This document shows, piece after piece, positions 1 through 64,000 of a DNA stretch of 64,000 bases (position 1 is its first letter; every line of letters begins with the position of its first letter). The translations under genes and the position numbers were made by a program. A model generated the notes under the pieces. The model did no database searches and had not been told where the DNA came from. It saw only the letters and a list, made by a program, of their open reading frames with translations. The stretch lies in sequence record OZ196212.1; one strand, 5' to 3'.

Positions 1-1
1 C

Positions 2-505
2 TTTGAGATTATTCGATTCATATCACCACAAGGCGAGCCAGACGGCTATATTGAAAATGCTGAAAGCGTGTCTGAATACAATGTCAATCCATCAAACCGA
101 ATGGGGCGCGTCAACACTGAGTATTATCGATATGCTCGACGCATGAAAGATATCAATGGCGAGCATCGCGACGATAAACCATTTGACCATCCTGACTATG
201 ATGGCATGAGTGTTCAAGAAATCCCGGGACCAAAGTGTCGCATCACACCAATTGACCAAGACAGCATTGATGATGCTGTGCGCAAATTCAGTAGACTACT
301 TGAATGGGCTGACTATCTTGGCATTGAAACATGGATCCCTGAAATGATTGAGTGGATTAAGAATGGCTCAAGTGATTCGCTAATCGTCAACGCGAAACGC
401 TCAAGTAATCATGAGTCCATCGCTGCAATACCATTCGATGTTGAATACAATGATGGTAAGTTAGTCAAATCATCACAAATGATCGGATTATCTCAATTTT
501 TATAA
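2..505 (+). CDS. hypothetical protein, 5'-truncated by window edge
   Basis: Frame is open from position 2 (FEIIRFISPQ...) through the track ORF 68..505; followed by a terminator. Confidence 0.75.
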   Translation, partial: FEIIRFISPQGEPDGYIENAESVSEYNVNPSNRMGRVNTEYYRYARRMKDINGEHRDDKPFDHPDYDGMSVQEIPGPKCRITPIDQDSIDDAVRKFSRLLEWADYLGIETWIPEMIEWIKNGSSDSLIVNAKRSSNHESIAAIPFDVEYNDGKLVKSSQMIGLSQFL

Positions 506-508
506 TAA

Positions 509-542
509 AAGGGTTGCTTCGTGCAGCCCTTTTCTGTATACT
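509..542 (+). promoter_or_regulatory. terminator hairpin with embedded sigma70-type early promoter
   Basis: Stem aagggttgc/gcagccctt (509-531) plus T-tract; TTGCTT 514-519, 17 nt, TATACT 537-542; leader gagaacattATG. Confidence 0.8.
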
Positions 543-571
543 GAGCACATCAAAACAAAACAGAGAACATT

Positions 572-1333
572 ATGAGCAAACTTACATTCACTATGATGAC
601 AAACGCAATCGTTGCACAGACAGACACGTTCAACGCACAAGACATTGCAAACCATGCAATCGATAACAACGCTGACATGTTCGAAGCGCGTCTTGCGAAG
701 TGTGAAGGCGATGTTGCTGCAACAATCAAGCGAATCACTGCTCAAATATCAACTGACTTGCGTTTGAGTGTTCTCGATGGTGAGAAACTTCAAGTGTTAC
801 TTGCTGATGAAGATCTTGAACTAGTCAAAGTTGGTAAAGGTAGATATCGCGCATCATCAATCGCATCCGATGCTGATTCAATTGAGTCTGATGATTCAAT
901 TGAGTCTGATGAGTCTACTATCGAAACAGAAGAAGACACAGTTGAATTCAATCGCGCTGTTGTTATTCGCACTGCTGAACAACAAATGTCAAAAGCAGAC
1001 TTGAATCGAATCAAACAGCAAAAGAATGTTGGCGCTGATATCAACAACATCATGAAATGGAAGAACAGTGACTTAGCTCTTGAATGGGATCACGCTAAAG
1101 CATTAGCTGATGACGGCGAACACTCACCTAATAATGGTCAGCTTGTTTCTCGTCAGTATAACAGAACAAAGAACGCACGCTCTGAAAAGCGCAGAACATT
1201 TAAAAAGCAATGCGAATACATCATGCGCAATGTTGAATTCTACTTAGCTGATCGTTGGGTTGATGAAGAAGAATCTGAAATCATGATTCAAAACGTTAAA
1301 GCACGTCTTGCACTACTAGAAATCTACTACTAA
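572..1333 (+). CDS. hypothetical early protein with acidic low-complexity linker
   Basis: 253 aa ORF directly after promoter cassette; 18-bp tandem gattcaattgagtctgat x2 at 875-910. Confidence 0.85.
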   Translation: MSKLTFTMMTNAIVAQTDTFNAQDIANHAIDNNADMFEARLAKCEGDVAATIKRITAQISTDLRLSVLDGEKLQVLLADEDLELVKVGKGRYRASSIASDADSIESDDSIESDESTIETEEDTVEFNRAVVIRTAEQQMSKADLNRIKQQKNVGADINNIMKWKNSDLALEWDHAKALADDGEHSPNNGQLVSRQYNRTKNARSEKRRTFKKQCEYIMRNVEFYLADRWVDEEESEIMIQNVKARLALLEIYY

Positions 1334-1342
1334 GGATTACTC

Positions 1343-1693
1343 ATGAACAATCACGCTTATCGCATCAAAACTGAAATCCCTATGCTTGCTATCGAAGAAG
1401 GCGATGTCTTTGTGCAATCACCTTTCAATGGCAATCGCTATCAGTTAGTGCGTCAACCAAATCGTCCAACAACTGATATCAGTCTCATTCAACAATTCAG
1501 TCACTTGTATGATGAAATCTATGTGCCAGACACTGATATCCCTGAAGTGATTGCTAATTGGAAAGAACACGCTCAAGCTGAACACGATGTTAATTTGAAG
1601 CTCGTCGATAAACTGTATGAGCAAATCGATTTCATTCAATCGCAAATCACAGTAGCTCAAGATAAAGCACACAAAATGGCAGATTACCTATGA
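1343..1693 (+). CDS. hypothetical protein
   Basis: 116 aa ORF in tightly packed operon; C-terminal coiled-coil-like segment. Confidence 0.8.
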   Translation: MNNHAYRIKTEIPMLAIEEGDVFVQSPFNGNRYQLVRQPNRPTTDISLIQQFSHLYDEIYVPDTDIPEVIANWKEHAQAEHDVNLKLVDKLYEQIDFIQSQITVAQDKAHKMADYL

Positions 1694-1959
1694 ACATAAA
1701 ACTACTCATTCGAAACGAAATCAAGAACAGCACGCAGAACTATGCGACTGTGTACGACATCATGGACGCTATTGTAACTAAGTACCCGCAAGCAGCTATC
1801 AACGATAGAGGTAAGTCGCTTGCTAATAGCACTGTGCGTCGCGAGATCAGTCGATTGCTCGATGAATCATGCAACTGGGAACGCTGTGGCGTTACTAAAA
1901 CTGGTCGCAAACTCTATGAGCGAATCAAATCAACTGACCTAAGCGAGTTCACACAATGA
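1690..1959 (+). CDS. hypothetical protein, possible winged-helix DNA binder
   Basis: 89 aa; ATGA overlap; helix-turn-helix-like NSTVRREISRL (weak). Confidence 0.7.
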   Translation: MNIKLLIRNEIKNSTQNYATVYDIMDAIVTKYPQAAINDRGKSLANSTVRREISRLLDESCNWERCGVTKTGRKLYERIKSTDLSEFTQ

Positions 1960-2579
1960 AACCATACGATTTAGTACACAAAATGCAGAAAGTTGTCAAC
2001 TCATGTACGACTGTTGAACAACTGCGCAATGCTCGTAAGTATCTGCTGCGTTGCTATGACTATGCTAACACGCTCGATGACTCTGGCGCGTTCTTGACTG
2101 TGACTCTTGGTGCTGAAGAAATGGATGGCATCATTACTCAACGTCTGTGTGAACTGAGCGACACGCGTGGCATGTTAGCTGTTGATACTGGCATAATCAA
2201 ACTCGGTCTTGATATTCATGGCGTGATCGATAAAGCACCTGAGCTGTTCACGCTTATCAGCAAACTACCAGTCGAAGTGCATATCATCACTGGCATTAAA
2301 GAAGAGCTTGACGACCACGTACCTGATGAGCTAGAATACGACAAGTGGTTCAGTATTCATCAACACTTAGAAGACAAAGGCGTTGTATTCTCATACGACG
2401 AGAAAGGCAGACCGTGGTGCAATCCCAAACTATGGGACGATGCTAAAGCAGAATACTGCAAAGAGCATAACATCACAATGCTTATCGATGACTCACCGAA
2501 CTACGTTGACTCATTCGCTGCTCTTGATACTCTGTATCTTCAGCTTACCAATACTAAACGTGAAGATTGGAGAAAGTAA
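1956..2579 (+). CDS. HAD-superfamily phosphatase/nucleotidase-like protein with N-terminal extension
   Basis: Motif I-like GLDIHGVID and motif IV-like MLIDDSP. Confidence 0.7.
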   Translation: MKPYDLVHKMQKVVNSCTTVEQLRNARKYLLRCYDYANTLDDSGAFLTVTLGAEEMDGIITQRLCELSDTRGMLAVDTGIIKLGLDIHGVIDKAPELFTLISKLPVEVHIITGIKEELDDHVPDELEYDKWFSIHQHLEDKGVVFSYDEKGRPWCNPKLWDDAKAEYCKEHNITMLIDDSPNYVDSFAALDTLYLQLTNTKREDWRK

Positions 2580-2815
2580 TGTACGCTCTCAACCCTGATT
2601 TCATTAAACGTGCGATTCAACAAGGCGATGCATTCAAACGCGTCGCTGAGATAATCGGTCAAGCGCGTCACGATCACTCGCAACTGCAAAACTGTGTGAT
2701 ACTTGATACACGCGTTGTCGTTGTGCTGTTCGTTGCAGGTCATACTAAACGTGAGTTCGTTACGTACGAAGAGATCAGCGACTACATTCACGAACACAAT
2801 GTTCAATTCACATAG
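2579..2815 (+). CDS. hypothetical protein
   Basis: Start moved to ATG 2579 after GGAGA RBS. Confidence 0.75.
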   Translation: MYALNPDFIKRAIQQGDAFKRVAEIIGQARHDHSQLQNCVILDTRVVVVLFVAGHTKREFVTYEEISDYIHEHNVQFT

Positions 2816-2823
2816 GCAATATC

Positions 2824-3060
2824 ATGACATTTGATCCTAAAATGAAATCAGCACGCATCATGCAAGAGTATGAACAACTCAAAGATGCTGTGACTCAATG
2901 CATTGACTTGAGTAATGATGAGTCTGTGACTCATGTTGAATACTGTAGACAAAGCAATGTGTTCACTGCTGTTGTCGCTACTGATATGTGGCTCGACAAT
3001 ATACAAGTCGATGGCATAACAGTCGAAACTAAATTGAGAGAACTCAATGAACGCACATGA
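2824..3060 (+). CDS. hypothetical protein
   Basis: 78 aa ORF in operon; no family recognised. Confidence 0.75.
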   Translation: MTFDPKMKSARIMQEYEQLKDAVTQCIDLSNDESVTHVEYCRQSNVFTAVVATDMWLDNIQVDGITVETKLRELNERT

Positions 3061-3343
3061 TACTGTTAAACATTACCAACGCATTAAACGAGCAATCGTT
3101 ACCATCATCGATGAGAACTTCAAAGGCAACTTCACTATCATGGATGCTTTCTATGATGATGAACACAAGCATTGGGAAGTTAGCGTCTACGATAATGGCG
3201 AAACAGTTGAATACTTCATTACTTCGCATGAACTCGACTGCCGATTCGAATTCGAAGACATGAAACTGTCTGTTCCATTACCTGATGTGCTGTGCATGAA
3301 CGACGACGTGCTCGACGAACTGAAGAAAAAACTATGGACGTAA
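3047..3343 (+). CDS. hypothetical protein
   Basis: 98 aa acidic ORF, GAGAG RBS. Confidence 0.75.
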   Translation: MNAHDTVKHYQRIKRAIVTIIDENFKGNFTIMDAFYDDEHKHWEVSVYDNGETVEYFITSHELDCRFEFEDMKLSVPLPDVLCMNDDVLDELKKKLWT

Positions 3344-3558
3344 AAGAAACTGTTCAACGTCACGCATTCATCTTTAAGAAACTCGATGAACTGCTTGAAC
3401 TAAGCGCGTGCCAATACACTGACCTTGTAGTATGGGATGATGAACGCGAACTGTTCGAAGTCTGCATCGTTACTGAATCAGAGAATGGCACTGAATATGA
3501 TGACGTTGAAGTAACGCTCATCGCAATACAAAACTATATCGATAAGGAACTATCATGA
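3334..3558 (+). CDS. hypothetical protein
   Basis: Start moved to ATG 3334 (MDVKETV). Confidence 0.7.
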   Translation: MDVKETVQRHAFIFKKLDELLELSACQYTDLVVWDDERELFEVCIVTESENGTEYDDVEVTLIAIQNYIDKELS

Positions 3559-3746
3559 ATAGCATGAGACTAGCACTACCAACTTACCTGCAACATCTAA
3601 CTGTTGTTGAGAACTCTATCACTGTTGATTCTGCACGCGATAAAGCATTGCTTGTTGAATGGCTGAAGTCAGCGAAAGCTAAGTTCACTATTGAACAAAC
3701 AACTATCTCGCGCTGTGTCTATCACGTTAAACGTATCGAGGCGTAA
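3555..3746 (+). CDS. hypothetical protein
   Basis: 63 aa, AAGGA RBS, ATGA overlap. Confidence 0.7.
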   Translation: MNSMRLALPTYLQHLTVVENSITVDSARDKALLVEWLKSAKAKFTIEQTTISRCVYHVKRIEA

Positions 3747-3747
3747 T

Positions 3748-4125
3748 ATGAGTCACACGATGAAAGCAATGCTGCACACGCTTGAACAAACTGAAATGGC
3801 TATTGCACAAGAGTTTGATCTCGATGAACTGTGGCACGGACTGGTTGACTGCACTAACGATAACTTTGTGTTCTCTATCTGTACCGATGACGTGAAAGAT
3901 GTCGAACAAGTGCTTGAACAAATACGTGAAGTAAGCTATCAGTTCGATACCATTGATGACCTCAATGATGGCGATTGCTATGCCATTGAAGTATACGGCA
4001 CTAGCGTATGGTTGAGCAAAGACAAACAGTATTGCTTAATCGTCGGCTCTCAAAACAATCTCGACATGAACTTCTATCTGTTTGATATGAAGAACAATCG
4101 TAACAACGAATGGACTGACGAGTAA
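3748..4125 (+). CDS. hypothetical protein
   Basis: Start moved to ATG 3748 after GAGG RBS. Confidence 0.75.
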   Translation: MSHTMKAMLHTLEQTEMAIAQEFDLDELWHGLVDCTNDNFVFSICTDDVKDVEQVLEQIREVSYQFDTIDDLNDGDCYAIEVYGTSVWLSKDKQYCLIVGSQNNLDMNFYLFDMKNNRNNEWTDE

Positions 4126-4310
4126 TGCCGTACGCAATCATCTTGACTAATACTAATGGCGAAACATGCGAAATCAAACCATTGGTTAACAACTCACTCA
4201 AATCTGAATATGGTCTTGAGTGCCGTAAGATTCAACAAAACGCTGCTCTACTCGCTAAACGAATAGAGAAATTCGACGACGTTGAATCTTGTGTCGTTAA
4301 ACACTATTAA
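4125..4310 (+). CDS. hypothetical protein
   Basis: 61 aa, TAATG coupling. Confidence 0.7.
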   Translation: MPYAIILTNTNGETCEIKPLVNNSLKSEYGLECRKIQQNAALLAKRIEKFDDVESCVVKHY

Positions 4311-4334
4311 CTAGAGCGCAATCATTAAAAGTGG

Positions 4335-4362
4335 TTGCGCTTTTTTTTGCAATCAGTATAAT
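4335..4362 (+). promoter_or_regulatory. sigma70-type early promoter
   Basis: aaaagtgg-TTGCGC, 16 nt, TATAAT; leader gagagaacaatATG. Confidence 0.7.
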
Positions 4363-4393
4363 GAACACATCAAGACAATCAAGAGAGAACAAT

Positions 4394-4540
4394 ATGACAC
4401 TCATTATCTCATTCGTACTCGCTGTCATTACTATCATGACATTCGTTAGTGCTATTAAAAACTTCAGCTTCTTGCTGCTACTCCTAAGCGCAATCACTGG
4501 ACTATGCTCGTACATAATGCTGTACGCTTCATTCATGTAA
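4394..4540 (+). CDS. small membrane protein
   Basis: 48 aa, two hydrophobic segments, follows promoter leader. Confidence 0.7.
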   Translation: MTLIISFVLAVITIMTFVSAIKNFSFLLLLLSAITGLCSYIMLYASFM

Positions 4541-4549
4541 GGAACAACT

Positions 4550-4726
4550 ATGTCTATTCTAATCGCAGTGCTAATGGCTTTCTTTGCCATGATGCTGTTC
4601 ATCAATCTCGTTACTGATTTCTTAACGCTATCAGATACACGATTCTTTGTAATAGCTCTAGCTATCGCAACTATCGTTAATGCCGCTCACCATATCATTA
4701 CACATCTATACGGAGTACCACTATGA
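4550..4726 (+). CDS. small membrane protein
   Basis: 58 aa (MSILIAVLMAFF...) read manually; AAGGA RBS. Confidence 0.65.
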   Translation: MSILIAVLMAFFAMMLFINLVTDFLTLSDTRFFVIALAIATIVNAAHHIITHLYGVPL

Positions 4727-5226
4727 TTGTACAATTGCAGAAACTCATTGAAGAAAACAACAAGCACGAGAACTCTATCAATGGCAATATGCTGTTCGCT
4801 GAAGTAAACGCGATTCAAGCTCGTATCACTCTCAATAAAGTAGAGATAGAAGAACTGAGCAAGCAACTCTTTAAACAATTCGTGCAAGTGCTTAAAAGAA
4901 ACAAACACCTCGGCAAGTACGATAGAGCTGCTAATCGTTACACTCAGTTCTGGAGCTTCATTGAACTAGACAATAAGTTTCTTACTGTTAATCTACGCTA
5001 TGATGGATACGATGAACCAGATACGTATGAAGACGTACAAATACCATTACTCGCATTGTCTAATGAAGAACAATTCGCTAAACAACAAATCATTACTCTT
5101 GCTCAACAACGTGTAGAATGGAGCATTAGCCATCTAGCTAGACTAGAGAAAGAAATCGTGACTGCGCGTGAACGTCTTGCTAAAGATAACGCTGAACTAC
5201 AACAACTGGTGAACTCAAATGATTAA
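4723..5226 (+). CDS. hypothetical coiled-coil protein
   Basis: 167 aa, GGAG RBS. Confidence 0.8.
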   Translation: MIVQLQKLIEENNKHENSINGNMLFAEVNAIQARITLNKVEIEELSKQLFKQFVQVLKRNKHLGKYDRAANRYTQFWSFIELDNKFLTVNLRYDGYDEPDTYEDVQIPLLALSNEEQFAKQQIITLAQQRVEWSISHLARLEKEIVTARERLAKDNAELQQLVNSND

Positions 5227-5434
5227 AGCTATCTGTAATGACATTACTTCACCTCGTGTAGACGATAACACTAAATTACCAACTGGCATTACATTCGGCT
5301 CTTGCTACTCAGTACACATGTACAACGATAACGCAGATAACAACAAACGTCCTCCTATGATTCGTATCACGAACGATCTAGGGCAACGTGCTTCGTATGC
5401 TGCTGAACGCTTTACACTGCTGCTGAACGAATAA
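5219..5434 (+). CDS. hypothetical protein
   Basis: 71 aa ORF overlapping previous stop. Confidence 0.7.
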   Translation: MIKAICNDITSPRVDDNTKLPTGITFGSCYSVHMYNDNADNNKRPPMIRITNDLGQRASYAAERFTLLLNE

Positions 5435-5455
5435 ACAACGCAACTGTACTCTAAC

Positions 5456-5503
5456 AACACGCTCGTTCAATACAGAAGCTCTCAGAAGCTCTCAGAGCGT
5501 GTT
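5456..5503. repeat. 9-bp inverted repeat enclosing a 10-bp tandem repeat
   Basis: aacacgctc 5456-5464 / gagcgtgtt 5495-5503; cagaagctct x2 plus caga at 5473-5496. Confidence 0.9.
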
Positions 5504-5751
5504 ACAGACGATATCAGATGTAATGCTTTTTCATATGACGCACCATGCCTCGTTATTATCAGCAAATGGTATGACGTGAGAGAATATCACTATGATATGG
5601 GTATGAACGTGTGTCATAAGTGTTTGAATAATATCGCGTCGTACAGAAATATGCAGTACAATGAGCTGCGAATGGTGCGTTGATTAGATGATTGAGATAG
5701 AGTGACAATTGTTGATGAAGTCTCGTACGAGCCGATGCAGTCGAGATAAGT

Positions 5752-5787
5752 CAAGAACAGCCAAGAACAGCCAAGAACAGCCAAGAA
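5752..5787. repeat. 10-bp tandem repeat (iteron-like)
   Basis: caagaacagc x3 plus caagaa. Confidence 0.95.
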
Positions 5788-5903
5788 TGGTACACAATTT
5801 CGAAAAGGCTAAGCCATCCGCAGATGATTGACAGAAAAGATTTGACACGCTGCGGTTGGTTGTGTTAGCGTAGTCCAGTCCAATAACATAGAGAGAATGA
5901 CAG

Positions 5904-6047
5904 ATGATTACATTAAGTGTGTTTTACATAGCGCGAGACATGCCATATGGTGAGCGTCCCGAAGAGTTATATTGGGGTACGGTGTTGATAGACGTATTGA
6001 TGTTTCCAACCGCGTACTTTTTACTTGAATTACTGATGAGAACGTAA
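5904..6047 (+). CDS. small hydrophobic protein
   Basis: 47 aa (MITLSVFYIARD...) read manually; stop abuts next start. Confidence 0.55.
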   Translation: MITLSVFYIARDMPYGERPEELYWGTVLIDVLMFPTAYFLLELLMRT

Positions 6048-6048
6048 G

Positions 6049-6633
6049 ATGAAGCAGATACGTAGACAGAAAAAGCAGCTTGATAAGCAAGCACTGGTGC
6101 AAGATGGTACAATGATCCAAGCATCGAACCATTACAACTCGTACACTGGTTACAAGATGACAATGCCGACTATCAAAGAGATTGAGGGTGGTACTTGTTT
6201 GGTAACAGATGAGAAGTATTTGAAGATATCGTTTGACTCGATGAATGGTTCAGTTGCACGCGGTGAACGAGATCATGTGCAAGTTAAAGCTCGATTGCAG
6301 TTGCCAGCCAAAGATTGGGCATGGTATAACTGTAAATGGGTTGGTGACCAGTTGAAATACTTGTACAAAGAGACAGATTTCGTTGATGAAGAGAACGTAT
6401 TTGTTGTTGGTGAGTTGATTGACGTACGCGCCATTGGTGATTTCGTTGATGAAGACGAAGTATTAGAGGGTACAGTCGTAGCAGTGAACGATACACAGAT
6501 GGCAGTTGAAGTAAACGGCTTGTTTGTTGTATTCGCTCCGAATGAGTTAGCCAGTACAGAAGCGGTCAGTTCTTGCAGTGAGTTTGTCATTGATGGTCAT
6601 TACTTTGCCACTACAGACGATGAGCGCGAGTAA
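6049..6633 (+). CDS. hypothetical protein
   Basis: 194 aa ORF; no family recognised. Confidence 0.75.
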   Translation: MKQIRRQKKQLDKQALVQDGTMIQASNHYNSYTGYKMTMPTIKEIEGGTCLVTDEKYLKISFDSMNGSVARGERDHVQVKARLQLPAKDWAWYNCKWVGDQLKYLYKETDFVDEENVFVVGELIDVRAIGDFVDEDEVLEGTVVAVNDTQMAVEVNGLFVVFAPNELASTEAVSSCSEFVIDGHYFATTDDERE

Positions 6634-7171
6634 AGCTGAAGACTATTGCCGAGAAATGGGGTTTGTTTTTCTCGGTATGTCTGGTAAACTAGCTCGTATA
6701 CGCTGTGAACGGCATGACATGGAGCGCGAAGTCATGCCATTTGTTATACGAAACAAAACCACATGTGCTCAATGTTATGCTGAACTTCCCCCAGAATCTC
6801 GTAAGCGCGGTGAGTACAAGAAGCAGAAAGTTGATACTAGAGCCAAGTTATACATTAATTCTGTGTATGATGGTGATGTTCTGGTAGCATATAAGTTTGG
6901 TATAACGAAAAAACGTTCACAGCAATCAAGATTACGGGACATTCAAGAAGGGTGTAAGTATCGGCTTGAAGAATTTACTTGCTATTATCATGATGACTAT
7001 GCTACCGTACGTGCCATCGAAGGGGTTTTGAAAACTCTAACTGTTCATGCGCTATCATACGAAGAAATGAATGATGGTTATACAGAAACCATCGCTCCGC
7101 ATGAACTTCACACCATACAAACGATTATTGAGTGTATGCTTGACAATCGCCCGTGGGCTCATCTAGTGTAA
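6620..7171 (+). CDS. GIY-YIG-superfamily (T5orf172-like) endonuclease with N-terminal Zn-finger; homing-endonuclease-like
   Basis: LYI...YKFGIT...RL...IE..LK...DGYTET pattern; CxxH/CxxC at N-terminus; start moved to ATG 6620. Confidence 0.65.
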   Translation: MSASKAEDYCREMGFVFLGMSGKLARIRCERHDMEREVMPFVIRNKTTCAQCYAELPPESRKRGEYKKQKVDTRAKLYINSVYDGDVLVAYKFGITKKRSQQSRLRDIQEGCKYRLEEFTCYYHDDYATVRAIEGVLKTLTVHALSYEEMNDGYTETIAPHELHTIQTIIECMLDNRPWAHLV

Positions 7172-7186
7172 AACGGAGTAAAAAGT

Positions 7187-7735
7187 ATGTTTTATCGTAT
7201 GAAATGGGAAGATCAGACGCGTTTTGAGCCATTGAAGAGTGGTGAATTACTGGTATTGGATATAGACGGTCGTCGTATATCGGGTATGTATGATGGTGTA
7301 TCGCGTTTATGTGTTGGTGATATTTCAGTTGAGCTAGACGAGTATGCCATTGATGGTGAGTCTATAGAGTACGTCTTGAATGTTCGTAAGCGTGCGACGT
7401 ATGGTTTTGCTCATGGTTACGAGCGCGTATATTGGGTAAATGGTGTAATGAGTCGTCGAATTGTAGAGCGCGTGCAAGTAAAAGTGCCGTATGAGCTTGG
7501 TATTGGTGATGAGATATACGGTATTACGAAAGAGCTAGATGAAGATGGTGAATATATTACTGCTGATTTAGAGATAATTCGCTTGACAGGTGCGTATGTG
7601 TTATGTGAGAATAGCGGCACGCCTGTGATATTCGACTTAACACGGCCATGTAAGCGTAACACCATTAGCTATTATGCAAGTCAGTGTGGCAAGTACGAGT
7701 GGTTTACACGTTATCAACTAGAGAGTGAGTTATGA
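7187..7735 (+). CDS. hypothetical protein
   Basis: 182 aa, GGAG RBS. Confidence 0.8.
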   Translation: MFYRMKWEDQTRFEPLKSGELLVLDIDGRRISGMYDGVSRLCVGDISVELDEYAIDGESIEYVLNVRKRATYGFAHGYERVYWVNGVMSRRIVERVQVKVPYELGIGDEIYGITKELDEDGEYITADLEIIRLTGAYVLCENSGTPVIFDLTRPCKRNTISYYASQCGKYEWFTRYQLESEL

Positions 7736-8115
7736 CTATTTTAGAATTGTTCCAAGAGAAAGCACGTATGTTGTTAGACGACGCGGTGTTTATTCGTAAC
7801 CCTGATTGCTATAGCTGTCAGAATTTAGAAGTACACGTGCGTGAAGTTGCGGGTTCGTATCGCGGTGTTCATGATGAGCTGTCTCGTTTACAGACGGGGT
7901 TCAAAGAAATGCTGCGAACTGATCCGATGGCAGTAATTGGTTTTGAGCTTGCAGAGCCATCGTTGAAGCGTTTAGCAAGTGGTAATTGCACTGCGTTCGT
8001 TCATGTTGTATGCTACGATGAGAACGAAAACATGTACGAAGACGAAGAACTAGCTGCGCGATTCATTGCTGCACGTACAGCATGGTTACAATTCATTATT
8101 GACAAAGAGGTTTAA
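7732..8115 (+). CDS. hypothetical protein, tandem paralog 1 of 3
   Basis: Shared LFQ..A, YSC, CTAFVH..CY and AWLQFII.[KQ]E motifs. Confidence 0.85.
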   Translation: MTILELFQEKARMLLDDAVFIRNPDCYSCQNLEVHVREVAGSYRGVHDELSRLQTGFKEMLRTDPMAVIGFELAEPSLKRLASGNCTAFVHVVCYDENENMYEDEELAARFIAARTAWLQFIIDKEV

Positions 8116-8116
8116 C

Positions 8117-8497
8117 ATGACCATTCTAGCTTATTTCCAAGAGAAAGCAATTCAGCTTATAGAAGACGAGACGTATATCGCCGATCCAGACGAGTACAGT
8201 TGCCATGATATGATGGCTCATGTGCCACGTTTGTATGACTCGCGTGACATTAGCAAAGAGATTGAACGTCTGCAAGAGCTATTCAAAGCTAAATTGCTTG
8301 CTGATTCGATGTCATTGACGGGGTATGAGCTGTCGCGTACGTCTCGAAACATCATGAATGATTCGATTTGTACTGCATTTGTGCATGACGCGTGCTACTC
8401 TGAAGAGGGTGGCAAATACGTTGGCGAGCAATACGACGCGGTATTTACTGCTATTCGTAAAGCATGGTTGCAATTCATCATTGAGCAAGAGGCTTAA
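8117..8497 (+). CDS. hypothetical protein, tandem paralog 2 of 3
   Basis: Start moved to ATG 8117; same motifs. Confidence 0.85.
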   Translation: MTILAYFQEKAIQLIEDETYIADPDEYSCHDMMAHVPRLYDSRDISKEIERLQELFKAKLLADSMSLTGYELSRTSRNIMNDSICTAFVHDACYSEEGGKYVGEQYDAVFTAIRKAWLQFIIEQEA

Positions 8498-8498
8498 C

Positions 8499-8894
8499 AT
8501 GAACATTCTCAAATTGTTCCAAGCACACGCGGCTGAACTGATTCAAGATGGCGACTTTCTACAGAACAGAAACACGTACAGTTGCACTCAGATGTCCACC
8601 TACGCGACTATGAAAGCAATGGAAAGTGGTAAAGTCTATTCTAGTGTGTCCGATGAAATTGAATCATTGCAAACAGAATTCAGAAAACTTTTGCGAGAAG
8701 ACGCGAAATCTGTGCTTGGATTTGAGCTTCCGCCACGCGTACTTGAAGATCTAGAGAGCCCTTATTGTACTGCGTTCGTACATACTGCTTGTTACGATGA
8801 GCATGACGAAGAATACACGGGTGATGAATACACACAACGATTTGTAGCAGCCCGTAAAGCATGGTTACAATTCATTATTGACAAAGAGGCTTAA
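8499..8894 (+). CDS. hypothetical protein, tandem paralog 3 of 3
   Basis: Start moved to ATG 8499; same motifs. Confidence 0.85.
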   Translation: MNILKLFQAHAAELIQDGDFLQNRNTYSCTQMSTYATMKAMESGKVYSSVSDEIESLQTEFRKLLREDAKSVLGFELPPRVLEDLESPYCTAFVHTACYDEHDEEYTGDEYTQRFVAARKAWLQFIIDKEA

Positions 8895-8895
8895 C

Positions 8896-9231
8896 ATGAC
8901 ATTACACGAGCTATTCCAGATTTCAGAAGACCATCCGTATTACTGTGCGACTTCGAACTTTTACAGTAACGACGCGACTGGTCATCACGCCACCATGACT
9001 GACTTCTTAGATGAGTTTGAAGACGCCGACGTTGACATGAATTACGTGTTTCGTTGGGACATTGATTTTCACGATGGTTCTTATTCTGCTGAAGTGCATA
9101 TGATTGCGCAGCGTAAAGGTATTTTCATGCCGCAGATCATTGAACGTATTGAAGAGCACGAAGTCGAGCGATTCTTAGATTACTTGAAACGCCACAAAGA
9201 CGTTGGCGACTTACTATGGAGCGGCATCTAA
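8896..9231 (+). CDS. hypothetical protein
   Basis: Start moved to ATG 8896 after the repeated gaggcttaacATG junction. Confidence 0.8.
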   Translation: MTLHELFQISEDHPYYCATSNFYSNDATGHHATMTDFLDEFEDADVDMNYVFRWDIDFHDGSYSAEVHMIAQRKGIFMPQIIERIEEHEVERFLDYLKRHKDVGDLLWSGI

Positions 9232-9743
9232 TGCAGATCATCAAAACAGAAGAAACTAAAGAGCGCAAGAAAGTATCGGCTTATACTGGTCAAGTCGCCA
9301 AGCTGATTACACGCGACTCGAAGATATTCGGTACATTGCACTCAATCGAAGGCACTAATCGATTCGTTCTAATCACCGTAGATGGTACTGAAGTACACCC
9401 AATTCAACTAGGGCTTAATCTCACGCCATTGTATCAACTACTCGATGAGCAAGGTAACGCGTTTGATTATCACAACGGTCGCCTTATCACGCTTGGTGAA
9501 GAAACGACTGTAACGACGACCAAGCAAGTTGATATTGTCGTTGGTGATAAGATTACAATGGCGAAGAAGCGTTCAGACCAAGAAGTCGTTGGTACTGTTG
9601 TTGCTGTAGACGCCATGCATCTAGTCATTGCTGATGGTACAGATTGGTACTTGTTCAATTGCGGCAATGCGAGATCACAAGCCAATCTTGAGAGCGAATG
9701 CAGCTTTATGTACATCCCTGGCAAATTGACGGCTAAGACATGA
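9231..9743 (+). CDS. hypothetical protein
   Basis: Start moved to ATG 9231; C-terminal part resembles that of 6049..6633 (V.GTVVAV). Confidence 0.8.
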   Translation: MQIIKTEETKERKKVSAYTGQVAKLITRDSKIFGTLHSIEGTNRFVLITVDGTEVHPIQLGLNLTPLYQLLDEQGNAFDYHNGRLITLGEETTVTTTKQVDIVVGDKITMAKKRSDQEVVGTVVAVDAMHLVIADGTDWYLFNCGNARSQANLESECSFMYIPGKLTAKT

Positions 9744-9967
9744 GCTGGTGGGCATTGCCTCTAGCATACTTCGTGATTGCTGCTTTGTATTACTTGTTCT
9801 GTGTAACACACGACTACGTGCTTTACATATGGAAAGGTATACTTGACAATAAAGCACCAATCACCAGTCTTACTACGCATAAAATTTATGCATTGGTGAG
9901 TTTATTATGGCTCCCAATGCTGATATTCTTAACGTACTGTCATTTCAACAACAAGAGAAAAACATGA
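9740..9967 (+). CDS. small membrane protein
   Basis: 75 aa, two hydrophobic segments, basic C-tail. Confidence 0.75.
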   Translation: MSWWALPLAYFVIAALYYLFCVTHDYVLYIWKGILDNKAPITSLTTHKIYALVSLLWLPMLIFLTYCHFNNKRKT

Positions 9968-10263
9968 AAGACTACAACCAAGTTCTATTGAACGTGAACT
10001 ACACTAGCGGCACTCGTGTTGCATTCTGGGTTCATAGCTTTACGTACGAACGTTCTATGAGCCAATCGAACATTACGTGGGATTCTAGCGGGTTTACGCC
10101 AGTCACTAATGACGCAGTAACTCGTGAAGATTTATCACTTGCGGGCATCATTTATGCAGTACGCCCCTTGAAACTAGCGATGGACTTTGATACAATCGAA
10201 TCAGTGTTCGTTCTTTCTGAATACAATGGCGAAGATGGAGATAAACCAGATGACGCTGAATAA
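9964..10263 (+). CDS. hypothetical protein
   Basis: Start moved to ATG 9964. Confidence 0.75.
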   Translation: MKDYNQVLLNVNYTSGTRVAFWVHSFTYERSMSQSNITWDSSGFTPVTNDAVTREDLSLAGIIYAVRPLKLAMDFDTIESVFVLSEYNGEDGDKPDDAE

Positions 10264-10495
10264 AATCTACGAAGGCGTTCTGATCGTCTTCGGCTTAATC
10301 GGGGCTGTAATACTGGCTATTGTCGGCATTGTATGGAGCGTTATCGAGTTCTGCATTGGCATTGCGCTAATGATCTTGACTGCGATGTTCGGTGCTCTAT
10401 GTGCTCTAGTCGGTATTGTCATTGCTTGCGTCATTTACCCATTCGCTAAGATTGGTGAATATTTTGGAACTGATAAATCTAATTCCGACAAGTAA
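10250..10495 (+). CDS. membrane protein
   Basis: Start moved to ATG 10250 after GGAG; long hydrophobic stretch. Confidence 0.75.
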   Translation: MTLNKIYEGVLIVFGLIGAVILAIVGIVWSVIEFCIGIALMILTAMFGALCALVGIVIACVIYPFAKIGEYFGTDKSNSDK

Positions 10496-10517
10496 GCGTA
10501 TATGGCCAGTTCTAGAC

Positions 10518-10760
10518 ATGTGTCGTTGTGACACGTGTCTAGCTGAAATGCCAACCGCTAGTGCTATCGACGACCATGGTCATCATGACGGGTGGGAAAT
10601 GCCCCCTTATACGATGTACATGTGTCCGTTATGCAGCGACGGTTATATGGAAGATTTCTGGCCAAGTCATGAGTCTTACATGAACTGGCGAACTGAAACA
10701 GAGTTAACGCCTGACGAATTCAAACGACTTTACTATGGAGAATGGCAATGCGAGACGTAA
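10518..10760 (+). CDS. Cys-rich putative Zn-binding protein
   Basis: CRCDTC...CPLC; start uncertain. Confidence 0.6.
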   Translation: MCRCDTCLAEMPTASAIDDHGHHDGWEMPPYTMYMCPLCSDGYMEDFWPSHESYMNWRTETELTPDEFKRLYYGEWQCET

Positions 10761-10900
10761 CATATATCGTACGACCAGTATTATTCGGGTTATTCTGGAA
10801 AGTGGTTTTACACGCGAACAGCTATGACCGACGCACAATGAGCTTTCATTTATCACATTATGCAGCTTCAAGCGCAGCCGTGACGTATAGGAATAGCTAA
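10748..10900 (+). CDS. hypothetical protein
   Basis: 50 aa read manually; GGAG RBS; stop couples to next ATG. Confidence 0.5.
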   Translation: MRDVTYIVRPVLFGLFWKVVLHANSYDRRTMSFHLSHYAASSAAVTYRNS

Positions 10901-11106
10901 TGACCGACAAAATGCAGCTAGTGTTATCTCAGATTCGCAATGGTGATATGACGGTTATTATGCATATCAATGCTGCGGGTGATAAGTGCTTTACTTCATT
11001 GCTTGACAATACGCCAACCTTGTATTTGACATTGACTTGCCGTGCTTTACTGAAAGCGGGCTTAATACAGCCAACACAGACTGAATACGGTCTGATGATG
11101 AAATAG
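10900..11106 (+). CDS. hypothetical protein
   Basis: 68 aa ORF. Confidence 0.7.
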   Translation: MTDKMQLVLSQIRNGDMTVIMHINAAGDKCFTSLLDNTPTLYLTLTCRALLKAGLIQPTQTEYGLMMK

Positions 11107-11114
11107 GAACTCAT

Positions 11115-11294
11115 ATGCAAATCGGAGACAAGGTGATTGTTGTAGCAGCACCTGCTAGTAACTATCATATTATCAATGGCGAAGAAGTAACGATCATCAA
11201 TATGTTCATGTACAAAGACAAAGCGGTCTTTACTTTCATTCATAAAGACATCGGCTATGGCGCGATGCAAGCTCACGGATTCAAGGTGAAATAA
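11115..11294 (+). CDS. hypothetical protein
   Basis: 59 aa (MQIGDKVIVV...) read manually; AGGA RBS. Confidence 0.65.
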   Translation: MQIGDKVIVVAAPASNYHIINGEEVTIINMFMYKDKAVFTFIHKDIGYGAMQAHGFKVK

Positions 11295-11737
11295 TGTTCT
11301 ATCGATTCTGGGAAACAGACGACGGCGATATGCTAGTTGAAATGCTCGACGACTTGTGCGACGAGGTTGGTACTAAAGCGTATATGACAGACATGAACGA
11401 AGTCTACCGTACTGAGAGCGGTCGCCATATGCTATTGCAACATGTTCACAATTGGGGTACAGTCAAATTCCAAGATTGGGATATTCGTACTTTACGCGGT
11501 CTTGGCAGCTCTATTGAAATGCCGAGTTTAACGCTGACACCAAGCGACAAAAGCGTGCTTGAGCGTACGGTGAAGAAAGAGGGGCTTGACTATGCTATGC
11601 TGCACTACAGCAAGTATGACGGTGACGTTGGTTTCAACAAAGTCGATTCCAACGAGTTTCACGGTCTGAGAAACGCCTTTACTGACGCCCGCCAACGACT
11701 ACAGACGTGGTTAGCACTACACGGGATTCAAGAATGA
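11294..11737 (+). CDS. hypothetical protein
   Basis: 147 aa, TAATG coupling. Confidence 0.8.
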   Translation: MFYRFWETDDGDMLVEMLDDLCDEVGTKAYMTDMNEVYRTESGRHMLLQHVHNWGTVKFQDWDIRTLRGLGSSIEMPSLTLTPSDKSVLERTVKKEGLDYAMLHYSKYDGDVGFNKVDSNEFHGLRNAFTDARQRLQTWLALHGIQE

Positions 11738-12072
11738 CAGTAGAATCAATTGACAGAGAGCTATCGATCATACGCAAGCGCATATTTGCACTACGTAATG
11801 CCGAGCGCGTTCTCTATTCTGAACGTCGAAAAGCAATCTCTGGCGAACCACCTGTTCTACGTACTGGTGATTTACGTTACCGTAGTCGTGACGGTCATAG
11901 TGGCGTTCAAGATTATGAGAACAATATGTTCTATCGTTTCTTCAACGAATGGGTTTACAATGACATTTTCATTGTGCCAGTTGCTGGTGGACAGAAGTTC
12001 ATGCGTTGTCGAGTAGAGCGCCATGCATATGACGGTTATGTTGATCTCATCAAAATAGGAATGTGTGAATGA
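11734..12072 (+). CDS. hypothetical protein
   Basis: Start moved to ATG 11734. Confidence 0.75.
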   Translation: MTVESIDRELSIIRKRIFALRNAERVLYSERRKAISGEPPVLRTGDLRYRSRDGHSGVQDYENNMFYRFFNEWVYNDIFIVPVAGGQKFMRCRVERHAYDGYVDLIKIGMCE

Positions 12073-12383
12073 GTGAAATGGAATACAACAAGGGTACGTT
12101 ACGCCCCGTAACAGATGAACAGTTACAAAAGTTAGACATAGACTTGCCGATTTATTACGACAACATCTACCAATACTTGAAAGAAGACGGTGCTGAATGG
12201 GGCATTCATTTCTTAAACGGTCGTTTCTACGAAGTGAACTATGAAGCCGAGTCTGAAGAACTTACTCAGATAGCGCGTGCTACAGAAGAGCCGAATGGTG
12301 ACATTCAGTTTGAGACGTATCACTATAACGGTGGTGGTCATTGGACAGAGGTCGTTGAGAAAGCACTTAAAGGTGATATGTAA
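12069..12383 (+). CDS. hypothetical protein
   Basis: 104 aa; ends FETYHYNGGGHW. Confidence 0.75.
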   Translation: MSEMEYNKGTLRPVTDEQLQKLDIDLPIYYDNIYQYLKEDGAEWGIHFLNGRFYEVNYEAESEELTQIARATEEPNGDIQFETYHYNGGGHWTEVVEKALKGDM

Positions 12384-12625
12384 TGAAGTCATATGCAGTG
12401 AAATTCAAAAGCGGTGGTTATGTTCACGAGAACTGGGACTATCAGATTGGTAGTCTTAGATACGAGGGCAATCACACCGATGACATTAATAAAGCAAAGC
12501 TTTGGAAGAAGCTAGGCATGGTACAGAACTTCATGCGCAATAACGGTCGTTTTTATTCGTCTCGTGGTGAATACGTGATTGTGGTGATTGAACAAGTGCG
12601 CGTAGAAATGGGAGCTATGGGATGA
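12383..12625 (+). CDS. hypothetical protein
   Basis: 80 aa. Confidence 0.75.
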   Translation: MKSYAVKFKSGGYVHENWDYQIGSLRYEGNHTDDINKAKLWKKLGMVQNFMRNNGRFYSSRGEYVIVVIEQVRVEMGAMG

Positions 12626-12927
12626 ACACAGAAGTCCATGAGTGGATTGATGAGTTGAACGCGTTGTACAAGCGTGGTAGAGCAGATGATTATCAGTTTG
12701 TACAAGCCGATGCTACATTGCACCAAGAGCTTTACTACAAGATTGTAGCAGCGGCAGTAGCTGAATCGTTCCCGATGACAATGGTACAGACTGAGAAGCT
12801 AGATCGTTACAACATTCTAGTTGATGTGTATAGTCGTGCCGGTCCGCAGCCATATTCGGCTGATAATGAAGTCACTAAAGCGCAACACGATCTTATGCGT
12901 TCACTTGGTGTAGATACACGCGGTTAG
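12622..12927 (+). CDS. hypothetical protein
   Basis: 101 aa, GGAG RBS. Confidence 0.75.
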   Translation: MNTEVHEWIDELNALYKRGRADDYQFVQADATLHQELYYKIVAAAVAESFPMTMVQTEKLDRYNILVDVYSRAGPQPYSADNEVTKAQHDLMRSLGVDTRG

Positions 12928-12937
12928 GAGCAATCAA

Positions 12938-13261
12938 ATGAGAATAGTTAAGCTCGAAGAGCAGATGAAAGAACTCCAAGCGGAGATTGACAAAGAGCGC
13001 AGTAAGTGTGCTCATACGCGAGTAACTTACAAGATGACCGCCTCTGATGGTGATCCGTATAGTCGTGACACGTATTACAATACGGTGCGTTGTATCGACT
13101 GTAAAACTGTGCATCGTTTTTGTTCAGACGATGATATCATGAACTATCATATGCGTGGTGAGATTGGTAGTGCTTATGCTATTGAAGAAAGCAAGTACAA
13201 GGTTTATCTTGAAGTCTTAGCTGCGATCAATGGTACGCTAGTTCCGCCTTACCCGTACTAA
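12938..13261 (+). CDS. hypothetical protein (coiled coil plus C/H Zn motif)
   Basis: 107 aa, AGGAG RBS; CAH...CIDC. Confidence 0.75.
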   Translation: MRIVKLEEQMKELQAEIDKERSKCAHTRVTYKMTASDGDPYSRDTYYNTVRCIDCKTVHRFCSDDDIMNYHMRGEIGSAYAIEESKYKVYLEVLAAINGTLVPPYPY

Positions 13262-13264
13262 ATA
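13258..13264 (+). promoter_or_regulatory. T4-type late promoter-like element
   Basis: CTAAATA, variant of TATAAATA, about 20 nt upstream of ATG 13284. Confidence 0.55.
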
Positions 13265-13283
13265 CATTTCTTTGGGGTATACA

Positions 13284-13994
13284 ATGAAATTCGAACAGTT
13301 TATGGAATCGTTGAATCGCACAGTTCCGATACGTTGGAATCGTTCGCCTAGCAGAGACCAAGGTGTATTTCGTGTTGGTAGTGAAGAGTATCACATACAG
13401 ATTAGCAAGCTGAACAATGAAAGCACATTGAACGTGTCATTCACGGGTGCTAATGCCGATGGTGAGCAATCTCATAGCGCGAGTGGTAAAGGGAATGAGT
13501 TAACGGTACTAGCTACGGTTATACAAGGGATACGTGAGTCTATTGAGCTATACGATCCAGCCAAGATATCATTCGTAGCGAATGCAGACGTATCGAGTCG
13601 TAAAAAGCTTTATGACAGAATGGTGAAGAAGTTCGCGAAAGAAGAGAATTACAAGTACATCATTTCTGGTGATAACTATACGCTAGTGCGTGACAGCAAG
13701 AAGCATATGTCTTTGCCGAAGCACGATGACTTGAGCGACGCTATGCTATCGCCAGCCACTGTTGATGACGACCTCATTATGGCGGTTGGATTTGATTCAA
13801 GCGATTTATCTGAGAAAGAGATAGACATTTTAGCAGCGCATCCCGACTTGTATGGTTTTACTATTGGTGATCAGACATGGACAGACGTGATGATTCCAGA
13901 TGGTGAACAGCCGAGCGTAGCAGCGATTGAATCAGTGTTTAACAGCATTGGGTTATCGAGTATCATACCTAAGATTAAGTATTACGCAAATTAG
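13284..13994 (+). CDS. putative late/virion-internal protein
   Basis: Start moved to ATG 13284; N-terminus MKFEQFME resembles the T4 internal-protein capsid-targeting sequence. Confidence 0.75.
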   Translation: MKFEQFMESLNRTVPIRWNRSPSRDQGVFRVGSEEYHIQISKLNNESTLNVSFTGANADGEQSHSASGKGNELTVLATVIQGIRESIELYDPAKISFVANADVSSRKKLYDRMVKKFAKEENYKYIISGDNYTLVRDSKKHMSLPKHDDLSDAMLSPATVDDDLIMAVGFDSSDLSEKEIDILAAHPDLYGFTIGDQTWTDVMIPDGEQPSVAAIESVFNSIGLSSIIPKIKYYAN

Positions 13995-14001
13995 GTGAAA
14001 C

Positions 14002-14568
14002 ATGGCAAAGCTTTATTACAACTATAGCGCAATGAACGCGGGTAAATCTGCGCAGTTATTGCAAGCTGCTCATAACTACGAGCAGAATGGCAGTCAAGTA
14101 TGGTACTTTAACTACTACGCTGACAATCGTTTTGGAACGGGTAAGATCTCTAGTCGTATTGGCTTAGAGCATGAAGCGACAATGTTCAGTGAAGAGTTTG
14201 ATTTTCGCCATTACTTTATGACTGAGACTACTACGCCGAAAGCGATCTTCATTGATGAATGTCAGTTCTTAACGCCAGAACAGGTGCTTGTTCTAGGTCG
14301 AATTGTTGACGAGTTCAATATCCCTGTGTTATGTTACGGTATACGCAATGATTACATGGGTAATTTATTTGCGGGTTCTGCTGCGCTTATGTGTCATGCA
14401 GATGAGATACGCGAGATTAAAGCGATGTGCAGTCATCCGAGTTGTGGTAAGAAAGCGACTCATATTGCATTGTACATTGGCGGAGAGCGCGTTTTAGATG
14501 GTGAACAGACATATATCGGTGATACAGATTACCGTAGTTTATGTCGCAAACATTTTATGAGAGAATAG
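14002..14568 (+). CDS. tk: thymidine kinase (type II)
   Basis: SAMNAGKS P-loop, IFIDECQF, YGIRND, C-terminal Zn cysteines, YRSLCRKH. Confidence 0.95.
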   Translation: MAKLYYNYSAMNAGKSAQLLQAAHNYEQNGSQVWYFNYYADNRFGTGKISSRIGLEHEATMFSEEFDFRHYFMTETTTPKAIFIDECQFLTPEQVLVLGRIVDEFNIPVLCYGIRNDYMGNLFAGSAALMCHADEIREIKAMCSHPSCGKKATHIALYIGGERVLDGEQTYIGDTDYRSLCRKHFMRE

Positions 14569-14569
14569 C

Positions 14570-14746
14570 ATGGGCTTGTTAGAGTTCTTAGTTACGCTGT
14601 CTTTTTGTTACATTGGTAACATAGTAGGGCGTACAATATCAGTGAGCAATGGTTACTACAAAGGTAAAGAACCATACGCATTTAAAAACATGTATCACGT
14701 ACTGAACTTTGCAATTGCATTGTTCGTGTGGTCACTTCCCCTATAG
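14570..14746 (+). CDS. small membrane protein
   Basis: 58 aa read manually; fills the gap between tk and 14754. Confidence 0.6.
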   Translation: MGLLEFLVTLSFCYIGNIVGRTISVSNGYYKGKEPYAFKNMYHVLNFAIALFVWSLPL

Positions 14747-14753
14747 GTATATT

Positions 14754-15107
14754 ATGAAATACGTACGTTATGTTGAACGCAACGACAATGAAGGCGAGAC
14801 ATGGATTCGTTGGTTAAAAGAGACTGACCCATTGCTGTCAGTTTTGAAAGAGTACCTTTCTCGTATCTCACTTGAAGCAGAGGGTTTTGACCCAGACGCT
14901 TACGAGCTTGAGACTTACGAAGATGGTGAACTTGTGCTATATGATGAAGCTTATGTGCAAGCGACGCTTGACGAGAGCGATTATCACGATGGTTATTTTG
15001 ATGCATATCGCGTCGTAGCTATCCATCCGAAGTTCTCGCTTGATTGGATTAAAGACGGCGAACCAGCCGAGCAGCTTTACAAACTACAACATTTGGTGAA
15101 CATTTAA
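14754..15107 (+). CDS. hypothetical protein
   Basis: Start moved to ATG 14754. Confidence 0.75.
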   Translation: MKYVRYVERNDNEGETWIRWLKETDPLLSVLKEYLSRISLEAEGFDPDAYELETYEDGELVLYDEAYVQATLDESDYHDGYFDAYRVVAIHPKFSLDWIKDGEPAEQLYKLQHLVNI

Positions 15108-15424
15108 TGAAAACGATTATTGAACATGCGACGGCATGGAATAAAGAGCGCGGTTATGACTGCTCAGAAGATGGTCTAGTAGAGACTATTGTCGAGTGTC
15201 TAAGTGAATACACAGTACAGACTACAACCGAGTCTGAGCATCGTTGGTATGATAGACGTTCGGTAGTGCATCAAATCACTATTGATGGTGTAGCTCGATA
15301 CTTCTCGATTCCTGACTTTCATATTACTGGTGACAATAGCGCACGTGATATGGGCTTAGAAGTTGAGTTAAGCGACATTAAAGAAGTGTACGCGAAAGAG
15401 ATCACTACTACAGTGTACGAATAG
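15107..15424 (+). CDS. hypothetical protein
   Basis: 105 aa; SEHRWY...KEVYAKE. Confidence 0.75.
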   Translation: MKTIIEHATAWNKERGYDCSEDGLVETIVECLSEYTVQTTTESEHRWYDRRSVVHQITIDGVARYFSIPDFHITGDNSARDMGLEVELSDIKEVYAKEITTTVYE

Positions 15425-15443
15425 CGTGACTTGAGTCACACAA

Positions 15444-15467
15444 AAGCCCCTTAATTGGGGTTTTTTT
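15444..15467 (+). terminator. intrinsic terminator
   Basis: aagcccc-ttaatt-ggggttt followed by T-tract. Confidence 0.8.
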
Positions 15468-15487
15468 AGGTTTAATGAAAATACCGG

Positions 15488-15516
15488 TTTACAGCCTAAT
15501 GGTAAAAGCGTAATAT
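15488..15516 (+). promoter_or_regulatory. sigma70-type early promoter
   Basis: TTTACA, 17 nt, TAATAT; atcgaaac and gagagaatattATG leader. Confidence 0.8.
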
Positions 15517-15566
15517 TAACTCATCGAAACGCACAACGCGATTCACAACTGAAAAGAGAGAATATT

Positions 15567-16163
15567 ATGCCTTCTAATCTAAACAAACTTAAAATCAAAG
15601 ACATTCGCGACTTCGGTATCTCTACTGTAGAATACAAGGGATTCGAAATCATGGCTACTGAAGACGATGGTGAAATCGTACTAGCAGCAATCGTTTCTTA
15701 CGACGAAAACTCTGACGCTCACGTTTCTGTACTAGAAATCTGCGGTGACACGATGAAAGAAGCGAAAGAACTACTTGTTCTTGAGTTGAACGACATCAAG
15801 CACACTTCTAACGAGATTAAAGAACTAGCGATTAAGCACAGCTTCGTTGGTCACTACGACAAGCTTCTTAACAAACTAGCTGCGCCGAAAGCTGCTAAAG
15901 CTAAGACTGTGAAAGTTGCGCCAGTAACTAAGCCAGTTGAAGTAACGGGTACAGTTGTTAAGCCACTTAATGCACGCGGTGCAGCGGCTCGTGACCAAGT
16001 ACGTGTACTAGCTGAAGAGAATCTAATGATGAGCGCAATCAAATTCGAACAGCGTGGCAAATACAAAGACTGGTACATCATGGCTGCTGATGTTGAAGGT
16101 AAAGAGTTCGAACAGCGCCTAGACGTATTCAAGAAATCTCTACGCACTAAAGGTATTCTATAA
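15567..16163 (+). CDS. hypothetical early protein
   Basis: 198 aa with Ala/Lys/Pro linker; first gene after promoter. Confidence 0.85.
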   Translation: MPSNLNKLKIKDIRDFGISTVEYKGFEIMATEDDGEIVLAAIVSYDENSDAHVSVLEICGDTMKEAKELLVLELNDIKHTSNEIKELAIKHSFVGHYDKLLNKLAAPKAAKAKTVKVAPVTKPVEVTGTVVKPLNARGAAARDQVRVLAEENLMMSAIKFEQRGKYKDWYIMAADVEGKEFEQRLDVFKKSLRTKGIL

Positions 16164-16345
16164 TGAACAAGCTAATAAGAATCATTCTGTGGCTCTTCAT
16201 TCAAGCGCGATGGGCTTACTTTCATATCAGTCCATCGTATAAGAAGTTCTACATGATTGCAGACGAAGCGCACTTTCAGCATTTAAAGCGCGGTACGATT
16301 CACTCTAACTTATCGCTGAGGGATTCTAATGACGTTTCTAGTTAG
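16163..16345 (+). CDS. hypothetical protein
   Basis: 60 aa. Confidence 0.65.
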   Translation: MNKLIRIILWLFIQARWAYFHISPSYKKFYMIADEAHFQHLKRGTIHSNLSLRDSNDVSS

Positions 16346-16598
16346 AATGCACGAGCAGCAAATGCAAGAAGCTCTAGCAGTGTTAGGCGCACATTTAGAA
16401 GAGTGCGGTTTAACAGACAAAGCGAGTAATCACAGAGCGAAGCTAATGGGCTGTGAAGTTGACGAGTGGCGTTGGAATGATCTAGAAGACAGCACATCGC
16501 CAGTATACGAAGCACTGATCGTCGTACAAGGTTACGATTGGATGATTGGTGCAGATTTGAACTTGAAAAGCAAACATGAAATTCGGAGAACGAAATGA
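16329..16598 (+). CDS. hypothetical protein
   Basis: 89 aa, GAGGG RBS. Confidence 0.7.
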   Translation: MTFLVRMHEQQMQEALAVLGAHLEECGLTDKASNHRAKLMGCEVDEWRWNDLEDSTSPVYEALIVVQGYDWMIGADLNLKSKHEIRRTK

Positions 16599-16945
16599 CT
16601 TATCTAGAAAAATTACAAGCACTGCGCGATGAACTAGAATCACACTTAGATATCGGTACGTCGCTAGATTATATCCGCTCGTCATACGGTTTATGTACGT
16701 TCTTCAACGCTGAGTTTAAATATGATTTGAAAGAGTGGTGGGTGATCGAGCTTGAGAAAGTTGAGCGTGTTAATCCGAATTACGCAACTGTAATGCGCTC
16801 ACACGAGTCAGACGGGTTCTACATCTATGATCGCACGTTCACTGCTACGCCATGCCAGATGTACGGTGATGAGCTATACGAGGGCGTTCAAGGTAACATG
16901 CGTCTTGAAGTATTGAACTTTATTCTGGAGAAGTATAATGGCTGA
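16595..16945 (+). CDS. hypothetical protein
   Basis: 116 aa, GGAG RBS. Confidence 0.75.
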   Translation: MTYLEKLQALRDELESHLDIGTSLDYIRSSYGLCTFFNAEFKYDLKEWWVIELEKVERVNPNYATVMRSHESDGFYIYDRTFTATPCQMYGDELYEGVQGNMRLEVLNFILEKYNG

Positions 16946-17177
16946 TATGATTGGTGTTGCTATTTACTTGTTTGGTCTTGTTGCTATCGCGCTTTACATC
17001 GTTATTACTGAAGTGCGCGACAACAAAGACAAGAAAACGCGTGATGATTTCGGTTCACATGTTTTTGTAATCTCGATTGCATGGCCAGTTGTGGGTATGT
17101 TGTTACTGTGTGGTGGTTTAGCTGAACTAACAGATCGCGGTTTCACTGCATTAATAGAAAAGCTAAAGGGGCGTTAG
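16938..17177 (+). CDS. membrane protein
   Basis: 79 aa, two TM-like segments. Confidence 0.75.
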   Translation: MADMIGVAIYLFGLVAIALYIVITEVRDNKDKKTRDDFGSHVFVISIAWPVVGMLLLCGGLAELTDRGFTALIEKLKGR

Positions 17178-17453
17178 ATGCGAAAGTTCACTATCTCAAG
17201 AGCGCGTGTTGTCTATGATCGCACGATAATCGAAACTGCTGAAGACTTGCTAGAGAACATCACAGACGTTCGACGTTACAATGATGAGCTTGATTTGTAT
17301 TATTCAGACGGTCGTCCGGGTATGTTGTCGAAACTCACTGATATTAAATGTGACGATGTTGGCTTTGATGGTAAAACATTCGAAGACGCGTTGGCTCATT
17401 TCAAAGCCAACCACGAAAAATACTGGGAGGCTCTATGCAACCAATATTCGTAG
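17178..17453 (+). CDS. hypothetical protein
   Basis: 91 aa. Confidence 0.7.
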   Translation: MRKFTISRARVVYDRTIIETAEDLLENITDVRRYNDELDLYYSDGRPGMLSKLTDIKCDDVGFDGKTFEDALAHFKANHEKYWEALCNQYS

Positions 17454-17815
17454 GCGATAGACTGCCAGAAGTTAGCGGTGAATATTTCTGCATACGATTT
17501 GGTATGTCTTATGCGCCAGAGCCGATTGATTTTCACGCGCCTGATGAAGACGACGAAGACGATTACCCGCGATGGGGTGATACGATACCGCATTACGGTG
17601 GTGGCGGTGTTGTGCCGTACAAAGAGTTGTCAAATCGTGAGAAATACTTTCGAGATAACTACGGTCGCGTGATGTATTGGTTCGAAAAGCCAGAAGCTAC
17701 GTTGTCACATTCGCAATTTGTTGAGTTCATGCTTGATGAAATGCGCGAGAAGAACATTGACCCCGACGAAGTAACGGGAGTTGCAGACTACAGGAAACAC
17801 GAATGGAAACTTTAA
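17435..17815 (+). CDS. hypothetical protein
   Basis: 126 aa, GGAGG RBS; DRLPEVSGEYFC start. Confidence 0.75.
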   Translation: MQPIFVGDRLPEVSGEYFCIRFGMSYAPEPIDFHAPDEDDEDDYPRWGDTIPHYGGGGVVPYKELSNREKYFRDNYGRVMYWFEKPEATLSHSQFVEFMLDEMREKNIDPDEVTGVADYRKHEWKL

Positions 17816-18384
17816 CTACATATCGTTGTGAGTATTGCGGTGAGATTTCGCCAGAGCAAAAAGTTATTGCTATTTGTGAAGATCGCTGTGCCAGACACAA
17901 AACATTTTTAGACGTTAAGCGTCTTGGTGATATTCAAGCAGAGGCTTACTTGGACAGCATTCGTTTACGTGCTTGCAGCATTCCGCACTTGTTCAAGATC
18001 ATTCTAGACGAAGAAGACTTGATCATGGCAGCGGTAGAGCGTTTGCATTTTGTAGACAAACGTCCGCCACCACGCATGTACAATTTCAGTTATGAGCACG
18101 TACACTTCACGAACGCGTATCAGCCGTTCAAAGAAGATCGTATGACGCACAGTTCACCGATTGGTAAGCCGCGTTGCCCGCAGTGGCCTAAAGAAGCGAC
18201 CGTCTCGGGGTTAGCTGCTGCTGTGCGAATCAACTTCAAACAGAAAGGCAACAAGAAGCGCATTGATATTTACGAAAAGTACATTCAGTATATCCCTGGT
18301 ATCAATACGGGTACGGGTGGTGGCTGTGAGAGCGTAAATATTTATTTGACTTTGTGGAAAGAAGACTTTCCATTAATGGGGTGA
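17803..18384 (+). CDS. hypothetical protein with N-terminal Zn-finger
   Basis: YRCEYCG...CEDRC. Confidence 0.75.
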   Translation: METLTTYRCEYCGEISPEQKVIAICEDRCARHKTFLDVKRLGDIQAEAYLDSIRLRACSIPHLFKIILDEEDLIMAAVERLHFVDKRPPPRMYNFSYEHVHFTNAYQPFKEDRMTHSSPIGKPRCPQWPKEATVSGLAAAVRINFKQKGNKKRIDIYEKYIQYIPGINTGTGGGCESVNIYLTLWKEDFPLMG

Positions 18385-18386
18385 TT

Positions 18387-18536
18387 ATGTTGTCATTTGA
18401 AGAACGATTGCGTTTACTAGAGCAAGAGCTAGAGAAGAAAACGCCAGATCAAGTGCTTGCTGAGTTGCAGAGTCACGCAGCAATCGGTCCGAACGCTGAT
18501 GAGTATTGTAAAACATTGGTTAAGAACGATGGTTAA
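18387..18536 (+). CDS. hypothetical protein
   Basis: Start moved to ATG 18387; 49 aa. Confidence 0.65.
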   Translation: MLSFEERLRLLEQELEKKTPDQVLAELQSHAAIGPNADEYCKTLVKNDG

Positions 18537-18639
18537 GTTTTTTGCATATTGGTTATTGATGATTGCTATGCTTGGTCTGATTGGTAGAGTGATAATGCCG
18601 ACGATTGATTATCCGATTATTTACTCAATTAAGAACTAG
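18529..18639 (+). CDS. small membrane peptide
   Basis: Start moved to ATG 18529; 36 aa hydrophobic. Confidence 0.55.
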   Translation: MVKFFAYWLLMIAMLGLIGRVIMPTIDYPIIYSIKN

Positions 18640-18649
18640 ATCACATTTA

Positions 18650-18684
18650 AAGGGTTGCTTCGGCAGCCCTTTTTGCGTTATATT
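18650..18684 (+). promoter_or_regulatory. terminator hairpin with embedded early promoter
   Basis: aagggttgc-ttcg-gcagccctt plus T-tract; TTGCTT 18655-18660, 18 nt, TATATT. Confidence 0.8.
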
Positions 18685-18714
18685 AGCTCTATCGAAACGA
18701 AACGGAGCAACACA

Positions 18715-18927
18715 ATGACTGAACTAATGAACTTGCGCGATGTATTCGTCGCAGCACGCGAAGAGATTGTAAAAGAAACGCACTTACGTGGTGTTAATCT
18801 TCCTGCTCAGTGGGTAGCAGAGTGTATCTTTGTTGATTATCTAACTGCTAATCAGCGTCAGACGTTGCACAATACGTTCGAGTCACGCGCTCATTCTGTT
18901 GCATTCATTCTTGAAAACATGAAGTAG
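18715..18927 (+). CDS. hypothetical early protein
   Basis: Start moved to ATG 18715 after GGAG. Confidence 0.8.
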   Translation: MTELMNLRDVFVAAREEIVKETHLRGVNLPAQWVAECIFVDYLTANQRQTLHNTFESRAHSVAFILENMK

Positions 18928-18935
18928 AGGTCTCT

Positions 18936-19205
18936 ATGTACACTGATTCTGACATCATTAAGACACGTACGTTCCTCAAGTCAGCGCACGGACAAGCTCT
19001 TGTGTGCAACGTAGACCTGTCTGATACCATATTAGATGCTAACAGTGACCAAGAAGCTGTACTTGTTCAGTACATCGCGACTGACGAGTTTGAAAACACT
19101 GATTTCGACGAATCAGAGTATGCAGAACTCGACTCGTACATGTATTGTGGTTATTGGTCAAAAAGTTACATCTTGGGCTTGCAATTACCAATCAAGTCTG
19201 TATAA
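18936..19205 (+). CDS. hypothetical protein
   Basis: 89 aa, GAGG RBS. Confidence 0.75.
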   Translation: MYTDSDIIKTRTFLKSAHGQALVCNVDLSDTILDANSDQEAVLVQYIATDEFENTDFDESEYAELDSYMYCGYWSKSYILGLQLPIKSV

Positions 19206-19206
19206 T
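19179..19206 (+). promoter_or_regulatory. sigma70-type early promoter inside 3' end of upstream CDS
   Basis: TTGCAA, 16 nt, TATAAT; leader gagagaacattATG. Confidence 0.7.
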
Positions 19207-19238
19207 ACTTGATATCAACTTAACGCAGAGAGAACATT

Positions 19239-19544
19239 ATGAACTACACACAGCAAACTATCAAAACTTGTATCGCTACAATCGAACGTCTTGTGCCAAA
19301 AAACAAGATTACTAAGGGTGCGATTCAGAAAGTTCGTGTTGAGTACATGGGTTCAAACAAAGGTAACTTTGATGATGAAACTCGTATTGCGTTAAGTTCT
19401 ATCTGTCACAGTGCAGAACGTCAGCTTGATCGCAAAGCTGCTAATCGTCCGTCGTTTATGAAGTGTGCAGAAACGCACTTGAACTTCGATTGGAACAACA
19501 TTCCTGGGTGCATCGGTTTCGAACGCATCACAGTAGAGGCATAA
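19239..19544 (+). CDS. hypothetical early protein
   Basis: 101 aa basic protein. Confidence 0.8.
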   Translation: MNYTQQTIKTCIATIERLVPKNKITKGAIQKVRVEYMGSNKGNFDDETRIALSSICHSAERQLDRKAANRPSFMKCAETHLNFDWNNIPGCIGFERITVEA

Positions 19545-19546
19545 TT

Positions 19547-19666
19547 ATGAAATTAGATGACGCATTAACACTATTGTTCTTTGCATTGGGCTGCGTGTTG
19601 TATAAATTACGTTGGTTAATCATCGGCTGTGGTATCGGCTACGCAATTGCGGGAGTATTATTTTGA
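19547..19666 (+). CDS. small membrane peptide
   Basis: Start moved to ATG 19547; 39 aa. Confidence 0.6.
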   Translation: MKLDDALTLLFFALGCVLYKLRWLIIGCGIGYAIAGVLF

Positions 19667-19941
19667 ACTTTTTTAAGAAAATTCGTGCGCTATTCGCAGC
19701 ACCTGCACTACCGGAAGTCGGTAGTCTTTGGATTCACAACCCACAACAACTGAAGTATAGCAAAGAATTAGACTTAGCTATTGTCACGAACGTGTCAGAA
19801 GTGAATCAAACTGTTGAGTTCACTTGGTATCGTTTAGATGGTCGCTTAGTTACGCAAGGCATCATGCAATCGAGCCGTTTGACGATCCCAGTTCGAGCGT
19901 TCTATCAACAACTATCAGAAGAGTACAACGATTTTGACTAG
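19663..19941 (+). CDS. hypothetical protein (P..G..W small beta-barrel family)
   Basis: Start moved to TTG 19663 after GGGAG. Confidence 0.7.
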   Translation: MNFFKKIRALFAAPALPEVGSLWIHNPQQLKYSKELDLAIVTNVSEVNQTVEFTWYRLDGRLVTQGIMQSSRLTIPVRAFYQQLSEEYNDFD

Positions 19942-20350
19942 AATAAACTGCGTGCCCGTTGAAACGCTCTCTGATAAGCATTTGCTTGCCGAATACAAAG
20001 AGATTTCTCGTCCATTCAACAAGGTTCAGAAGCGCATAGAAGCTGATACAATGAGTAATATCAATGTAGCTGAACATTACATTCTTGGCACAGGGCACGA
20101 AACGTTTTTCTTTGACAAACTTTTGTACTTGCACACGCGCTATGTAGCCCTAATCGAAGAGTTATTACATCGCGATTTCAACATCAACGTTGAGCAATTC
20201 GAAGAAATTAGCGATTGGATTGTGACTACGTTTGAACACACGCCGTATTGGAATGATTGGTCACCTCGACCAGAAGACATGTATTTGAATATGGCAAGAC
20301 TAGTAAAGCGTTCGAATTTCGACGCAGCAAAAGAAGAGGCATTATCATGA
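19934..20350 (+). CDS. denV: pyrimidine-dimer DNA glycosylase/AP lyase (endonuclease V)
   Basis: MTRIN...L.DKHLLAEYKEI.R, Y.LGTGH..FF.DKL.YL..RY. Confidence 0.95.
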   Translation: MTRINCVPVETLSDKHLLAEYKEISRPFNKVQKRIEADTMSNINVAEHYILGTGHETFFFDKLLYLHTRYVALIEELLHRDFNINVEQFEEISDWIVTTFEHTPYWNDWSPRPEDMYLNMARLVKRSNFDAAKEEALS

Positions 20351-20631
20351 TTAACCTATCACTAGCTATCGCGTCTGAATTCACAGACAAAACAGACCGC
20401 GTACTGCCAACTGACATCGTTACACGCGTAAACGAGCGCGTATCAAAGTTCGATTGGAACTATTACACTGCTGAGTCGAAGTGGTTAGACACTGCTGATC
20501 GCGATGTTGTGTTTGATTTCATCGCTGAAGAACTCGGCTTTCAAGATGGTTGGCCATTGTTCGGCTCGTCAATGGAATACACTCAGTCGTTTTTCGACAA
20601 ACTATCAGAACTGGAGAAAGCAGATGCTTAA
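20347..20631 (+). CDS. hypothetical protein
   Basis: Start moved to ATG 20347. Confidence 0.75.
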   Translation: MINLSLAIASEFTDKTDRVLPTDIVTRVNERVSKFDWNYYTAESKWLDTADRDVVFDFIAEELGFQDGWPLFGSSMEYTQSFFDKLSELEKADA

Positions 20632-20938
20632 ACGAATCAAAGCATGGCTCAAGAAATTCGAGCCTACACCAATTGAAATCGGTCAACAATACGCTCACGT
20701 TGACAATACATGGCAACTCAAGACAGAGAAAGTGAGCATTATTGAAATCACTAACGTATCTGTTGATGGTAAAGATGCGTTGTACTCTCATATTCGAGTT
20801 GCCGGCATGACACCTGCATACATTGAACCGTCATCGCCGTTCCCACGTGAAGATTACAAAACAACTGCTGCGTATCTTCGAAGCAAACACATGCGTCTGT
20901 TGACTGAAGACGAGCGAATCGACCACGGGTACTTCTAA
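20624..20938 (+). CDS. hypothetical protein (P..G..Y family)
   Basis: Start moved to ATG 20624. Confidence 0.75.
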   Translation: MLKRIKAWLKKFEPTPIEIGQQYAHVDNTWQLKTEKVSIIEITNVSVDGKDALYSHIRVAGMTPAYIEPSSPFPREDYKTTAAYLRSKHMRLLTEDERIDHGYF

Positions 20939-21270
20939 TGAAAAATGCTATTAGAACGTTGTGGCGTGATATGAAAGTGTTCATTGTCATGCTTATCATG
21001 TGCGTGTCACTCATCGTCGGGTCGATGCTCGATCACAATAGAGTGTTTGAGTCTGATCCGCACGTTGGCGAACATTGGGTATCGTATCAAGAGCCTGAGT
21101 TTCACGATGAAGAACGATTAGTAACTCGCGTGAAAGTCGATGCAATCTCGCTTGATGGTGATAAGGTACGTTACCGATATGAAATGATCGATAACGAAAC
21201 ATCACACGCCCCTGATATGACGTTCGAAACGAACAAGAAATGGTTCAAACAAATCTACGACAAGGAATAA
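20938..21270 (+). CDS. membrane-anchored hypothetical protein (P..G..W family)
   Basis: N-terminal TM, then PHVGEHW. Confidence 0.75.
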   Translation: MKNAIRTLWRDMKVFIVMLIMCVSLIVGSMLDHNRVFESDPHVGEHWVSYQEPEFHDEERLVTRVKVDAISLDGDKVRYRYEMIDNETSHAPDMTFETNKKWFKQIYDKE

Positions 21271-21768
21271 ATGATGGCTTTAGCACACGACCCACGAGAA
21301 GAAGAAAACGAAAACCCAAGAGCGTCGTCACATATGCTCCCTCATAAGGGTCGTGTGCCAGCGCCACCAAAGGCACCGAAAGAGCCTGACATCCCTGAAA
21401 TCAAAACAGTCAAGATCAAAGAAAAGACGTGGTGGGATTACTTGAAGACCACTATGGTATTCGCGATGATTATAATGTTCTTCTGTGCATTGATTGAGGT
21501 TGTAGATCGCCCAGATATCGGTGACATTTACTACACATCGACGAGCACAGGGTGGGAATCTGAAGAAGATACACGCGTTTACATTGAAATCGTTGACGTG
21601 AACGACGATAAAGGTCTAGTTCGCTATAAGTTTTTAGACAATCGTCGCCCTGAAGTGAAAGAAATGCAATACTACGTGCTGCACAATCTTTACGACGAGG
21701 CATATTTTGGAGTTATTGAAAATGAAAGCAACCGACAAACAAATATATCTGTGCAACTTGCTCATTGA
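21271..21768 (+). CDS. membrane-anchored hypothetical protein (P..G..Y family)
   Basis: Pro/Lys-rich N-terminus, TM, then PDIGDIY. Confidence 0.75.
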   Translation: MMALAHDPREEENENPRASSHMLPHKGRVPAPPKAPKEPDIPEIKTVKIKEKTWWDYLKTTMVFAMIIMFFCALIEVVDRPDIGDIYYTSTSTGWESEEDTRVYIEIVDVNDDKGLVRYKFLDNRRPEVKEMQYYVLHNLYDEAYFGVIENESNRQTNISVQLAH

Positions 21769-21946
21769 TAATGGCGCGCCATTTGAGCTGAAGCACCCGC
21801 ATGAGAATAGCGTCGAAGCTGCTGACGCGTTCATCAAAGAGAATCGTCACTATCTACAGCGCGGTATAGTCAAGCATGAGAACTATTACCAAGCGATGAC
21901 TGAAGGCGGAATGACGCCCGAAGACTTCGGTGTGCTGAATATGTGA
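21722..21946 (+). CDS. hypothetical protein
   Basis: Start moved to ATG 21722 (MKATDKQI). Confidence 0.65.
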   Translation: MKATDKQIYLCNLLIDNGAPFELKHPHENSVEAADAFIKENRHYLQRGIVKHENYYQAMTEGGMTPEDFGVLNM

Positions 21947-21966
21947 TGCAGATCACTAGAAAGTGG

Positions 21967-21995
21967 TTGTGCTGTGAGTCGATAAAGCCTATTAT
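21967..21995 (+). promoter_or_regulatory. sigma70-type early promoter
   Basis: aaagtgg-TTGTGC, 17 nt, TATTAT; leader gagaacattATG. Confidence 0.7.
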
Positions 21996-22031
21996 AGCTT
22001 TACTGACACAGCACAACGAAGCGAGAACATT

Positions 22032-22208
22032 ATGACTTACACAGAAGCTAAAGCATCAACTGACTTAATCAAGACTGTTTGTGCAATCAACGAAGAGCAG
22101 TTTTACGAAATCATTGCTGCTTCTAACGCTGCGACTGACTTCGAGTTTTCAGCAATGTTCATGCGTGCGCAGTCAAACGCTCGTAAACAATCGTTAATCA
22201 ACTACTAA
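22032..22208 (+). CDS. hypothetical early protein
   Basis: 58 aa (MTYTEAKAST...) read manually; below track cutoff. Confidence 0.75.
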   Translation: MTYTEAKASTDLIKTVCAINEEQFYEIIAASNAATDFEFSAMFMRAQSNARKQSLINY

Positions 22209-22318
22209 GGTATTACAATGAGCAAATCATTTATCTTGAAAGTTAAAATTTGGCGTGCGACTCGCGCAGTCGTTCTTTTCACTCACGCAGTATGCGTAGC
22301 AATAGCGAGATCTTTCTA

Positions 22319-22807
22319 ATGGAACCCATGACTCTGCGCGTTCAGCGCAAGCGTACTCTTCATCTTGAAGTTGGTACACGTGTCGAGATATTCGGCAATG
22401 GTGAAGTGCATCGCGGTGATGTTGTTCACATCGGCTCGACTGTCGTGTGTGAGGGTGAGAGAAAAGCATTCTCATTCACTCATAAAATCGTTCAAGGCGA
22501 AGACGTGAGTATCAATGGTCACGTGAGAGGTCATGTTTTCTATGGTGGTGATAAGCACGCACTTGAATGGAAAAATGGTCTGCCACAGATTAACGTAGTC
22601 GAAACGTTCGCTGAACAAATCGGTGCACTCGATTCAGTACCAGTTAAAGTAACTGGCGACGAATATGTATCACAATTCGAAGTAGTCTACTACAACGACG
22701 TATCAGTGTGTTTACGCGACCCGCGCTCAGACGAGCTATACGTTTTCTATCGCGGTGAGTCAACGAGCACTTGCGAAGCTGCAACAATGGAGCATGTATT
22801 AACATGA
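22319..22807 (+). CDS. hypothetical protein
   Basis: Start moved to ATG 22319. Confidence 0.7.
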   Translation: MEPMTLRVQRKRTLHLEVGTRVEIFGNGEVHRGDVVHIGSTVVCEGERKAFSFTHKIVQGEDVSINGHVRGHVFYGGDKHALEWKNGLPQINVVETFAEQIGALDSVPVKVTGDEYVSQFEVVYYNDVSVCLRDPRSDELYVFYRGESTSTCEAATMEHVLT

Positions 22808-22980
22808 TAGTTTATCAAAATGCAACTGCGAACGATAAAATGGTTCGCTTTGAACTCTGCGGAAAAGTAGTTCAGAAACGCGTCGATGCAAAAGACGTGA
22901 TACGTGTTGAAAATGAAGTCGCACAAACATTCAAACTAATAAGCACAGGTGATATCGATGCCAAACGACAACGAAAATAA
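22804..22980 (+). CDS. hypothetical protein
   Basis: Start moved to ATG 22804; 58 aa. Confidence 0.6.
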   Translation: MIVYQNATANDKMVRFELCGKVVQKRVDAKDVIRVENEVAQTFKLISTGDIDAKRQRK

Positions 22981-24115
22981 AGGTCTACCTGCTGATATCG
23001 ATTTAGTCGAGTCAGCAATCAAAGCACTGAAGCGCAAGCCGAATGATATACGTCGTTCGCGTCACTTGAACTCAGTTATGCAGCGCGTTGGTAATCAAAT
23101 CGACACCAAGATTGGTGAGTTAATGCAATATAACCATGTTGGTGTTATTGGTAAGTTTCACAATTACCATCAAGGACATTTTAAATTAATCAAGCACGCA
23201 CTTGAACTTGGTAAAACAGTGACAGTGTTCTTGTGTCAAGAAGATGATGATCCCGTCCCTACGTACAAGCGTGTTGGTTGGATGTACGGTGATTTCGGTC
23301 GTCGTATTAACATCGAAGTGATTCAGCCGTCAAGTCACAACTTGTCAAACAAGTCTGAGTCTGATCGTCAAGTCAGTAAAGAGTGGGCGAAGTTCTTCGA
23401 CGACAACTATCCAGAAGTTGAAGCGTTCGTCGGCTCTGAGCAATACATCATGTACTGTGCTGAATATGGTAACTTCGATGGTGTTATGTATGATGAAGCG
23501 CGAACCATCACGCCATGTAGCAGCACGCAAGTGCGTAAACAGAATCAACATGAATTCTATTCGCCTGCTGCACAGCAAGATCGTGTTACGAAGATCGCTT
23601 TCATTGGTCCCGAGTCTTCTGGTAAGTCTGTGACTGCTGAACTGATTTGCGAAGCAAACGGATTTGAACTTATCACTGAGCAAGCACGCGACATGATGGA
23701 CGACACGTTTTACACGATGCAAGACTTGAATGAGTTTGCAGCCGCGCAGAACGTCGAGATCGTCAAGTCTGGTAAGCAAAGTGACGTTGTAATCGCTGAC
23801 TCAAGCGCAGTAACTACAGCAATGTATGCGAAGCAAACGTTCGGTGAAGTTCCAAACACGCTTGGTGCGTTAGCTGCGTTCGAAGATATCGATGCATACG
23901 TTCTATTCAGTCCGTTTAAATTCGTTCAAGATGGTACGCGTGTACAGACTGAGCAGCAACGCAATGAATGGTTCTACAACGCGCAGCAATTTTTACTGAA
24001 TTCAAACAAGCCGTTTCTGTATGTTCGCAAGGGCAATACGTGGGATGAACGTGCTCAAGAAGCTGCGCAAGCAGTATCACTACTCAAACATAAGGTTCAA
24101 AATGATGTTGCCTAG
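22958..24115 (+). CDS. nadR: NadR-like NMN adenylyltransferase / ribosylnicotinamide kinase
   Basis: GKF...HQGH (HxGH), SSTQVR, then GPESSGKS P-loop kinase domain with DGTR; alternative start 23123. Confidence 0.9.
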   Translation: MPNDNENKGLPADIDLVESAIKALKRKPNDIRRSRHLNSVMQRVGNQIDTKIGELMQYNHVGVIGKFHNYHQGHFKLIKHALELGKTVTVFLCQEDDDPVPTYKRVGWMYGDFGRRINIEVIQPSSHNLSNKSESDRQVSKEWAKFFDDNYPEVEAFVGSEQYIMYCAEYGNFDGVMYDEARTITPCSSTQVRKQNQHEFYSPAAQQDRVTKIAFIGPESSGKSVTAELICEANGFELITEQARDMMDDTFYTMQDLNEFAAAQNVEIVKSGKQSDVVIADSSAVTTAMYAKQTFGEVPNTLGALAAFEDIDAYVLFSPFKFVQDGTRVQTEQQRNEWFYNAQQFLLNSNKPFLYVRKGNTWDERAQEAAQAVSLLKHKVQNDVA

Positions 24116-24452
24116 TATCTGGTTATTTTTCTTCGTGCTGCCATTCGTGATTGTTGCAGTTGTAACAGTCACGTGTCGATACGCATTCATGATTGAATTC
24201 AACGCACGCAAGCCATTGCAGATGTTGCAAACATTCAAATATCGATTGTTGTTCACGAAAGAACAATGGGAGGATTTCCAAAATGATGATCGCGACGATC
24301 TATGGTGGGAATTCGGACTATGGTTCATGCTCGATTTAATTCTGTTCGGCGTGCTGATTATGATCGCTGACCTCATCACTGCAATTCCATTGATCATTGC
24401 ACTTAGCTTCATGGTCATTCGTTCACTTATTATTGGGGTTAGAAAATTATGA
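24102..24452 (+). CDS. membrane protein
   Basis: Start moved to ATG 24102; hydrophobic; resembles next ORF. Confidence 0.7.
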   Translation: MMLPSIWLFFFVLPFVIVAVVTVTCRYAFMIEFNARKPLQMLQTFKYRLLFTKEQWEDFQNDDRDDLWWEFGLWFMLDLILFGVLIMIADLITAIPLIIALSFMVIRSLIIGVRKL

Positions 24453-24796
24453 TCTATTTTATTCTTTCAACAATCGGCATCGTGTATTTGGCAAACGCGT
24501 TCTTATTTCCAATCTTGAGCTTGCTTGAGCTTCTATACAACTTCAGTTTCATGAAGAACTCAGAACGCATTCGCGATACTCACTTGAAATATCAGAATGT
24601 CAAGTATGGGTGGCTCGAAGATGGTCTGTACACTCACGACGACGTGTGGTTCACTGCGATAGTCTTCGATATGCTCATTATTGGTATCATGACACCGATA
24701 TTCATGATGATTGTTTTAAATGTACCGTGGATTGTGCTTGCAATCGCAACTCCTTTCGTGCTACGATTCATCACGAAACTTAGAAAAAGGAAGTAA
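24449..24796 (+). CDS. membrane protein
   Basis: 115 aa hydrophobic with basic C-tail. Confidence 0.75.
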   Translation: MIYFILSTIGIVYLANAFLFPILSLLELLYNFSFMKNSERIRDTHLKYQNVKYGWLEDGLYTHDDVWFTAIVFDMLIIGIMTPIFMMIVLNVPWIVLAIATPFVLRFITKLRKRK

Positions 24797-24797
24797 C

Positions 24798-25058
24798 ATG
24801 TGTCTTAACAACATTTCAACCGAAACACTGAAAGCTGAAATCGCACGTCGTGAGCGAGAAGAAACGCTGAACAACGAGTTTGTACCTATGTCACCGATGA
24901 CAGATTTCGAACGTAAGATCGTTCAATCTGCCAAAGAAGATATGCAAACACTGATTCTCGGTGACGAAGTTGACACGCAATACACATACGAAGCTGTAAT
25001 GAAAGCTGTATACGGTGATAATGTGTTTGATAAAATCAACAAACTAATCCGCGACTAA
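24798..25058 (+). CDS. hypothetical protein
   Basis: Start moved to ATG 24798. Confidence 0.75.
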   Translation: MCLNNISTETLKAEIARREREETLNNEFVPMSPMTDFERKIVQSAKEDMQTLILGDEVDTQYTYEAVMKAVYGDNVFDKINKLIRD

Positions 25059-25081
25059 TCTAAACTTGTGAGAACTATATT

Positions 25082-25780
25082 ATGTACGATTTACTATTCA
25101 ATATTCAACACACTCTATTCACTATTGCTGATTATCCAGTAAGTGGTCTAGAGTTATGGGCTACATTAACGGGTCTGATCTGTGTAGTAATGGCGCGCAT
25201 GAACTTGCGTCACAACTTCACAGTCGGTATCGTCAACTGTATTGGCTTTGCTATCTTGCTCTTCCAAGTGCAATTGTATAGCGACGTGCTACTGCAAGGC
25301 TTCTTTATCTTGGCAAGTATCTACGGATTCGTGCAGTGGAGCAAGAAAGACGCGAACGAAGTACCGATTACGTACTTGAAAATGAACGAATGGCGCGTCT
25401 CAATCATTGCAACACTCGTAGGTACGCTGACATTAGCTCACTTCATTGACCCGATTATGAACGCAAGTGGTAGCTTACTAGTGAGCGACTACACGCATAT
25501 CCCTGCTGAACTAGCGATGCGTGATGCGTTTACGACTTGTGCAAGCATCATGGCGTTCGCTCTAATGTGTCAGCGTAAAGTCGAAGCATGGTTCTATTGG
25601 TGTGCTGTGAACGTTGTGTGCATCTTCAACTACGCTACACAAGGTGTAATTGTGCTTGCTGCTGAATACGCTGTGTTCTTAATCAACGCAATCTGGGCGC
25701 TTTGGGCTTGGCATACTACTGCACATGACAACGCAATCGCTCAAGGTAAAGAATTAGAGTTCATGAAAGAGCAAATCTAA
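25082..25780 (+). CDS. pnuC: nicotinamide riboside transporter PnuC
   Basis: Multi-TM; ELWATLTGLICV, LYSDVLLQ, YGFVQW, RK.EAW.YW, Y..FLINA. Confidence 0.9.
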   Translation: MYDLLFNIQHTLFTIADYPVSGLELWATLTGLICVVMARMNLRHNFTVGIVNCIGFAILLFQVQLYSDVLLQGFFILASIYGFVQWSKKDANEVPITYLKMNEWRVSIIATLVGTLTLAHFIDPIMNASGSLLVSDYTHIPAELAMRDAFTTCASIMAFALMCQRKVEAWFYWCAVNVVCIFNYATQGVIVLAAEYAVFLINAIWALWAWHTTAHDNAIAQGKELEFMKEQI

Positions 25781-26274
25781 TGAAAAGACTAGTATTACGC
25801 GATGAATTCGAAGGCAGTACACATGAGCAGATGGGTAATCTGAACTATGTCTTCGAAAAAGTGCAACCATATTGGGATGAATGCTCGATGCTAGACGAAG
25901 AAGAACGCTTTCGTTTAGCTCAGTGTCATGCAATATGCATTCGTACCGTGCTTCGCAACGCAATCATTGATGGTAAGCGTTGGAAGATCATGAAGCGTCT
26001 ACAGCAAGAAGAAGCTGACAGACGCGGTCATGGCGACCCAGACAAGCTTTACTTGTACTACCCGCACCATCTTGTCGATGAAGAATACCCGCTGCACCAG
26101 ACCTTTCACGTGTCGTATTGCGAGAAAGATGTAGTAAACATCGAAAAAGCACTGCGCGTTAGCAAGTACGCAGGTGGTTATAAACTACCTGCTGACCGTA
26201 TGATGCACGTCGAGACGATGGAAGAAGTGTTCAACGAAATGCGATTCAAACTGAAACGCAGATTCTTAATGTAG
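25780..26274 (+). CDS. hypothetical protein
   Basis: 164 aa coupled to pnuC. Confidence 0.8.
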   Translation: MKRLVLRDEFEGSTHEQMGNLNYVFEKVQPYWDECSMLDEEERFRLAQCHAICIRTVLRNAIIDGKRWKIMKRLQQEEADRRGHGDPDKLYLYYPHHLVDEEYPLHQTFHVSYCEKDVVNIEKALRVSKYAGGYKLPADRMMHVETMEEVFNEMRFKLKRRFLM

Positions 26275-26282
26275 AGGCTATC

Positions 26283-26528
26283 ATGAGCTTACCAAGCAAC
26301 GCACAATTCTTTAAAGTACGCCCTTGTGGTGAACGAGTACACGTAGGCAATATGTTCTGCAACTGCGGGTGGTTCTATAACGAAGATCACTTATTGAGTG
26401 ACCTTGCAGATGAGATAGAACATAGTAAGATTGTCAACGGTACGATGAAGAAAGACATCGAGTGGGATTACCTTGTAGCCTATGGTTATGCACACTCGAA
26501 AGAAAAAGTTTTAAGTTATTTGCAATAA
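26283..26528 (+). CDS. hypothetical protein
   Basis: 81 aa, GAGG RBS. Confidence 0.7.
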   Translation: MSLPSNAQFFKVRPCGERVHVGNMFCNCGWFYNEDHLLSDLADEIEHSKIVNGTMKKDIEWDYLVAYGYAHSKEKVLSYLQ

Positions 26529-26532
26529 ACGG

Positions 26533-26561
26533 TTGCGCGTTGTTTCGAAAACGCCTAATAT
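26533..26561 (+). promoter_or_regulatory. sigma70-type early promoter
   Basis: aaacgg-TTGCGC, 17 nt, TAATAT; agctctatcgaaac and gagaacattATG leader. Confidence 0.8.
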
Positions 26562-26598
26562 AGCTCTATCGAAACAACGCAGCCCAAGAGAGAACATT

Positions 26599-26961
26599 AT
26601 GAAAACACATCTACGCGACAATGCGACAACTAGTGTCGACCACATTGAACTTGATATCACAACTGAAGTTCTTGGTTGGTTTAACAATCAGTACAATCGT
26701 GCTGACGGTTGGGTTATCGTTGACCTTGACGACTTCGAAAGAATGACGCTTGAAAACGCAAACATAGATCATTCAGACGTGTATCGCGTTATGAATGACG
26801 ACCGCACGAGCTTGTGTCGCATCAATGTAGAACGTGAATCATACGCTTTTCTCGACAATGCTGAACTCATGGAAACGGGTATGTATCGTTTCGAACGACT
26901 AGCGAAGTACACTAGCTTGTACATTGATTCACACAACGCACTATTAACGCGAGGCAAATAA
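26599..26961 (+). CDS. hypothetical early protein
   Basis: Start moved to ATG 26599. Confidence 0.8.
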   Translation: MKTHLRDNATTSVDHIELDITTEVLGWFNNQYNRADGWVIVDLDDFERMTLENANIDHSDVYRVMNDDRTSLCRINVERESYAFLDNAELMETGMYRFERLAKYTSLYIDSHNALLTRGK

Positions 26962-26962
26962 T

Positions 26963-27193
26963 ATGCTTAAACTAACAACTTTCAATACTGAATTCGTCGT
27001 GCAAGTTGGCATGGCAATTCGAATTCAAAACGTACGCACTGAGCAAGTCTTCACTGCGCATGTTGGTCTGATTCGCGGCGCTAACGTAGCAGTGTTCGAA
27101 GAAGATGCAATCTATGTATTCAGTGCTGACAGTCGTTTAGACGACACTGAAATGTTTCAACTTGCTGACAAAGCAACTCTATCACATCACTAA
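26963..27193 (+). CDS. hypothetical protein
   Basis: 76 aa, GAGG RBS. Confidence 0.75.
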   Translation: MLKLTTFNTEFVVQVGMAIRIQNVRTEQVFTAHVGLIRGANVAVFEEDAIYVFSADSRLDDTEMFQLADKATLSHH

Positions 27194-27204
27194 GAGGTAA
27201 TATT

Positions 27205-27450
27205 ATGTTTGGATTTATTGGCGACGCAATCGACTCGGCTGTAGACTCTGTATCAAATACTGTAGATGACTTTGTACACGATCCAGTTGGTACGACTGTA
27301 GACATGGCTCTATCGCCTGTTTACAACGCTGCTGACGTTCTAGATGGGCTGACAGAAGGCGAGATTCGCGTAATGGCTGCTGCTAAACTAGGCGCTGACG
27401 TTGCGGCTGGGATGGCAATGTCTGAAATCATCGAAGCACTTTCTGAATAG
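27205..27450 (+). CDS. hypothetical acidic amphipathic protein
   Basis: 81 aa, GAGGT RBS. Confidence 0.8.
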   Translation: MFGFIGDAIDSAVDSVSNTVDDFVHDPVGTTVDMALSPVYNAADVLDGLTEGEIRVMAAAKLGADVAAGMAMSEIIEALSE

Positions 27451-27458
27451 GTGACTGT

Positions 27459-27659
27459 ATGTTGAAAGCTACGACGAAATTTCAAATCTTTATGTCATTC
27501 TTGATGATATGGCTGTCATGGGATTGGTTTAGTATCAATCACGCGACCGATGCAATACCATACTTCATCGCGATTATCCCGGGTGTTATGTGTGGCATGG
27601 CGATTCAATCAAGCATCAACGACTTGGGAGATTATTTGAATGATAAGCGTAGTAATTAG
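27459..27659 (+). CDS. small membrane protein
   Basis: 66 aa, two TM-like segments. Confidence 0.7.
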   Translation: MLKATTKFQIFMSFLMIWLSWDWFSINHATDAIPYFIAIIPGVMCGMAIQSSINDLGDYLNDKRSN

Positions 27660-27807
27660 ACTACTAGCAAGTGTTGTGATGTGCTTAGTTGCACCACTTG
27701 CATATGCAAACGCAGGTAGTATCGGTGTGATATCGGCAACACTTGCAATCACTGCGATCAACTCATCGCTATTTTTAGACTTTAAACGATTAATGGACAA
27801 ACAATGA
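27640..27807 (+). CDS. small membrane protein
   Basis: 55 aa read manually; GGGAG RBS; ATGA overlap with next gene. Confidence 0.6.
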   Translation: MISVVIRLLASVVMCLVAPLAYANAGSIGVISATLAITAINSSLFLDFKRLMDKQ

Positions 27808-28502
27808 AACGAGCATTCATAGAGGCAAGAATCGGTGGTATGTCACTTGTAGGCGTGCATGGCGAATACCCATACGGTCACGGCAATTACTGCACTAACT
27901 CACAAGGCTACTACTTCACCAATATATGGGCAGAGAACTTAGAACACGTGCGCGATGTGCTGAATCTATTGCCAGATGGCAAGTTAGAAGTTCTACTATT
28001 TCGCGGTGAGTCTAAAACAAACTACGTGTATGCCTACGTTATAGACGAGCGTGTGCCGAAAGAAGCGTTACATGCTCCTTACTTCTGTGGTATTAAGACA
28101 AACACAGATATTATTCGACATCACTACGACATCCCTGCCGACAAATGTCTGTGCGATTTTGACGATCTCAAGTTACTCAGTTTCCGTTCGTCAAACAACA
28201 AAGGTCGTATTAAAGCGTCATGCTACGAGTGCGATACTGTCTTCGAATTTCAGCGCGTTAGAGCAACTGGCGTATATCGCGTGCAGAAAGCTACCGATGA
28301 TGGTTGGAATCGATGGGTACTCGCGTGGTTTGACGACGGGACTTTCCGACAACTACCGGATATGGTCGAGCTGTTCCCTAGCGACATCATCAAAGTTGAC
28401 ATCGAGCGCGTGCATGAATTCGGTAGCGGTGCTGAACAAAGTGGCGCAATTGCCGTAGATGATTTCTTGTTTAACGGAATCGTCAGCAAAGATGTGAAAT
28501 AA
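27804..28502 (+). CDS. hypothetical protein
   Basis: 232 aa; CLC and CYEC motifs. Confidence 0.8.
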   Translation: MKRAFIEARIGGMSLVGVHGEYPYGHGNYCTNSQGYYFTNIWAENLEHVRDVLNLLPDGKLEVLLFRGESKTNYVYAYVIDERVPKEALHAPYFCGIKTNTDIIRHHYDIPADKCLCDFDDLKLLSFRSSNNKGRIKASCYECDTVFEFQRVRATGVYRVQKATDDGWNRWVLAWFDDGTFRQLPDMVELFPSDIIKVDIERVHEFGSGAEQSGAIAVDDFLFNGIVSKDVK

Positions 28503-28528
28503 TTGTAACAAAAAATCGGCGTTCCTGC

Positions 28529-28558
28529 GGAGCTAGTGTCTTGCAGACACTTGGCTCC
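28529..28558 (+). promoter_or_regulatory. intergenic RNA hairpin without U-tract, upstream of RBS
   Basis: ggagc-t-agtgtct/tgc/agacact-tg-gctcc. Confidence 0.5.
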
Positions 28559-28572
28559 TTGGCGAGGTAAAG

Positions 28573-28950
28573 ATGAACGAGGTAAATCTTATGGGTAAAG
28601 TTCTTGATGCACGAGGCAACGAGTATGATCTTGATGCTTTATATCGCATAACACCCGCGCACATAAGCAGCGTATATCGTGAACCATCATACATTGGCAA
28701 AGTTACTGCTGATTTTGACTTCGCGTACAACGATGTTGAAGAAATCGAAGATGCGAAGATCGGTACGATTAAGCGTCAGCCACCACAGCTTGAGTTCGGT
28801 CACGTGTATTCATTTGTTCTTCTAGCAGATGGTAATCGCGCAGTTGGTATTTGGCACGGCTCTGAAGTTGGCTTTGCATGTGGTCCCGTTTACGTAACCA
28901 AGTCTGAAATCGACTGTTACACAATCAAGAGAATGAATAATGCACTTTAG
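28573..28950 (+). CDS. hypothetical protein
   Basis: 125 aa, GAGGT RBS. Confidence 0.8.
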   Translation: MNEVNLMGKVLDARGNEYDLDALYRITPAHISSVYREPSYIGKVTADFDFAYNDVEEIEDAKIGTIKRQPPQLEFGHVYSFVLLADGNRAVGIWHGSEVGFACGPVYVTKSEIDCYTIKRMNNAL

Positions 28951-29245
28951 TATTGAACAACTCGACCAAATCGAGAACAACTATCGCGTAGTTGATACAA
29001 TCAATGTAGGTGAGCGTAAAGGTTCACCGCAAGCGAAGTACGTAATCGAAATCACTAAGGGCGATTACTGGCATGGTGGCATGAATGAAATGCAGTACGT
29101 CGATGATGAACTCGTCGGTCACTGGATTCTTGAATACGCTGTTGACCCATATTGGGATGGCGTCGATAAATGCGTCAAGACTGACGAATGGACTCGCGCT
29201 AGAGAAGTGACTGTAACTACATGGGTGGCGGCAGATGAAGTGTGA
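28940..29245 (+). CDS. hypothetical protein
   Basis: 101 aa. Confidence 0.75.
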   Translation: MHFSIEQLDQIENNYRVVDTINVGERKGSPQAKYVIEITKGDYWHGGMNEMQYVDDELVGHWILEYAVDPYWDGVDKCVKTDEWTRAREVTVTTWVAADEV

Positions 29246-29426
29246 ATGTTGCGGTCATCCTGACGGCTCAAGTGATGGCGTAGGCATGATTCTGTGTGAT
29301 GATTGCTATTACAATGGCTATCGCGGTGATTCTCGTGCGACTACTGGTCAGACTGAACAAGGTCAAACTGTATTCGTACCTGCAAGCCTGTTAGAAAAAG
29401 TGAAAGATGTATTGAAAAAGGGTTGA
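29235..29426 (+). CDS. small Zn-finger-like protein
   Basis: CECC...CDDC; stop codon lies in the terminator stem. Confidence 0.7.
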   Translation: MKCECCGHPDGSSDGVGMILCDDCYYNGYRGDSRATTGQTEQGQTVFVPASLLEKVKDVLKKG

Positions 29427-29452
29427 CTTCGGTCAACCCTTTGCTGTATTCT
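29417..29452 (+). promoter_or_regulatory. terminator hairpin with embedded early promoter
   Basis: Perfect 11-bp stem aaagggttgac-ttcg-gtcaacccttt; TTGACT 29423-29428, 18 nt, TATTCT. Confidence 0.8.
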
Positions 29453-29483
29453 ACGTATACGAAATCAAAACGGAGAACGAAAC

Positions 29484-29927
29484 ATGAAACTTGAACAGAT
29501 TAATTGGCTGTGGGACGATAACGAACGTTGTCACCATAAACGCGTATACGACTTCGTTAGCGAAATCGACGGTACTGGTATTCGTCTACTTGTGAATCGT
29601 CACAATCAATACGACTTGAAAGCCGTTCACCCCGAAGTTCCAATGTGCGATGCGTTCGAAATCGAAGAAGAAATCGACGCGACTATCAGCTTTCACAAGC
29701 AAAGCTACACAGTTGTTGAAGTAACTCGCGACTCATTCAGCGTAATGTTCTCTGAGCGTGCTTCTCCGCGTACTATTGAAGATGTGACCACACTCATCAA
29801 CGATTGCTCTTATCAGTGGTCTGAGCAGCGTATAGAGACGCTCACGCAGCGTTACGCTATCGTTTGGAACTCACATCAACAAGGTTACATGATTGACACG
29901 GTAGTTTATGATAGGGATTGGTCATGA
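29484..29927 (+). CDS. hypothetical early protein
   Basis: 147 aa, GGAG RBS. Confidence 0.8.
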   Translation: MKLEQINWLWDDNERCHHKRVYDFVSEIDGTGIRLLVNRHNQYDLKAVHPEVPMCDAFEIEEEIDATISFHKQSYTVVEVTRDSFSVMFSERASPRTIEDVTTLINDCSYQWSEQRIETLTQRYAIVWNSHQQGYMIDTVVYDRDWS

Positions 29928-30208
29928 GTGTATCATTGTTTGAAGTATTCGTGTTCTTCGCATCGGTGATTGCACTGGTTGGTATTCACGCGCTCATGTG
30001 CAAATGGTCAGACCGTTGCGCACACGACTGGATCACCGTGATAAACGAGACTACGAAAAGTCAAGGTGAGTTGTACGGTGAAGCAACGGGGCGCGTACCA
30101 TCACCAAAAACATCATATCAACTTGAAGAATTAACGAAGCGCAAGCGCATTGTCATTATGAAGTGCGCAAAGTGTGGGAAACTAGACAAAACAGTGGAGA
30201 CAATCTAA
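29924..30208 (+). CDS. membrane-anchored protein with C-x-H...CxxC motif
   Basis: N-terminal TM, CAHDW...CAKCG. Confidence 0.7.
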   Translation: MSVSLFEVFVFFASVIALVGIHALMCKWSDRCAHDWITVINETTKSQGELYGEATGRVPSPKTSYQLEELTKRKRIVIMKCAKCGKLDKTVETI

Positions 30209-30492
30209 TGCAATACACCGTAGACTTTCTAAACAACACACTAGAAGATTTGAAAAGCCAACAACTTGGTTGGGTAGTTGCACGCGACGAGAAGAAAGGT
30301 GACGATCTCACACGCGTTGATGGCATTCTCGCTGAACTATCAGTCAAGGTGACATCGCTTGAGCATGATCTTGCAATCATCAAAGCGTCACGCGGTCTGA
30401 ACGCGAAGTACGTGAAGAATTTAGTTGACAATCACTATCGACTTCATCATAATCTAGATGAGAATGACAATTTCATCGACGAGGCAAAATAA
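30208..30492 (+). CDS. hypothetical coiled-coil protein
   Basis: Start moved to ATG 30208 after GGAG. Confidence 0.75.
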   Translation: MQYTVDFLNNTLEDLKSQQLGWVVARDEKKGDDLTRVDGILAELSVKVTSLEHDLAIIKASRGLNAKYVKNLVDNHYRLHHNLDENDNFIDEAK

Positions 30493-31265
30493 TGAGTATT
30501 GAAATCGAACGCAAATGGCTAGTGACGCCAGAACAATATCGTCACTTCGTGAGCAACTTGCTTAACGCTGAGAAACAGCAAATACAGCAACGTTACTTGC
30601 GACGCAAAGAATGCGTGTACAGTGGTGGTGCATTTTACATCTTCCCGAATCACTCAGGTTACGACACCGTGATTCTACGTGCGCCAGAGGGCTGTCCAGA
30701 CTTGTCAGGTCAAGATTTACGTAAGCTTGGTGCTCGTGTGCGCTTGTACACACCATCAAACGAGGGTGAATTCACAATCAAGTTGCCAATCGGTAAAGGC
30801 GTGAAGCACGAAATCAACATCAAATTCGATGCTATCGACTTGATTGTAGATGCTGCACGTGAAGATTACGAAGCACGTGACACTGCCGCGACCGGTTTCA
30901 TTCACAAGATTCGTTGGTCAGAGAAAGTCGATGACATTCAATACGACTGTGATCGATTCAAGAATCGCCCGTATCGCATCATCGAAGCTGAGTTCAAGTC
31001 AATCGAAGCAGCGAACGAGTACGAGCCATGCTTTGATTACATTCGTGAAGTCACCGACGACAAAGCATTCGCGAACAAAAACATGGCGTTTGCATTGAAC
31101 GAACTCGACATCTTGAAGCACAACATCGAGATCTTTTGTAAAGAACTTGACGACGAAGCGACTTACTTCACTGAAGAGCGCGAAGATGTTAGCTACAAAA
31201 CACACGCACATCAGTTAAAGATGACTGCGCGTAAACTACGACTACTTACGAGGAACGATCAATGA
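30492..31265 (+). CDS. CYTH-domain (triphosphate tunnel metalloenzyme) protein
   Basis: EIERKWLV (ExExK), QRYL, RVR, TIK, HE, KIR, IEAEF, EVTDD..F.N..M. Confidence 0.85.
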   Translation: MSIEIERKWLVTPEQYRHFVSNLLNAEKQQIQQRYLRRKECVYSGGAFYIFPNHSGYDTVILRAPEGCPDLSGQDLRKLGARVRLYTPSNEGEFTIKLPIGKGVKHEINIKFDAIDLIVDAAREDYEARDTAATGFIHKIRWSEKVDDIQYDCDRFKNRPYRIIEAEFKSIEAANEYEPCFDYIREVTDDKAFANKNMAFALNELDILKHNIEIFCKELDDEATYFTEEREDVSYKTHAHQLKMTARKLRLLTRNDQ

Positions 31266-31747
31266 GAGTTCATGCAATCGAAATCAACAATCTGACAACT
31301 GGCATGATGTGCGGTGGCGTGACTCAACAAGGTAGCTTGAACTTTAAAGTTGACCGCATTCCCGCTGAAGCAATTTATGAACGTCACGGCAAGTTTCTGA
31401 TCAGCAATACCGATGGTGTATGGCGTCATTTCACTATCGGCAGTCAAGGCGGCTTTGCAGGTCGCACATTCAAGCTGAAGATGAAAGGCGGTAAAGTCTT
31501 CAAAGACAAAGGTTGGCACTACGAAGAGTTTGAAGGTAACTTGTGGGATTCTGCGGCTGGTCATGAGAAGTGCGAAGAACTTGCAGGCAGTCAACTGATC
31601 TCTATCGCGTTGCGTGCGTCTAGTGACCGATGTCAAGTATACTGTGGTGGTTATCTGTTCAGCTTAGAAGAAGTGATTCGTAAAATCGGTCACCTTGTTA
31701 CACTGAGCAACCCAACTCAAAACCAATTCATCGACTTTGGTGGCTAA
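31262..31747 (+). CDS. hypothetical protein
   Basis: 161 aa, GAGGA RBS. Confidence 0.8.
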   Translation: MRVHAIEINNLTTGMMCGGVTQQGSLNFKVDRIPAEAIYERHGKFLISNTDGVWRHFTIGSQGGFAGRTFKLKMKGGKVFKDKGWHYEEFEGNLWDSAAGHEKCEELAGSQLISIALRASSDRCQVYCGGYLFSLEEVIRKIGHLVTLSNPTQNQFIDFGG

Positions 31748-31748
31748 T

Positions 31749-32045
31749 ATGAATCAGTTTTTTAAATTAACAGAAGCGGGTCGCGTGAAAATTAGCAAAT
31801 TTCTCACGGACGATGAAAAACTGTGCGCGGAAATTTCTGCGTATAAAGATCTCATCGAAGAGCTAGAAGCATTGCGCCACGAAAAGGCTGGTGATGTTAG
31901 TGGTGAAATTTCACACATCTCACCCGCGTCTCTCATCTATATGTCTGAGCTGTATCAATCGCGTGATGATATTACGGACAAGCGAGAAGAAGAGAACAGA
32001 CATCTTAACGTTGCATGGGAGGCTTGCAATGAACGCAGATCCTAA
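31749..32045 (+). CDS. hypothetical protein
   Basis: Start moved to ATG 31749. Confidence 0.75.
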   Translation: MNQFFKLTEAGRVKISKFLTDDEKLCAEISAYKDLIEELEALRHEKAGDVSGEISHISPASLIYMSELYQSRDDITDKREEENRHLNVAWEACNERRS

Positions 32046-32562
32046 TAAGCGACTTGAACGACGAGTCGCTGAACTCGAACGTCAAGTTCGAATGCTAATG
32101 AGAGTTCCAAAAGAAAGGCTTGGTACTCGCGATCCCGATTACATAATCGAAGACGACTTTGTAGAAATGCACGAAGCGGACAATCACTTCGATGCGTTTC
32201 GCATTAAAGCCGAGTTAATCGCTGCACTGAGTCAGTCTTCAATTAACTATCTTGAACTGACGTTTGAGAACTACCCTGAAGCTGCTCGATACAAGGTTTA
32301 TCAGAATCATCTTATTCAAGAGACGAAGTTGACTGACGCAGACCGTAAGAAGCTCGCTAAAACGCGCTATCTGCTCGCGTCAGAAGCGGAAGTGGGTGAC
32401 GTGATAGAATGCCCGGGCTGTGGCACTAAAATCGCTAAGAAGACGTATCAGCATCGTTTCTGTTCGCATAAGATTGTCGGTCAAAGCACTTGCAAAGACT
32501 TCATCAACAATTGGTTCAATCCCAAGCGTCTTGAGCGCACGTTAAAATGGTTGGAAAGCTAA
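32029..32562 (+). CDS. hypothetical protein with C-terminal Zn-finger
   Basis: Start moved to ATG 32029 after GGAGG; CPGC...FCS...CK. Confidence 0.75.
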   Translation: MNADPNKRLERRVAELERQVRMLMRVPKERLGTRDPDYIIEDDFVEMHEADNHFDAFRIKAELIAALSQSSINYLELTFENYPEAARYKVYQNHLIQETKLTDADRKKLAKTRYLLASEAEVGDVIECPGCGTKIAKKTYQHRFCSHKIVGQSTCKDFINNWFNPKRLERTLKWLES

Positions 32563-32900
32563 TGTTCGGAATATTCAAAAAGAAAAAATGGTTCGTTGTT
32601 GGGCGTTCTGAAAATCTCGACTTATGGACGGTGACACATGACAGACCACAAGTGAAATGTCGTCTATTGCTTCTAGCGTCTGAGTGTGGTAGCCGCGACT
32701 ACGTGCTTGATATGCTCGACGCATCGCCTAGCAAATTCAATTCGTCCATTCGCTACTGCATGATTGATCAGATCATCCCACGCGAATACGTACATAAGTT
32801 CTTGAATGGGTGGACTGCTGACAAGATTAACCGCGTACACGGTCAGAAAGTGTTCAACATCGAGAAGACCCCATACGAATCATTCAAATCGTGGAGGTAG
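32562..32900 (+). CDS. hypothetical protein
   Basis: Start moved to ATG 32562. Confidence 0.75.
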   Translation: MFGIFKKKKWFVVGRSENLDLWTVTHDRPQVKCRLLLLASECGSRDYVLDMLDASPSKFNSSIRYCMIDQIIPREYVHKFLNGWTADKINRVHGQKVFNIEKTPYESFKSWR

Positions 32901-32903
32901 CTA

Positions 32904-33200
32904 ATGCCAAGTACCACTTATGTTTGTTTTGATTGTCGCACGACGAAGCGTTCTATAACTGAGCGTTTCTGGCATCACGTATCGCACGCTGATCCGTCAT
33001 TGACGTGTCAACATTGTCGCGGTGAAATGAAACCGTTGTCTAGCAGTCACGCGATACCAAAGAAGAGCGACGACAAAGCATGGAGAGCTTTGATGCAGCA
33101 CGTAAGCCAACTGCGCATCAAACAAGAAGCTGAAAACCGTTGGCGAAATCATAACAGATGCGTGAGGTTACGCGATGAAGCACAGAATAGTACATCTTAA
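32904..33200 (+). CDS. Zn-ribbon protein
   Basis: YVCFDCR...CQHC..EM...PKKSDDKAW. Confidence 0.75.
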   Translation: MPSTTYVCFDCRTTKRSITERFWHHVSHADPSLTCQHCRGEMKPLSSSHAIPKKSDDKAWRALMQHVSQLRIKQEAENRWRNHNRCVRLRDEAQNSTS

Positions 33201-33408
33201 AGACGGTCTTGGTATAGACGTGTATCGTCTTCAGTATAAAACGACTTTCTTTCCATTCTGGCGATGGGTGAAAGGTCACGGAGAAGGCGGCTCGTACGGG
33301 ATTCGCGAGTTCATGACATCAACGACCGCAGAACAGCACATCAAGACTCGATTGAATCGTATATTGAGTCGCAAACTGCGCATAGTCGCATATCGAGAAG
33401 CACCTTAG
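33175..33408 (+). CDS. hypothetical protein
   Basis: 77 aa, GAGG RBS. Confidence 0.7.
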   Translation: MKHRIVHLKDGLGIDVYRLQYKTTFFPFWRWVKGHGEGGSYGIREFMTSTTAEQHIKTRLNRILSRKLRIVAYREAP

Positions 33409-33420
33409 GGTGCTTTTTTT
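33398..33420 (+). terminator. intrinsic terminator
   Basis: aagcacc-ttag-ggtgctt plus T-tract. Confidence 0.85.
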
Positions 33421-33440
33421 CGGTTTATTGAAAATAAAGC

Positions 33441-33469
33441 TTGCAACGTGTTTAGAATAAGCCTAATAT
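33441..33469 (+). promoter_or_regulatory. sigma70-type early promoter
   Basis: TTGCAA, 17 nt, TAATAT; atcgaaacgaaac leader. Confidence 0.8.
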
Positions 33470-33502
33470 GTGTCTATCGAAACGAAACACAGAGAGAGCA
33501 TT

Positions 33503-33805
33503 ATGATTCATCAAACTTCAGAACTAAACGAGCTAATCACTTCAATCGTTCGCAAGCAACTTAAAGATAAAGAAATGACTTATGTTCATCTTTACCGCGA
33601 ACCACGTAAGACTGAAACTCAGTCAAACATCGGTGGTAAGTCGATTCGTTTCTGTGGTATTCGTACTCGTAGCATTTCTTACGAACGCTTGCAAACTGTA
33701 CTGTCAGACATCGATAGTGAACTAGCGCAACACGGTTACAAAACACTGCTGCGTTCTATGGGTGGTCAGCGTTACTTCAATACGATTCAAGTAATGAGAG
33801 GTTAA
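33503..33805 (+). CDS. hypothetical early protein
   Basis: Start moved to ATG 33503. Confidence 0.8.
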   Translation: MIHQTSELNELITSIVRKQLKDKEMTYVHLYREPRKTETQSNIGGKSIRFCGIRTRSISYERLQTVLSDIDSELAQHGYKTLLRSMGGQRYFNTIQVMRG

Positions 33806-33806
33806 T

Positions 33807-34151
33807 ATGATTGAGAAGCTTGAGCATATGCTAACCGTGGGTGATATCACGTACGGTTCGTCATGGGATGAGTTCATCAAACTCAATGCCGACGATAAGA
33901 TTATCGTTCTGAATGGCACTCTTAAAGATGGTAAGAAGCTGCCGACGTTTGAACACGAAGAACTTGATCATGTTCTCGCTACGATTAAACAGTCATTATC
34001 TGACCGAGTGAGCACAATCAATCCGTTGAATCGTTTCATAGTGATTCATTCAGATCACAAAAAATTCAAAGTTCGATTTGGTTACGGTGGTATTAGTAAA
34101 TCACCTGCGAACTTTATTCATGAAATTACAATTGGAGTTAAAAACAAATGA
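33807..34151 (+). CDS. hypothetical protein
   Basis: 114 aa, GAGG RBS. Confidence 0.75.
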   Translation: MIEKLEHMLTVGDITYGSSWDEFIKLNADDKIIVLNGTLKDGKKLPTFEHEELDHVLATIKQSLSDRVSTINPLNRFIVIHSDHKKFKVRFGYGGISKSPANFIHEITIGVKNK

Positions 34152-34591
34152 TGGATCCCGAAGTAGATATGGACAACTGGTCTGAGTTGTCAAAAGATGA
34201 GCGTCGTGATCGTCGTCGTGCGATGAATGCAGAACGCGATAAGATGCAAGATACAGTAGACGCACTGTGTGACGCACTGCGATACGATCTTGATAGCTAT
34301 GAAGTTCATACGCACACAATCAAGTTCGACAACGGTACTGAACTGTGGCGTAGCGATTTGAGTCAAATTTGGACAGGTACGACTACTGAAACAGTCTTCA
34401 CGCACAAGCAAGCAAGAGAGATTTCAGATGCGTATATCGAAGGGCGTGAAACTAAGAAGACACGCGCTCAAGAACAAATGCAAAAACGCTTCGCGCCTAA
34501 GCCGAAGAAAGAAAAGAAAACCGCGCCCGTTGAAATAGAAACTAACGGAACTAATTTAGTCGATGACCGACCTTGGTGGAGATTTTGGTAA
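34148..34591 (+). CDS. hypothetical protein
   Basis: 147 aa ending RPWWRFW. Confidence 0.8.
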   Translation: MMDPEVDMDNWSELSKDERRDRRRAMNAERDKMQDTVDALCDALRYDLDSYEVHTHTIKFDNGTELWRSDLSQIWTGTTTETVFTHKQAREISDAYIEGRETKKTRAQEQMQKRFAPKPKKEKKTAPVEIETNGTNLVDDRPWWRFW

Positions 34592-35061
34592 TGAACGATA
34601 CAAAAACAAAACTAGCACTTGCGATCAGTGCAATGAATGAATTCGATGTTGATGTAACATACTCGGCAGCAAAAGAAACAGATCGCACGAATCGCGGCCC
34701 GAGTGTCATGCACGCTCTACCTGCAAACATCAAAGAAATGTGGAAGCATCGTGATGAGTTAAACGCTCGTATCGTACGCACAATTTACAACACTGACATT
34801 ACGATCAGAGAGGGACTTCAAGTAATCGATGATCCACTCGCTGCAATCGGTAAGCGCGTGTCTAAAAAATCAGGCAAGCCGTTTAAAGGTGGCGATGATG
34901 TCATCACTATTCATGGTGTAATCAAGCACCCGAACACAAAAGGTTATGCGTTCACTTACATGTACGTCGATGTTCATGGGACTGCTCAGACTTCATACGT
35001 ACATACATCAATGGTTAAAATCGACTTATCAGAATACACGGAGCTATTCAATGCTAACTAA
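34591..35061 (+). CDS. hypothetical protein
   Basis: Start moved to ATG 34591; SKKSGKPFKGG...HPNT motif. Confidence 0.75.
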   Translation: MNDTKTKLALAISAMNEFDVDVTYSAAKETDRTNRGPSVMHALPANIKEMWKHRDELNARIVRTIYNTDITIREGLQVIDDPLAAIGKRVSKKSGKPFKGGDDVITIHGVIKHPNTKGYAFTYMYVDVHGTAQTSYVHTSMVKIDLSEYTELFNAN

Positions 35062-35458
35062 TCTAAGCACATTCATTCAAGACAACCCATTCAAAGCACT
35101 AGGTCTAGCACTTCTAATCGGTGTTGTTGGTACTAAAATCGTACAAGAGAATCCGCTTGAAGAAAAGCCATTACTCAAGTATCGAGTAGTGTACGAGCAC
35201 ACGGCAGAATACGGTCGCGAATGTGGCGATACCGGTCCTGGTTACTACTGGTTTGCACAAGAGCTACACGAGGGCTTTCTGTCAGATTCATGGGAACCTA
35301 TGGGTTGGTGTGCTGACACAGAACGCAAAGCAATTGCAAACGCTGAAGATGTAATCAAGAAGCGCGTTGAAACGATGAACTCTAAGAACAAAGTTTATCA
35401 AGCATGGGCTACTAAAGAAGACTCTGTTCGCTTCGAACCGTTAAAGGTGGAAGAATGA
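35051..35458 (+). CDS. membrane-anchored hypothetical protein
   Basis: Start moved to ATG 35051 after GGAG; one TM. Confidence 0.75.
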   Translation: MLTNLSTFIQDNPFKALGLALLIGVVGTKIVQENPLEEKPLLKYRVVYEHTAEYGRECGDTGPGYYWFAQELHEGFLSDSWEPMGWCADTERKAIANAEDVIKKRVETMNSKNKVYQAWATKEDSVRFEPLKVEE

Positions 35459-35784
35459 TTGAACTTCATATCTTAATTGCACTGTTCGCAGTGCATTTCA
35501 TTGCTGATTTCTTCGTACAGACAGAACATCAAGCACTGAACAAAAGCAAAAACATTTGGCCACTTGTTCGACACTGCATTACATACGGATTGTGTTTCTT
35601 ACCATTCGGTGCAGTGTTCGCAATCTTAACTGGTATGCTGCATATCGTTGTTGATTATGCGACATCGCGAATGACAAGCAAGCTTTGGGCAAAAGGCGAG
35701 ACTCGTAAATTCTTCCAAGTTATTGGGCTAGATCAGTTCTTACACGCGATTAGTTTAGTAACAGTTTACGTTATTTTGCAATAA
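35455..35784 (+). CDS. DUF3307-like membrane protein
   Basis: HFIADFFVQ, H..Y, H..VD, GLDQFLH. Confidence 0.8.
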   Translation: MIELHILIALFAVHFIADFFVQTEHQALNKSKNIWPLVRHCITYGLCFLPFGAVFAILTGMLHIVVDYATSRMTSKLWAKGETRKFFQVIGLDQFLHAISLVTVYVILQ

Positions 35785-35791
35785 TCGAGAT

Positions 35792-35827
35792 AAAGTGGTT
35801 GCTCATTGCAGCCACTTTCAGTATTAT
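35792..35827 (+). promoter_or_regulatory. hairpin with embedded early promoter
   Basis: aaagtggttgc-tcatt-gcagccacttt; TTGCTC 35799-35804, 17 nt, TATTAT; gagaacattATG leader. Confidence 0.8.
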
Positions 35828-35863
35828 AGCTCTACTTCCAGTGAACTTAAACAAGAGAACATT

Positions 35864-36112
35864 ATGAAAATCAACTTACGCAAACTTCTAATGTGGTGGG
35901 ACGAGCAAGAACAACTAGCTGACGTGTTCACTGAGTTCGTTCTAGAATACGCAATGAAAGCAGGTAGCGACAACTTCGTTTCTGACTATGCACGTGTTCT
36001 ACGCGATTCTGGCAAGTTTACAGTGCCGAATCTAGCTGACTTAGAAAGTCTATTGCGTCATGCTGGTTTGAATACAGAGTTCGACGGTCGTCAAACTCGC
36101 GTTAATCTATAG
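35864..36112 (+). CDS. hypothetical early protein
   Basis: Start moved to ATG 35864. Confidence 0.8.
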   Translation: MKINLRKLLMWWDEQEQLADVFTEFVLEYAMKAGSDNFVSDYARVLRDSGKFTVPNLADLESLLRHAGLNTEFDGRQTRVNL

Positions 36113-36120
36113 AGGTAATC

Positions 36121-36540
36121 ATGTTCAAGAAATTCTGGTACAAATTATTCGGTGATCCTGAATGGAAAGTTGCGGGCTATACAAAGCAACATAGTTTTTC
36201 AGTGACTGGTTCATGGGGTGATACAGGCAAGGTTACGTGCCGTGCAGTTGTTCTAGTCAACAAACACGACGAACGTACCATCAAAATTGTGTATGATGAA
36301 TATGACTACACTCAGTCATTAAGTGACACACATCATCGTCTCATTGACAAGATTATTTCTGTTAAAAAGCAAAATCTGATTCACAGTAGTATGTCAACGA
36401 AGAAGCTCAACTCGTATGACGACTTTGACTTGTGTCTACACCATAACGCATTCTTTGATTGGGAATCATTCAACGACGATTTCATATACGGTGAAGTCAA
36501 TCTAGATGGTACATTAATCGAAAAAAGCGAAGCGGAATAA
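36121..36540 (+). CDS. hypothetical protein
   Basis: 139 aa, GAGGT RBS. Confidence 0.8.
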   Translation: MFKKFWYKLFGDPEWKVAGYTKQHSFSVTGSWGDTGKVTCRAVVLVNKHDERTIKIVYDEYDYTQSLSDTHHRLIDKIISVKKQNLIHSSMSTKKLNSYDDFDLCLHHNAFFDWESFNDDFIYGEVNLDGTLIEKSEAE

Positions 36541-36567
36541 TGGTAGAGGCGGAAAAATTCCGTCTCA

Positions 36568-36621
36568 TCTTAGTGGTATTAGTGAATTTAGTAGTATTAG
36601 AGATATTAGGAGTATTATATG
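36568..36621 (+). repeat. degenerate 9-bp tandem repeat (TATTAG core) overlapping RBS
   Basis: tcttagtgg tattagtga atttagtag tattagaga tattaggag tattatatg; preceded by hairpin 36546-36566. Confidence 0.7.
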
Positions 36622-37308
36622 AATCGTAAACTTGCACTGGTAGCAGCATTTGCAGCATTTGCAATGACTGGCTGTAATGATGTTACACTCGCAACAACAA
36701 CAAACGATAAAATTGTTGCAGTGCGTGATGTTTTAAATCACGAAGAATCTGTTATGATTAATCGCTGGCTTCAATTAGCAAGTGGCGATTCGTACTTGTA
36801 CGATGACATGTGGGCTGCGCTTGCAACTCGTAACAAGTATGGCGGTACGTCAAATAAACGCGCAGACTCAGAACTACCATTCTGTGATGTGATCGAGGGT
36901 GTCGTAAAGAGTGAAAAACGTATTCGTGATTCATTCAAAGGCACGTTGTCTAATCAGTGGAAGACGAAATACGGTTTGACTCTTGCTCAACAGTGCGATT
37001 ACACGCCACCACTGACGAAGAAAGAAAAAATGGCGTTGCTTGAAGAGCGAGAAATCGATCTTAAACTTGAAGACGCATCACCAAAGCCAACGACGATGAA
37101 CGAAGTCGTTGATTCGGTTAACACGTTGCTTGATCCGCATGAGTATGACTATCTGATTGAGTCTGCGCGTGAGTGTAAACGTGCTAAGGTGAAGTTGTTG
37201 AGTCTGACTAACGTAGGTCAACCATTGACGATACAAGACGGTGACGACGCTCGTAAGCTAATCATCGAATGTAAAATGCACAAACTAGAAGTGGAATTGA
37301 ACAAATGA
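36619..37308 (+). CDS. lipoprotein, paralog A
   Basis: Signal II with lipobox AMTG-C; similar to 51942..52661 including LEVELNK end. Confidence 0.85.
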   Translation: MNRKLALVAAFAAFAMTGCNDVTLATTTNDKIVAVRDVLNHEESVMINRWLQLASGDSYLYDDMWAALATRNKYGGTSNKRADSELPFCDVIEGVVKSEKRIRDSFKGTLSNQWKTKYGLTLAQQCDYTPPLTKKEKMALLEEREIDLKLEDASPKPTTMNEVVDSVNTLLDPHEYDYLIESARECKRAKVKLLSLTNVGQPLTIQDGDDARKLIIECKMHKLEVELNK

Positions 37309-38087
37309 AAAAACTAACATGTGATGTTATGCTGAGACGCGGCGTTGATCTGCACGATGGCGATACAATCGCGAACGTTGACGATGATGATTGGTCGGTA
37401 GCGTTCTGGGGTCAATGTTGCCAGACGATTATATCTGGTCAGAACGTATGCCCTGCATGGGTTATTCGAAACTTCGCTTGGCGCGATTACTCGATGAACA
37501 AGCCGACTGAGGGTAGCAACTATCCGGTTGAATACAGAGTCGCGGGTGGTGGTATTGGTTTCACGACCTCCAATCATCTTGCACAAACTAAACTAATTAA
37601 AGAATGGAGACCTTGCATGAAATCGTTGCAAGTCGATACCGTAACACCGAAGAGCGTTGAAGAACTTCTTGAAGAACTTGGTGAAATGCCGTCAACGACT
37701 GCTGAACAAGTTGTCGATGAATCACTCCCTGCTAACGGAACGCAGTCGCTGCACGAAGAAAACGGCATGACAGATGCAGAACTAGACGAAGCACTCGACG
37801 TAATCACTGAGTTCGCGACTGAACCTGACGACCTTCCGCGCCTTGATATGTCTAAAGTTGCTACTGTGATTTACATGGGCAAGCCTCACGCGATTATCGG
37901 TGATGACCCGTTTGACTTTGAATACATGTACCTCATCGGTGATAATCAAATCGCGGTGCGTGTTCCCAAGACTCAAGTCGCGACACAAACCGAGTTCGAC
38001 GAAGCAGCGCGATTCGAGCTTGAACACAAACAGATGTGGACAACTCAAGACTACGTTCACTTGATTCGTTCTGTTCGCGAAGTGTAA
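37305..38087 (+). CDS. hypothetical protein
   Basis: 260 aa with acidic central linker. Confidence 0.8.
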   Translation: MKKLTCDVMLRRGVDLHDGDTIANVDDDDWSVAFWGQCCQTIISGQNVCPAWVIRNFAWRDYSMNKPTEGSNYPVEYRVAGGGIGFTTSNHLAQTKLIKEWRPCMKSLQVDTVTPKSVEELLEELGEMPSTTAEQVVDESLPANGTQSLHEENGMTDAELDEALDVITEFATEPDDLPRLDMSKVATVIYMGKPHAIIGDDPFDFEYMYLIGDNQIAVRVPKTQVATQTEFDEAARFELEHKQMWTTQDYVHLIRSVREV

Positions 38088-38093
38088 TGTTTA

Positions 38094-38134
38094 AGCCCTC
38101 CTAAATATGTCATATAATCATATGCAGGAGGGCT
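38094..38134 (+). promoter_or_regulatory. late promoter inside an SD-sequestering hairpin
   Basis: agccctcct 38094-38102 pairs with aggagggct 38126-38134 (contains AGGAGG); CTAAATA at 38101-38107; inner atatg/catat. Confidence 0.75.
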
Positions 38135-38138
38135 ACGC

Positions 38139-38672
38139 ATGCCAATGCAAACATCGGGAGCTATTTCCCTTAACGATATCAAAACATACTTTGGCGGTGA
38201 TACGTCTGTCCCGATGAACTCATATTATCGAGGTGGCGCGTACATCCCCGACATTACAGAAAATGCAGCAATACCTACGTCTGGACAAATCAGTATAAAC
38301 AACTTCTACGGCGCTATGCGTCTAACTGCGGTTGATACTACTCGTGATACGAGTAGAAGTACTAATAGCACACGAACAACCTCGTATACATCTAGTTGGA
38401 CTACATCGTGGACTTCTACATGGCAAACATCGCGAGGGACAAGCCGAAGTACTGGTTATACAACGACGTGGTCGACAAGTACAGGGTGTGGTAAGGGTGT
38501 ATGTGGATCTCAGAACACGAGTCGAAGCACTTCAAGATCGACAGGTTACACAACATACTGGAACACGAGTCGAGGGACTTCGCGAGGGACTTCGCGAGGG
38601 ACAAGCCGAAGTACAGCATATTCATATACTACTACATGGTCGACAACATTCTCGACTCAAAAACCGGAATAA
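38139..38672 (+). CDS. putative virion fibre-tip protein: adhesin-like N-domain plus Thr/Ser-rich beta-hairpin
   Basis: SGAISL.DI...GG...SYYRGG...IPTSGQISI.NFYG N-domain; 4-residue T/S-R/W/Y repeats around CGKGVC. Confidence 0.8.
   Translation: MPMQTSGAISLNDIKTYFGGDTSVPMNSYYRGGAYIPDITENAAIPTSGQISINNFYGAMRLTAVDTTRDTSRSTNSTRTTSYTSSWTTSWTSTWQTSRGTSRSTGYTTTWSTSTGCGKGVCGSQNTSRSTSRSTGYTTYWNTSRGTSRGTSRGTSRSTAYSYTTTWSTTFSTQKPE
38430..38615 (+). repeat. 12-bp tandem repeats and a 23-bp duplication inside the T/S-rich gene
   Basis: cgagggacttcg x2 at 38571-38594; tcgcgagggacaagccgaagtac at 38430-38452 and 38592-38614. Confidence 0.9.
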
Positions 38673-38674
38673 TC

Positions 38675-38884
38675 ATGACAGACAGTGAGAAAAACGAGCT
38701 ACAACGGCTCAACAATGAAGTGAATCGTTTGAATGAAGTTTGTGCTAACTTACAAGAAAGTCAAACGATCATCCTTGAAACTATAATTGACCACATCGCG
38801 TCGCTAGATGCAGACCGCGATACATTATTGCGTAGTTACGACGATGCGATTCAACGTATCATCGATAAGCACAGTGGTGAATAA
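38675..38884 (+). CDS. small coiled-coil protein
   Basis: Start moved to ATG 38675; 69 aa heptad-like. Confidence 0.75.
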   Translation: MTDSEKNELQRLNNEVNRLNEVCANLQESQTIILETIIDHIASLDADRDTLLRSYDDAIQRIIDKHSGE

Positions 38885-39733
38885 ATGTTACATGAAATTC
38901 GTGAAGAGACTCAGGGGTTTAATAATGCGTGTCGTATAGGCACGCTTGTTCTCAGTGATCATAAGCCGTACGATTCGTGCTTCGAAGCACTTGAAATATT
39001 ACGCTCAAATGGATATCCGTGTAACTTCGATATCAATCATGACAATGGCGGCGGGTTTAGTACGAATGAATGGGGGTCTCAGTTAAGAGCATTTTCCGTT
39101 CGCTATATGAAATCCTCTGTTCATACAAAAGCACTTGTTCAGTCATTCTATGACAATGAGCATGATCATGTAATCGAGCTGCCGAAACGCGGGGACAAAT
39201 ACAAGCTAAAATCACTTGCTCCTTGTTTCAAGCAATACAATCGAATCGTGTTCATTGGTGGTACTAATCTGATTCATTCACATATGGATTTAGACAAGAT
39301 TGATGTCATTCTTGACATGGATTCTAGTGTCGTGATAAAGCCACACCCACTTACAAATGTACAAGACATGAAAATGTTGACCGAGCGTTATGGTAAAGGT
39401 CGCGTTCTGTACAACAAATTGAATGGGATCGAATTGCTGCAACAGTGTGAGCGTGCATGGATCCCCGTCTCGTCTGAAATGTGGTTCACTTGTGCCTTTT
39501 TAGGTATCCCGTACGACACGATCACGAAGTCTGACTACGAGATTGGTGGCACGTACTACGCGATGTTAGAAGCAATGAAGATCATTCAACGTGACACTAA
39601 GTTGCCGATGAACGTCATCGCGTCGCGAATCATCACATCACCAACGTCTGGTATATACACGTCGATGTATGCATTCAAACAAAACTATCCCAACTTCATT
39701 GCGAATGTTCAATCACATGGTGGGCGCGTATGA
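38885..39733 (+). CDS. KpsS/KpsC-like HP-motif glycosyltransferase-like protein
   Basis: VVIKPHP motif followed by SSEM....FLGIP, typical of the CMP-sugar transferase C-domain. Confidence 0.55.
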   Translation: MLHEIREETQGFNNACRIGTLVLSDHKPYDSCFEALEILRSNGYPCNFDINHDNGGGFSTNEWGSQLRAFSVRYMKSSVHTKALVQSFYDNEHDHVIELPKRGDKYKLKSLAPCFKQYNRIVFIGGTNLIHSHMDLDKIDVILDMDSSVVIKPHPLTNVQDMKMLTERYGKGRVLYNKLNGIELLQQCERAWIPVSSEMWFTCAFLGIPYDTITKSDYEIGGTYYAMLEAMKIIQRDTKLPMNVIASRIITSPTSGIYTSMYAFKQNYPNFIANVQSHGGRV

Positions 39734-40374
39734 TCAATTTAGACATCCATACTTTAATTTCAAGTGAGGCGCAAGTCGATTCACTTATAATGTTCAGCAC
39801 GTCGTTTCGATTGCATCACGCAGATAATGCAGGGGTCATTAAATGCGTCGTTCTCCCGCCAATCGATATAGAATCATTACCGTCAATTGATGGCGTGGAT
39901 TATGTTCGAACATTCACATCCAAATACGTATTCTTGTCAGTCGATAACTTTTTCATCAATAAGATCTATGCTGTGTATAGCGCACATCGAGACCGAAACT
40001 CAATTCGTAGCTATTTCAATGATGATGAATCGACAGACTTCATGATCGTTAATGATAACGATGGCGAAGATGTTGAGAATATTCATATGAATATCAATTT
40101 CAGTTTTGACAGTCATGGGGATCGAAATGATTACTATAAACGACTGGTTCAAATGAAAGACGTGGTAAGCATCAACACTAAGAAATTCAAGCTGACCGAC
40201 CGAACGCAAATAAACAGTTTGTACACTTTACTGTTCCCATGGGAGACTTACTTCGACTCGATGCGACGAGCAACTGGTCTAAGTGAAGAGTTTATCAGTG
40301 ATGTGATGTTCAATTGTCAACGATTTTCACATGGCATTGTATATCGCCATAGTGGTTTATTAAATGTGAGTTAA
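39730..40374 (+). CDS. hypothetical protein
   Basis: 214 aa in operon; no family recognised. Confidence 0.8.
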   Translation: MINLDIHTLISSEAQVDSLIMFSTSFRLHHADNAGVIKCVVLPPIDIESLPSIDGVDYVRTFTSKYVFLSVDNFFINKIYAVYSAHRDRNSIRSYFNDDESTDFMIVNDNDGEDVENIHMNINFSFDSHGDRNDYYKRLVQMKDVVSINTKKFKLTDRTQINSLYTLLFPWETYFDSMRRATGLSEEFISDVMFNCQRFSHGIVYRHSGLLNVS

Positions 40375-40376
40375 TT

Positions 40377-41063
40377 ATGAAAGAAGTTATATTGATATCA
40401 GGTCTAGACAGCATCGTTTTGTATGAAATGCTAAAGTCGGCTAGTCCGAATCTCATTCCAGTTTATTTCAAATGGGGATTTGACATTGATGACGCGGAAA
40501 TCAAGATGCTGCCGTCCGGTACTAAAATTCACGAAGTCCCTGAATGGATGCAATTTGACACCGATGGCAAGCTTGGTGGGGATGAGTGTATCAACTTAGA
40601 TGGGCGTGATACGATCATGATGAACTTGGTTATGCACATCTACAAGCCGTATGTTATCTACAAAGGCACGATTGCAAACGACACGTCATATGTGGAATCT
40701 CATGTTGAATTTACTGAGAAAATAAGTAGAACGTGGCGTCTTATCAATCGTCACGAATGTGACATTAAACATCCGTTTATAAAGAAGACTAAGCGTGATA
40801 TTATCGCGTATGCTAACAAGCTCGGAATTGACGCACGTGATTATCAATATTGCTACAATGCTGTGGGTAATTGTGGCGTATGTAATAAGTGTCGAATGAC
40901 TCGATTATTGAGTATGTATTCCGACAATCCTGACGTTGAATTTTTACGCAGTTATCTTGGTGAGTGTCAAAAATCAGCGACGAAGAAAATCGGCGACTAC
41001 TTGGTGTCGGGTGATGTCGTCGAAGAACTAACAACTTTTTTAAGGAAGTATAATGAAAATTGA
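40377..41063 (+). CDS. QueC (7-cyano-7-deazaguanine synthase)-like PP-loop ATPase, divergent
   Basis: ISGLDS (cf. SGGLDS), PF...TK..I, C-terminal YCY...CGVCNKC..R Zn site. Confidence 0.75.
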   Translation: MKEVILISGLDSIVLYEMLKSASPNLIPVYFKWGFDIDDAEIKMLPSGTKIHEVPEWMQFDTDGKLGGDECINLDGRDTIMMNLVMHIYKPYVIYKGTIANDTSYVESHVEFTEKISRTWRLINRHECDIKHPFIKKTKRDIIAYANKLGIDARDYQYCYNAVGNCGVCNKCRMTRLLSMYSDNPDVEFLRSYLGECQKSATKKIGDYLVSGDVVEELTTFLRKYNEN

Positions 41064-41724
41064 ACATCATTTGATTGATGGACGTGATTTGATTGTTATT
41101 GATGATGCGTTCTCAAGCGCAGATCTTAGCACAATATCACACGTCATTCATGGGATCACTGACGCTCATTGGGCTGAGGGGCACGACGAAAACTTGCTTC
41201 GATATTCAGGCATTCATGCCATGAACGTAGATGCAGGAACGGACAGTGCAGATAGCGTAATTCGCGGTGACTGTGTGTTTTTAGAAAACTTACCAGAACA
41301 CGAATTTATATGTGGGTTGGTTGACAGTGCGATCATCAATGCGTTCTCTACTGTGTCTATCGTAAGTGACGATGACAAGGCGAAGATACTAGAAGACAAG
41401 AACGAGTTTTTCTGCCGCGTGTTGCGATACATGCCTGGGTATTACGATGACTGTGCAGATGGCGACAACTTCTTGCACACGGACATTCGACTTGGGGTGA
41501 TGTTCACTCCCGTTATCAATCCAGAAGAGCCGCAAAGCACTCTTTATTACGAAGATGATAAATTCGAAACGCCTGTCCTGACACTCGATCACAAGCCCGG
41601 TCGTTTAGTTGTGTTTGACGGTCGAATTGTTCATGCTCCTAGTAAGTGTTTTAAAGTACCGCGCTATGCGATGTCGCTACACAACGACAATGATATGCGC
41701 CATTACTTGTCGAAGTTTAGATAG
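41053..41724 (+). CDS. 2OG-Fe(II) dioxygenase (prolyl-hydroxylase-like)
   Basis: HTD, KPGRLVVFDG...H, RY. Confidence 0.85.
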   Translation: MKIEHHLIDGRDLIVIDDAFSSADLSTISHVIHGITDAHWAEGHDENLLRYSGIHAMNVDAGTDSADSVIRGDCVFLENLPEHEFICGLVDSAIINAFSTVSIVSDDDKAKILEDKNEFFCRVLRYMPGYYDDCADGDNFLHTDIRLGVMFTPVINPEEPQSTLYYEDDKFETPVLTLDHKPGRLVVFDGRIVHAPSKCFKVPRYAMSLHNDNDMRHYLSKFR

Positions 41725-41730
41725 GTTATT

Positions 41731-42624
41731 ATGAGTTCAATCGAAAGAATAGCTGATAAAATGATTCACATTTATGATGATGGAATCAAGCGTGCGCAGT
41801 GGTACTTTGGTAGTCGAACTCATGACTTTTATCTGTACGGTGTCGGTGAACTACTTGACGTAGTTCGCCAGTACCCATTCATTGACATGCAGACTAAGCC
41901 AGTGGGTACGCTTGTTAAACGTGGCGAGCCTGCGATTGTTGTTACTATCAACTCAAACGAATTGTTGCAATATGGCAATATGATCGAGACGTTGATTTAC
42001 AATCGTATTTGGTATGCGTCAACCGTTGGTACAATTCTGCATAACATGCGCGATCATTTGCATTCGAATGGATTTGATGTTTATCGTGCATTTCCTCAGA
42101 TGGGTCGTGCAAGTGTCAATGAACATCAAACGAAAGTTGCTAGTGACATTTTCAGTCGTGTATTTTACAAGCTCAATGATTCGCTACGTTCAGTTGCGAC
42201 TCATAATGAAATACTCATGACTAGTGAGACGTTTTGTATTGAAAACTATCATAGTGTGATGGCTGATACGTACGACATACGCGAGTTTTGTAAACTTGCA
42301 AACTCACTGAACTATTCAGGTGAGATTATGGTTGATTCTAAGCCAATCATTGATAACATTGAATACGTGCTATCAGAAACGCCTAATACGGTATGCCAAG
42401 TTGAATCAGTGACACGAGAGGAATGGTACGACATTGTTACTCATTTCAGTGGGAATGAACGAGTGCTATTCGGAATTGGTAGTTGTTGTTTTACGAATGT
42501 GAATAGAGACACGCTTGGGTTCGTGTACAAGACGTGCGCGATACATCGAGGCGACGAGTGGATTGCTGTTAGTAAGCAGACTAAAAACAAAGAAACATTC
42601 AGTGGTTATGTAGAGGAATTGTGA
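41731..42624 (+). CDS. divergent, short type II phosphoribosyltransferase (NAPRT/NAMPT-like)
   Basis: GRAS, THNEILM, ADTYD, VDS, FGIGS, RDTLGFVYK...VSK; parallels NadV motifs GARG, EHS, DSYD, PDSG, FGMGG, RDT..FAMK. Confidence 0.7.
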   Translation: MSSIERIADKMIHIYDDGIKRAQWYFGSRTHDFYLYGVGELLDVVRQYPFIDMQTKPVGTLVKRGEPAIVVTINSNELLQYGNMIETLIYNRIWYASTVGTILHNMRDHLHSNGFDVYRAFPQMGRASVNEHQTKVASDIFSRVFYKLNDSLRSVATHNEILMTSETFCIENYHSVMADTYDIREFCKLANSLNYSGEIMVDSKPIIDNIEYVLSETPNTVCQVESVTREEWYDIVTHFSGNERVLFGIGSCCFTNVNRDTLGFVYKTCAIHRGDEWIAVSKQTKNKETFSGYVEEL

Positions 42625-43628
42625 TGAAGAAATACTGCATGGCGCCATTTGCGTCACCTGCAATCACGCCAGACGGATTTAAGCTGTGCTCATATCCCGG
42701 TCAGAAAGTGTACGACGATTTGAGCTTCTGGAATAGTGAAGAGATACAAGAACTGCGCAGGATCATTCGTGACGGCGGAACGCCCGAGTCGTGTGCTGCG
42801 TGTATGGCGTCACGTGATGGGATGTTAATTACGCACAACGTGCATGAATTACGCGATGATTACGTTCCGATCAATTTTAAGAACTTGTTCATTGCGAGAA
42901 GCAATAAGTGTGATTATGCATGTGAAATGTGCTCGTCATCAATATCGCATTCGTACGACAGGATGTTCAATGACGGTAAGATCGGGATTGTTGAGAACAA
43001 TTTTGACTTGACTCCGTATCTGCACGAGACTAGACACGCTGCTATTTCGGGTGGAAACCCTGTTTTAGATAAAAAACTCATTGAAATAATCGACCAGCTT
43101 GATGTTGATCGTCTGGAATCTATGTTCTTCACTAGTAACGGGTCGGTATTCCCAGATGCGTTTTTAGATTCAATCAAGCGATTGGAGCGTACTGACATCA
43201 GCTTGATATTTTCAATTGACGGCCCACAAGAATACAACGAAAGCGTTCGTATCGGCTGTAAGCAATCTCGTTTTTATAGCACAGTTAAGAAAGTAATGGA
43301 GCGTGTTCGTGACAATTCGAACATTTATACATGCTTCGAATTCACTGCTACTAACACGTCGATTACTAAAATGGCAGAAATGTATGATGAAATAATCATG
43401 ACTCTGACTAATGAAGAGCTGTCACGCATCAAATTTGTGTTCAATACATGTTCATTTCCGCATTCGATGTCATGTTTCAACTTGAGCAGTGAACAGTATG
43501 CTACCATCGAGGTGCAAATTGCATACTTTGAGTCGATTATGCGAACATCGCCACAGCATTTAACTGAAGCGATTCTGAAGAGACTCCGTGAGTACAAAGA
43601 ACGCTACGACTCGCAGCGAATTTTATAA
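42621..43628 (+). CDS. radical SAM enzyme with N-terminal twitch/SPASM-like Cys cluster
   Basis: YCMAPF...C...CAAC; CDYACEMC (CX3CX2C); GGNP; SNG; SIDG. Confidence 0.9.
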   Translation: MMKKYCMAPFASPAITPDGFKLCSYPGQKVYDDLSFWNSEEIQELRRIIRDGGTPESCAACMASRDGMLITHNVHELRDDYVPINFKNLFIARSNKCDYACEMCSSSISHSYDRMFNDGKIGIVENNFDLTPYLHETRHAAISGGNPVLDKKLIEIIDQLDVDRLESMFFTSNGSVFPDAFLDSIKRLERTDISLIFSIDGPQEYNESVRIGCKQSRFYSTVKKVMERVRDNSNIYTCFEFTATNTSITKMAEMYDEIIMTLTNEELSRIKFVFNTCSFPHSMSCFNLSSEQYATIEVQIAYFESIMRTSPQHLTEAILKRLREYKERYDSQRIL

Positions 43629-44717
43629 TATAATTGACTGATCGATGAAAGACAGTAACACAGGGGAAGACTTTTCTAAGTCTTCCCTTTTTGCTTTCTG
43701 CAACGTCTCTTTACAAAATGCGAGCCAATTCACGTGTGAGTATTTCGAGAATGATTGAACAGACTTCAACTCATTCAACACGCGTCTGTTTGCAGTGCAA
43801 TCGTCTGCGTTTTGCATTACCGAAATTGAGTGTTTCATGAAGTCTGGGTGCGCGTTTGACATAGCCATATTCGTCGGCATTGATATGAACCCAATTCCAA
43901 TCTCAATGTCAGGGAACGCACTCGTCAGTTCAGGGAATCGCTCGATGTTATACAGTGTAATCGTAGCAAGAAGAGACACATCGTACATGCTACGATAAGT
44001 CTTCGCCTTGCTAATGAACTCACAAAGCCGATTGTAGTTGATGAATCGTCGCTGCACGTTGTTCACATCTTCAACACCATCGATTGATATAACCAATCTA
44101 ACGTGCTTGCCTGACATGTGCAGGTTGAACATATGAGTGAAGAAATCGCTACCATCCCGCATCGTAGATGAATTACCATTTGTTACGATGGTCACTTCGT
44201 TTACATCGGCATCAATCAGAGATTCTACAAGTTCAGTCCCGCGCTTCATATCCTGCAAATTACCACCAAGTATTCGTATCGTATCTGCACCAGTCACATC
44301 ATTGATCGATTGTATACACTCATCGATATTGTCGATGTTTTGAATCTGTTCTGGGTTGTATTGTTTCGAATACGTTCGAGAAAACTCGTCGCCACACATT
44401 ATACACGCGCCTGAACACTCATTTGACGGGTACAATATCAAATTGCGCACATCGCTGACTGATACATTGGTTGAAATTACCGCGTTGTCTTGTTGGAATC
44501 GATGTTGTAGATCAGATGAAATACAATACTTGCACGAATCGGGTAGGTCATCGAATCGATGTTCGATCATTGCTTCACGCACGTCAGTGATTGTTTTGTT
44601 GTTTAATGCGCTTGATGCGTCAGTGTCATTGTAGCGTATGTATGACATACAGCATGAGCTATATGATTCAGCGGCAATCCCGAAGTCAGTGAATGGGGCA
44701 GTGCAAAGAGGTTTCAT
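43623..44717 (-). CDS. radical SAM enzyme with N-terminal twitch/SPASM-like Cys cluster
   Basis: CTAPF...SCC...CKYC; CSGACIMC; GGN; TNG; SIDG. Confidence 0.9.
   Translation of the reverse strand: MKPLCTAPFTDFGIAAESYSSCCMSYIRYNDTDASSALNNKTITDVREAMIEHRFDDLPDSCKYCISSDLQHRFQQDNAVISTNVSVSDVRNLILYPSNECSGACIMCGDEFSRTYSKQYNPEQIQNIDNIDECIQSINDVTGADTIRILGGNLQDMKRGTELVESLIDADVNEVTIVTNGNSSTMRDGSDFFTHMFNLHMSGKHVRLVISIDGVEDVNNVQRRFINYNRLCEFISKAKTYRSMYDVSLLATITLYNIERFPELTSAFPDIEIGIGFISMPTNMAMSNAHPDFMKHSISVMQNADDCTANRRVLNELKSVQSFSKYSHVNWLAFCKETLQKAKREDLEKSSPVLLSFIDQSIIL
43664..43692 (+). terminator. intrinsic terminator for the 38139-43628 operon, inside the convergent CDS
   Basis: gggaagactt-ttct-aagtcttccc followed by ttttt. 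Confidence 0.75.
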
Positions 44718-44753
44718 AGTTTATTCTCATAATATTCGATGTATAATTAATTC

Positions 44754-44760
44754 TATTTAG
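44754..44760 (-). promoter_or_regulatory. T4-type late promoter-like element
   Basis: CTAAATA on minus strand about 37 nt upstream of rSAM start 44717. Confidence 0.5.
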
Positions 44761-44770
44761 CGGGGTTTAT

Positions 44771-45694
44771 ATGAACCGAATAGCGTCATTCAATCGAGTC
44801 GATTCGTCATACGATTACATAACAGATAACGGGCTTGCCAATGTCCCGACAGTATTACAAGCACTGTACAATATGATGATTGCGACTGATCGCGATGTTG
44901 AATACGGAGTTTCAACTGACAGAACCGACGTTCTGTATCTCGGTATATGTTTTGTTGAATATTCATACAACACAGATCGCGAACATTTTAACGATGTCAT
45001 ACGCATGATTGGATCGTCGAATCGCATTGTGATTGTGTATAACTCATGGCAGGTCAAGGGTGCATTGAAATGGATTCGCGATAATGTCAATCTGAGTTCT
45101 TCGCTTGAGCGTGTACTCTCCGCTGATATTGCACTTGCACCGTTATATGAAAATCACGACGTTGAGTTGATAGAGCAAACATTCGGTCATCGCGTGTTGA
45201 CATACAACCCGTCGATGCATATTGATTGCAAAGACTACGGGACATTTACTCGAAACAAAAAACGACAAGTTGTGTATGGAGAGCTTGATATGAATCTCGC
45301 GTCTACGTTTACTCAACGTTTCAATATACCAGAATCAGAATTCTTGATGTTCAATTTCAAAAATGTCATACACGAAAAGCTGTTAGTTGAAAAGTATTAC
45401 AGCGAGTCGTGGTTTGTTTTGATGCCGTCTCACTTGGGTGATACGTGCGGTATGGGTTTCTGGCGTTCGAAAGTACAACACGCGATTAATGTAGGCTCGA
45501 TAATCATCACCGATGAGCATGAATATTGCAATCTCGGTGAAGCATTTCGCTATACGTACGACGACGTTCGCTGTATGAGCGACGACGAGCTTTTAGCGGT
45601 AGCACATGAACAATGTATCGCGTTTGAAATGAACCTCTCAGAGACGCGTACGCTTGCGAATTTCGACCAACAATTGAGGAGTATCAGCTTGTGA
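44771..45694 (+). CDS. GT-B-fold glycosyltransferase-like protein
   Basis: C-terminal VLMPSH..GFWRSK...AINVGSIII.D...F......MSDDEL..A.EQ; loosely similar to phage GT-B enzymes. Confidence 0.5.
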   Translation: MNRIASFNRVDSSYDYITDNGLANVPTVLQALYNMMIATDRDVEYGVSTDRTDVLYLGICFVEYSYNTDREHFNDVIRMIGSSNRIVIVYNSWQVKGALKWIRDNVNLSSSLERVLSADIALAPLYENHDVELIEQTFGHRVLTYNPSMHIDCKDYGTFTRNKKRQVVYGELDMNLASTFTQRFNIPESEFLMFNFKNVIHEKLLVEKYYSESWFVLMPSHLGDTCGMGFWRSKVQHAINVGSIIITDEHEYCNLGEAFRYTYDDVRCMSDDELLAVAHEQCIAFEMNLSETRTLANFDQQLRSISL

Positions 45695-47025
45695 GTAGAA
45701 TCACATTAGCAATTCCGATGGCTGGGATGGGTAGTCGAATGGGTGCGATATCAGAAATCGTACCGAAAGGTTTGATCAACTATCACAATCACACATTCTT
45801 GTATCACATTTATCGTTATTATGAAGACGCGTTCGACGAGTGTGTAGTTACCGTGAACTCGAAATTCAGACCGATGCTTGAGCAGTACGCAGAGAACTTC
45901 AATCTGACGCTGACTATAATCAATGATGATACGTATGACGGTAACTCGAACATTCTGCATCACTGTAAAGGCGATGTGATCTTGAACTGGTGCGATGTTG
46001 TCCCGGTTGACGTTGACGTTCGCGACTTGAAATCAGGCGTCACGGTGTTCACTAAAGACGGTACGGGTCGTTTCGTCTACGATAACGGGGTAACTGAAGT
46101 TTCAACTGACTCTGGTGATTTCTGTGGGATATACGCGATACGCGACTGTGAATATGACATCGTTAATGGTGATTTCGTAGATGTCATGATCGCGAATAAC
46201 TTTGATGTTGATTTGCGCGAGTGTGATGTCGTTGATCTCGGAAGCTTTGATAAGCTTTCTTTGACGCAAGACACGCTACCGACTGCGAGATATTTCAATG
46301 AAATCACATACCATGACGGGGTGATTCGAAAGCGTGCAGTTGGCGACGAGCTTAGTCGATTCAAAATATCTAGAGAGATTGAGGTATTAAAGGAAGGGCG
46401 CGTTGGTTACGTTGAATTGATTGATCATGATGATGATTCATATACCATGCCAGTCTTGTACGGAACGATGCCGACTCGGCTAACACCGCCTATGATCAAC
46501 AAGGGTGATGATGTCAGCGAAGATGATATTCGCGTCGAAATATCTGAGCGAGTTCTATCTAGAATCGAAAGCATCACTGAATATACGCACATTGATATTG
46601 ATGAGCTGCGCGTTAAGTTGCATGAACTTGAATCGTATGTGATAGAAAATACTCATGCTTTCTATGACATACACGGTGATATGATTTGCGACAACGCGTT
46701 CGATACTGACAATGGGGTTGTGTTTATTGACCCGCGTGGTTACTTCGGTAATGGAACACGCGGGCCGATTGAATATGACACGAGCAAGTTTCTATACAGT
46801 GTTAACGGTTACTTTGATTTCAATTACAACGTCATGTACGACGGTGATTTCGAGAAGTACGACAATCACAGTGAAATGTCATTGCTTGAAGAAGCATGGG
46901 TCGCGACTCACTGGCTTGCATTGGCAGGATTCTTCAAGAACAACCCATCGAAAGCAATTGGCGCATATCACATTGGTATGAACAAGTTGTGTCGTTTCAT
47001 CGCGACTCTAAGCGCGTCTCGTTGA
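45691..47025 (+). CDS. nucleotidyltransferase fused to APH/choline-kinase-like domain
   Basis: IPMAGMGSRM...PKGL NTP-transferase start; HGDM..DN and FIDPRG kinase motifs. Confidence 0.8.
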   Translation: MSRITLAIPMAGMGSRMGAISEIVPKGLINYHNHTFLYHIYRYYEDAFDECVVTVNSKFRPMLEQYAENFNLTLTIINDDTYDGNSNILHHCKGDVILNWCDVVPVDVDVRDLKSGVTVFTKDGTGRFVYDNGVTEVSTDSGDFCGIYAIRDCEYDIVNGDFVDVMIANNFDVDLRECDVVDLGSFDKLSLTQDTLPTARYFNEITYHDGVIRKRAVGDELSRFKISREIEVLKEGRVGYVELIDHDDDSYTMPVLYGTMPTRLTPPMINKGDDVSEDDIRVEISERVLSRIESITEYTHIDIDELRVKLHELESYVIENTHAFYDIHGDMICDNAFDTDNGVVFIDPRGYFGNGTRGPIEYDTSKFLYSVNGYFDFNYNVMYDGDFEKYDNHSEMSLLEEAWVATHWLALAGFFKNNPSKAIGAYHIGMNKLCRFIATLSASR

Positions 47026-47540
47026 TTAACGTCGCGCTCAACTAGTATGCACTTCACACCTGCGCAGTTGTCTTCAACGTCGCGTATATTATCGATACGG
47101 TCATCAATGAAGTATTCAACGTTGTCTATTTCATTGATGTACTTTGACTTTGATTCATGAAACTCGATGCTGATCAGCTCGTCAATTAGAGTCGGGAACA
47201 ACGCATTTAAGTTGAATTGTCTATTGCACCATGCAGTGCGACTCCATCCGAACTTGGTAAGCGCGATTATCTTGTGCGTCTTTGCTAATTCGGTAAGGCA
47301 TTCTAAAGCATCTTCATACGCAGGCATGTATCTCGCGCTTGCGTGTTCAGTATAGGCGCCCATCAGCTTACCAATTTCACTATTCGATGCATTGACGAAC
47401 ATTTCACTTGCTCTAATGTCAGTCGGTATCAGTGACAAGTCGTTGAGCTTGTGTGCCATCCCGATATCATTCATGAAAAACGGAAGATTCGATTTCCAAT
47501 TCAAAAGTACCCCATCTACGTCAATTACTATCGTTTTCAT
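46968..47540 (-). CDS. HAD-family phosphatase (T4 gp30.2-like)
   Basis: Start moved to ATG 47540; IDVDGVLLNW, FIDD. Confidence 0.8.
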   Translation of the reverse strand: MKTIVIDVDGVLLNWKSNLPFFMNDIGMAHKLNDLSLIPTDIRASEMFVNASNSEIGKLMGAYTEHASARYMPAYEDALECLTELAKTHKIIALTKFGWSRTAWCNRQFNLNALFPTLIDELISIEFHESKSKYINEIDNVEYFIDDRIDNIRDVEDNCAGVKCILVERDVNQRDALRVAMKRHNLFIPM

Positions 47541-47563
47541 TATAAATATCCATGTAAATAAAG

Positions 47564-47570
47564 TATTTAG
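47564..47570 (-). promoter_or_regulatory. T4-type late promoter-like element
   Basis: CTAAATA on minus strand about 24 nt upstream of ATG 47540. Confidence 0.45.
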
Positions 47571-47601
47571 AATTTTTTTTTGATTTATTTTCATTTTGTT
47601 G

Positions 47602-47630
47602 TTGACAGATGTTGTAGAAAATGTAATTAT
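47602..47630 (+). promoter_or_regulatory. sigma70-type promoter
   Basis: TTGACA, 17 nt, AATTAT, preceded by a T-rich UP-like tract. Confidence 0.55.
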
Positions 47631-47688
47631 GTATACATCAGCTCAACACTGAAACAACAAACAAAACAATCTTTAAAAGGAAGATAAC

Positions 47689-47895
47689 ATGAAAACATTA
47701 AAAACAATCTCTCTAGCAGTATTACTTACATTCGCATCAGCTTCAGCATTCGCAGGCGGCACTATGGGTGGTAACCCTGGCTTCGAAATGTGTAAGATTG
47801 GCGCTATCAAATGTGGTGTACCGCTTAAAGTGAAAACTGAAAAAGCTGAAGCTGTTAAAGTTGAAGTTGAAACTGTTAAGGCTGAAACTAAGTAA
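47689..47895 (+). CDS. small secreted protein (Sec signal, two Cys)
   Basis: MKTLK-hydrophobic-ASAFA|G; CKIGAIKC; K/E/V-rich tail; AAGGA RBS. Confidence 0.8.
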   Translation: MKTLKTISLAVLLTFASASAFAGGTMGGNPGFEMCKIGAIKCGVPLKVKTEKAEAVKVEVETVKAETK

Positions 47896-47910
47896 GCGTT
47901 AACACCATCA

Positions 47911-47942
47911 AAAGCACTGTCATTTGACGGTGCTTTTTTTTA
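47911..47942 (+). terminator. intrinsic terminator
   Basis: aaagcactgtca / tgacggtgcttt stem followed by T-tract. Confidence 0.85.
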
Positions 47943-48033
47943 ACTGAGAAATGTTTATCGGCGTGAAATAGTGCTCTATAATCAAATCTCAATGAACAAT
48001 AATGTTCACAATCGCATATTTGGGGAGTCCATC

Positions 48034-49593
48034 ATGCAAAAATTAAATAAAGTAACACAAGCAATCGGTCAAATTCAAAACATCGGAACAGGCACTAACT
48101 TCATTGGTGCGTCAACTAACATCGTAACGGCAGTTGACAGTTATAAAGTCTCACACTGGTCACAATTCCCACGCGGTCTTGAGATCAGCCAATATTACGT
48201 CGAAAGCCGAGGCGGCAAGTTCGACAAGATTATGGTCGATGGTATTGCACGTATGTGTCGTATTCTCGAAAAGGGTGTTTCGAAAGGTGATGTAGCGTAT
48301 GCGAAGCGATTGTTCAAGAAGCACTTTGGTTCTGAAGTGTTCAACGACAAGGGTTTTGATATCATCGTCAACGAACTGAACGGCAAACTGCCAATCAAGA
48401 TTCGTGCGGTGAAAGAGGGCATCGTCGTGCCGACAAAACACCCAATCTTGACAGTTGAGAACACGGATTCACGTTTCGGCTGGTTACCCGGCTATCTTGA
48501 AACGTTCGTCTTGCGTGCTATATGGTACCCGACTACAGTAGCGACTATTTCGTTTGAAGTTAAGAAAATTATCCGTCAGTACATGAAGAAGACTGTAGAT
48601 GATGAGCTTATCCCTCAACTCGAACCGTTTAAGCTTCACGACTTTGGAGCACGTGGTGTCTCTAGTGCAGAATCAGCAGCGATTGGCGGCTCTTCTCACT
48701 TGAAAAACTTTTTAGGCACTGACACGGTAGAAGCACTGGTTGACGTTGAAGAGCTTTACGGCGATGATTTAGAAGATTTCATCGCGGGATTCTCTATCCC
48801 TGCACGTGAGCACTCAACAACAACAATCTACAAGAAAATGGGCGAAGACCTAGCGTTCTTGAACTCGATTGACCAATGGGGTGGCGGTCTATACGCTTGT
48901 GTAATGGATTCATACGATTACGAAGCAGCTATGGAACGTGTATCAACTGGTCGATTCAAAGAACTGATCATCAGTAAAGGCGGAACGTTCATCGCTCGTC
49001 CTGACTCTGGTGTGCCAGTAGATGTAGTCATGAAAGGTCTAGAAATTCTCGGTAAGAACGTTGGCTACACAGTCAATAGCAAGGGCTACAAAGTGTTACA
49101 CCCTAGCTACCGCATCATTCAAGGTGACGGTGTGAATATCGAAGAGATTCGCAGAATCTTAGACTTCATGGAAGCTAAGGGCTGGTCTGCGGAAAACATT
49201 GCATTCGGCATGGGTGGTGGTTTGCTTCAGCAATCTGACCGTGATACTCAACGATTCGCAATGAAAATGTCAGCAGCAATCATCAACGGTGAATACGTTT
49301 CTGTGTTCAAGATGCCAAAGACTGACCCAAGCAAAGCTTCTAAAGCGGGATTCTTGGATCTTATCGCGGTAAAACCAGACGAGCCAAACCCAGCCGCACG
49401 CGGTTATGTTACTGTCTCGACTGAGAGCTATGAATCACGCGTACACCCGAACAGTGTTATGGTGACTGTGTTTGAAGATGGTGAAACAGTTTACGACTTC
49501 TCACTTGCAGAGGCGCGCCACTTCTCTGACGAACAAGCGAACTTTCTTAACGAAGGCGAGTGGAAAATCAATAAAAAGCCATTAACGGCTTAA
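48034..49593 (+). CDS. nadV: nicotinamide phosphoribosyltransferase
   Basis: Start moved to ATG 48034; TDSYK-like AVDSYKVSH, LHDFGARG, EHS, DSYD, RPDSG, IQGDG, FGMGG, RDTQRFAMK. Confidence 0.95.
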   Translation: MQKLNKVTQAIGQIQNIGTGTNFIGASTNIVTAVDSYKVSHWSQFPRGLEISQYYVESRGGKFDKIMVDGIARMCRILEKGVSKGDVAYAKRLFKKHFGSEVFNDKGFDIIVNELNGKLPIKIRAVKEGIVVPTKHPILTVENTDSRFGWLPGYLETFVLRAIWYPTTVATISFEVKKIIRQYMKKTVDDELIPQLEPFKLHDFGARGVSSAESAAIGGSSHLKNFLGTDTVEALVDVEELYGDDLEDFIAGFSIPAREHSTTTIYKKMGEDLAFLNSIDQWGGGLYACVMDSYDYEAAMERVSTGRFKELIISKGGTFIARPDSGVPVDVVMKGLEILGKNVGYTVNSKGYKVLHPSYRIIQGDGVNIEEIRRILDFMEAKGWSAENIAFGMGGGLLQQSDRDTQRFAMKMSAAIINGEYVSVFKMPKTDPSKASKAGFLDLIAVKPDEPNPAARGYVTVSTESYESRVHPNSVMVTVFEDGETVYDFSLAEARHFSDEQANFLNEGEWKINKKPLTA

Positions 49594-49623
49594 AATGTGA
49601 CGTAGATCACACAAAACAATGAC

Positions 49624-49659
49624 AAAAGGGTTGCTTCGGCAACCCTTTTTGCGTATTAT
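49624..49659 (+). promoter_or_regulatory. terminator hairpin with embedded early promoter
   Basis: aaaagggttgc-ttcg-gcaaccctttt; TTGCTT 49631-49636, 17 nt, TATTAT. Confidence 0.85.
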
Positions 49660-49701
49660 AGCTCTATCGAAACGAAACGACGAAAACAAAGAGAGAACAT
49701 T

Positions 49702-50022
49702 ATGCAACTAACTACTACAATGACTAAAGCGCAAAAACTTAAAGTAATCGAAGGTTTCAACTTTGAACGTGCAACTGGTCAAAGTCAGTACAAATACCGC
49801 AACGGTACTTACATCATGGAAGGTGGTGATACTGCACGTCGTCTTCAACTTGTTTCTACTCTAATCACTGGTAAGCCATGTGAAATTGAAGAAGCATCAC
49901 TTGAGAACTTCGTTGATGTTGTATACATGCAATCTGTATGTGACCGTTTCTTCAGCATGTACAATGATAAAGAAGGTCAAGACAAACTTGGTGCTAAAAT
50001 TCTTGAAAGATTCGCAAAATAA
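49702..50022 (+). CDS. hypothetical early protein
   Basis: 106 aa after gagagaacattATG. Confidence 0.85.
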   Translation: MQLTTTMTKAQKLKVIEGFNFERATGQSQYKYRNGTYIMEGGDTARRLQLVSTLITGKPCEIEEASLENFVDVVYMQSVCDRFFSMYNDKEGQDKLGAKILERFAK

Positions 50023-50025
50023 CGC

Positions 50026-50054
50026 TTGACTCGAATCACCAAAAAGCCGATAAT
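50026..50054 (+). promoter_or_regulatory. sigma70-type early promoter
   Basis: TTGACT, 17 nt, GATAAT; gaaacgaaac leader. Confidence 0.8.
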
Positions 50055-50091
50055 ACTTGTACTGAAACGAAACACACAAAGAGAGAACATT

Positions 50092-50352
50092 ATGACTAAG
50101 CTAACTATCAAGCAACGCACTCATGACTTCGACGGCGAAAAAGAAACTATCTTCACTGTAAATGGCTGTAACATCATCTACTGTGTGTTCACAAGCGATG
50201 GTCGCAATTGGGGTTATCAAGTTCGCTCGTTTGCGGGTGCTGATAACAACAAAGTTGTTGCTACTGGTCGCAACTGGTCAGATGTTCGTTCAAAAGCGCG
50301 TAAGCTTGCACCTGAGCTTTACGCACAACACGCTGCACATCACGGGTTGTAA
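50092..50352 (+). CDS. hypothetical early protein
   Basis: Start moved to ATG 50092. Confidence 0.8.
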   Translation: MTKLTIKQRTHDFDGEKETIFTVNGCNIIYCVFTSDGRNWGYQVRSFAGADNNKVVATGRNWSDVRSKARKLAPELYAQHAAHHGL

Positions 50353-50353
50353 T

Positions 50354-50593
50354 ATGTACGCAATCAAAGCTGTAAGTCATTACGTTCAATTCGTTCTCAA
50401 GACTGTGAGCGTAAGTGGCTTTCCAAAGTATACGCGAATGTATACGTTCAATTTAGCATTAATCACCACGTTCGCTACGCGTGAAGAGTGTCAGAAAATG
50501 ATCGACGAGTACGATCCTAAACCTGACGCTTGTCTGCCGTGGCGAGTATACAAACTAGATGATCACGAAATCAAACAACTGGAGTTACACTAA
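50354..50593 (+). CDS. hypothetical protein
   Basis: Start moved to ATG 50354. Confidence 0.7.
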   Translation: MYAIKAVSHYVQFVLKTVSVSGFPKYTRMYTFNLALITTFATREECQKMIDEYDPKPDACLPWRVYKLDDHEIKQLELH

Positions 50594-51870
50594 TGGGTTC
50601 ATTCAATACAACATGCGCTATCACTCGTACACCAATTCAAGAAGGCGCACTTGCACGTGTATTTTTCCTAGAAATGGACGCATGGGAGCTGAATAACAGC
50701 TATCGAAATGGTCTTATCGGCAACATCATGACTGGTTGTGGCTGTTACCCATGGGATAACTTCAAGATTCTCGGTTTACCTCTTCTCGGTAAGTACGATG
50801 ACTACAATCGCTACGTATTTCAAGACTCTGCGACTGAACAACTGACGTTAGACGCGATTCGCGAACGCTACTTGCCGAATAAAATCGCCGAGGGCAAGAC
50901 GATGGAAGACTACAACAGTTGTCATGATTACATGGAAATTTCGAACATTTCTGACATGCATGAACTGCAAGACATGGAACATTCAAGTGCATTGCGCATC
51001 AAGAGCGTGCATGGTTACCCAACGCACGTCGTTAAAATGGCGATTCACGAAGAAGTGTACCAAATGATGCTTGAAGGTACGATGCGTGAGGGTTGGGGCG
51101 AAGACGCGAAGACGTACACGTTTGCAGACGAAGTACAAGCGTGCCTCAAACAACACACTAACGTTGCGACGGGCTGGGATTCGCTGACAGAAGAGCAGAA
51201 AGATTACATCAATGCAGTACGTGACGGTATGTATGCGAAAGCAGATGCGGGTGAAATCAACGAGCGCACCGAAAAGCCGTATACTCGCGAAGCTACTGAC
51301 ATGCGTGTTGAGCGTCTTATCGAATCATTCGCTGAGGGACTTGATCTCGGTCTTCGTGAACGCACAGAATGGTTCGCCCGAATCGACTTGCGTCAGATGT
51401 TCCGTGATGTCGGTGAAGACGAAGAAGCGACCGATGCTGAACTTCTAGCACTCGCTGAAGCGTATATCGGTGCTAAGTGGTGCGCTCGTTGGATGCAATG
51501 CCACAATTACGAATTCGGTCCCGCGATGACTTGTGGTCAAGACTACGACACGTCATCACACTCAAGCCGTCTACGTAAGCTTGCAGACATCATCGAGAGC
51601 AAGAAAAGCGAATATCACTACGAAGAGGCAGTCGAAGTTAAAACTATTCGTAGCGTGCGTTCTGAGCTGTCAATCGCTGAGATTAAACGTCGCTTCACTG
51701 AATGGTACGATGAGTCTGATACAGAATACAAAGACATGATTGCCATCGTTGACAAGTCAGTTGGTTCGCTTTACGTAGTCGGTGATGAGAGTGACTTCGA
51801 TAAGTTCAGCGAAACATACGGTGTTATTCGTGACTTCGAAGCCGGTGACGAAATTTATATCGTCGAATAA
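50593..51870 (+). CDS. hypothetical protein
   Basis: 425 aa acidic; MGSFNTTCAITRTPI start. Confidence 0.85.
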   Translation: MGSFNTTCAITRTPIQEGALARVFFLEMDAWELNNSYRNGLIGNIMTGCGCYPWDNFKILGLPLLGKYDDYNRYVFQDSATEQLTLDAIRERYLPNKIAEGKTMEDYNSCHDYMEISNISDMHELQDMEHSSALRIKSVHGYPTHVVKMAIHEEVYQMMLEGTMREGWGEDAKTYTFADEVQACLKQHTNVATGWDSLTEEQKDYINAVRDGMYAKADAGEINERTEKPYTREATDMRVERLIESFAEGLDLGLRERTEWFARIDLRQMFRDVGEDEEATDAELLALAEAYIGAKWCARWMQCHNYEFGPAMTCGQDYDTSSHSSRLRKLADIIESKKSEYHYEEAVEVKTIRSVRSELSIAEIKRRFTEWYDESDTEYKDMIAIVDKSVGSLYVVGDESDFDKFSETYGVIRDFEAGDEIYIVE

Positions 51871-51881
51871 TCATTTAGTTG

Positions 51882-51910
51882 TTGACAATGCCAGTGAGAA
51901 AGCCGATAAT
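51882..51910 (+). promoter_or_regulatory. sigma70-type early promoter
   Basis: TTGACA, 17 nt, GATAAT. Confidence 0.8.
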
Positions 51911-51941
51911 TCTCTCACTGGCAAACACAGAGAGAAAAATA

Positions 51942-52661
51942 ATGAAAAAACTATTTACAGCAGCAGCACTAATCGGTTCACTATTCCTAGTTGGTTGTAA
52001 CGAAACAACTGACAACACCGACAACGATCTTTTACTGAATGCATTGCCTGCAATGTCGAAAACTGAAAAAGATATGCTTGATCATTTGACTCAATCAGCA
52101 TACTTGAGCTATCACAACGATACGTATGCAGAGATTATTCGCACTCGTATCACATTCGGTCGCGACGTGACGCCACGCCCCGATGAACTTGTACCGTTCT
52201 GTGATGTAATTGGTACTGTGAACGCTGACGAGAAATCTCGCGATGTTGTGGGTCGTCACTTTACTCTGAATTCTCAGTGGTTCGAGAAATACGGTATCAC
52301 TCTGACTACACAGTGTAATCAAATTCAATACGACAAAGAACAGATTGAACAAGCGCGTCAACGCATGATCGAACAAGCAAAAGCTGACGAACTTGAAGTA
52401 TCAAACTCAGTTGTTTCGAAAGAAGCAGTACGAGTTGAGAAGATTCTAGAAGACACAGTGATCATCAAAGATGAAGCTGTACTGTCACCTGAATTGGTAC
52501 GTGAGCTGCGTCAATCAGTTACTGACTGTAATCGCGCTAAAATCAAACTAATCGGTATCGTTGATTCTGGTGAGACTTTGACAACTACACACTACGATGA
52601 CGTGCAAAGTCTTGTGCTTCAGTGTGAAATGCATCAACTTGAAGTTGAATTGAATAAATAA
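51942..52661 (+). CDS. lipoprotein, paralog B
   Basis: Start moved to ATG 51942; lipobox FLVG-C; PFCDVI, QW..KYG.TL..QC, C.RAK.KL, C.MH.LEVELNK shared with 36619. Confidence 0.85.
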   Translation: MKKLFTAAALIGSLFLVGCNETTDNTDNDLLLNALPAMSKTEKDMLDHLTQSAYLSYHNDTYAEIIRTRITFGRDVTPRPDELVPFCDVIGTVNADEKSRDVVGRHFTLNSQWFEKYGITLTTQCNQIQYDKEQIEQARQRMIEQAKADELEVSNSVVSKEAVRVEKILEDTVIIKDEAVLSPELVRELRQSVTDCNRAKIKLIGIVDSGETLTTTHYDDVQSLVLQCEMHQLEVELNK

Positions 52662-52663
52662 TA

Positions 52664-52685
52664 AAAGCCCTCCGGGGCTTTTTTT
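52664..52685 (+). terminator. intrinsic terminator
   Basis: aagccc-tccg-gggctt plus T-tract. Confidence 0.85.
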
Positions 52686-52710
52686 AGGTCTGAGGTAAAT
52701 CGCAGACACA

Positions 52711-52736
52711 AAAAAGGGAGCAATTAGCTCCCTTTT
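52711..52736 (-). terminator. intrinsic terminator for the minus-strand operon
   Basis: aaaaagggagc-aatta-gctccctttt. Confidence 0.8.
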
Positions 52737-52737
52737 G

Positions 52738-53793
52738 TTATTTTACCATTTTGATTTCTATCTTGTTGGTCATGTATGCCATTTTCTTTTCGAACTCGAC
52801 ATCATATTCTGGTCGATGTTCATACTCAACTGACAACATTTCTTTCAAGCAACGAAACAGCTCGTTCTTGTAGTACCCTTCTTTCATGCCTTGCATTTGC
52901 TTGTATTGCTTCTGCATAGCTTCTTTGATGATATCGGGGTGCATGAACTTGATTGACATTTCACGCGGTGCTTTCACAGTACCGAAATCAACGTACACTT
53001 GAGCCTTTTCTGCGACTTGAATGAAGTCGTAGATTGTGTCGTAGCTCATGCGCGATAGCGTGTGGTGCATACACAAGTGTTTGCTGTGTGCTTTAAGAAT
53101 CGGTACGTTAGCAAGCATCAAGTCGTGATCGATATTCTGGCGTATGTATTCGTTGCGCTCTTTACCACCATCACATGAGATCGTGAACACAATTCGTTCG
53201 CGGTATTCTTTACACATTGCAAGAATCTTTTTAGCTAATGGTGTGTGCAGCACAGTTCCGTTTGTCAGAATGAACACTTCTGCTTTAGTGTCTTCAAGCA
53301 CTTCTTTCAGCACTTCAAGAGTACGCTTGTCCATGAACGGTTCACCGCCATACAGAACAACAGTTTCAACGCCTTTCGGGATGCTGAAGTCAAGCTGCTT
53401 GTAGTCGTATTCATCTTCTATGTCGTACAAGTCCATGTACGTCTTGCTGTTCTTGCCGAAACACATACGACATGCAAGGTTACATTTGTTTGACATCAAG
53501 ATTTGAATCGTTCGTGGGTGCTCTTCTAACGCTTCATATTCGAAGTATTTCTGGTCAGAAAGTTCACCGTAGCTCATACACTCTTTGCAGTATTCTGGTA
53601 ACGTGTCGTAGTCGAACATGCGTTCGCGCACTTCATTGATGATATCAGAGTGCCACCAGTCTTCAACGTTCTTGAATGGCTCACTCAACTGAGAGCAGCA
53701 AATATGATAGCCGTCTGGCTTTGCGTCGCGTGTATTGAATGGAGAGCCGCACAGCGGCTTTCTCCCGTCTTTAAATCCGAACTTATCTAACAT
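52738..53793 (-). CDS. radical SAM enzyme with N-terminal twitch/SPASM-like Cys cluster
   Basis: LCGSPF...ICC...CKEC; CNLACRMC; GGEP; TNG; SCDG. Confidence 0.9.
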   Translation of the reverse strand: MLDKFGFKDGRKPLCGSPFNTRDAKPDGYHICCSQLSEPFKNVEDWWHSDIINEVRERMFDYDTLPEYCKECMSYGELSDQKYFEYEALEEHPRTIQILMSNKCNLACRMCFGKNSKTYMDLYDIEDEYDYKQLDFSIPKGVETVVLYGGEPFMDKRTLEVLKEVLEDTKAEVFILTNGTVLHTPLAKKILAMCKEYRERIVFTISCDGGKERNEYIRQNIDHDLMLANVPILKAHSKHLCMHHTLSRMSYDTIYDFIQVAEKAQVYVDFGTVKAPREMSIKFMHPDIIKEAMQKQYKQMQGMKEGYYKNELFRCLKEMLSVEYEHRPEYDVEFEKKMAYMTNKIEIKMVK

Positions 53794-54062
53794 TAGTTTA
53801 ACTCATCTAATAGTGACTGGAATTCTTCGTCACGCGCAGCATCAATTGTGCCAGTCATGAGTGCTTCAAGAGCCGATAGAGATTGAATCTCTGGTGCTTT
53901 TGGTCGAAGATCTTCGAGAATGTGAATCAACGATTCTTGTGGTAAATCGTTATACACGATTTCGTCTGGTAATTCGTGTTTGTAAACACAGCCATCACCC
54001 CAATCGATTACGACTGCGTGTTCCCATTTGTCAATTTCTAGTATTTTAAAGTTCGGTTTCAT
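53793..54062 (-). CDS. small acidic hypothetical protein
   Basis: 89 aa coupled between GT4 and rSAM. Confidence 0.8.
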   Translation of the reverse strand: MKPNFKILEIDKWEHAVVIDWGDGCVYKHELPDEIVYNDLPQESLIHILEDLRPKAPEIQSLSALEALMTGTIDAARDEEFQSLLDELN

Positions 54063-55068
54063 GTTTTAATCCCCAGAGTGTTTCCCACTGCTCTCTTGAC
54101 TGAGCGCGGTACATTTCAATATTCAATTTTTCATGTGGTTTGTTGATAACTTCTTTAACGATGTTCGCCAAGTTACTATTGTTTATATCAGCGAATTGAA
54201 CCGGAAATATGAAGTCGCGTGTATACGGTGCATCGTATTGCACGACGCACGGGATGTATTGACTCGCTTCTAATATTGCATACGGCATGATCTCGATGTG
54301 AGACATGTGAAGCAAGCATTTACTCTTCATCATCGCAGCGATTACTTTCTCGCGTGGCTGACATACGTGAACTTTGTAGTCTAACCCAGGTGGAGGAGTA
54401 GTCGTTCCCGTGCTGTATACATGCACTTTAAGCCCGCTCTTAGCTAACGAGCGAAGCATTTCGGGTATTTGCTTACGTTTGTATGCGCCAGAAACAATAA
54501 CTACGTCAGTCTCTTCAGCAGCGTCTAGTTCTTCTTGTGATATCGTGGGTAGTTCGAATGGCTCAAACGCAGTGACATGTTTGCCACCCATTAGATGATC
54601 GCCCCAATACTTGATGCCGTCAGATTGACATACGTTAGTCACGAGTCGTTCCATTCCCATCATTTGGCGCCACTGTTCAAGATTGTACATTTTGTTGATG
54701 TCCATGTACTTCTTGTAGCTCTCAGGCACGATTAAGTCACCGAAGTGATGTTGGTTATAGCATTTGCGATTCGCTTCAATACAAGCGCGTAGAGCTTCAA
54801 ATGAGTGCGTATAGATGATAGTGTCGTCATCTAGTGATTGTATCACCATCGCGTTTGCTTTGTAGTCATCAAATGCGCGATTGGTAAGAACATGTTCGCA
54901 ACCGAAGTCCCAGTATTTTGCATGAGGGCAATATTTGTCACCGAGTACAATCACTTTGACATCGCAATTATACGTCTTCATTAATCGGACGTGGTCTTGA
55001 ATGAATGTATAGATACCGCCACCGATACCTAGCATAAAATCAGTGACCACATAACGAACTTTTTTCAT
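54046..55068 (-). CDS. GT-B (GT4-like) glycosyltransferase
   Basis: GIGGG.....I N-terminal motif; C-terminal EIMPYAILEA (EX7E) then PCVV. Confidence 0.75.
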   Translation of the reverse strand: MKKVRYVVTDFMLGIGGGIYTFIQDHVRLMKTYNCDVKVIVLGDKYCPHAKYWDFGCEHVLTNRAFDDYKANAMVIQSLDDDTIIYTHSFEALRACIEANRKCYNQHHFGDLIVPESYKKYMDINKMYNLEQWRQMMGMERLVTNVCQSDGIKYWGDHLMGGKHVTAFEPFELPTISQEELDAAEETDVVIVSGAYKRKQIPEMLRSLAKSGLKVHVYSTGTTTPPPGLDYKVHVCQPREKVIAAMMKSKCLLHMSHIEIMPYAILEASQYIPCVVQYDAPYTRDFIFPVQFADINNSNLANIVKEVINKPHEKLNIEMYRAQSREQWETLWGLKHETEL

Positions 55069-55075
55069 AAATTTG

Positions 55076-55104
55076 TTGACTCTCTGTTTGTTATTGTGTA
55101 AGCT
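55076..55104 (+). promoter_or_regulatory. sigma70-type promoter
   Basis: TTGACT, 17 nt, TAAGCT. Confidence 0.65.
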
Positions 55105-55137
55105 CTATTTTAACGCAAGCAACATGAGAATTAAACA

Positions 55138-55341
55138 ATGCGAATTCTTTCGCAAGACCTTATTCGCTTACGTGTTGAAGAGTTACCGTTTGTTAGATTA
55201 GACGTTGACAAGCAGCGCAGAATATGCGAGTATTTAAACACGCTAGATGACGAAACAATCTATGCGCTTGAAGAACACACCGAAGATGCCGACGGCACTC
55301 GTAAAATTTTGAAATTCTTATTGAAAAAAATTGGAGATTAA
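55138..55341 (+). CDS. hypothetical protein
   Basis: 67 aa helical. Confidence 0.75.
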   Translation: MRILSQDLIRLRVEELPFVRLDVDKQRRICEYLNTLDDETIYALEEHTEDADGTRKILKFLLKKIGD

Positions 55342-55345
55342 TGAT

Positions 55346-55819
55346 ATGGCTTACGAATCAGTATTTAACGGAACGAATCGTTACAAAGTTCTACGTGAGG
55401 GTCGCGATTACATCAACAAAGTCGCACACAGACACGGTGCAGTTGATAAAGGTATTTACGTGACTATTGACTATCATGTAATTGACAGAATCATGGATCA
55501 CGAATTCCCTGCTCGTGTATTCGAAGTCATCGTCGGTCGATTGATCAAGAATCACCAAGATGAGATCATGAAGCTTGCGAATATGTCTGACGACGAACGT
55601 CCGAAGCACATCAACGTGTACGGTAACAAGCCAGGCTCACCTTACATGGTTGGCGTGACAATCAACAAAGCAGCAACTGGTAAAGTTTACGTGAATCTGC
55701 GTACTTGTTACAAAGAACGCAACAGTAAATATCGTCAACGCATCATCGAAGCATACAAAATTCGTGTGAAGACATCTTCAGAGATTGAAGCTGAAAATGC
55801 AGTGATTGACGACTTCTAA
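55346..55819 (+). CDS. hypothetical protein
   Basis: Start moved to ATG 55346 after GGAG. Confidence 0.8.
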   Translation: MAYESVFNGTNRYKVLREGRDYINKVAHRHGAVDKGIYVTIDYHVIDRIMDHEFPARVFEVIVGRLIKNHQDEIMKLANMSDDERPKHINVYGNKPGSPYMVGVTINKAATGKVYVNLRTCYKERNSKYRQRIIEAYKIRVKTSSEIEAENAVIDDF

Positions 55820-55839
55820 ATAGAAAACAATTTAAAAAG

Positions 55840-55868
55840 CACTACCGTCCTCAATGGGCGGTAGTTTT
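55840..55868 (+). terminator. intrinsic terminator
   Basis: actaccgtcc-tcaat-gggcggtagt-ttt. Confidence 0.75.
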
Positions 55869-55965
55869 CGTTTGAGTAAAATATAATGACAAAAATGTTT
55901 ATTCACAGTCGTATTGATACGATAATGTGAAACATCAGAGAACAATAACAAACAGGGGAATATTG

Positions 55966-58212
55966 ATGCTTGTAGTAAAGTCTTCCGGTATAACGGAAGA
56001 GTATGAAGAAAGAAAGTTGATGCGCGTTCTATCAGATGCATGTGAGAACACGTCCATCGACCCACGACATCTTCTAGACCGTGTAAAAGCACAGCTTGTA
56101 GACGGTATGACGAGCAAAGACATTCAAAAGGCAGCAGTTAAAATCGCAGCCGATAGCATTACAGTAGAAGAGCCCGACTATCAATACGTCGCTGCTCGTC
56201 TCGCTATGTATGGTCTTCGCAAAGATGTATATGGTCAGTTCGACCCAATCCCATTCAAACAACTAATCGAAAAGAACACAGCAATCGACGTTTACGATCC
56301 TGAGATTCTAGAAAAATGGTCAGACGAAGAGCTGCGCATTCTAGAAACGAACGTGATCCATGAGCGCGACTTTGAATTCGCATACGCAGGTGTGATGCAG
56401 CTCAAAGAGAAATACTTGTGTAAAAACCGCGCAACTCAAGAAATTTACGAGTCGCCACAGTATGCTTACATGCTGATCGCGATGTGCTTGCACCAAGACG
56501 AGCCAACGAATCGTATTCAACACGTTATTGACTTCTATAACGCGGTAGCAACTCAGAAACTTTCATTACCAACTCCGATTATGGCGGGTGTTCGTACACC
56601 AACACGTCAATTCAGCTCGTGTGTGAAAATCGAATCTGGTGATTCACTAGACTCAGTAAATGGCGTAGCTTCAGCAATCGTGAAGTACATCAGTAAACGT
56701 GCAGGTATCGGCGTGAACGGTGGACGTATTCGTGCTGAGGGTTCAGTCGTTCGTGCAGGTGAAATTCGTCACACTGGCGTTATCCCATTCTGGAAGCACT
56801 TTCAAACAGCAGTGAAATGTTGTTCGCAAGGTGGCGTACGTGGTGGTGCTGCAACTCTAACTTACCCGTTGTGGCATTTAGAAGTTGAGAAACTACTTGT
56901 ACTGAAGAACAACAAAGGCGTAGAAGAAAACCGTATTCGTCACCTAGATTACAGCGTATCGATTTCTCGATTGATGCTTAAACGTCTTGTGGCAAACGAC
57001 TACATCACGCTATTCAGTCCAGATGAAGTTGGCGGTCAATTATACGAAACGTATCACACAGACCCCGACGAATTTGAACGTCTGTACACGCAACTAGAAG
57101 CTGATTCAAGCATTCGTAAGAAGCGTATCAAAGCAAGTGAATTGTTCAGCATGTTCTCTCAAGAACGCGCATCAACTGGTCGTATCTACCCGATCTTTGT
57201 TGATAACTTGAACCAACAGTCTCCGTACAAAGAAGCGATCAAGCAATCGAACTTGTGTATGGAAATCGCATTGCCGACATACCCGCTTGAAGCTGACAAA
57301 GATGGCAACACTGACGGCACGGGCGAAATCGCTCTGTGTACTCTTGCTGCATACAACTTAGGTGCTATCGAATCACCCGATGAGTTTAAGCAACTAGCAA
57401 GAATCGTTATTCGTGCGCTTGATAATCTACTTGATTACCAAGACTACCCTGTAGCTGAAGCGTTGAAAGCTAAGAAACGTCGCGCTCTAGGTGTTGGTAT
57501 TACGAACTTTGCTTACTTCTTAGCGAAGAACTTTGTTGGTTACGATGATTCTGCGAAGTATCTTGTGCATGAGTGGATGGAAGCAATGTCTTTCTACAAC
57601 ATTCAAGCATCAATGGAACTTGCGATGGAACGCGGTGCTAACGATTGGCACAGTCGCACTAAGTGGGCTGACGGTCTAATGCCCGTTGATCGCTACAACA
57701 AAAACGTAGATAAACTAGTCAAACCAGTTTACAAACGTGATTGGGACTGGCTACGCGGTGAAGTTTTACGTCACGGTATGCGTAACGATACGACTTCAGC
57801 ATTCATGCCGTGTGAAAGTAGCTCACAAGTTTCAAACAGTACAAACGGCATTGAGCCGCCACGTGCTCTTGTATCAACTAAACAGTCGAAAGACGGTCTG
57901 TTCAACCAAGTTGTTCCAGAAGTTGATTTATTAAAAGACGAATACGGTCTAGCATGGAAAGTGTGTGCGAAAGACAACTACGGTTATCTTGCACTTGTAG
58001 CTATCATGCAGAAGTTTGTTGATCAGTCGATTTCAGCAAACACAAGTTACGACCCAGAACAATGGGACGATAACAAGATTCGCATTGAACGACTGTTCGA
58101 AGAGCTGGCATATTGTAGTCACTACGGCATCAAGACTCTTTATTACTCAAACACCCGCGATGGTGCAGATGGTAACGAAGATGATGCAGATTGTGATGGT
58201 TGTAAAGTTTAA
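55966..58212 (+). CDS. nrdA: class Ia ribonucleotide reductase alpha subunit
   Basis: Start moved to ATG 55966; ATP-cone VVKSSG, PTPIMAG, QFSSC, CSQGGVRGG, SNLCME, GVGITN, MPCESSSQ, C-terminal CxxC. Confidence 0.98.
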   Translation: MLVVKSSGITEEYEERKLMRVLSDACENTSIDPRHLLDRVKAQLVDGMTSKDIQKAAVKIAADSITVEEPDYQYVAARLAMYGLRKDVYGQFDPIPFKQLIEKNTAIDVYDPEILEKWSDEELRILETNVIHERDFEFAYAGVMQLKEKYLCKNRATQEIYESPQYAYMLIAMCLHQDEPTNRIQHVIDFYNAVATQKLSLPTPIMAGVRTPTRQFSSCVKIESGDSLDSVNGVASAIVKYISKRAGIGVNGGRIRAEGSVVRAGEIRHTGVIPFWKHFQTAVKCCSQGGVRGGAATLTYPLWHLEVEKLLVLKNNKGVEENRIRHLDYSVSISRLMLKRLVANDYITLFSPDEVGGQLYETYHTDPDEFERLYTQLEADSSIRKKRIKASELFSMFSQERASTGRIYPIFVDNLNQQSPYKEAIKQSNLCMEIALPTYPLEADKDGNTDGTGEIALCTLAAYNLGAIESPDEFKQLARIVIRALDNLLDYQDYPVAEALKAKKRRALGVGITNFAYFLAKNFVGYDDSAKYLVHEWMEAMSFYNIQASMELAMERGANDWHSRTKWADGLMPVDRYNKNVDKLVKPVYKRDWDWLRGEVLRHGMRNDTTSAFMPCESSSQVSNSTNGIEPPRALVSTKQSKDGLFNQVVPEVDLLKDEYGLAWKVCAKDNYGYLALVAIMQKFVDQSISANTSYDPEQWDDNKIRIERLFEELAYCSHYGIKTLYYSNTRDGADGNEDDADCDGCKV

Positions 58213-58221
58213 AGGTAGATA

Positions 58222-59343
58222 ATGAAAACGATTTTTAATACAGAAGTAGTTGCTCACTTAGAGCAACCACTTTTCTTGGGCGAAGACCCAAACATTTCAC
58301 GCTTCGAGACTACGAAGCACTCGGTATTCGAACAACTGACTGAAAAGCAGCTATCGTTTTTCTGGCGACCAGAAGAAGTTGACTTGACGCTTGACGCTCA
58401 AGAATTCGAACGTATGCCCGAGCACTGGAAGCACGTGTTCACGCAGAACTTGAAATACCAATCTCTGCTTGATTCAGTACAAGGTCGTGCACCGACACTT
58501 GCGCTTCTACCGATTGTTAGTGACGTTTCTCTAGAGAACTGGATCACTACATGGGGTTTCAGTGAAACTATTCACTCACGCTCATACACGCACATCATGC
58601 GTAACTTGTACGCGAACCCAAGTGAAATCTTCGACGAGATCATTCTTGACGACGCGATCATGAAGCGTGCGAAAGCAGTTACTGAATACTACGACCGATT
58701 GATGCGCGAAACGCATAAACTTGAGCAGCTTAAATCGATGCAACTCGACGAAGCAATCGTTCTTATGCAAGAAACTGACGTGAAAGAAGCACTTTACTTG
58801 TGTATGCACGCAGTGAACGCGCTTGAAGCTATTCGTTTCTACGTTTCGTTTGCATGTACTTTCAACTTTGCCGAGCAAGGTATCATGGAAGGCAACGCGA
58901 AAGTAATGAAGCTGATCGCACGTGATGAGCAATTGCACTTGAAAGGTACTCAAGCTCTTATCTCATTGTGGCAGAACTACAAAGATGATCCAGAAATGGC
59001 TCGAATTTCTGAGGCTCTTCAATCAGAAGCTGAAGCAATTTTCATCGAAGTAGCTGAACAAGAGAAAGAATGGGCGAATAGTCTGTTCTCTAAAGGCACT
59101 GTACCCGGTCTTAATGCTGAAATTCTATGTACATACGTTGAATATCTAACGAATAGTCGCATGAATTCAGCGGGATTGAACTCACCATACCCGAAACACA
59201 AGCACCCATTACCGTGGATTAAGAAGTGGCTAAATAGTGATTCAGTACAAGTGGCAGCACAAGAAGCTGAATTGAGTTCGTACTTGGTTGGTCAGCTTGA
59301 TTCAACAGTGCGCCCAGAATTCTTAGAAACGTTAGAGGTGTAA
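58222..59343 (+). CDS. nrdB: class Ia ribonucleotide reductase beta subunit
   Basis: FFWRPEEVD, LLDSVQGR, ETIHSRSY, EAIRFY.SF, IARDE.LH. Confidence 0.98.
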   Translation: MKTIFNTEVVAHLEQPLFLGEDPNISRFETTKHSVFEQLTEKQLSFFWRPEEVDLTLDAQEFERMPEHWKHVFTQNLKYQSLLDSVQGRAPTLALLPIVSDVSLENWITTWGFSETIHSRSYTHIMRNLYANPSEIFDEIILDDAIMKRAKAVTEYYDRLMRETHKLEQLKSMQLDEAIVLMQETDVKEALYLCMHAVNALEAIRFYVSFACTFNFAEQGIMEGNAKVMKLIARDEQLHLKGTQALISLWQNYKDDPEMARISEALQSEAEAIFIEVAEQEKEWANSLFSKGTVPGLNAEILCTYVEYLTNSRMNSAGLNSPYPKHKHPLPWIKKWLNSDSVQVAAQEAELSSYLVGQLDSTVRPEFLETLEV

Positions 59344-59344
59344 T

Positions 59345-59641
59345 TTGTTGTTAGAAATATTTGGTTGGGATCCCGAAGACTTTCGTTGTGGCCCATGCTT
59401 GAAAGCAAAGCGTTTAGCAGAAACACGCGGTATGGTTTACGATTTCATTCCGCTTGCTAAAGAAAAAATCGAAGAGAATCACGCGCTAAATCGCGAAGAA
59501 CTCGAAAAACGAATGGCAGAACACGCCATCGAGTTGAAAACTCTTCCGCAAATCTTCTTTGATGGTAAATTGATTGGTGGCTTTGATGATTTCAAAGCGA
59601 AAATTCAAGCACTTGAAGAAGAACGATGGAATCGTATGTAA
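59345..59641 (+). CDS. nrdC: glutaredoxin (T4 NrdC-like)
   Basis: CGPC active site, TLPQIF.DG..IGG; TTG start after GAGG. Confidence 0.85.
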   Translation: MLLEIFGWDPEDFRCGPCLKAKRLAETRGMVYDFIPLAKEKIEENHALNREELEKRMAEHAIELKTLPQIFFDGKLIGGFDDFKAKIQALEEERWNRM

Positions 59642-59651
59642 AATAATCAAT

Positions 59652-59688
59652 AAAAGGGTTGACTTCGGTCAGCCCTTTTTTGTATCAT
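59652..59688 (+). promoter_or_regulatory. terminator hairpin with embedded early promoter
   Basis: aaaagggttgac-ttcg-gtcagccctttt; TTGACT 59659-59664, 18 nt, TATCAT. Confidence 0.8.
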
Positions 59689-59711
59689 TCAGGCTGAACA
59701 CGGAGAATATT

Positions 59712-60266
59712 ATGAAACGCTTTTTAACTTTGATGCTTTTACTCGCGTCAACAACTGCAACTGCTTCACAGTGCGCGTACAGATCTGAATTCAACGACTA
59801 CCAATGGGAAAACATTCGAACTGTTTACATTGCGGGTTGGTACACGGGATTCAAATGGTCACTCGCTGCTATAACTATCGTTGAGACGAGCGCAGGGCTT
59901 GATAAAGAGAACGAACGCACGAAAGACTATGGATTGATGCAGAACAACATCAAGACCGCTAAGAAGCGTCTTAAAGCATGGCAAGACGCAGGTCGCGATT
60001 TCGGTGAGTATGACATCACGAAAGACGCTGACGTGCGCAGATTGCTTCTTGAGAATTATGATATCTCTATCGCACTAGCAGTCGAAGAACTACGTTTTTG
60101 GAAGAAAGTTCGCGGTGAAAAGTGGGCAGAAATCTATGCAAGCTATAATGGCGGTTATTACAAAGACAAGGCGTGGGAGAAATGGTCTCTTCACTACTCT
60201 GATAAAGTCATAACTGCTCTATCTAAAATTCAACAATGTGAAACACTACTAAATCGAGGTCTATAA
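59712..60266 (+). CDS. lytic transglycosylase (SLT)-like protein with Sec signal peptide
   Basis: Start moved to ATG 59712; AI..VETS catalytic Glu, YGLMQ.N, ASYNGG. Confidence 0.75.
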   Translation: MKRFLTLMLLLASTTATASQCAYRSEFNDYQWENIRTVYIAGWYTGFKWSLAAITIVETSAGLDKENERTKDYGLMQNNIKTAKKRLKAWQDAGRDFGEYDITKDADVRRLLLENYDISIALAVEELRFWKKVRGEKWAEIYASYNGGYYKDKAWEKWSLHYSDKVITALSKIQQCETLLNRGL

Positions 60267-60442
60267 TGTCAGTTTATCTAATCGCAGCAAGCATCGTAAT
60301 CGCGTTCCCTGCACTTAAAGCTATCTTTTGTCTATTCAATTGGCACACGTGGGACTATAAGAAAGGCGGGCATCGTGAATGTCGTTGGTGCAAGAAGTCG
60401 CAATCACGCGTACGTATTGGTAAAGATCAGGGGTGGCACTAA
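60266..60442 (+). CDS. small membrane-anchored protein with C-x-x-x-x-H...CxxC motif
   Basis: 58 aa read manually; GAGG RBS; TAATG coupling at both ends. Confidence 0.65.
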   Translation: MSVYLIAASIVIAFPALKAIFCLFNWHTWDYKKGGHRECRWCKKSQSRVRIGKDQGWH

Positions 60443-60693
60443 TGGTTAATGCAGCAGAACGAATCAATCTAATCGCATTGTGTAAAGACCGATGCACGTA
60501 CAATCTACAATATGCTTGTCGTATGTTCGAAGAGCATGGCTTTGAATTCTATTGCATGGAAAGACCGCTCGGTAGCGAGAAAATTCACAGCGTGACCTTT
60601 CTATACAAAGGCATCATGGCTCAGATTGAACCTAATGTGTACTTCGGTTGTACAGTGAACATCTTGACCGACGAACATGGTATTTTAAAATAA
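60442..60693 (+). CDS. hypothetical protein
   Basis: Start moved to ATG 60442. Confidence 0.7.
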   Translation: MVNAAERINLIALCKDRCTYNLQYACRMFEEHGFEFYCMERPLGSEKIHSVTFLYKGIMAQIEPNVYFGCTVNILTDEHGILK

Positions 60694-60707
60694 TTTGAAT
60701 AAAGTGG

Positions 60708-60736
60708 TTTACAAGGTCTGCGGATGGCTGTAATAT
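60708..60736 (+). promoter_or_regulatory. sigma70-type early promoter
   Basis: aaagtgg-TTTACA, 17 nt, TAATAT; atcgaaacgaaac leader. Confidence 0.8.
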
Positions 60737-60788
60737 TCTCTACATCGAAACGAAACACACAAATCGACTACTAAAGAGAGAACATTAC

Positions 60789-61793
60789 ATGCAAGCAATC
60801 ATCACTAACGCACTTTACCGCAAAACAGAAATCAACGGCACATTCACTCTTATCGAAAAATGTTGGAACTCTTCTGACGCTGGTGAGAAGAACGGTCGTA
60901 TGAAAATCATGTTAGACGGTGCTGTTCGCACGATTCGAGTGAACAAAGAAGATGTACAGTACGTTGATGAAGCTGACGCGTCACAAACACCAGTAGCTGC
61001 ACTAGCGCCTGTAGTTGTTCAAGAAACGACTGAAGAAATCGCAGACCGCATCATTGAAGCGTTCGACGCAATGGACATCTTCACGGTTGGTGCTATCGCA
61101 GGTCACGTTAAGTCACTTATCATTTCTGGCGCAGCGGGTGTTGGTAAAACATTCACTCTAGAGCGTGAACTAAAAGCAGCAGAAGCACGCGGTGACATCA
61201 ACTTCAAGAAAGTAGCAGGTACTTGTTCTGGTATCGGTCTTTTCACTAAACTTTGGGAATGTCGCGGTCCAAATGATGTTCTACTACTAGACGACGTAGA
61301 CGTTTTCAAAGACGAAGATCAAATGAACACTCTAAAAGCTGCACTAGATACTGGCGAAGAGCGTTGGGTTTCTTGGGCAAAAGCAAGTTCTTACCTAGAA
61401 GAGCAAGGCATCGACAAAGAATTCTTGTTTGAAGGTACTGTAATCTTTATCTCAAACAAAGACTTTGACCGCGAACTAGCAGCGAACACTAAGCTTTCTC
61501 CACACTTCGAAGCTTTAATCTCGCGCTCAATCTACCTTGACCTTGGTGTTCACACTAAAGAAGAAATCATGGTACGCATTAAGCAAGTAGTTTCTGCTTC
61601 AACTATGCTAGAAGATCTTGGTCTAGTTACTGAACAAATCGTAGACATGCTAACGTGGATCGAGTCTCACATCTTCGAATTGCGTTCACTTTCTCTTCGT
61701 ACTTGTTTACACATCGCTGATATGATGTTAACCTCTCCTACGAAGTGGAAATCACTTGCTAAGATGACTATGCTTACAAAGAAGCGTAAATAG
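60789..61793 (+). CDS. AAA+ family ATPase with small N-terminal domain
   Basis: Walker A GAAGVGKT, Walker B LLLDD, sensor IFISN, ALISR. Confidence 0.85.
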   Translation: MQAIITNALYRKTEINGTFTLIEKCWNSSDAGEKNGRMKIMLDGAVRTIRVNKEDVQYVDEADASQTPVAALAPVVVQETTEEIADRIIEAFDAMDIFTVGAIAGHVKSLIISGAAGVGKTFTLERELKAAEARGDINFKKVAGTCSGIGLFTKLWECRGPNDVLLLDDVDVFKDEDQMNTLKAALDTGEERWVSWAKASSYLEEQGIDKEFLFEGTVIFISNKDFDRELAANTKLSPHFEALISRSIYLDLGVHTKEEIMVRIKQVVSASTMLEDLGLVTEQIVDMLTWIESHIFELRSLSLRTCLHIADMMLTSPTKWKSLAKMTMLTKKRK

Positions 61794-61804
61794 ATTTTTA
61801 AACT

Positions 61805-61823
61805 GGGGCTTTCGAGCCCCTTT
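61805..61823 (+). terminator. intrinsic terminator
   Basis: ggggct-ttcg-agcccc-ttt. Confidence 0.8.
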
Positions 61824-61840
61824 GTCAACTGAGGAAAACG

Positions 61841-63127
61841 ATGGAGAGAAAACTTACAGATATTGTAAATGATGAAGCACTTGAATATGCAATGTACACA
61901 ATCGAGAATCGAGCTTTAGCAAATGGCGTTGATGGTTTGAAACCAGTTCAACGCTTTGTGCTTTATAGCGTTCTGCGCGACGCATCGACATCGTTTGATA
62001 AGGTAGCAGCACTCGGTAGCTCAGTTTCAAAGATTGGTTACAATCACGGTGAGACTTCAGCTCAAGACGCTCTAGCGTTAATGGCAGCTAACTGGAAAAA
62101 CAACTTGTCGATTGTTGAAGGGCGCGGTAACTTCGGTTCGCGAATGGTACAAGAGCCCGCGTCTGCTCGTTACGTGTACGCGAAGCTGCACGAAAACTTC
62201 AAGCAATACTTCAAAGATATTCACCTTGCACCAGAACACAAAGACGTTGAACACGTCCCACCACAGTTCTACGTGCCCGTGATACCGACGATTCTATTGA
62301 ATGGTGTGTTCGGCGTTGCGACTGGCTTTGCGTGTAACATTCTACCGCACGATCCGAAATGGGTTAAGAAAGCAGTTGTTGAATATCTCAGCGGCAAAGA
62401 AATCAGTGAGCCAGTGATCATGTATCCCGAGTTCAATGGTCGCGTTGAGAAGCTTGAGCATAACAAGTACGCACAGATTGGTACAGTTGAGATTAGCGGT
62501 CTAACGGCAGTCGTTACAGAAGTTCCGACGACGTTCGATCACACAAAATATCTCGCAGTGCTTGACAAACTCGTAGAATCGGGTAAAATCAGTAGCTATG
62601 TTGATGAGACTAGCGAGACGTTTCAATTCAGAGTGCGTTGCAAGCGCGGGACGAAGATGGACGACGCGAATATCATAAAACTGTTAAAGCTTCAGTCTAA
62701 TGCGACTCAGAACATCAACGTTATCGACGAGAACTATGAGATTCGTCATTTTAACGATGTCAGAGAGCTTGTGAAGTGGTTCGTTGACTACAGACTAACG
62801 TTCTTACCAACTCGCATCAAAGACGCGATACAGACGACTACAGCGCGTTCTAGTTTAGCGATTGCGAAAGCGTCGTTCATCAAAGACGTTGTTAGTGGTA
62901 AGATTGTATTGTTCGGTAAGAAGCGTGCTGAAGTTTCAAAAGAGCTGAAAGCAGACGAGCGATATTCAACGCACGTAACTGAGCTTCTAAATATGTCGGT
63001 TGATAAAATGACCGACGATGAGATTGCAAAACTCGATAAAGACTCAGACACAGCGTTGAAAGAACTCGATTACTGGAATAAGACAACTCCGCAAAAAGAG
63101 TTTATCAAAGATCTAAAGGGTATATAA
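61841..63127 (+). CDS. 52: type II DNA topoisomerase medium subunit (T4 gp52, GyrA-like)
   Basis: RAL...DGLKPVQR, YNHGETS, GNFGS, SARY catalytic Tyr, P..L.NG..G. Confidence 0.95.
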   Translation: MERKLTDIVNDEALEYAMYTIENRALANGVDGLKPVQRFVLYSVLRDASTSFDKVAALGSSVSKIGYNHGETSAQDALALMAANWKNNLSIVEGRGNFGSRMVQEPASARYVYAKLHENFKQYFKDIHLAPEHKDVEHVPPQFYVPVIPTILLNGVFGVATGFACNILPHDPKWVKKAVVEYLSGKEISEPVIMYPEFNGRVEKLEHNKYAQIGTVEISGLTAVVTEVPTTFDHTKYLAVLDKLVESGKISSYVDETSETFQFRVRCKRGTKMDDANIIKLLKLQSNATQNINVIDENYEIRHFNDVRELVKWFVDYRLTFLPTRIKDAIQTTTARSSLAIAKASFIKDVVSGKIVLFGKKRAEVSKELKADERYSTHVTELLNMSVDKMTDDEIAKLDKDSDTALKELDYWNKTTPQKEFIKDLKGI

Positions 63128-63369
63128 TGAACAACATAATCGTAAATAACGGTTTTGTTCAAGTCACAGATCATGCTACACTATTCGGCGACGAAGAAGT
63201 TATCTTCGTCGATCCGATGAATCTCACTGATTTAGTGTGTTCACTTGGCTTGTACAAATCGAAATCTCAAGCTCGTCAAGCAAAGCGCGTTGGTGAGATA
63301 CCTCCCGGTTACTCAGAATTCAAAGGCAACAAGAAAACGCCTCTGTACGTCTGGAACCCAACAGAATAG
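63127..63369 (+). CDS. small S4-like RNA-binding-motif protein
   Basis: L...GLYKSKSQARQ matches the S4/TyrRS C-terminal L...G...SxSEARR pattern. Confidence 0.55.
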   Translation: MNNIIVNNGFVQVTDHATLFGDEEVIFVDPMNLTDLVCSLGLYKSKSQARQAKRVGEIPPGYSEFKGNKKTPLYVWNPTE

Positions 63370-63379
63370 GTGAAATACA

Positions 63380-63434
63380 CCTAATCCTTGACAATGAAGT
63401 TATAAATACTTAAAATATTGACAGAGATTAGGAG
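63380..63434 (+). promoter_or_regulatory. nested late and sigma70-like promoters inside an SD-pairing stem
   Basis: TATAAATA 63401-63408; TTGACA 63388-63393, 17 nt, TAAAAT 63411-63416; cctaatc 63380-63386 pairs with gattagg 63426-63432. Confidence 0.7.
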
Positions 63435-63440
63435 TATTAT

Positions 63441-64000
63441 ATGAGATATCCGGCACATCTTTTACTGAAAGAAACTTTGAGAGACAATAAGCCATATTTT
63501 TACTTGTGCAAGTGTGCAGTGCAGAAGAATGTTGATTCTTATAAGGGTTCTGGGTTAGTATGGCTATCAGTTTTAAAGAAATACAAATCGCCCGTTAAAA
63601 CAAGAATATTAGGAACGTATGACGATCATGACAGCTTCAAAGAGGCAGGTAGATTTTATAGTGAATTGCTCAATGTAGTTGAAGATGAAAATTTTGCAAA
63701 TTTAGTTCCTGAGTTAGGGGACGGTGGGTGGATAAATGATCAAACAGGCAAAACATGGACTATAAAAGACACTTCAAATATGAACGGGGGTCAGTGTTGG
63801 AATGACGATATTCGCGTGAAAGAAGCATCTGAGAGGATGAAAAAAGAAAATCCAATGCATTCTAATGATGTGCGCATGAAAATGTCGAGCACGAGAAAAA
63901 ATAACGGGACGTATAAAAGCGGAATTGACAACCCATCAGCCGTTGCATTGTGCTTGACGTTCAATGACGGGACGTGTATAATCGCCACAGGGAAACAATT
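63441..64000 (+). mobile_element. Seg-like GIY-YIG homing endonuclease gene, 3'-truncated by window edge
   Basis: Manual translation: MRYPAHLLLKETL...YLCK...YKGSGLVW...KKY...FANLVPELGDGG...NPMHS...KMSSTRK; AT-richer than neighbours; absent from ORF track. Confidence 0.75.

Follow-up and report, generated by a model that had tools for sequence, protein, structure and literature searches.

Stabilization of two-stranded sheets with no hydrophobic core by cross-strand pairs of aromatic, or of cationic and aromatic, side chains is known from tryptophan zippers, designed cation-pi beta-hairpins and the single-layer beta-sheet of OspA. Phage fibres are usually trimers, and in the thin needle at the tip of T4 gp37 the chains of the trimer run out and back around His-coordinated iron ions. 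A ladder of Trp and Arg residues is found in thrombospondin type-1 repeats (TSRs) and in the WSXWS motif of cytokine receptors (PMC2173040, PMC6954052). Among proteins acting at the fibre tip, the gp38 tail-fibre adhesins of T2/T6/S16-like Straboviridae (PF05268) are described as monomeric (PMC12032242), and the fibre is clasped by twisted beta-hairpin "tentacles" of tail-fibre chaperones and intramolecular chaperone domains, which reach up to about 88 A (PMC10579305).

The window, i.e., the whole stretch of 64,000 nucleotides from sequence record OZ196212.1 that was analysed, stems from a KVP40-like Vibrio phage. It contains an ORF (Table 1) whose 177-amino acid product (GenBank QZI87587.1) is 100% identical across nine Vibrio phage records and matches phrog_30374, a PHROG of unknown function, with E = 6.6e-21 (residues 1-173 on profile positions 22-181 of 197). 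The original prediction had placed every Arg of residues 69-171 opposite an aromatic residue at i+j=240, and re-indexing of the translation confirms this for 11/11 Arg with 0 like-like clashes. The pairs are R69-F171, R73-W167, R79-Y161, Y83-R157, W87-R153, W91-R149, W95-R145, R99-W141, R103-Y137, Y107-R133, and W111-R129; the labelled order of arm 2 is that of arm 1 reversed, with Arg and aromatic residues swapped ("reverse complement"). The runner-up registers of the 177-amino acid protein yield 7 pairs (i+j=236) and 6 pairs (i+j=244). R61 is left without a partner because a residue 179 is absent from a protein of this length. Indexing also bears out that, among the aromatic residues of the arms, Y140 and Y163 alone are unpaired, that a 6-residue step is present in both arms (73-79 and 161-167), that the tip is composed of C117-GKGV-C122, and that the positions taken by neither Arg nor aromatic residues are mostly Thr, Ser or Gly (73/92 in residues 61-177).

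Table 1. Features of the fold-back gene and its surroundings (positions within the window).
Feature	Position	Strand	Remarks
Predicted RNA stem-loop	38094..38134	+	Shine-Dalgarno (AGGAGGGCU) paired with AGCCCUCCU; -25.6 kcal/mol, z = -4.7, 0/200 shuffles as stable
Late-promoter-like CTAAATA	38101..38107	+	31 nt 5' of ATG; 3' end of the stem's 5' arm
Whole ORF	38139..38672	+	177 aa + stop, uninterrupted; N-terminal module, then fold-back repeat region
N-terminal module	38139..38321	+	Residues 1-61; two copies of the SGxIS...F(Y)G motif
Arm 1 of the fold-back	38325..38486	+	Residues 63-116; labelled order R R R Y W W W R R Y W
Tip	38487..38507	+	Residues 117-123, C-GKGV-C-G; register centre G120 on Lys-Gly turn
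Arm 2 of the fold-back	38508..38669	+	Residues 124-177; labelled order R R Y W R R R R Y W F
Small helical ORF	38675..38884	+	69 aa; always after the fold-back gene; counterparts of 49-61 aa in other lineages
Candidate KpsC-like glycosyltransferase	38885..39733	+	282 aa; phrog_30602/26179; invariant KPHP and SSE motifs

Part of this symmetry comes cheaply, because any unit made of an Arg run followed by an aromatic run is nearly self-complementary and because a direct repeat is common to both arms. With the occupied positions fixed and the labels permuted, the observed score was reached in 5/2000 trials; with the run structure fixed and the run lengths shuffled, it was reached in 3/1000. At the DNA level, no inverted repeats were found in 38300-38700, and a single tandem repeat (12-nt x 2.7) is located at 38571-38602, so that the symmetry belongs to the protein. 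A DNA palindrome or RNA hairpin was accordingly discarded as its source, with only short, weak inverted repeats being detected also in the gene of the giant relative described below, and recent slippage was discarded in view of the lone tandem repeat.

Homologs provide the compensatory variation that had been predicted, since proteins that differ in the order of Arg and aromatic residues, and that carry inserted units on both arms, each remain self-complementary in one register. The homolog of phage F86 (64% identical) carries one additional unit per arm and shows 11 pairs and 0 clashes at i+j=248. The KVP40 and VS2 homologs have 9 pairs each and that of D479 has 13, all with 0 clashes, while the metagenomic proteins P0030, P0050, and P0012 have 10 pairs with 1, 1, and 2 clashes, respectively. 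The order of cationic and aromatic residues differs in each of these. Seven proteins were each compared with a run-length-preserving null, with p = 0.000-0.028. The pooled partner table comprises 83 cation-aromatic, 4 like-like, and 105 Thr-Thr pairs. The register centre, derived from the Arg/aromatic labels alone, always coincides with a conserved K-G turn (GKG, SKG, TKG, and GKS in five phages); in P0012 and P0050, a globular insert of ~75 amino acids is placed exactly between the complementary arms. Three further metagenomic proteins (P0025, P0026, P0027) show only 4-6 pairs each and are individually not significant. Closure of the tip by Cys residues, which had been regarded as part of the architecture, does not extend to the family, the Cys pair being missing in KVP40 and VS2 and reduced to a single Cys in P0025 and P0026.

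The same pairing rule governs a protein of 1,169 amino acids encoded on a marine T4-like contig (L103:3301-6810), there with about 560 residues per arm. It forms 63 pairs with 2 clashes in one register that is free of indels; 63/66 basic residues have an aromatic partner, compared with a mean of 11.8 and a maximum of 21 in 2,000 trials of a label-shuffle null, and all 66 carry odd residue numbers. The register centre is at YYKGIP, and Val, Ile, Ala, and Phe occur on the second face. A beta-meander of many short local hairpins was considered for such giant proteins and rejected, as local registers do not outperform the null and the signal comes from one global register.

Arg, Lys, and the aromatic residues share one parity, and the steps between them are mostly of 4 (n=134) or 6 (n=19) residues. 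Thr occupies the +/-2 positions of these labelled residues in 83-86%, whereas +/-1 and +/-3 are mixed. Shared parity with Thr at +/-2 is a beta-strand signature. Comparison of the homologs revealed one conserved face (face A) and one variable face (face B). The original prediction had looked to AlphaFold for one long hairpin and had named a disordered model as counting against the idea. AlphaFold2 returned pLDDT values of 27-40 for the repeat region and no hairpin, with 27-37 from a 22-sequence alignment and 36 from residues 60-177 run as a single sequence; literally, this is such an outcome, although little weight is given to it in view of the low depth of the alignment and its errors in the repeats. 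A Foldseek comparison of the low-confidence model with the PDB gave no match, a Pfam search with the 177-amino acid protein gave none at E <= 1, and sequence searches of Pfam, NCBIfam, and PDB, whether queried with the protein or a profile of its family, gave nothing meaningful. The naming of homologs as "cell wall mannoprotein" or serine-rich was dismissed as being composition-based only; NF033849 (NCBIfam) scores 19.5 bits against the protein, far below its curated cut-off of 650. As had been claimed for the architecture, no earlier description of it was found in Pfam, PDB, PHROGs or the literature.

The N-terminal module is present on 1,922 representatives (E <= 1e-3), where the heads fused to it include GP38 (PF05268), Gly_rich_2, PKD, galactose-binding, MAM, and beta-propeller types; the relative P0008, for instance, consists of the module and a PF05268 head (E = 1.4e-12). 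In many phages, the module gene lies directly 3' of the distal tail-fibre gene. An ORF for a gp37-like fibre ends just ahead of it in ~40/80 IMG/VR loci as well as in L013 and L011, and the regions that the C-terminus of that fibre matches in phage records carry the annotation of a distal long-tail-fibre subunit and, in several, of an intramolecular chaperone, Peptidase_S74 or endosialidase-chaperone domain. By fused head types and by gene position after the distal fibre gene, the module thus belongs to tail-fibre-associated, adhesin-type proteins, as had been recognized. A profile of 22 module-bearing proteins matched no PDB chain at E <= 1; with no detectable sequence relative in the PDB, docking of the module on the fibre tip is argued only from context. 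The window protein itself gave no match to PF05268 (GP38) in Pfam at E <= 1 and none to a Peptidase_S74-like chaperone profile in Pfam, NCBIfam or PDB.

In the window, the gene is not directly downstream of the distal long-tail-fibre gene. It is found about 55 genes away from the tail-fibre genes (VP6E351A_0365-0368), at a site adjoining VP6E351A_0311, among early-type genes for NAD salvage, QueC, and RNR. Radical-SAM genes nearby sit with QueC-type genes and more likely belong with these. A RiPP-like reading, suggested by the radical-SAM genes, was abandoned because the N-terminal module is common to about 1,900 proteins with globular heads. Late expression is favoured by the upstream region, in which a conserved xTAAATA is combined with a stem predicted to sequester the Shine-Dalgarno sequence. 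The xTAAATA has the same position in F86, KVP40, and VS2 despite diverged flanks, and HTAAATA is rarer than expected in the window (15 found vs 30). CTAAATA and ATAAATA are late-promoter variants reported in T4-like phages (PMC1524935). Provided that CTAAATA acts as a promoter, a transcript begun there would be devoid of the 5' arm of the stem. The cassette is dispensable, since it is absent from K566 and K567. Public records for these phages leave the ORF uncalled and annotate wrong-frame fragments in its place. The published virion proteomics of 6E35.1a lists 94 proteins, none of them encoded by this ORF, with the ORF missing from the search database (PMC12028318); being uncalled, it could not have been detected.

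The two ORFs that follow in the window recur, as a small ORF and a KpsC-like ORF, 3' of every TS-rich fold-back gene with available downstream sequence and after 0/72 loci with other head types. Linkage of the fold-back gene with the 282-amino acid ORF is seen in at least five lineages and is kept after genomic relocation of the cassette in KVP40-like phages. No family assignment was found for the small helical ORF, which we take to resemble small fibre-assembly chaperones. A profile of nine sequences of the 282-amino acid ORF matched KpsC (PDB 6mgb) with E = 4e-4 over a short stretch of 64 residues containing KPHP...SSE; against Pfam, there was no match even at E <= 10, and no curated family threshold was reached. 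In L010 and L014, GT2 and GT8 glycosyltransferases are encoded beside the KpsC-like ORF. In 3/4 sampled contigs with the enzyme, the large upstream protein is not Ser/Thr-rich. The 214-amino acid ORF at 39730-40374 has no detectable relation to the ~290-amino acid ORFs that follow the KpsC-like gene elsewhere, and neither has a PDB match.

The reading preferred here, to which a probability of roughly 0.6 is assigned, is that of a late virion adhesin or fibre element in two parts, an adaptor module and a self-pairing two-stranded beta-ribbon. Residues 1-61 would be the conserved adaptor that elsewhere heads small proteins at a position like that of gp38 in T-even phages. Residues 63-177 would double back at the Lys-Gly turn (117-123), here flanked by two Cys, to give a long antiparallel two-stranded beta-ribbon with arms of about 54 residues each and, if extended, a length of roughly 17-18 nm. 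On one face of the ribbon, rows of Thr opposite Thr would alternate with rows of Arg or Lys opposite an aromatic ring, presumably in cation-pi contact; the strand supplying the cation would vary by row, so that a binary "reverse-complement" code would set the register. The other face would vary among small or polar residues (Ser, Gly, Asn, Thr). In relatives, the ribbon might serve as a stalk with a globular tip domain, or as a fibre of about 560 residues per arm. Most likely, the protein would function as an accessory, late-expressed element of the virion, displaying to the cell surface a rod that is strongly cationic and rich in hydroxyl and aromatic groups. The ribbon may in addition be O-glycosylated by the co-inherited KpsC-like enzyme. 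The ribbon may be a monomeric, free-standing "needle".

Antiparallel pairing of the same kind could also occur between chains, and the i+j rule alone cannot tell the two apart. A trimer of fold-backs would form a six-stranded tube comparable with the T4 gp37 tip needle; in antiparallel dimers or fibrils, arm 1 would pair with arm 2 of another chain. A free ribbon with two strands of 560 residues each is difficult to envisage, burial would be required for the Val, Ile, Ala, and Phe on the second face of the giant, and the trimeric habit of phage fibres points in the same direction. Against this, the short Gly-containing turns lying exactly at the symmetry centre and the globular domains inserted exactly there in P0012 and P0050 fit reversal of the chain, and gp38-type adhesins are described as monomeric (PMC12032242). 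Pairing between chains or within an oligomer is held to be rather unlikely; it would change the quaternary picture and leaves the fold-back itself intact. That the protein is instead an assembly chaperone, with a hairpin "tentacle" templating a trimeric fibre tip in the manner of T4 gp38 and departing before or after assembly, would accord with the gp38 position of the family behind fibre genes having matches of the intramolecular-chaperone type at their C-terminus, with the small helical ORF always 3' of the fold-back gene, and with the extended beta-hairpin chaperones of up to about 88 A (PMC10579305). It is judged improbable, as the heads fused to the module (PKD, galactose-binding, MAM, beta-propeller, GP38 Gly-rich) are of ligand-binding type and argue for adhesins, as neither Peptidase_S74 nor any other chaperone family gave a match to the protein, and as self-complementary arms would satisfy each other and leave no open strand for a partner.

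The region might also be a disordered, Ser/Thr-rich low-complexity tail with Arg and aromatic "stickers" and Ser/Thr/Gly "spacers", its symmetry being a by-product of repeat duplication. AlphaFold pLDDT values of <= 40 throughout, the "cell wall mannoprotein" label assigned from composition alone, and the direct DNA repeats common to both arms would be expected from such a tail. Duplication, however, yields direct repeats and not reverse-complement symmetry. The pattern shifts jointly on both arms in divergent homologs, parity is kept over 1,100 residues with 63/66 cations paired in the giant (null maximum 21), and face B varies against a conserved face A, all of which makes a disordered tail highly improbable. 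Glycosylation is an addition to the preferred two-part ribbon rather than an alternative: the ribbon would be the O-glycosylation acceptor of the KpsC-like enzyme, and the glycan coat on a rigid peptide rod would be the functional surface. The enzyme gene after every TS-rich fold-back gene tested and its absence from the 72 other-head loci, the persistence of this linkage after relocation, the match to the HP-motif region of KpsC, and the adjoining GT2 and GT8 genes speak in favour of it. The KpsC match is short and under any curated threshold, large upstream proteins that are not Ser/Thr-rich accompany the enzyme in three of the four sampled contigs, and the enzyme is absent from the published virion protein list, although it would not be expected in virions. 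Such a coat is viewed as possible but doubtful.

If the fold-back is real, it would represent an evolvable "zipper code" that occurs in nature and allows two-stranded beta-ribbons to become very long with no hydrophobic core, of relevance to protein designers and structural biologists, and a new type of shaft or stalk in the phage fibre repertoire that has been missed by current fibre atlases and by AlphaFold. If fully extended, the largest member would span about 180 nm as a beta-ribbon made of one polypeptide. Because the conserved gene is overlooked by gene callers, its protein has been invisible to virion proteomics, and the linked KpsC-like gene raises the possibility that some marine and Vibrio phages glycosylate a virion protein. 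Only tentatively, at a little less than even odds, the family is proposed as an undescribed class of fibre or stalk, in which a single chain of 25 to ~560 residues per arm, headed by an N-terminal adaptor, would fold on itself in perfect register by means of a cation-aromatic binary code and Thr-Thr rows, with possible KpsC-like glycosylation.

Among the known systems, the Trp-Arg ladder of TSRs and of the WSXWS motif shares with the proposed ribbon the antiparallel strands, the stacked cationic and aromatic side chains contributed by neighbours, and a thin, elongated shape with little hydrophobic core; these domains are also heavily glycosylated. TSRs are built from about 60 residues with three strands and three disulfides, the Trp and the Arg being confined to separate strands, whereas the fold-back proteins would have two strands of 25 to 560 residues in which the cation swaps strand by row, thereby encoding the register, with Lys and Phe/Tyr used as well and Thr-Thr rows in between. 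The window protein has no Pfam match to TSP_1, and its only two Cys, missing in KVP40 and VS2, contrast with the six-Cys, three-strand layout. Tryptophan zippers, designed hairpins, and OspA are peptides of 12-20 residues or short segments, whereas the phage motif is iterated 9 to 63 times. Like the T4 gp37 needle, the proposed ribbon runs out to a tip and back in antiparallel fashion, while the needle has neither a cation-aromatic code nor Thr periodicity. The chaperone tentacles are likewise elongated beta-hairpins on proteins encoded beside fibre genes; they protrude from an alpha-helical body, pair with the fibre, and are devoid of the Ser/Thr/Arg/aromatic periodicity. Like gp38, finally, the module proteins are small, are encoded right after the distal fibre gene, and combine an N-terminal attachment part with a variable receptor-binding head; the window protein differs from gp38 in having a fold-back region in place of the Gly-rich polyglycine-II domain, with neither a PF05268 match nor a fibre gene as its neighbour.

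The window sequence is 100% identical to that of Vibrio phage D527 and its close relatives, KVP40-like Straboviridae (~253 kb) with Vibrio crassostreae as isolation host, and contains an intact ORF of 177 amino acids. Indexing of the translation confirms the pattern originally described: when the chain is folded back antiparallel in the register i+j=240, 11 Arg-aromatic pairs are formed and neither Arg-Arg nor aromatic-aromatic clashes occur. The pairs are spaced by 4 residues, with a single 6-residue step mirrored in both arms. No aromatics other than Y140 and Y163 are left unpaired, C117-GKGV-C122 forms the tip, and the remaining positions are for the most part Thr, Ser and Gly. Residues 61-177 carry a net charge of ~ +11 (14 Arg/Lys versus 3 Asp/Glu). 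Some of this symmetry comes cheap, because the arms are made of near-self-complementary units, each a run of Arg followed by a run of aromatics, and share a common direct repeat; two nulls were applied for this reason. The observed score was reached in 5 of 2000 trials upon permutation of the Arg/aromatic labels over the occupied positions, and in 3 of 1000 upon shuffling of the run lengths alone. Since no DNA inverted repeat was found in the window gene and its sole tandem repeat is a short one, the symmetry belongs to the protein rather than to the nucleic acid.

The gene is also found in the related Vibrio phages 6E35.1a, F86, KVP40, VS2, and D479, with overall identities to the window protein of 93, 64, 49, 50, and 46%, respectively. 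As had been anticipated for compensatory covariation, the Arg/aromatic order varies among the homologs while every protein is self-complementary in exactly one register. F86 has 11 pairs and 0 clashes at i+j=248, with an extra unit in both arms; KVP40 (i+j=239) and VS2 (i+j=231) have 9 pairs and 0 clashes each; D479 (i+j=231) has 13 pairs and 0 clashes, with a run of seven cations opposite a run of seven aromatics. In the metagenomic proteins P0030, P0050, and P0012, the ratios of pairs to clashes are 10/1, 10/1, and 10/2. Pooling of eight proteins yields 83 cation-aromatic versus 4 like-like pairs, along with 105 Thr-Thr pairs, and under the run-length null p ranges from 0.000 to 0.028 in seven proteins taken one by one. 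P0025, P0026, and P0027 are weaker, with 4-6 pairs each, and individually prove nothing.

The pairing rule is no curiosity of one small ORF, since it is followed by one giant relative and probably by a second. When marine T4-like contigs were explored by way of the conserved neighbour gene, a Thr-rich protein of 1,169 amino acids was found on contig L103 (JGI 3300035703 Ga0310140_0000443, marine T4-like, 101 kb). Its residues 47-1169 are self-complementary in the single register i+j=1216, centred on a Lys-Gly turn, with 63 cation-aromatic pairs, 2 clashes, and zero indels across ~560 residue pairs; 2,000 label shuffles gave a mean of 11.8 and a maximum of 21. An aromatic partner is present for 63 of the 66 basic residues, all 66 have odd residue numbers, and Thr occurs at +/-2 in 129 of 132 cases. 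No DNA palindrome matching the symmetry was found in the gene, and the protein belongs to no PHROG family. Its N-terminal 46 residues constitute a module different from the window type (no match by BLAST). The gene lies downstream of fibre-like genes, among them one that has a Peptidase_S74 domain, another that hits a tail-fibre PHROG, an ORF with Laminin_G_3, and further ORFs lacking an assignment; a small ORF, a KpsC-like ORF, and gp13-gp15 follow. The second relative, on contig L055 (IMGVR_UViG_3300027659_000183), combines a window-type module with at least 547 Ser/Thr-rich residues up to the contig end, the repeats being Thr/Ser-rich with Lys/Arg-Phe/Tyr. Immediately before it lies the end of a gp37-like ORF. 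This truncated protein probably represents the first half of a giant fold-back.

Several features point to an antiparallel beta fold-back. In every protein, the symmetry centre located from the Arg/aromatic labels only coincides with a conserved Lys-Gly turn (GKG, SKG, TKG, or GKS). P0012 and P0050 have ~75 globular residues inserted exactly between the complementary arms, and the ribbon would act as a stalk there. Steps between labelled residues are 4 or 6 in most cases. Thr is found at +/-2 from these residues in 83-86%, while +/-1 and +/-3 are a mix of Ser, Thr, Gly, and Asn; the ladder formed by cation-aromatic and Thr-Thr rows would thus make up a conserved face, opposite a variable one. 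Where the window protein differs from 6E35.1a, the changes fit this picture: they are restricted to Ser/Thr swaps on the ladder face and include non-conservative ones on the other. Pairing of this kind between chains or within an oligomer is a less likely, if serious, rival.

The long hairpin that AlphaFold had been expected to return was not obtained with confidence. With a 22-sequence alignment, AlphaFold2 gave pLDDT values of 58-81 within the module and 27-37 across the repeats; residues 60-177 alone reached 36, and Foldseek found no match in the PDB for the low-confidence model. Taken to the letter, this outcome counts against the original prediction; it would weigh only lightly, since the alignment is shallow, standard tools cannot align the repeats, and a low-confidence model does not show that the chain is disordered. 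Plain disorder of the arms is regarded as highly improbable, and the role of a chaperone "tentacle" (PMC10579305) as rather unlikely. In the favoured fold-back model, an adaptor module would anchor a long two-stranded beta-ribbon, the register of which would be fixed by alternating cross-strand cation-aromatic pairs. A cation-pi nature of these contacts is suggested by the replacement of Arg by Lys and of Trp/Tyr by Phe and by the fact that residues of one type never face each other. For the window protein, a rod of ~17-18 nm and ~ +11 net charge would result, suited to the binding of anionic surface glycans or to a role as spacer, and its relatives would use the same ribbon to carry a tip domain or to build a fibre of great length.

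The N-terminal module, comprising the first ~60 residues with two SGxIS...F(Y)G motifs, matches 1,922 cluster representatives at E <= 1e-3; a PDB relative was not found by sequence. The C-terminal parts of module-bearing proteins are highly diverse (GP38 adhesin domain PF05268, Gly_rich_2, PKD, galactose-binding, MAM, beta-propeller), and the IMG/VR members are in majority Gly-rich. In Xanthomonas and Stenotrophomonas phages, the module gene directly follows a tail-fibre gene. An ORF with a gp37-like C-terminus terminates immediately ahead of the module gene in ~40 of 80 IMG/VR loci as well as in L013 and L011; this C-terminus matches phage-record regions annotated as distal long-tail-fibre subunit, several of which are annotated as intramolecular chaperone, Peptidase_S74, or endosialidase-chaperone domain. 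The location after the fibre gene, which is the gp38 position, supports a link between module and tail fibre. In P0017 and P0019-P0022 (151-171 amino acids), the first motif is N-terminal and the second (IPxSGxISLxQFYGAEKP-like) is at the extreme C-terminus, with an Ig-like or Tyr-rich domain in between; judging from this layout, the two half-motifs may come together in space.

All Ser/Thr-rich fold-back genes with downstream DNA are followed by a helical ORF of 49-69 amino acids and a phrog_30602/26179 protein of 265-328 amino acids. This rule covers six Vibrio phages, L010, L014, L011/L018-22, L029/L034, and the L103 giant; at loci with other head types the phrog_30602/26179 protein was found in 0 of 72. 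A 9-sequence profile of the latter matches KpsC, a beta-Kdo glycosyltransferase (PDB 6mgb, E = 4e-4), in a short match spanning the invariant KPHP...SSE segment, and curated families gave no hit. L010 and L014 contain additional GT2 and GT8 genes. There is thus a thin suggestion that the Ser/Thr-rich ribbon would be O-glycosylated by the candidate KpsC-like enzyme. When four contigs were sampled starting from the enzyme, three proved to encode a large protein upstream that is not rich in Ser/Thr. The large fibre-like proteins of L099 and L101, two marine T4-like contigs, have by eye an end segment of ~100 amino acids that starts with Cys, ends His-Asn-like, and resembles a Hint/auto-processing domain (candidate).

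The window gene is the only module-bearing gene of the genome (one place per record) and lies in an early-type neighbourhood of NAD salvage, QueC, radical SAM, and RNR genes. The element is accessory, since K566 and K567 are devoid of the fold-back gene and at least the first three downstream neighbours (small ORF, KpsC-like ORF, 214-amino acid ORF). Their DNA match ends just upstream of the gene site, and a 475-amino acid lipoprotein-like gene plus several radical-SAM genes take the cassette's place, which would mark the site as recombination-prone and accessory. A conserved xTAAATA, a type of which variants are reported as late-promoter forms of T4-like phages (PMC1524935), is located ~30-38 nt upstream of the ATG in 4 of 5 lineages. 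HTAAATA is half as frequent as expected in the whole window (15 versus 30.5 +/- 5 in shuffles), as would be expected if a functional late-promoter signal were avoided. The Shine-Dalgarno sequence is sequestered in a strong RNA stem (-25.6 kcal/mol, z = -4.7), whose 5' arm ends inside the late-promoter-like CTAAATA motif, so that the ribosome-binding site would be free only on a transcript begun there. In KVP40 and VS2 the stem is not conserved; there, a GC-rich hairpin immediately precedes the motif instead. The layout of stem and late-promoter-like motif in the window resembles that of T4 genes e and soc, of which late transcripts alone are translated, and late translation of the fold-back gene is plausible.

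The ORF is uncalled in both the D527 record and the VP6E351A re-annotation of 6E35.1a, which instead contain short ORFs read in other frames or from the opposite strand; the older 6E35.1a record lists it as "putative cell wall mannoprotein". Because the Thr/Ser/Arg repeats draw on a restricted set of codons, long overlapping frames arise, by which gene callers were misled. For an uncalled ORF, the published proteomics of 6E35.1a, with 94 virion proteins identified (PMC12028318, Table S4), could not detect the protein and cannot decide on its presence in the virion. Upstream, a 229-amino acid ORF carries a lipoprotein-type signal (hydrophobic stretch, then Cys); its 6E35.1a ortholog, VP6E351A_0309, has low counts (4 and 2) in the virion proteomics.

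Locations of the features discussed (window positions unless a contig is named)
Feature	Location	Strand	Remark
Window protein ORF	38139-38672	+	177 amino acids
RNA stem	38094-38134		
Annotated short ORF	38107-38217		OZ196212.1 162107-162217
Annotated short ORF	38396-38494		OZ196212.1 162396-162494
Downstream small gene, over-extended start	38501-38884	+	OZ196212.1 162501-162884; also a long open frame overlapping the repeat region
Long open frame overlapping the repeat region	38332-38688	+	
Long open frame overlapping the repeat region	38416-38625	-	
Lipoprotein-type ORF	36619-37308		229 amino acids
Giant fold-back gene	L103:3301-6810		
Probable partial giant gene	L055:3501-5322		
K566 genes in place of the cassette	L102:7182-8609 onward		
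Fibre-like protein upstream of KpsC-like gene	L099:1-3335		
Fibre-like protein upstream of KpsC-like gene	L101:1-3334		

No earlier description of the fold-back architecture was found in the literature searched or in the fibre atlas paper. The nearest functional kin of the window protein are the gp38 adhesins (PMC12032242), from which it differs in lacking a PF05268 domain, a neighbouring fibre gene, and any structural relative. In structural terms, the Trp-Arg ladder of thrombospondin repeats and WSXWS receptors (PMC2173040, PMC6954052) comes closest; unlike the ribbon proposed here, those ladders are short, three-stranded, and disulfide-locked, with each residue type confined to its own strand.

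Follow-up and report, generated by a model that had tools for sequence, protein, structure and literature searches.

A candidate glycosylation module for a threonine/serine-rich, fibre-associated protein in an exchangeable gene cassette from a KVP40-like Vibrio phage

The first three genes of an exchangeable cassette in a T4-type Vibrio phage appear to belong together, and sequence comparisons strongly support the view that they encode a threonine/serine (T/S)-rich, appendage-associated protein along with an enzyme that would modify it. We give about an even chance to the fuller explanation, namely that these three genes (the trio) are a glycosylation module for a T/S-rich, fibre-associated protein and that the genes downstream of them either supply the donor or glycan or form a separate pathway. 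The DNA analyzed, referred to here as the window, is a 64,000-nt stretch of OZ196212.1 from a KVP40-like, T4-type Vibrio jumbo phage; phage D527 is 100% identical to it. The open reading frames (ORFs) that a preliminary description had placed at 38139-47025 are all present there. The cassette and its first features are:

38090..48008, no strand assigned, exchangeable cassette of 9.9 kb that ends just short of nadV.
38094..38134, plus strand, RNA hairpin whose 3' arm holds the Shine-Dalgarno sequence of the first gene.
38139..38672, plus strand, 177-aa T/S/R-rich protein (phrog_30374).
38675..38884, plus strand, helical protein of 69 aa, second gene of the trio, recognized by its orthologues, its position and a profile-profile match.
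38885..39733, plus strand, GT-B-like enzyme (282 aa) from a new family (phrog_30602), recognized by its AF2 model and a conserved motif.

As judged from its AF2 model (pLDDT 81, pTM 0.82), the 282-aa protein is a stand-alone GT-B-like enzyme (~290 aa) of a previously unnamed family, which contains ~384 clusters at 50% identity and is matched by no Pfam or NCBIfam model. Its top PDB fold matches are all GT-B proteins, among them the CMP-Kdo domain of WaaA, SdgB, EarP and OGT, with low TM-scores (~0.3-0.46), and the best named viral fold matches are 'capsule polysaccharide biosynthesis' proteins. When the family profile was compared with PDB sequences, the only matches were marginal ones to KpsC (E=0.0047) and WbbB (E=1.5). 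Conservation was counted over 168 family members with pairwise identities of at most 50%. Y106, N128, K152, H154 and P155 are conserved in 100% of them, K105, G126 and G256 in 99%, and D49 and E198 in 98%. Nine of these ten positions are polar or Gly and one is Pro, a pattern that fits an active site and not a chaperone. The earlier suggestion of an HP-motif transferase is well supported by the invariant K-x-H-P and the GT-B-like model.

The retaining beta-Kdo transferases KpsC/KpsS (GT107) and WbbB (GT99) are GT-B enzymes of the Capsule_synth type with an HP motif. The phage K-x-H-P aligns on the HP motif of KpsC (6MGB) and WbbB (5FA0), as does the S-x-x-G-helix segment that follows it. This motif binds CMP-Kdo in those two enzymes, and the K-x-H-P pocket of the phage enzyme would take up a donor activated by CMP or CDP. 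However, the phage enzyme is short and stand-alone, its N-terminal half is reduced, and its presumed acceptor is a protein, not a glycolipid.

The trio is also present in Caulobacter T7-like and T4-like phages and in at least 80 IMG/VR loci. The other phage lineages that have it share nothing else with the window phage, and in them it mostly lies right after tail-fibre genes. For example, in Lullwater the tail-fibre gene gp40 is followed by gp41 (215 aa, T/S/Y/W-rich) and gp42 (the enzyme homologue, E=4e-19), and in Cr30 fibre-like ORFs are followed by a 66-aa coiled coil, a T/Y-rich 116-aa protein, the enzyme and then a neck gene. The same order as in these two phages is seen in metagenome loci L012-L017. 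An IMG/VR census of the enzyme found 153 loci, of which 80 were kept. Of the 72 evaluable loci, 65 have an ORF immediately upstream of the enzyme, on its strand, whose T+S content is 50% or more, and only eight ORFs of this kind lie elsewhere in 690 kb; in five of the exceptions this place is taken by a T/Y- or T/S-rich ORF (16-19% T). When the loci are collapsed at 40% enzyme identity, only three of nine evaluable clusters have an ORF that reaches the strict 50% T+S, and the other six have T/Y-rich proteins or none. The T-rich partners of the enzyme are up to 1,548 aa long. A small helical ORF of 50-60 aa separates the T/S-rich ORF from the enzyme in 55 of the 65 loci. The 69-aa protein, which has 16 invariant positions among its four Vibrio-phage orthologues, matches these counterparts in the same register (profile-profile E=0.0036). 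Comparison across these loci shows the first three cassette genes to be one conserved phage module, and its carriers are many unrelated phages, mostly uncultured. The recurrence of the trio by tail-fibre genes in so many unrelated phages suggests that the sugar-coating of a phage appendage may be widespread.

The same location could also point to a fibre-assembly set, in which a T-rich tip or adhesin would be served by a helical chaperone of the T4 gp57A kind and a transferase-fold folding or attachment factor. T4-type phages classically employ small coiled-coil proteins as chaperones of their fibres, the trio directly follows fibre-tip genes in Lullwater, Cr30 and metagenome loci L015, L024 and L051, and relatives of the N-terminal domain of the 177-aa protein have Gly-rich C-termini that match PF21722 or PF05268 (gp38 adhesin). 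We nevertheless consider this explanation unlikely, in view of the active-site pattern of the ten conserved enzyme positions and of the alignment of K-x-H-P with the site at which KpsC and WbbB bind nucleotide-sugar. In addition, marine relatives of the trio have glycosyltransferase-like proteins as extra neighbors: a GT29-like, sialyltransferase-like family (ST3Gal-I, E=3.8e-4) is near the trio in 45 loci, and two more conserved neighbor families are found in 70 and 41 loci.

The 177-aa protein consists of a conserved N-terminal domain (residues 1-66) and a low-complexity T/S/R/W/Y-rich part (residues 67-177) with period-4 repeats of the T-S-R-G type and a central Cys pair. The T/S/R-richness reported earlier is confirmed for these last 111 aa (T 32%, S 23%, R 10%). 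The description of the protein as a needle is not supported by its AF2 model, in which the pLDDT is 41.8 and the T/S part lacks secondary structure; this part is probably disordered. The reading frame is retained in KVP40, F86 and D479, and the T/S region is 93% identical in two phages with enzyme genes that are 99.6-100% identical. The N-terminal domain, which has no known-family match in PHROGs or NCBIfam, occurs in tail modules of other phages, where it is fused to unrelated C-termini and is found without any of the enzymes. The protein resembles the gp38-type tip adhesins of T-even phages in being small and in joining a conserved module at the N-terminus to a variable distal part rich in repeats, and one relative of the N-terminal domain has a PF05268 match; however, the window protein lacks Gly-rich motifs, and its N-terminal domain lacks a known-family match. 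No virion proteome was found for any carrier phage. The hairpin upstream of the gene is stable (MFE -25.6 kcal/mol, z = -4.7, with none of 200 shuffles equally stable) and is not conserved in KVP40.

Virion O-glycosylation by phage-encoded glycosyltransferases is known from mycobacteriophages (mentioned in PMC11256854). In that system, as in the trio, the phage encodes its own transferase(s) beside the structural protein thought to be decorated, and the target is Ser/Thr-rich. The phage enzyme here, however, belongs to another family, the hosts are Gram-negative and marine, and the presumed target is not a capsid or tail-tube C-terminus but a separate T-rich appendage protein with a small helical partner. 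Low-complexity Ser/Thr-rich chains are also dedicated substrates of GT-B enzymes in the SdgB-type glycosylation of Gram-positive serine-rich-repeat proteins and Ser/Thr-rich IDRs (PMC12041528). SdgB is among the fold matches of the phage enzyme, but those systems are cellular and the sequences have no relationship beyond the fold.

The borders of the cassette are clear from phage K566, which is 98-99% identical to the window as far as 38089 and again from 48009. Between these points K566 has a different cassette of 12.9 kb, i.e., the 9.9-kb block was swapped whole. This shows that 38090-48008, which holds all of the genes discussed here as well as a HAD-like gene and short ORFs, is a discrete swappable cassette of the KVP40-like window phage. 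The K566 replacement encodes a lipoprotein, a PagP-like lipid A acyltransferase, a GT8-like relative of LPS galactosyltransferases and four twitch radical SAM proteins (rSAMs). This content, and the fact that the closest solved relatives of the 282-aa enzyme act on capsule and LPS, would agree with a cassette that alters the host envelope (LPS or capsule) in the infected cell, perhaps as a means of blocking superinfection or of keeping progeny off debris, with the T/S-rich protein as an intracellular or exported accessory and not a virion part. We regard this as quite unlikely: the T/S-rich protein has no signal peptide, other phages have its N-terminal domain and the trio within their tail or fibre modules, and a host-glycan substrate would not explain why the enzyme gene so strictly adjoins a T-rich ORF.

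In the window phage the cassette is surrounded by metabolic and early-type genes (nadV, RNR), outside the structural module. The late-type operon proposed earlier could not be substantiated; the T4-type late octamer occurs twice in the window, which is the chance level, and neither before nor within the cassette. The gene cluster is kept in 35 Vibrio phage records, with protein identities down to ~31-37%, and the clustering in 38139-47025 exceeds chance. The remaining features of the cassette are:

39730..40374, plus strand, 214-aa protein (phrog_30897) that overlaps the enzyme stop and is found in Vibrio phages only.
40377..41063, plus strand, QueC-family (PP-loop type) protein, matched over its full length by PADLOC QueC (E=2.8e-9).
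41053..41724, plus strand, putative 2OG-Fe(II) oxygenase (FlmC-family model, phrog_274), a weak call.
41731..42624, plus strand, 297-aa NAMPT-family protein, shortened and highly divergent (phrog_448, E=8e-25).
42621..43628, plus strand, rSAM with an N-terminal twitch-type domain (NF033640, 100.6 bits; phrog_14086, E=1.8e-77).
43623..44717, minus strand, second N-twitch rSAM, convergent with the first (NF033640, 113.5 bits; phrog_14086, E=2.5e-39).
43662..43689, plus strand, intrinsic-terminator-like hairpin (12-bp stem with 5 GC pairs, T-run) that closes the plus-strand block.
44771..45694, plus strand, 307-aa protein with an orthologue in F86, missing from KVP40.
45691..47025, plus strand, 444-aa protein with a sugar-phosphate nucleotidyltransferase-like N-domain (phrog_4098, E=2e-61), missing from KVP40.
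46968..47594, minus strand, HAD-like protein (phrog_420, E=9e-40).

The terminator noted earlier at 43664 is real in form, a strong hairpin just after the plus-strand genes, and it falls inside the convergent rSAM gene, at the 3' end. The 214-aa protein has 42 invariant positions in four orthologues; its similarity to a 314-aa family encoded after the enzyme in marine loci is non-significant (E=0.061). The proposed QueC-like ATPase holds at the family level and fails as the QueC equivalog of NCBIfam (32.6 bits, cut-off 150). Its S-G-(L/I)-D-S motif and a four-Cys cluster (C159/C166/C169/C172) are invariant, and its sequence clearly sets it apart from the biosynthetic QueC. Some members of the QueC family, such as Cap9 of type IV CBASS and QatC, attach a 7-deazapurine to protein (10.1101/2025.04.06.647259; PMC13279940); the cassette protein is a divergent member of this family, but has neither a Cap10/TGT-like or QatB partner nor a defence context. 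For the 2OG-Fe(II) oxygenase, only weak matches to the C-terminal part remain (FlmC family, 22.7 bits, cut-off 240; phrog_274, E=6.7e-5); the gene is present in F86 and missing from KVP40 and D479. The divergent PRTase is indeed a very divergent NAMPT relative (NF006629, 59.6 bits, cut-off 405), with two short blocks in common with the phage's own NadV. Both rSAMs are of the twitch type, as described earlier for the first, their best model being N_Twi_rSAM NF033640, for which each is below the cut-off of 170. The 307-aa protein had been called GT-B; it has no match in PHROGs, NCBIfam, PDB or PADLOC and no profile similarity to the K-x-H-P family. In the supposed NTP-transferase/kinase fusion, the N-domain is weakly supported (residues 8-137 match NCBIfam cytidylyl/uridylyltransferase models at E ~1e-3, and HddC-like and UGPase entries of the PDB at E ~0.07), and no tool recognizes the C-terminal, kinase half. 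The KVP40 counterpart of the HAD-like protein, KVP40.0262, is annotated 30.2 (T4 30.2-like, PF00702).

The QueC-family, 2OG, NAMPT-like, twitch rSAM and NTP-transferase proteins co-occur with the trio in Vibrio phages only; none of the downstream enzymes is present in 89 loci outside Vibrio phages that have the enzyme of the trio. Their link to the fibre protein is therefore unproven. The Vibrio-only set also includes the 214-aa, 307-aa and HAD proteins. Of the earlier proposal that a structural protein is decorated by neighboring enzymes, comparative genomics strongly supports the part that concerns the first three genes. Homologues of the 177-aa protein mostly occur without the enzymes, as seen for its N-terminal domain and for seven of the eight suggested enzymes, but the HP-motif enzyme stays with its partner; that all eight serve the 177-aa protein is not supported beyond their shared location.

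The downstream enzymes (QueC-family, NAMPT-like, 2OG, both rSAMs, nucleotidyltransferase fusion and HAD) could instead be a separate nucleotide, cofactor or nucleic-acid modification pathway that merely shares a hypervariable island with the trio; its product, for use in DNA, tRNA or NAD metabolism, might for example be a 7-deazapurine or a nicotinamide-ribose derivative. This is a serious possibility, though we lean against it, and it is compatible with the trio being a substrate-enzyme pair. All of the downstream enzymes have family affinities to enzymes that act on nucleobases or nucleotides, nadV adjoins the cassette, the terminator and convergent gene divide the plus-strand block from the later genes, and, besides the absence of these enzymes after the trio in other lineages, twitch rSAMs are present without the trio in nt-1, CZ01, K566 and K567. 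KVP40-like phages also have a genuine preQ pathway elsewhere in the genome, which makes 7-deazapurine precursors (PMC3468402). On the other hand, the cassette has no DpdA/TGT-type transglycosylase and no hydroxymethylase, and every enzyme match is far under its curated cut-off, which makes the classical activities unlikely. Furthermore, the number of Vibrio phage records is 35 for the N-terminal domain, for the K-x-H-P enzyme and for the NAMPT-like gene alike, and the block is swapped as one piece. In these phages N-twitch rSAMs are repeatedly next to glycosyltransferase-like genes, for example at 52738-55068 of the window, with KVP40.0274 (PF00534), and in the K566 cassette, beside the GT8-like gene.

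The rSAMs also weakly match peptide-maturase models, and the operon is headed by a substrate-like gene, as would be expected if the T/S/R/W/C-rich chain were a RiPP-like precursor cross-linked or tailored by the two rSAMs. However, all other lineages have the trio without any rSAM, the twitch domain is N-terminal in a family distinct from the SPASM maturases, the maturase matches are far below the cut-off, and T-rich partners reach the length given above, all of which makes this explanation very improbable.

Returning to glycosylation, we propose that the 282-aa enzyme would move its activated donor onto many Ser/Thr hydroxyls of the adjacent T/S-rich protein, and that the product would be a mucin-like, sugar-coated appendage at or near the tail fibre. 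The small helical protein may act as an adaptor or chaperone for the transfer step. In the minimal versions of the trio, those of the Caulobacter phages, the donor would have to come from the host. More tentatively, the genes found only in Vibrio phages might provide, or modify, an unusual donor or glycan destined for the T/S-rich protein, or be a second, co-travelling pathway. If this explanation is true, the trio would represent a widespread and previously undescribed route to a glycan-coated phage appendage.

Three adjacent genes in the window, which encode a 177-aa protein rich in Thr and Ser (38139-38672), a 69-aa helical protein and a 282-aa enzyme with a K-x-H-P motif (38885-39733), recur together in other phages. 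A tblastn search with the 282-aa protein found relatives outside the Vibrio phages. In the T7-like Caulobacter phage Lullwater, the relative is gp42 (E=4e-19), which keeps the motif as K-P-H-P-L-T; it directly follows gp41, a 215-aa low-complexity protein rich in T, S, Y, W and R, which itself comes directly after the tail fiber gp40. The order in the T4-like Caulobacter phage Cr30 is a baseplate wedge gene, two large fiber-like ORFs, a 66-aa coiled coil, a fiber-tip-like protein, a 116-aa T/Y-rich protein, the enzyme and a neck gene. Stenotrophomonas phage DLP_6 has a 57-aa coiled coil and the enzyme immediately before its neck genes. Among 50,697 records of a phage database, only the KVP40-like Vibrio phages, the Lullwater-type Caulobacter phages, Cr30 and DLP_6 carry the enzyme, and the carrier records that we inspected annotate it as a hypothetical protein.

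The 282-aa sequence alone is insufficient for a wider search (a word-indexed homolog search with it found only two proteins). A search seeded by an alignment of the phage-database relatives found 29 relatives, none of which has a Pfam domain in the precomputed annotation, and their contigs (L012-L017) show the same pattern. For example, L012 has a Peptidase_S74 fiber, a 497-aa protein of T-S-R-S-T-S-Y type repeats and then the enzyme, and in L013 the enzyme is preceded by a T/S/R-rich ORF that was left uncalled and by a 76-aa helical ORF. In L014, L016 and L017 a protein of 965-1,425 aa (36-39% Thr) and a 58-aa helical ORF precede the enzyme, and in the T4-like contig L015 a fiber-tip fragment and a 153-aa protein (31% Thr) do so.

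The pattern was then counted in IMG/VR, where one degenerate pattern gave 153 confirmed loci, of which 80 were kept. A strict test requires that an ORF on the same strand, with Thr+Ser making up at least 50% of a 60-aa window, end directly upstream of the enzyme gene; 65 of the 72 loci with enough upstream sequence pass it, and only eight ORFs of this kind occur elsewhere in 690 kb. Many of the loci are near-duplicates; after collapsing by enzyme identity, the test is passed by 23 of 31 clusters at 90%, 5 of 12 at 60% and 3 of 9 at 40%. The gap between the T-rich ORF and the enzyme holds an ORF of 50-60 aa in 55 of the 65 loci. These small proteins have a recognizable central motif in common, which has a weak but in-register profile-profile match (E=0.0036) to the 69-aa protein of the Vibrio phages. 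The loci that fail the strict test, given as nine, form three groups. The first has a protein with 17-19% Thr and 10-17% Tyr in the same position (L020, which is Cr30, L024, L038, L040 and L051) or, in L021, a T/S-rich protein (16% T, 10% S); in L018 the only upstream ORF is fiber-tip-like; and L025, L084 and L085 have the helical ORF only. With the Vibrio, Lullwater, L012, L013 and L015 lineages counted in, the pairing of T-rich ORF and enzyme occurs in at least eight lineages with less than 40% enzyme identity.

The enzyme's family is compact and discrete, and its members are stand-alone proteins about 290 aa long. When 1.84 billion representatives were searched exhaustively with the family profile, 384 clusters matched at E<=1e-3, and 213 did so at E<=1e-30. 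Residues Y106, N128, K152, H154 and P155 are conserved in 100% of 168 members, K105, G126 and G256 in 99%, and D49 and E198 in 98%, a pattern that looks like that of an active site. The AF2 model is confident (pLDDT 81, pTM 0.82) and GT-B-like, a fold of two Rossmann-like halves in which the C-terminal half binds the donor; here the N-terminal half is reduced. The best 50 PDB fold matches are all GT-B enzymes, including the CMP-Kdo domain of WaaA, SdgB, EarP and OGT, at low TM-scores of 0.25-0.36, which is in line with the reduced N-terminal half. In a viral structure library the first named matches after the orthologs are Tetraselmis virus 'capsule polysaccharide biosynthesis' proteins (TM-score 0.45) and various transferases. 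The only PDB sequence matches of the family profile are marginal and extend over about 70 residues (KpsC, E=0.0047; WbbB, E=1.5), and H154-P155 align on the HP motif of both KpsC (6MGB) and WbbB (5FA0). Single-sequence PDB searches with the 282-, 307- and 444-aa proteins of the window gave nothing usable. The beta-Kdo transferases KpsC, KpsS and WbbB (GT107/GT99) have this HP motif in their CMP-Kdo-binding half. From the model and the alignments we conclude that the 282-aa protein probably works like a GT-B transferase that uses CMP or CDP donors; its HP motif appears KpsC-like, while membership of GT107 or GT99 is not established.

The T/S-rich protein (phrog_30374, unknown function) is indeed rich in Thr and Ser by family scans, as the preliminary description had stated, and its Thr positions repeat with a period of 4. 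It had also been called a needle, a name for which there is no basis, either as needle or as beta-helix: the AF2 pLDDT of the 177-aa protein is 41.8 and the T/S-rich part has no secondary structure. Residues 1-66, the N-domain, contain an internal repeat of an S-G-x-I-S type motif. Many phage proteins begin with the N-domain and continue into unrelated C-termini, some of them Gly-rich with PF21722 or PF05268 matches, some Ig-like and some of other kinds. Two long metagenome contigs carry such proteins in their tail modules, with none of the enzymes nearby; in one they follow the tape-measure and GpJ-like genes, and in the other they are inside a late block that ends in an SU10-type portal gene. 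Because the N-domain is found on unrelated C-termini in tail modules, it looks like an attachment module of tail appendages, and its presence alone would not imply that of the enzymes. The T-even gp38 adhesins (PF05268) have Gly-rich C-terminal motifs, whereas the C-terminal part of the window protein is T/S/R-rich with 9% Gly, and the PF05268 match is on a single Gly-rich N-domain relative only. In four relatives of 150-170 aa (P0007, P0009, P0010 and P0011), two S-G-x-I-S type half-motifs are at opposite ends of the chain, separated by an insert that varies, and the N-domain may be two short clasps rather than one domain.

Between the D527 and 6E35.1a groups of Vibrio phages the T/S-rich protein is 93% identical (window 38139-38672 versus L002:8001-8534) and the enzyme and NAMPT-like proteins are 99.6-100% identical; the low-complexity part evolves faster than its neighbors. 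The T-rich ORFs are often missed or split by gene callers (window 38139-38672; L010:11263-11775; L013:7202-7714): the D527 annotation has three short ORFs in place of the T-rich ORF, that of D479 has small minus-strand ORFs, and in L013 it is not called at all. As a result, database counts of the module are too low.

The most likely reading of the trio, to which we give about an even chance, is that the K-x-H-P transferase and the helical helper modify the adjacent disordered Ser/Thr chain. The enzyme would transfer a CMP- or CDP-activated group onto Ser or Thr residues of the chain, the small helical protein would assist the transfer, and the chain would be anchored to a tail appendage via the N-domain. 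In minimal systems the donor would come from the host; in the KVP40-like phages its supply or tailoring may fall to the extra enzymes. Relatives of the N-domain and of the trio are located in tail or fiber modules, and the T/S-rich protein may be a virion component. Against this reading are the marginal matches to known transferases and the location of the cassette, which lies outside the structural module in this phage, and a literature search found no virion proteome for any carrier of the trio. With fiber and fiber-tip genes beside the trio in several loci, it could also be a set for fiber assembly, a rather improbable explanation in our opinion.

A further point against modification of a virion chain is that the cassette has no sign of late transcription, as far as can be told from an 8-base T4-type late octamer consensus. 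This octamer occurs twice in the 64 kb, which is chance level, and is absent upstream of the operon, so the label 'late-type' is not borne out; a partial match (6/8) about 30 nt upstream in three of four lineages is not counted as evidence. At 38094-38134 (+) the first gene's Shine-Dalgarno sequence is paired with an upstream arm in a very stable hairpin (-25.6 kcal/mol, z -4.7), whose loop has an A/T-rich stretch partly like a late-promoter core. Some T4 genes are translated only from transcripts that start inside such a hairpin, and the one here recalls them; it is not conserved in KVP40. At the other end, the terminator proposed after the plus-strand block coincides with a strong terminator-like hairpin at 43662-43689, immediately after the block.

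In the marine loci three further families accompany the trio. In 70 of 89 loci the enzyme stop codon is overlapped by a 314-aa protein, which has no match in PDB or NCBIfam; 45 loci have a 217-aa protein whose similarity to GT29 enzymes is sialyl-motif-like (ST3Gal-I, E=3.8e-4); and 41 have a 218-aa protein (phrog_28018). Neither PDB nor NCBIfam gave a match for the marine partner families A5 and A7, the latter of which may be GT8-like. At least one extra transferase-like enzyme beside the T-rich ORF fits the building of a glycan on a mucin-like chain. In L014, L016, L041 and further IMG/VR loci, the marine T-rich proteins are up to 1,548 aa long and have a different repeated N-terminal motif. 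The 214- and 307-aa proteins of the window were also considered as kin of the marine 314-aa family or of the enzyme family, and the matches were non-significant (E=0.061, 0.083 and 0.54).

The remaining genes of the cassette can be compared within the Vibrio phages. The 8.9-kb region of these genes and the trio is 100% identical to that of Vibrio phage D527 and 99.2-100% identical to those of 15 further Vibrio phages that came from seawater or oysters and have genomes of about 253 kb, among them 6E35.1a (Straboviridae, host V. crassostreae), and KVP40 has the same gene order (KVP40.0254-0262, then nadV). The common gene order and the identity to the D527 group place the phage of the window as a KVP40-like, T4-type jumbo phage. 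Two paralogs of phrog_8733, a family of unknown function, flank the cassette/nadV region (36619-37308 and 51879-52661, +). The near-identical records D484 and D525 have one radical SAM (rSAM) gene annotated, not two, and two extra hypothetical ORFs, and one rSAM gene may be interrupted in them. Of the Vibrio phage records, 35 contain the N-domain, 35 the enzyme and 35 the NAMPT-like gene. KVP40, F86 and D479, at 31-56% enzyme identity, keep a core of the T/S-rich, helical, enzyme, 214-aa, QueC-family, NAMPT-like, rSAM and HAD genes; the 2OG oxygenase is missing from KVP40 and D479, and the 307- and 444-aa genes from KVP40.

Every ORF of the preliminary description was found, and its functional labels fared unevenly. 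The QueC-like assignment stands at family level (PADLOC QueC model, E=2.8e-9 over residues 4-180) and fails for true QueC, with 32.6 bits against a TIGR00364 cut-off of 150.3 and a match of the C-terminal half only. C159, C166, C169 and C172 form a C-terminal Cys cluster that is invariant in four orthologs. KVP40-like phages encode GTP cyclohydrolase I, QueC, QueE and a QueF-like reductase as separate preQ-pathway genes (PMC3468402), so that the cassette gene is a second, divergent copy. A recent precedent is the modification of proteins by enzymes of the QueC family (10.1101/2025.04.06.647259; PMC13279940), and a 2026 survey of the family does not mention Vibrio phages. The supposed PRTase is a NAMPT relative, shortened and very divergent, with 59.6 bits against a NAMPT/NadV cut-off of 405; it aligns with the phage's own NadV over only two blocks of about 45-55 aa. 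Both rSAM proteins are real. For both, the best-scoring model is that of the N-terminal-twitch subfamily NF033640, which they match almost from end to end at 100.6 and 113.5 bits (cut-off 170), and both match phrog_14086 strongly; by these scores they are best regarded as relatives, not certified members, of that subfamily. The 2OG oxygenase and the nucleotidyltransferase have weak matches only: 22.7 bits against 240 for the FlmC family, over residues 163-210, and, for the N-terminal domain of the 444-aa protein, E=7e-4 to 9e-3 with sugar-1-phosphate nucleotidyltransferase models, far below their cut-offs (PDB E about 0.07). No tool supports a kinase half in the 444-aa protein or the label GT-B for the 307-aa protein.

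Co-occurrence across phages holds for the trio; the other window proteins have no relative (E<1e-3) in any of the 89 enzyme-bearing loci outside Vibrio phages. A functional link of the downstream enzymes to the T/S-rich protein is inferred from co-location only. They may constitute a nucleotide or cofactor pathway that is unrelated to the trio and lies in the same island, an explanation that we consider quite possible, if short of an even chance, and that is compatible with the trio as a substrate-enzyme pair. A RiPP-like maturation pathway is very improbable and was rejected: none of the 89 loci has an rSAM, so that precursor and maturase do not co-occur across lineages and the trio is found apart from the rSAMs. 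A DNA hypermodification cluster was likewise rejected, since both the transglycosylase and the hydroxymethylase are absent.

The rSAM family is present in 40 records, and the additional ones (K566, K567, nt-1 in two records, and CZ01) all do without the trio. Phage K566 matches both flanks of the cassette in the window at 98-99% identity, and 38090-48008 is replaced by a different cassette. This wholesale swap indicates that the genes discussed here are one exchangeable unit. The alternative cassette and a third rSAM gene of the window are as follows.

OZ196521.1, about 159954-172862 (L099:7954-20001; L098): K566 alternative cassette, 12.9 kb, at the same site.
Window 52738-55068 (-): third N-twitch rSAM gene (NF033640, 136 bits), then a short ORF and a 340-aa protein.

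The K566 cassette encodes a 475-aa lipoprotein with a lipobox, four N-twitch rSAMs, a GT8-like protein, a PagP-like acyltransferase and several unknowns, and the KVP40 ortholog of the 340-aa protein, KVP40.0274, is annotated PF00534 (glycosyltransferase group 1). In both places the N-twitch rSAMs keep company with transferase-like genes. That the cassette of the window serves to remodel the host envelope is a further explanation, and one that we find improbable.

Phage-encoded decoration of virion proteins is, to our knowledge, documented mainly for mycobacteriophages. Modification of the Ser/Thr chain by the trio would be of the same kind; what we rate as new is the enzyme family and the three-part architecture. 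Literature searches turned up no account of the module, of the genes KVP40.0254-0261 or of those in the Caulobacter phages. A broader, joint reading, which we think unlikely though worth stating, is that many phages of Gram-negative and marine bacteria may have an unrecognized mucin-like appendage, a chain rich in Thr and Ser, up to about 1,500 residues long, on the tail-fiber apparatus, that may be decorated by a dedicated, previously unnamed KpsC-like transferase and a small helical adaptor. In the KVP40-like phages the QueC-family, NAMPT-like, 2OG and N-twitch radical-SAM enzymes may build an unprecedented adduct, possibly a nucleobase- or nicotinamide-ribose-derived group on the protein or its glycan.

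If the trio acts as its anatomy suggests, comparable decoration would be present in T4-like, T7-like and many uncultured marine phages, with a different enzyme family and a dedicated low-complexity substrate as compared with the mycobacteriophage systems. The extent of the gap is seen in an enzyme family of about 384 clusters at 50% identity, in isolate-database carriers that are annotated, in the records inspected, only as hypothetical proteins, and in T-rich ORFs that are often uncalled. The cassette is also a route to the functions of N-twitch rSAM, truncated NAMPT-like and divergent QueC-family proteins, and its wholesale swap between co-occurring, 98-99% identical oyster-associated Vibrio phages makes it a candidate locus of phage-host arms-race variation. 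Sugar-coated fiber appendages, if they exist, would matter for receptor recognition, for adhesion to mucus or particles and for shielding, and would explain a class of 'hypothetical' genes beside fiber genes.
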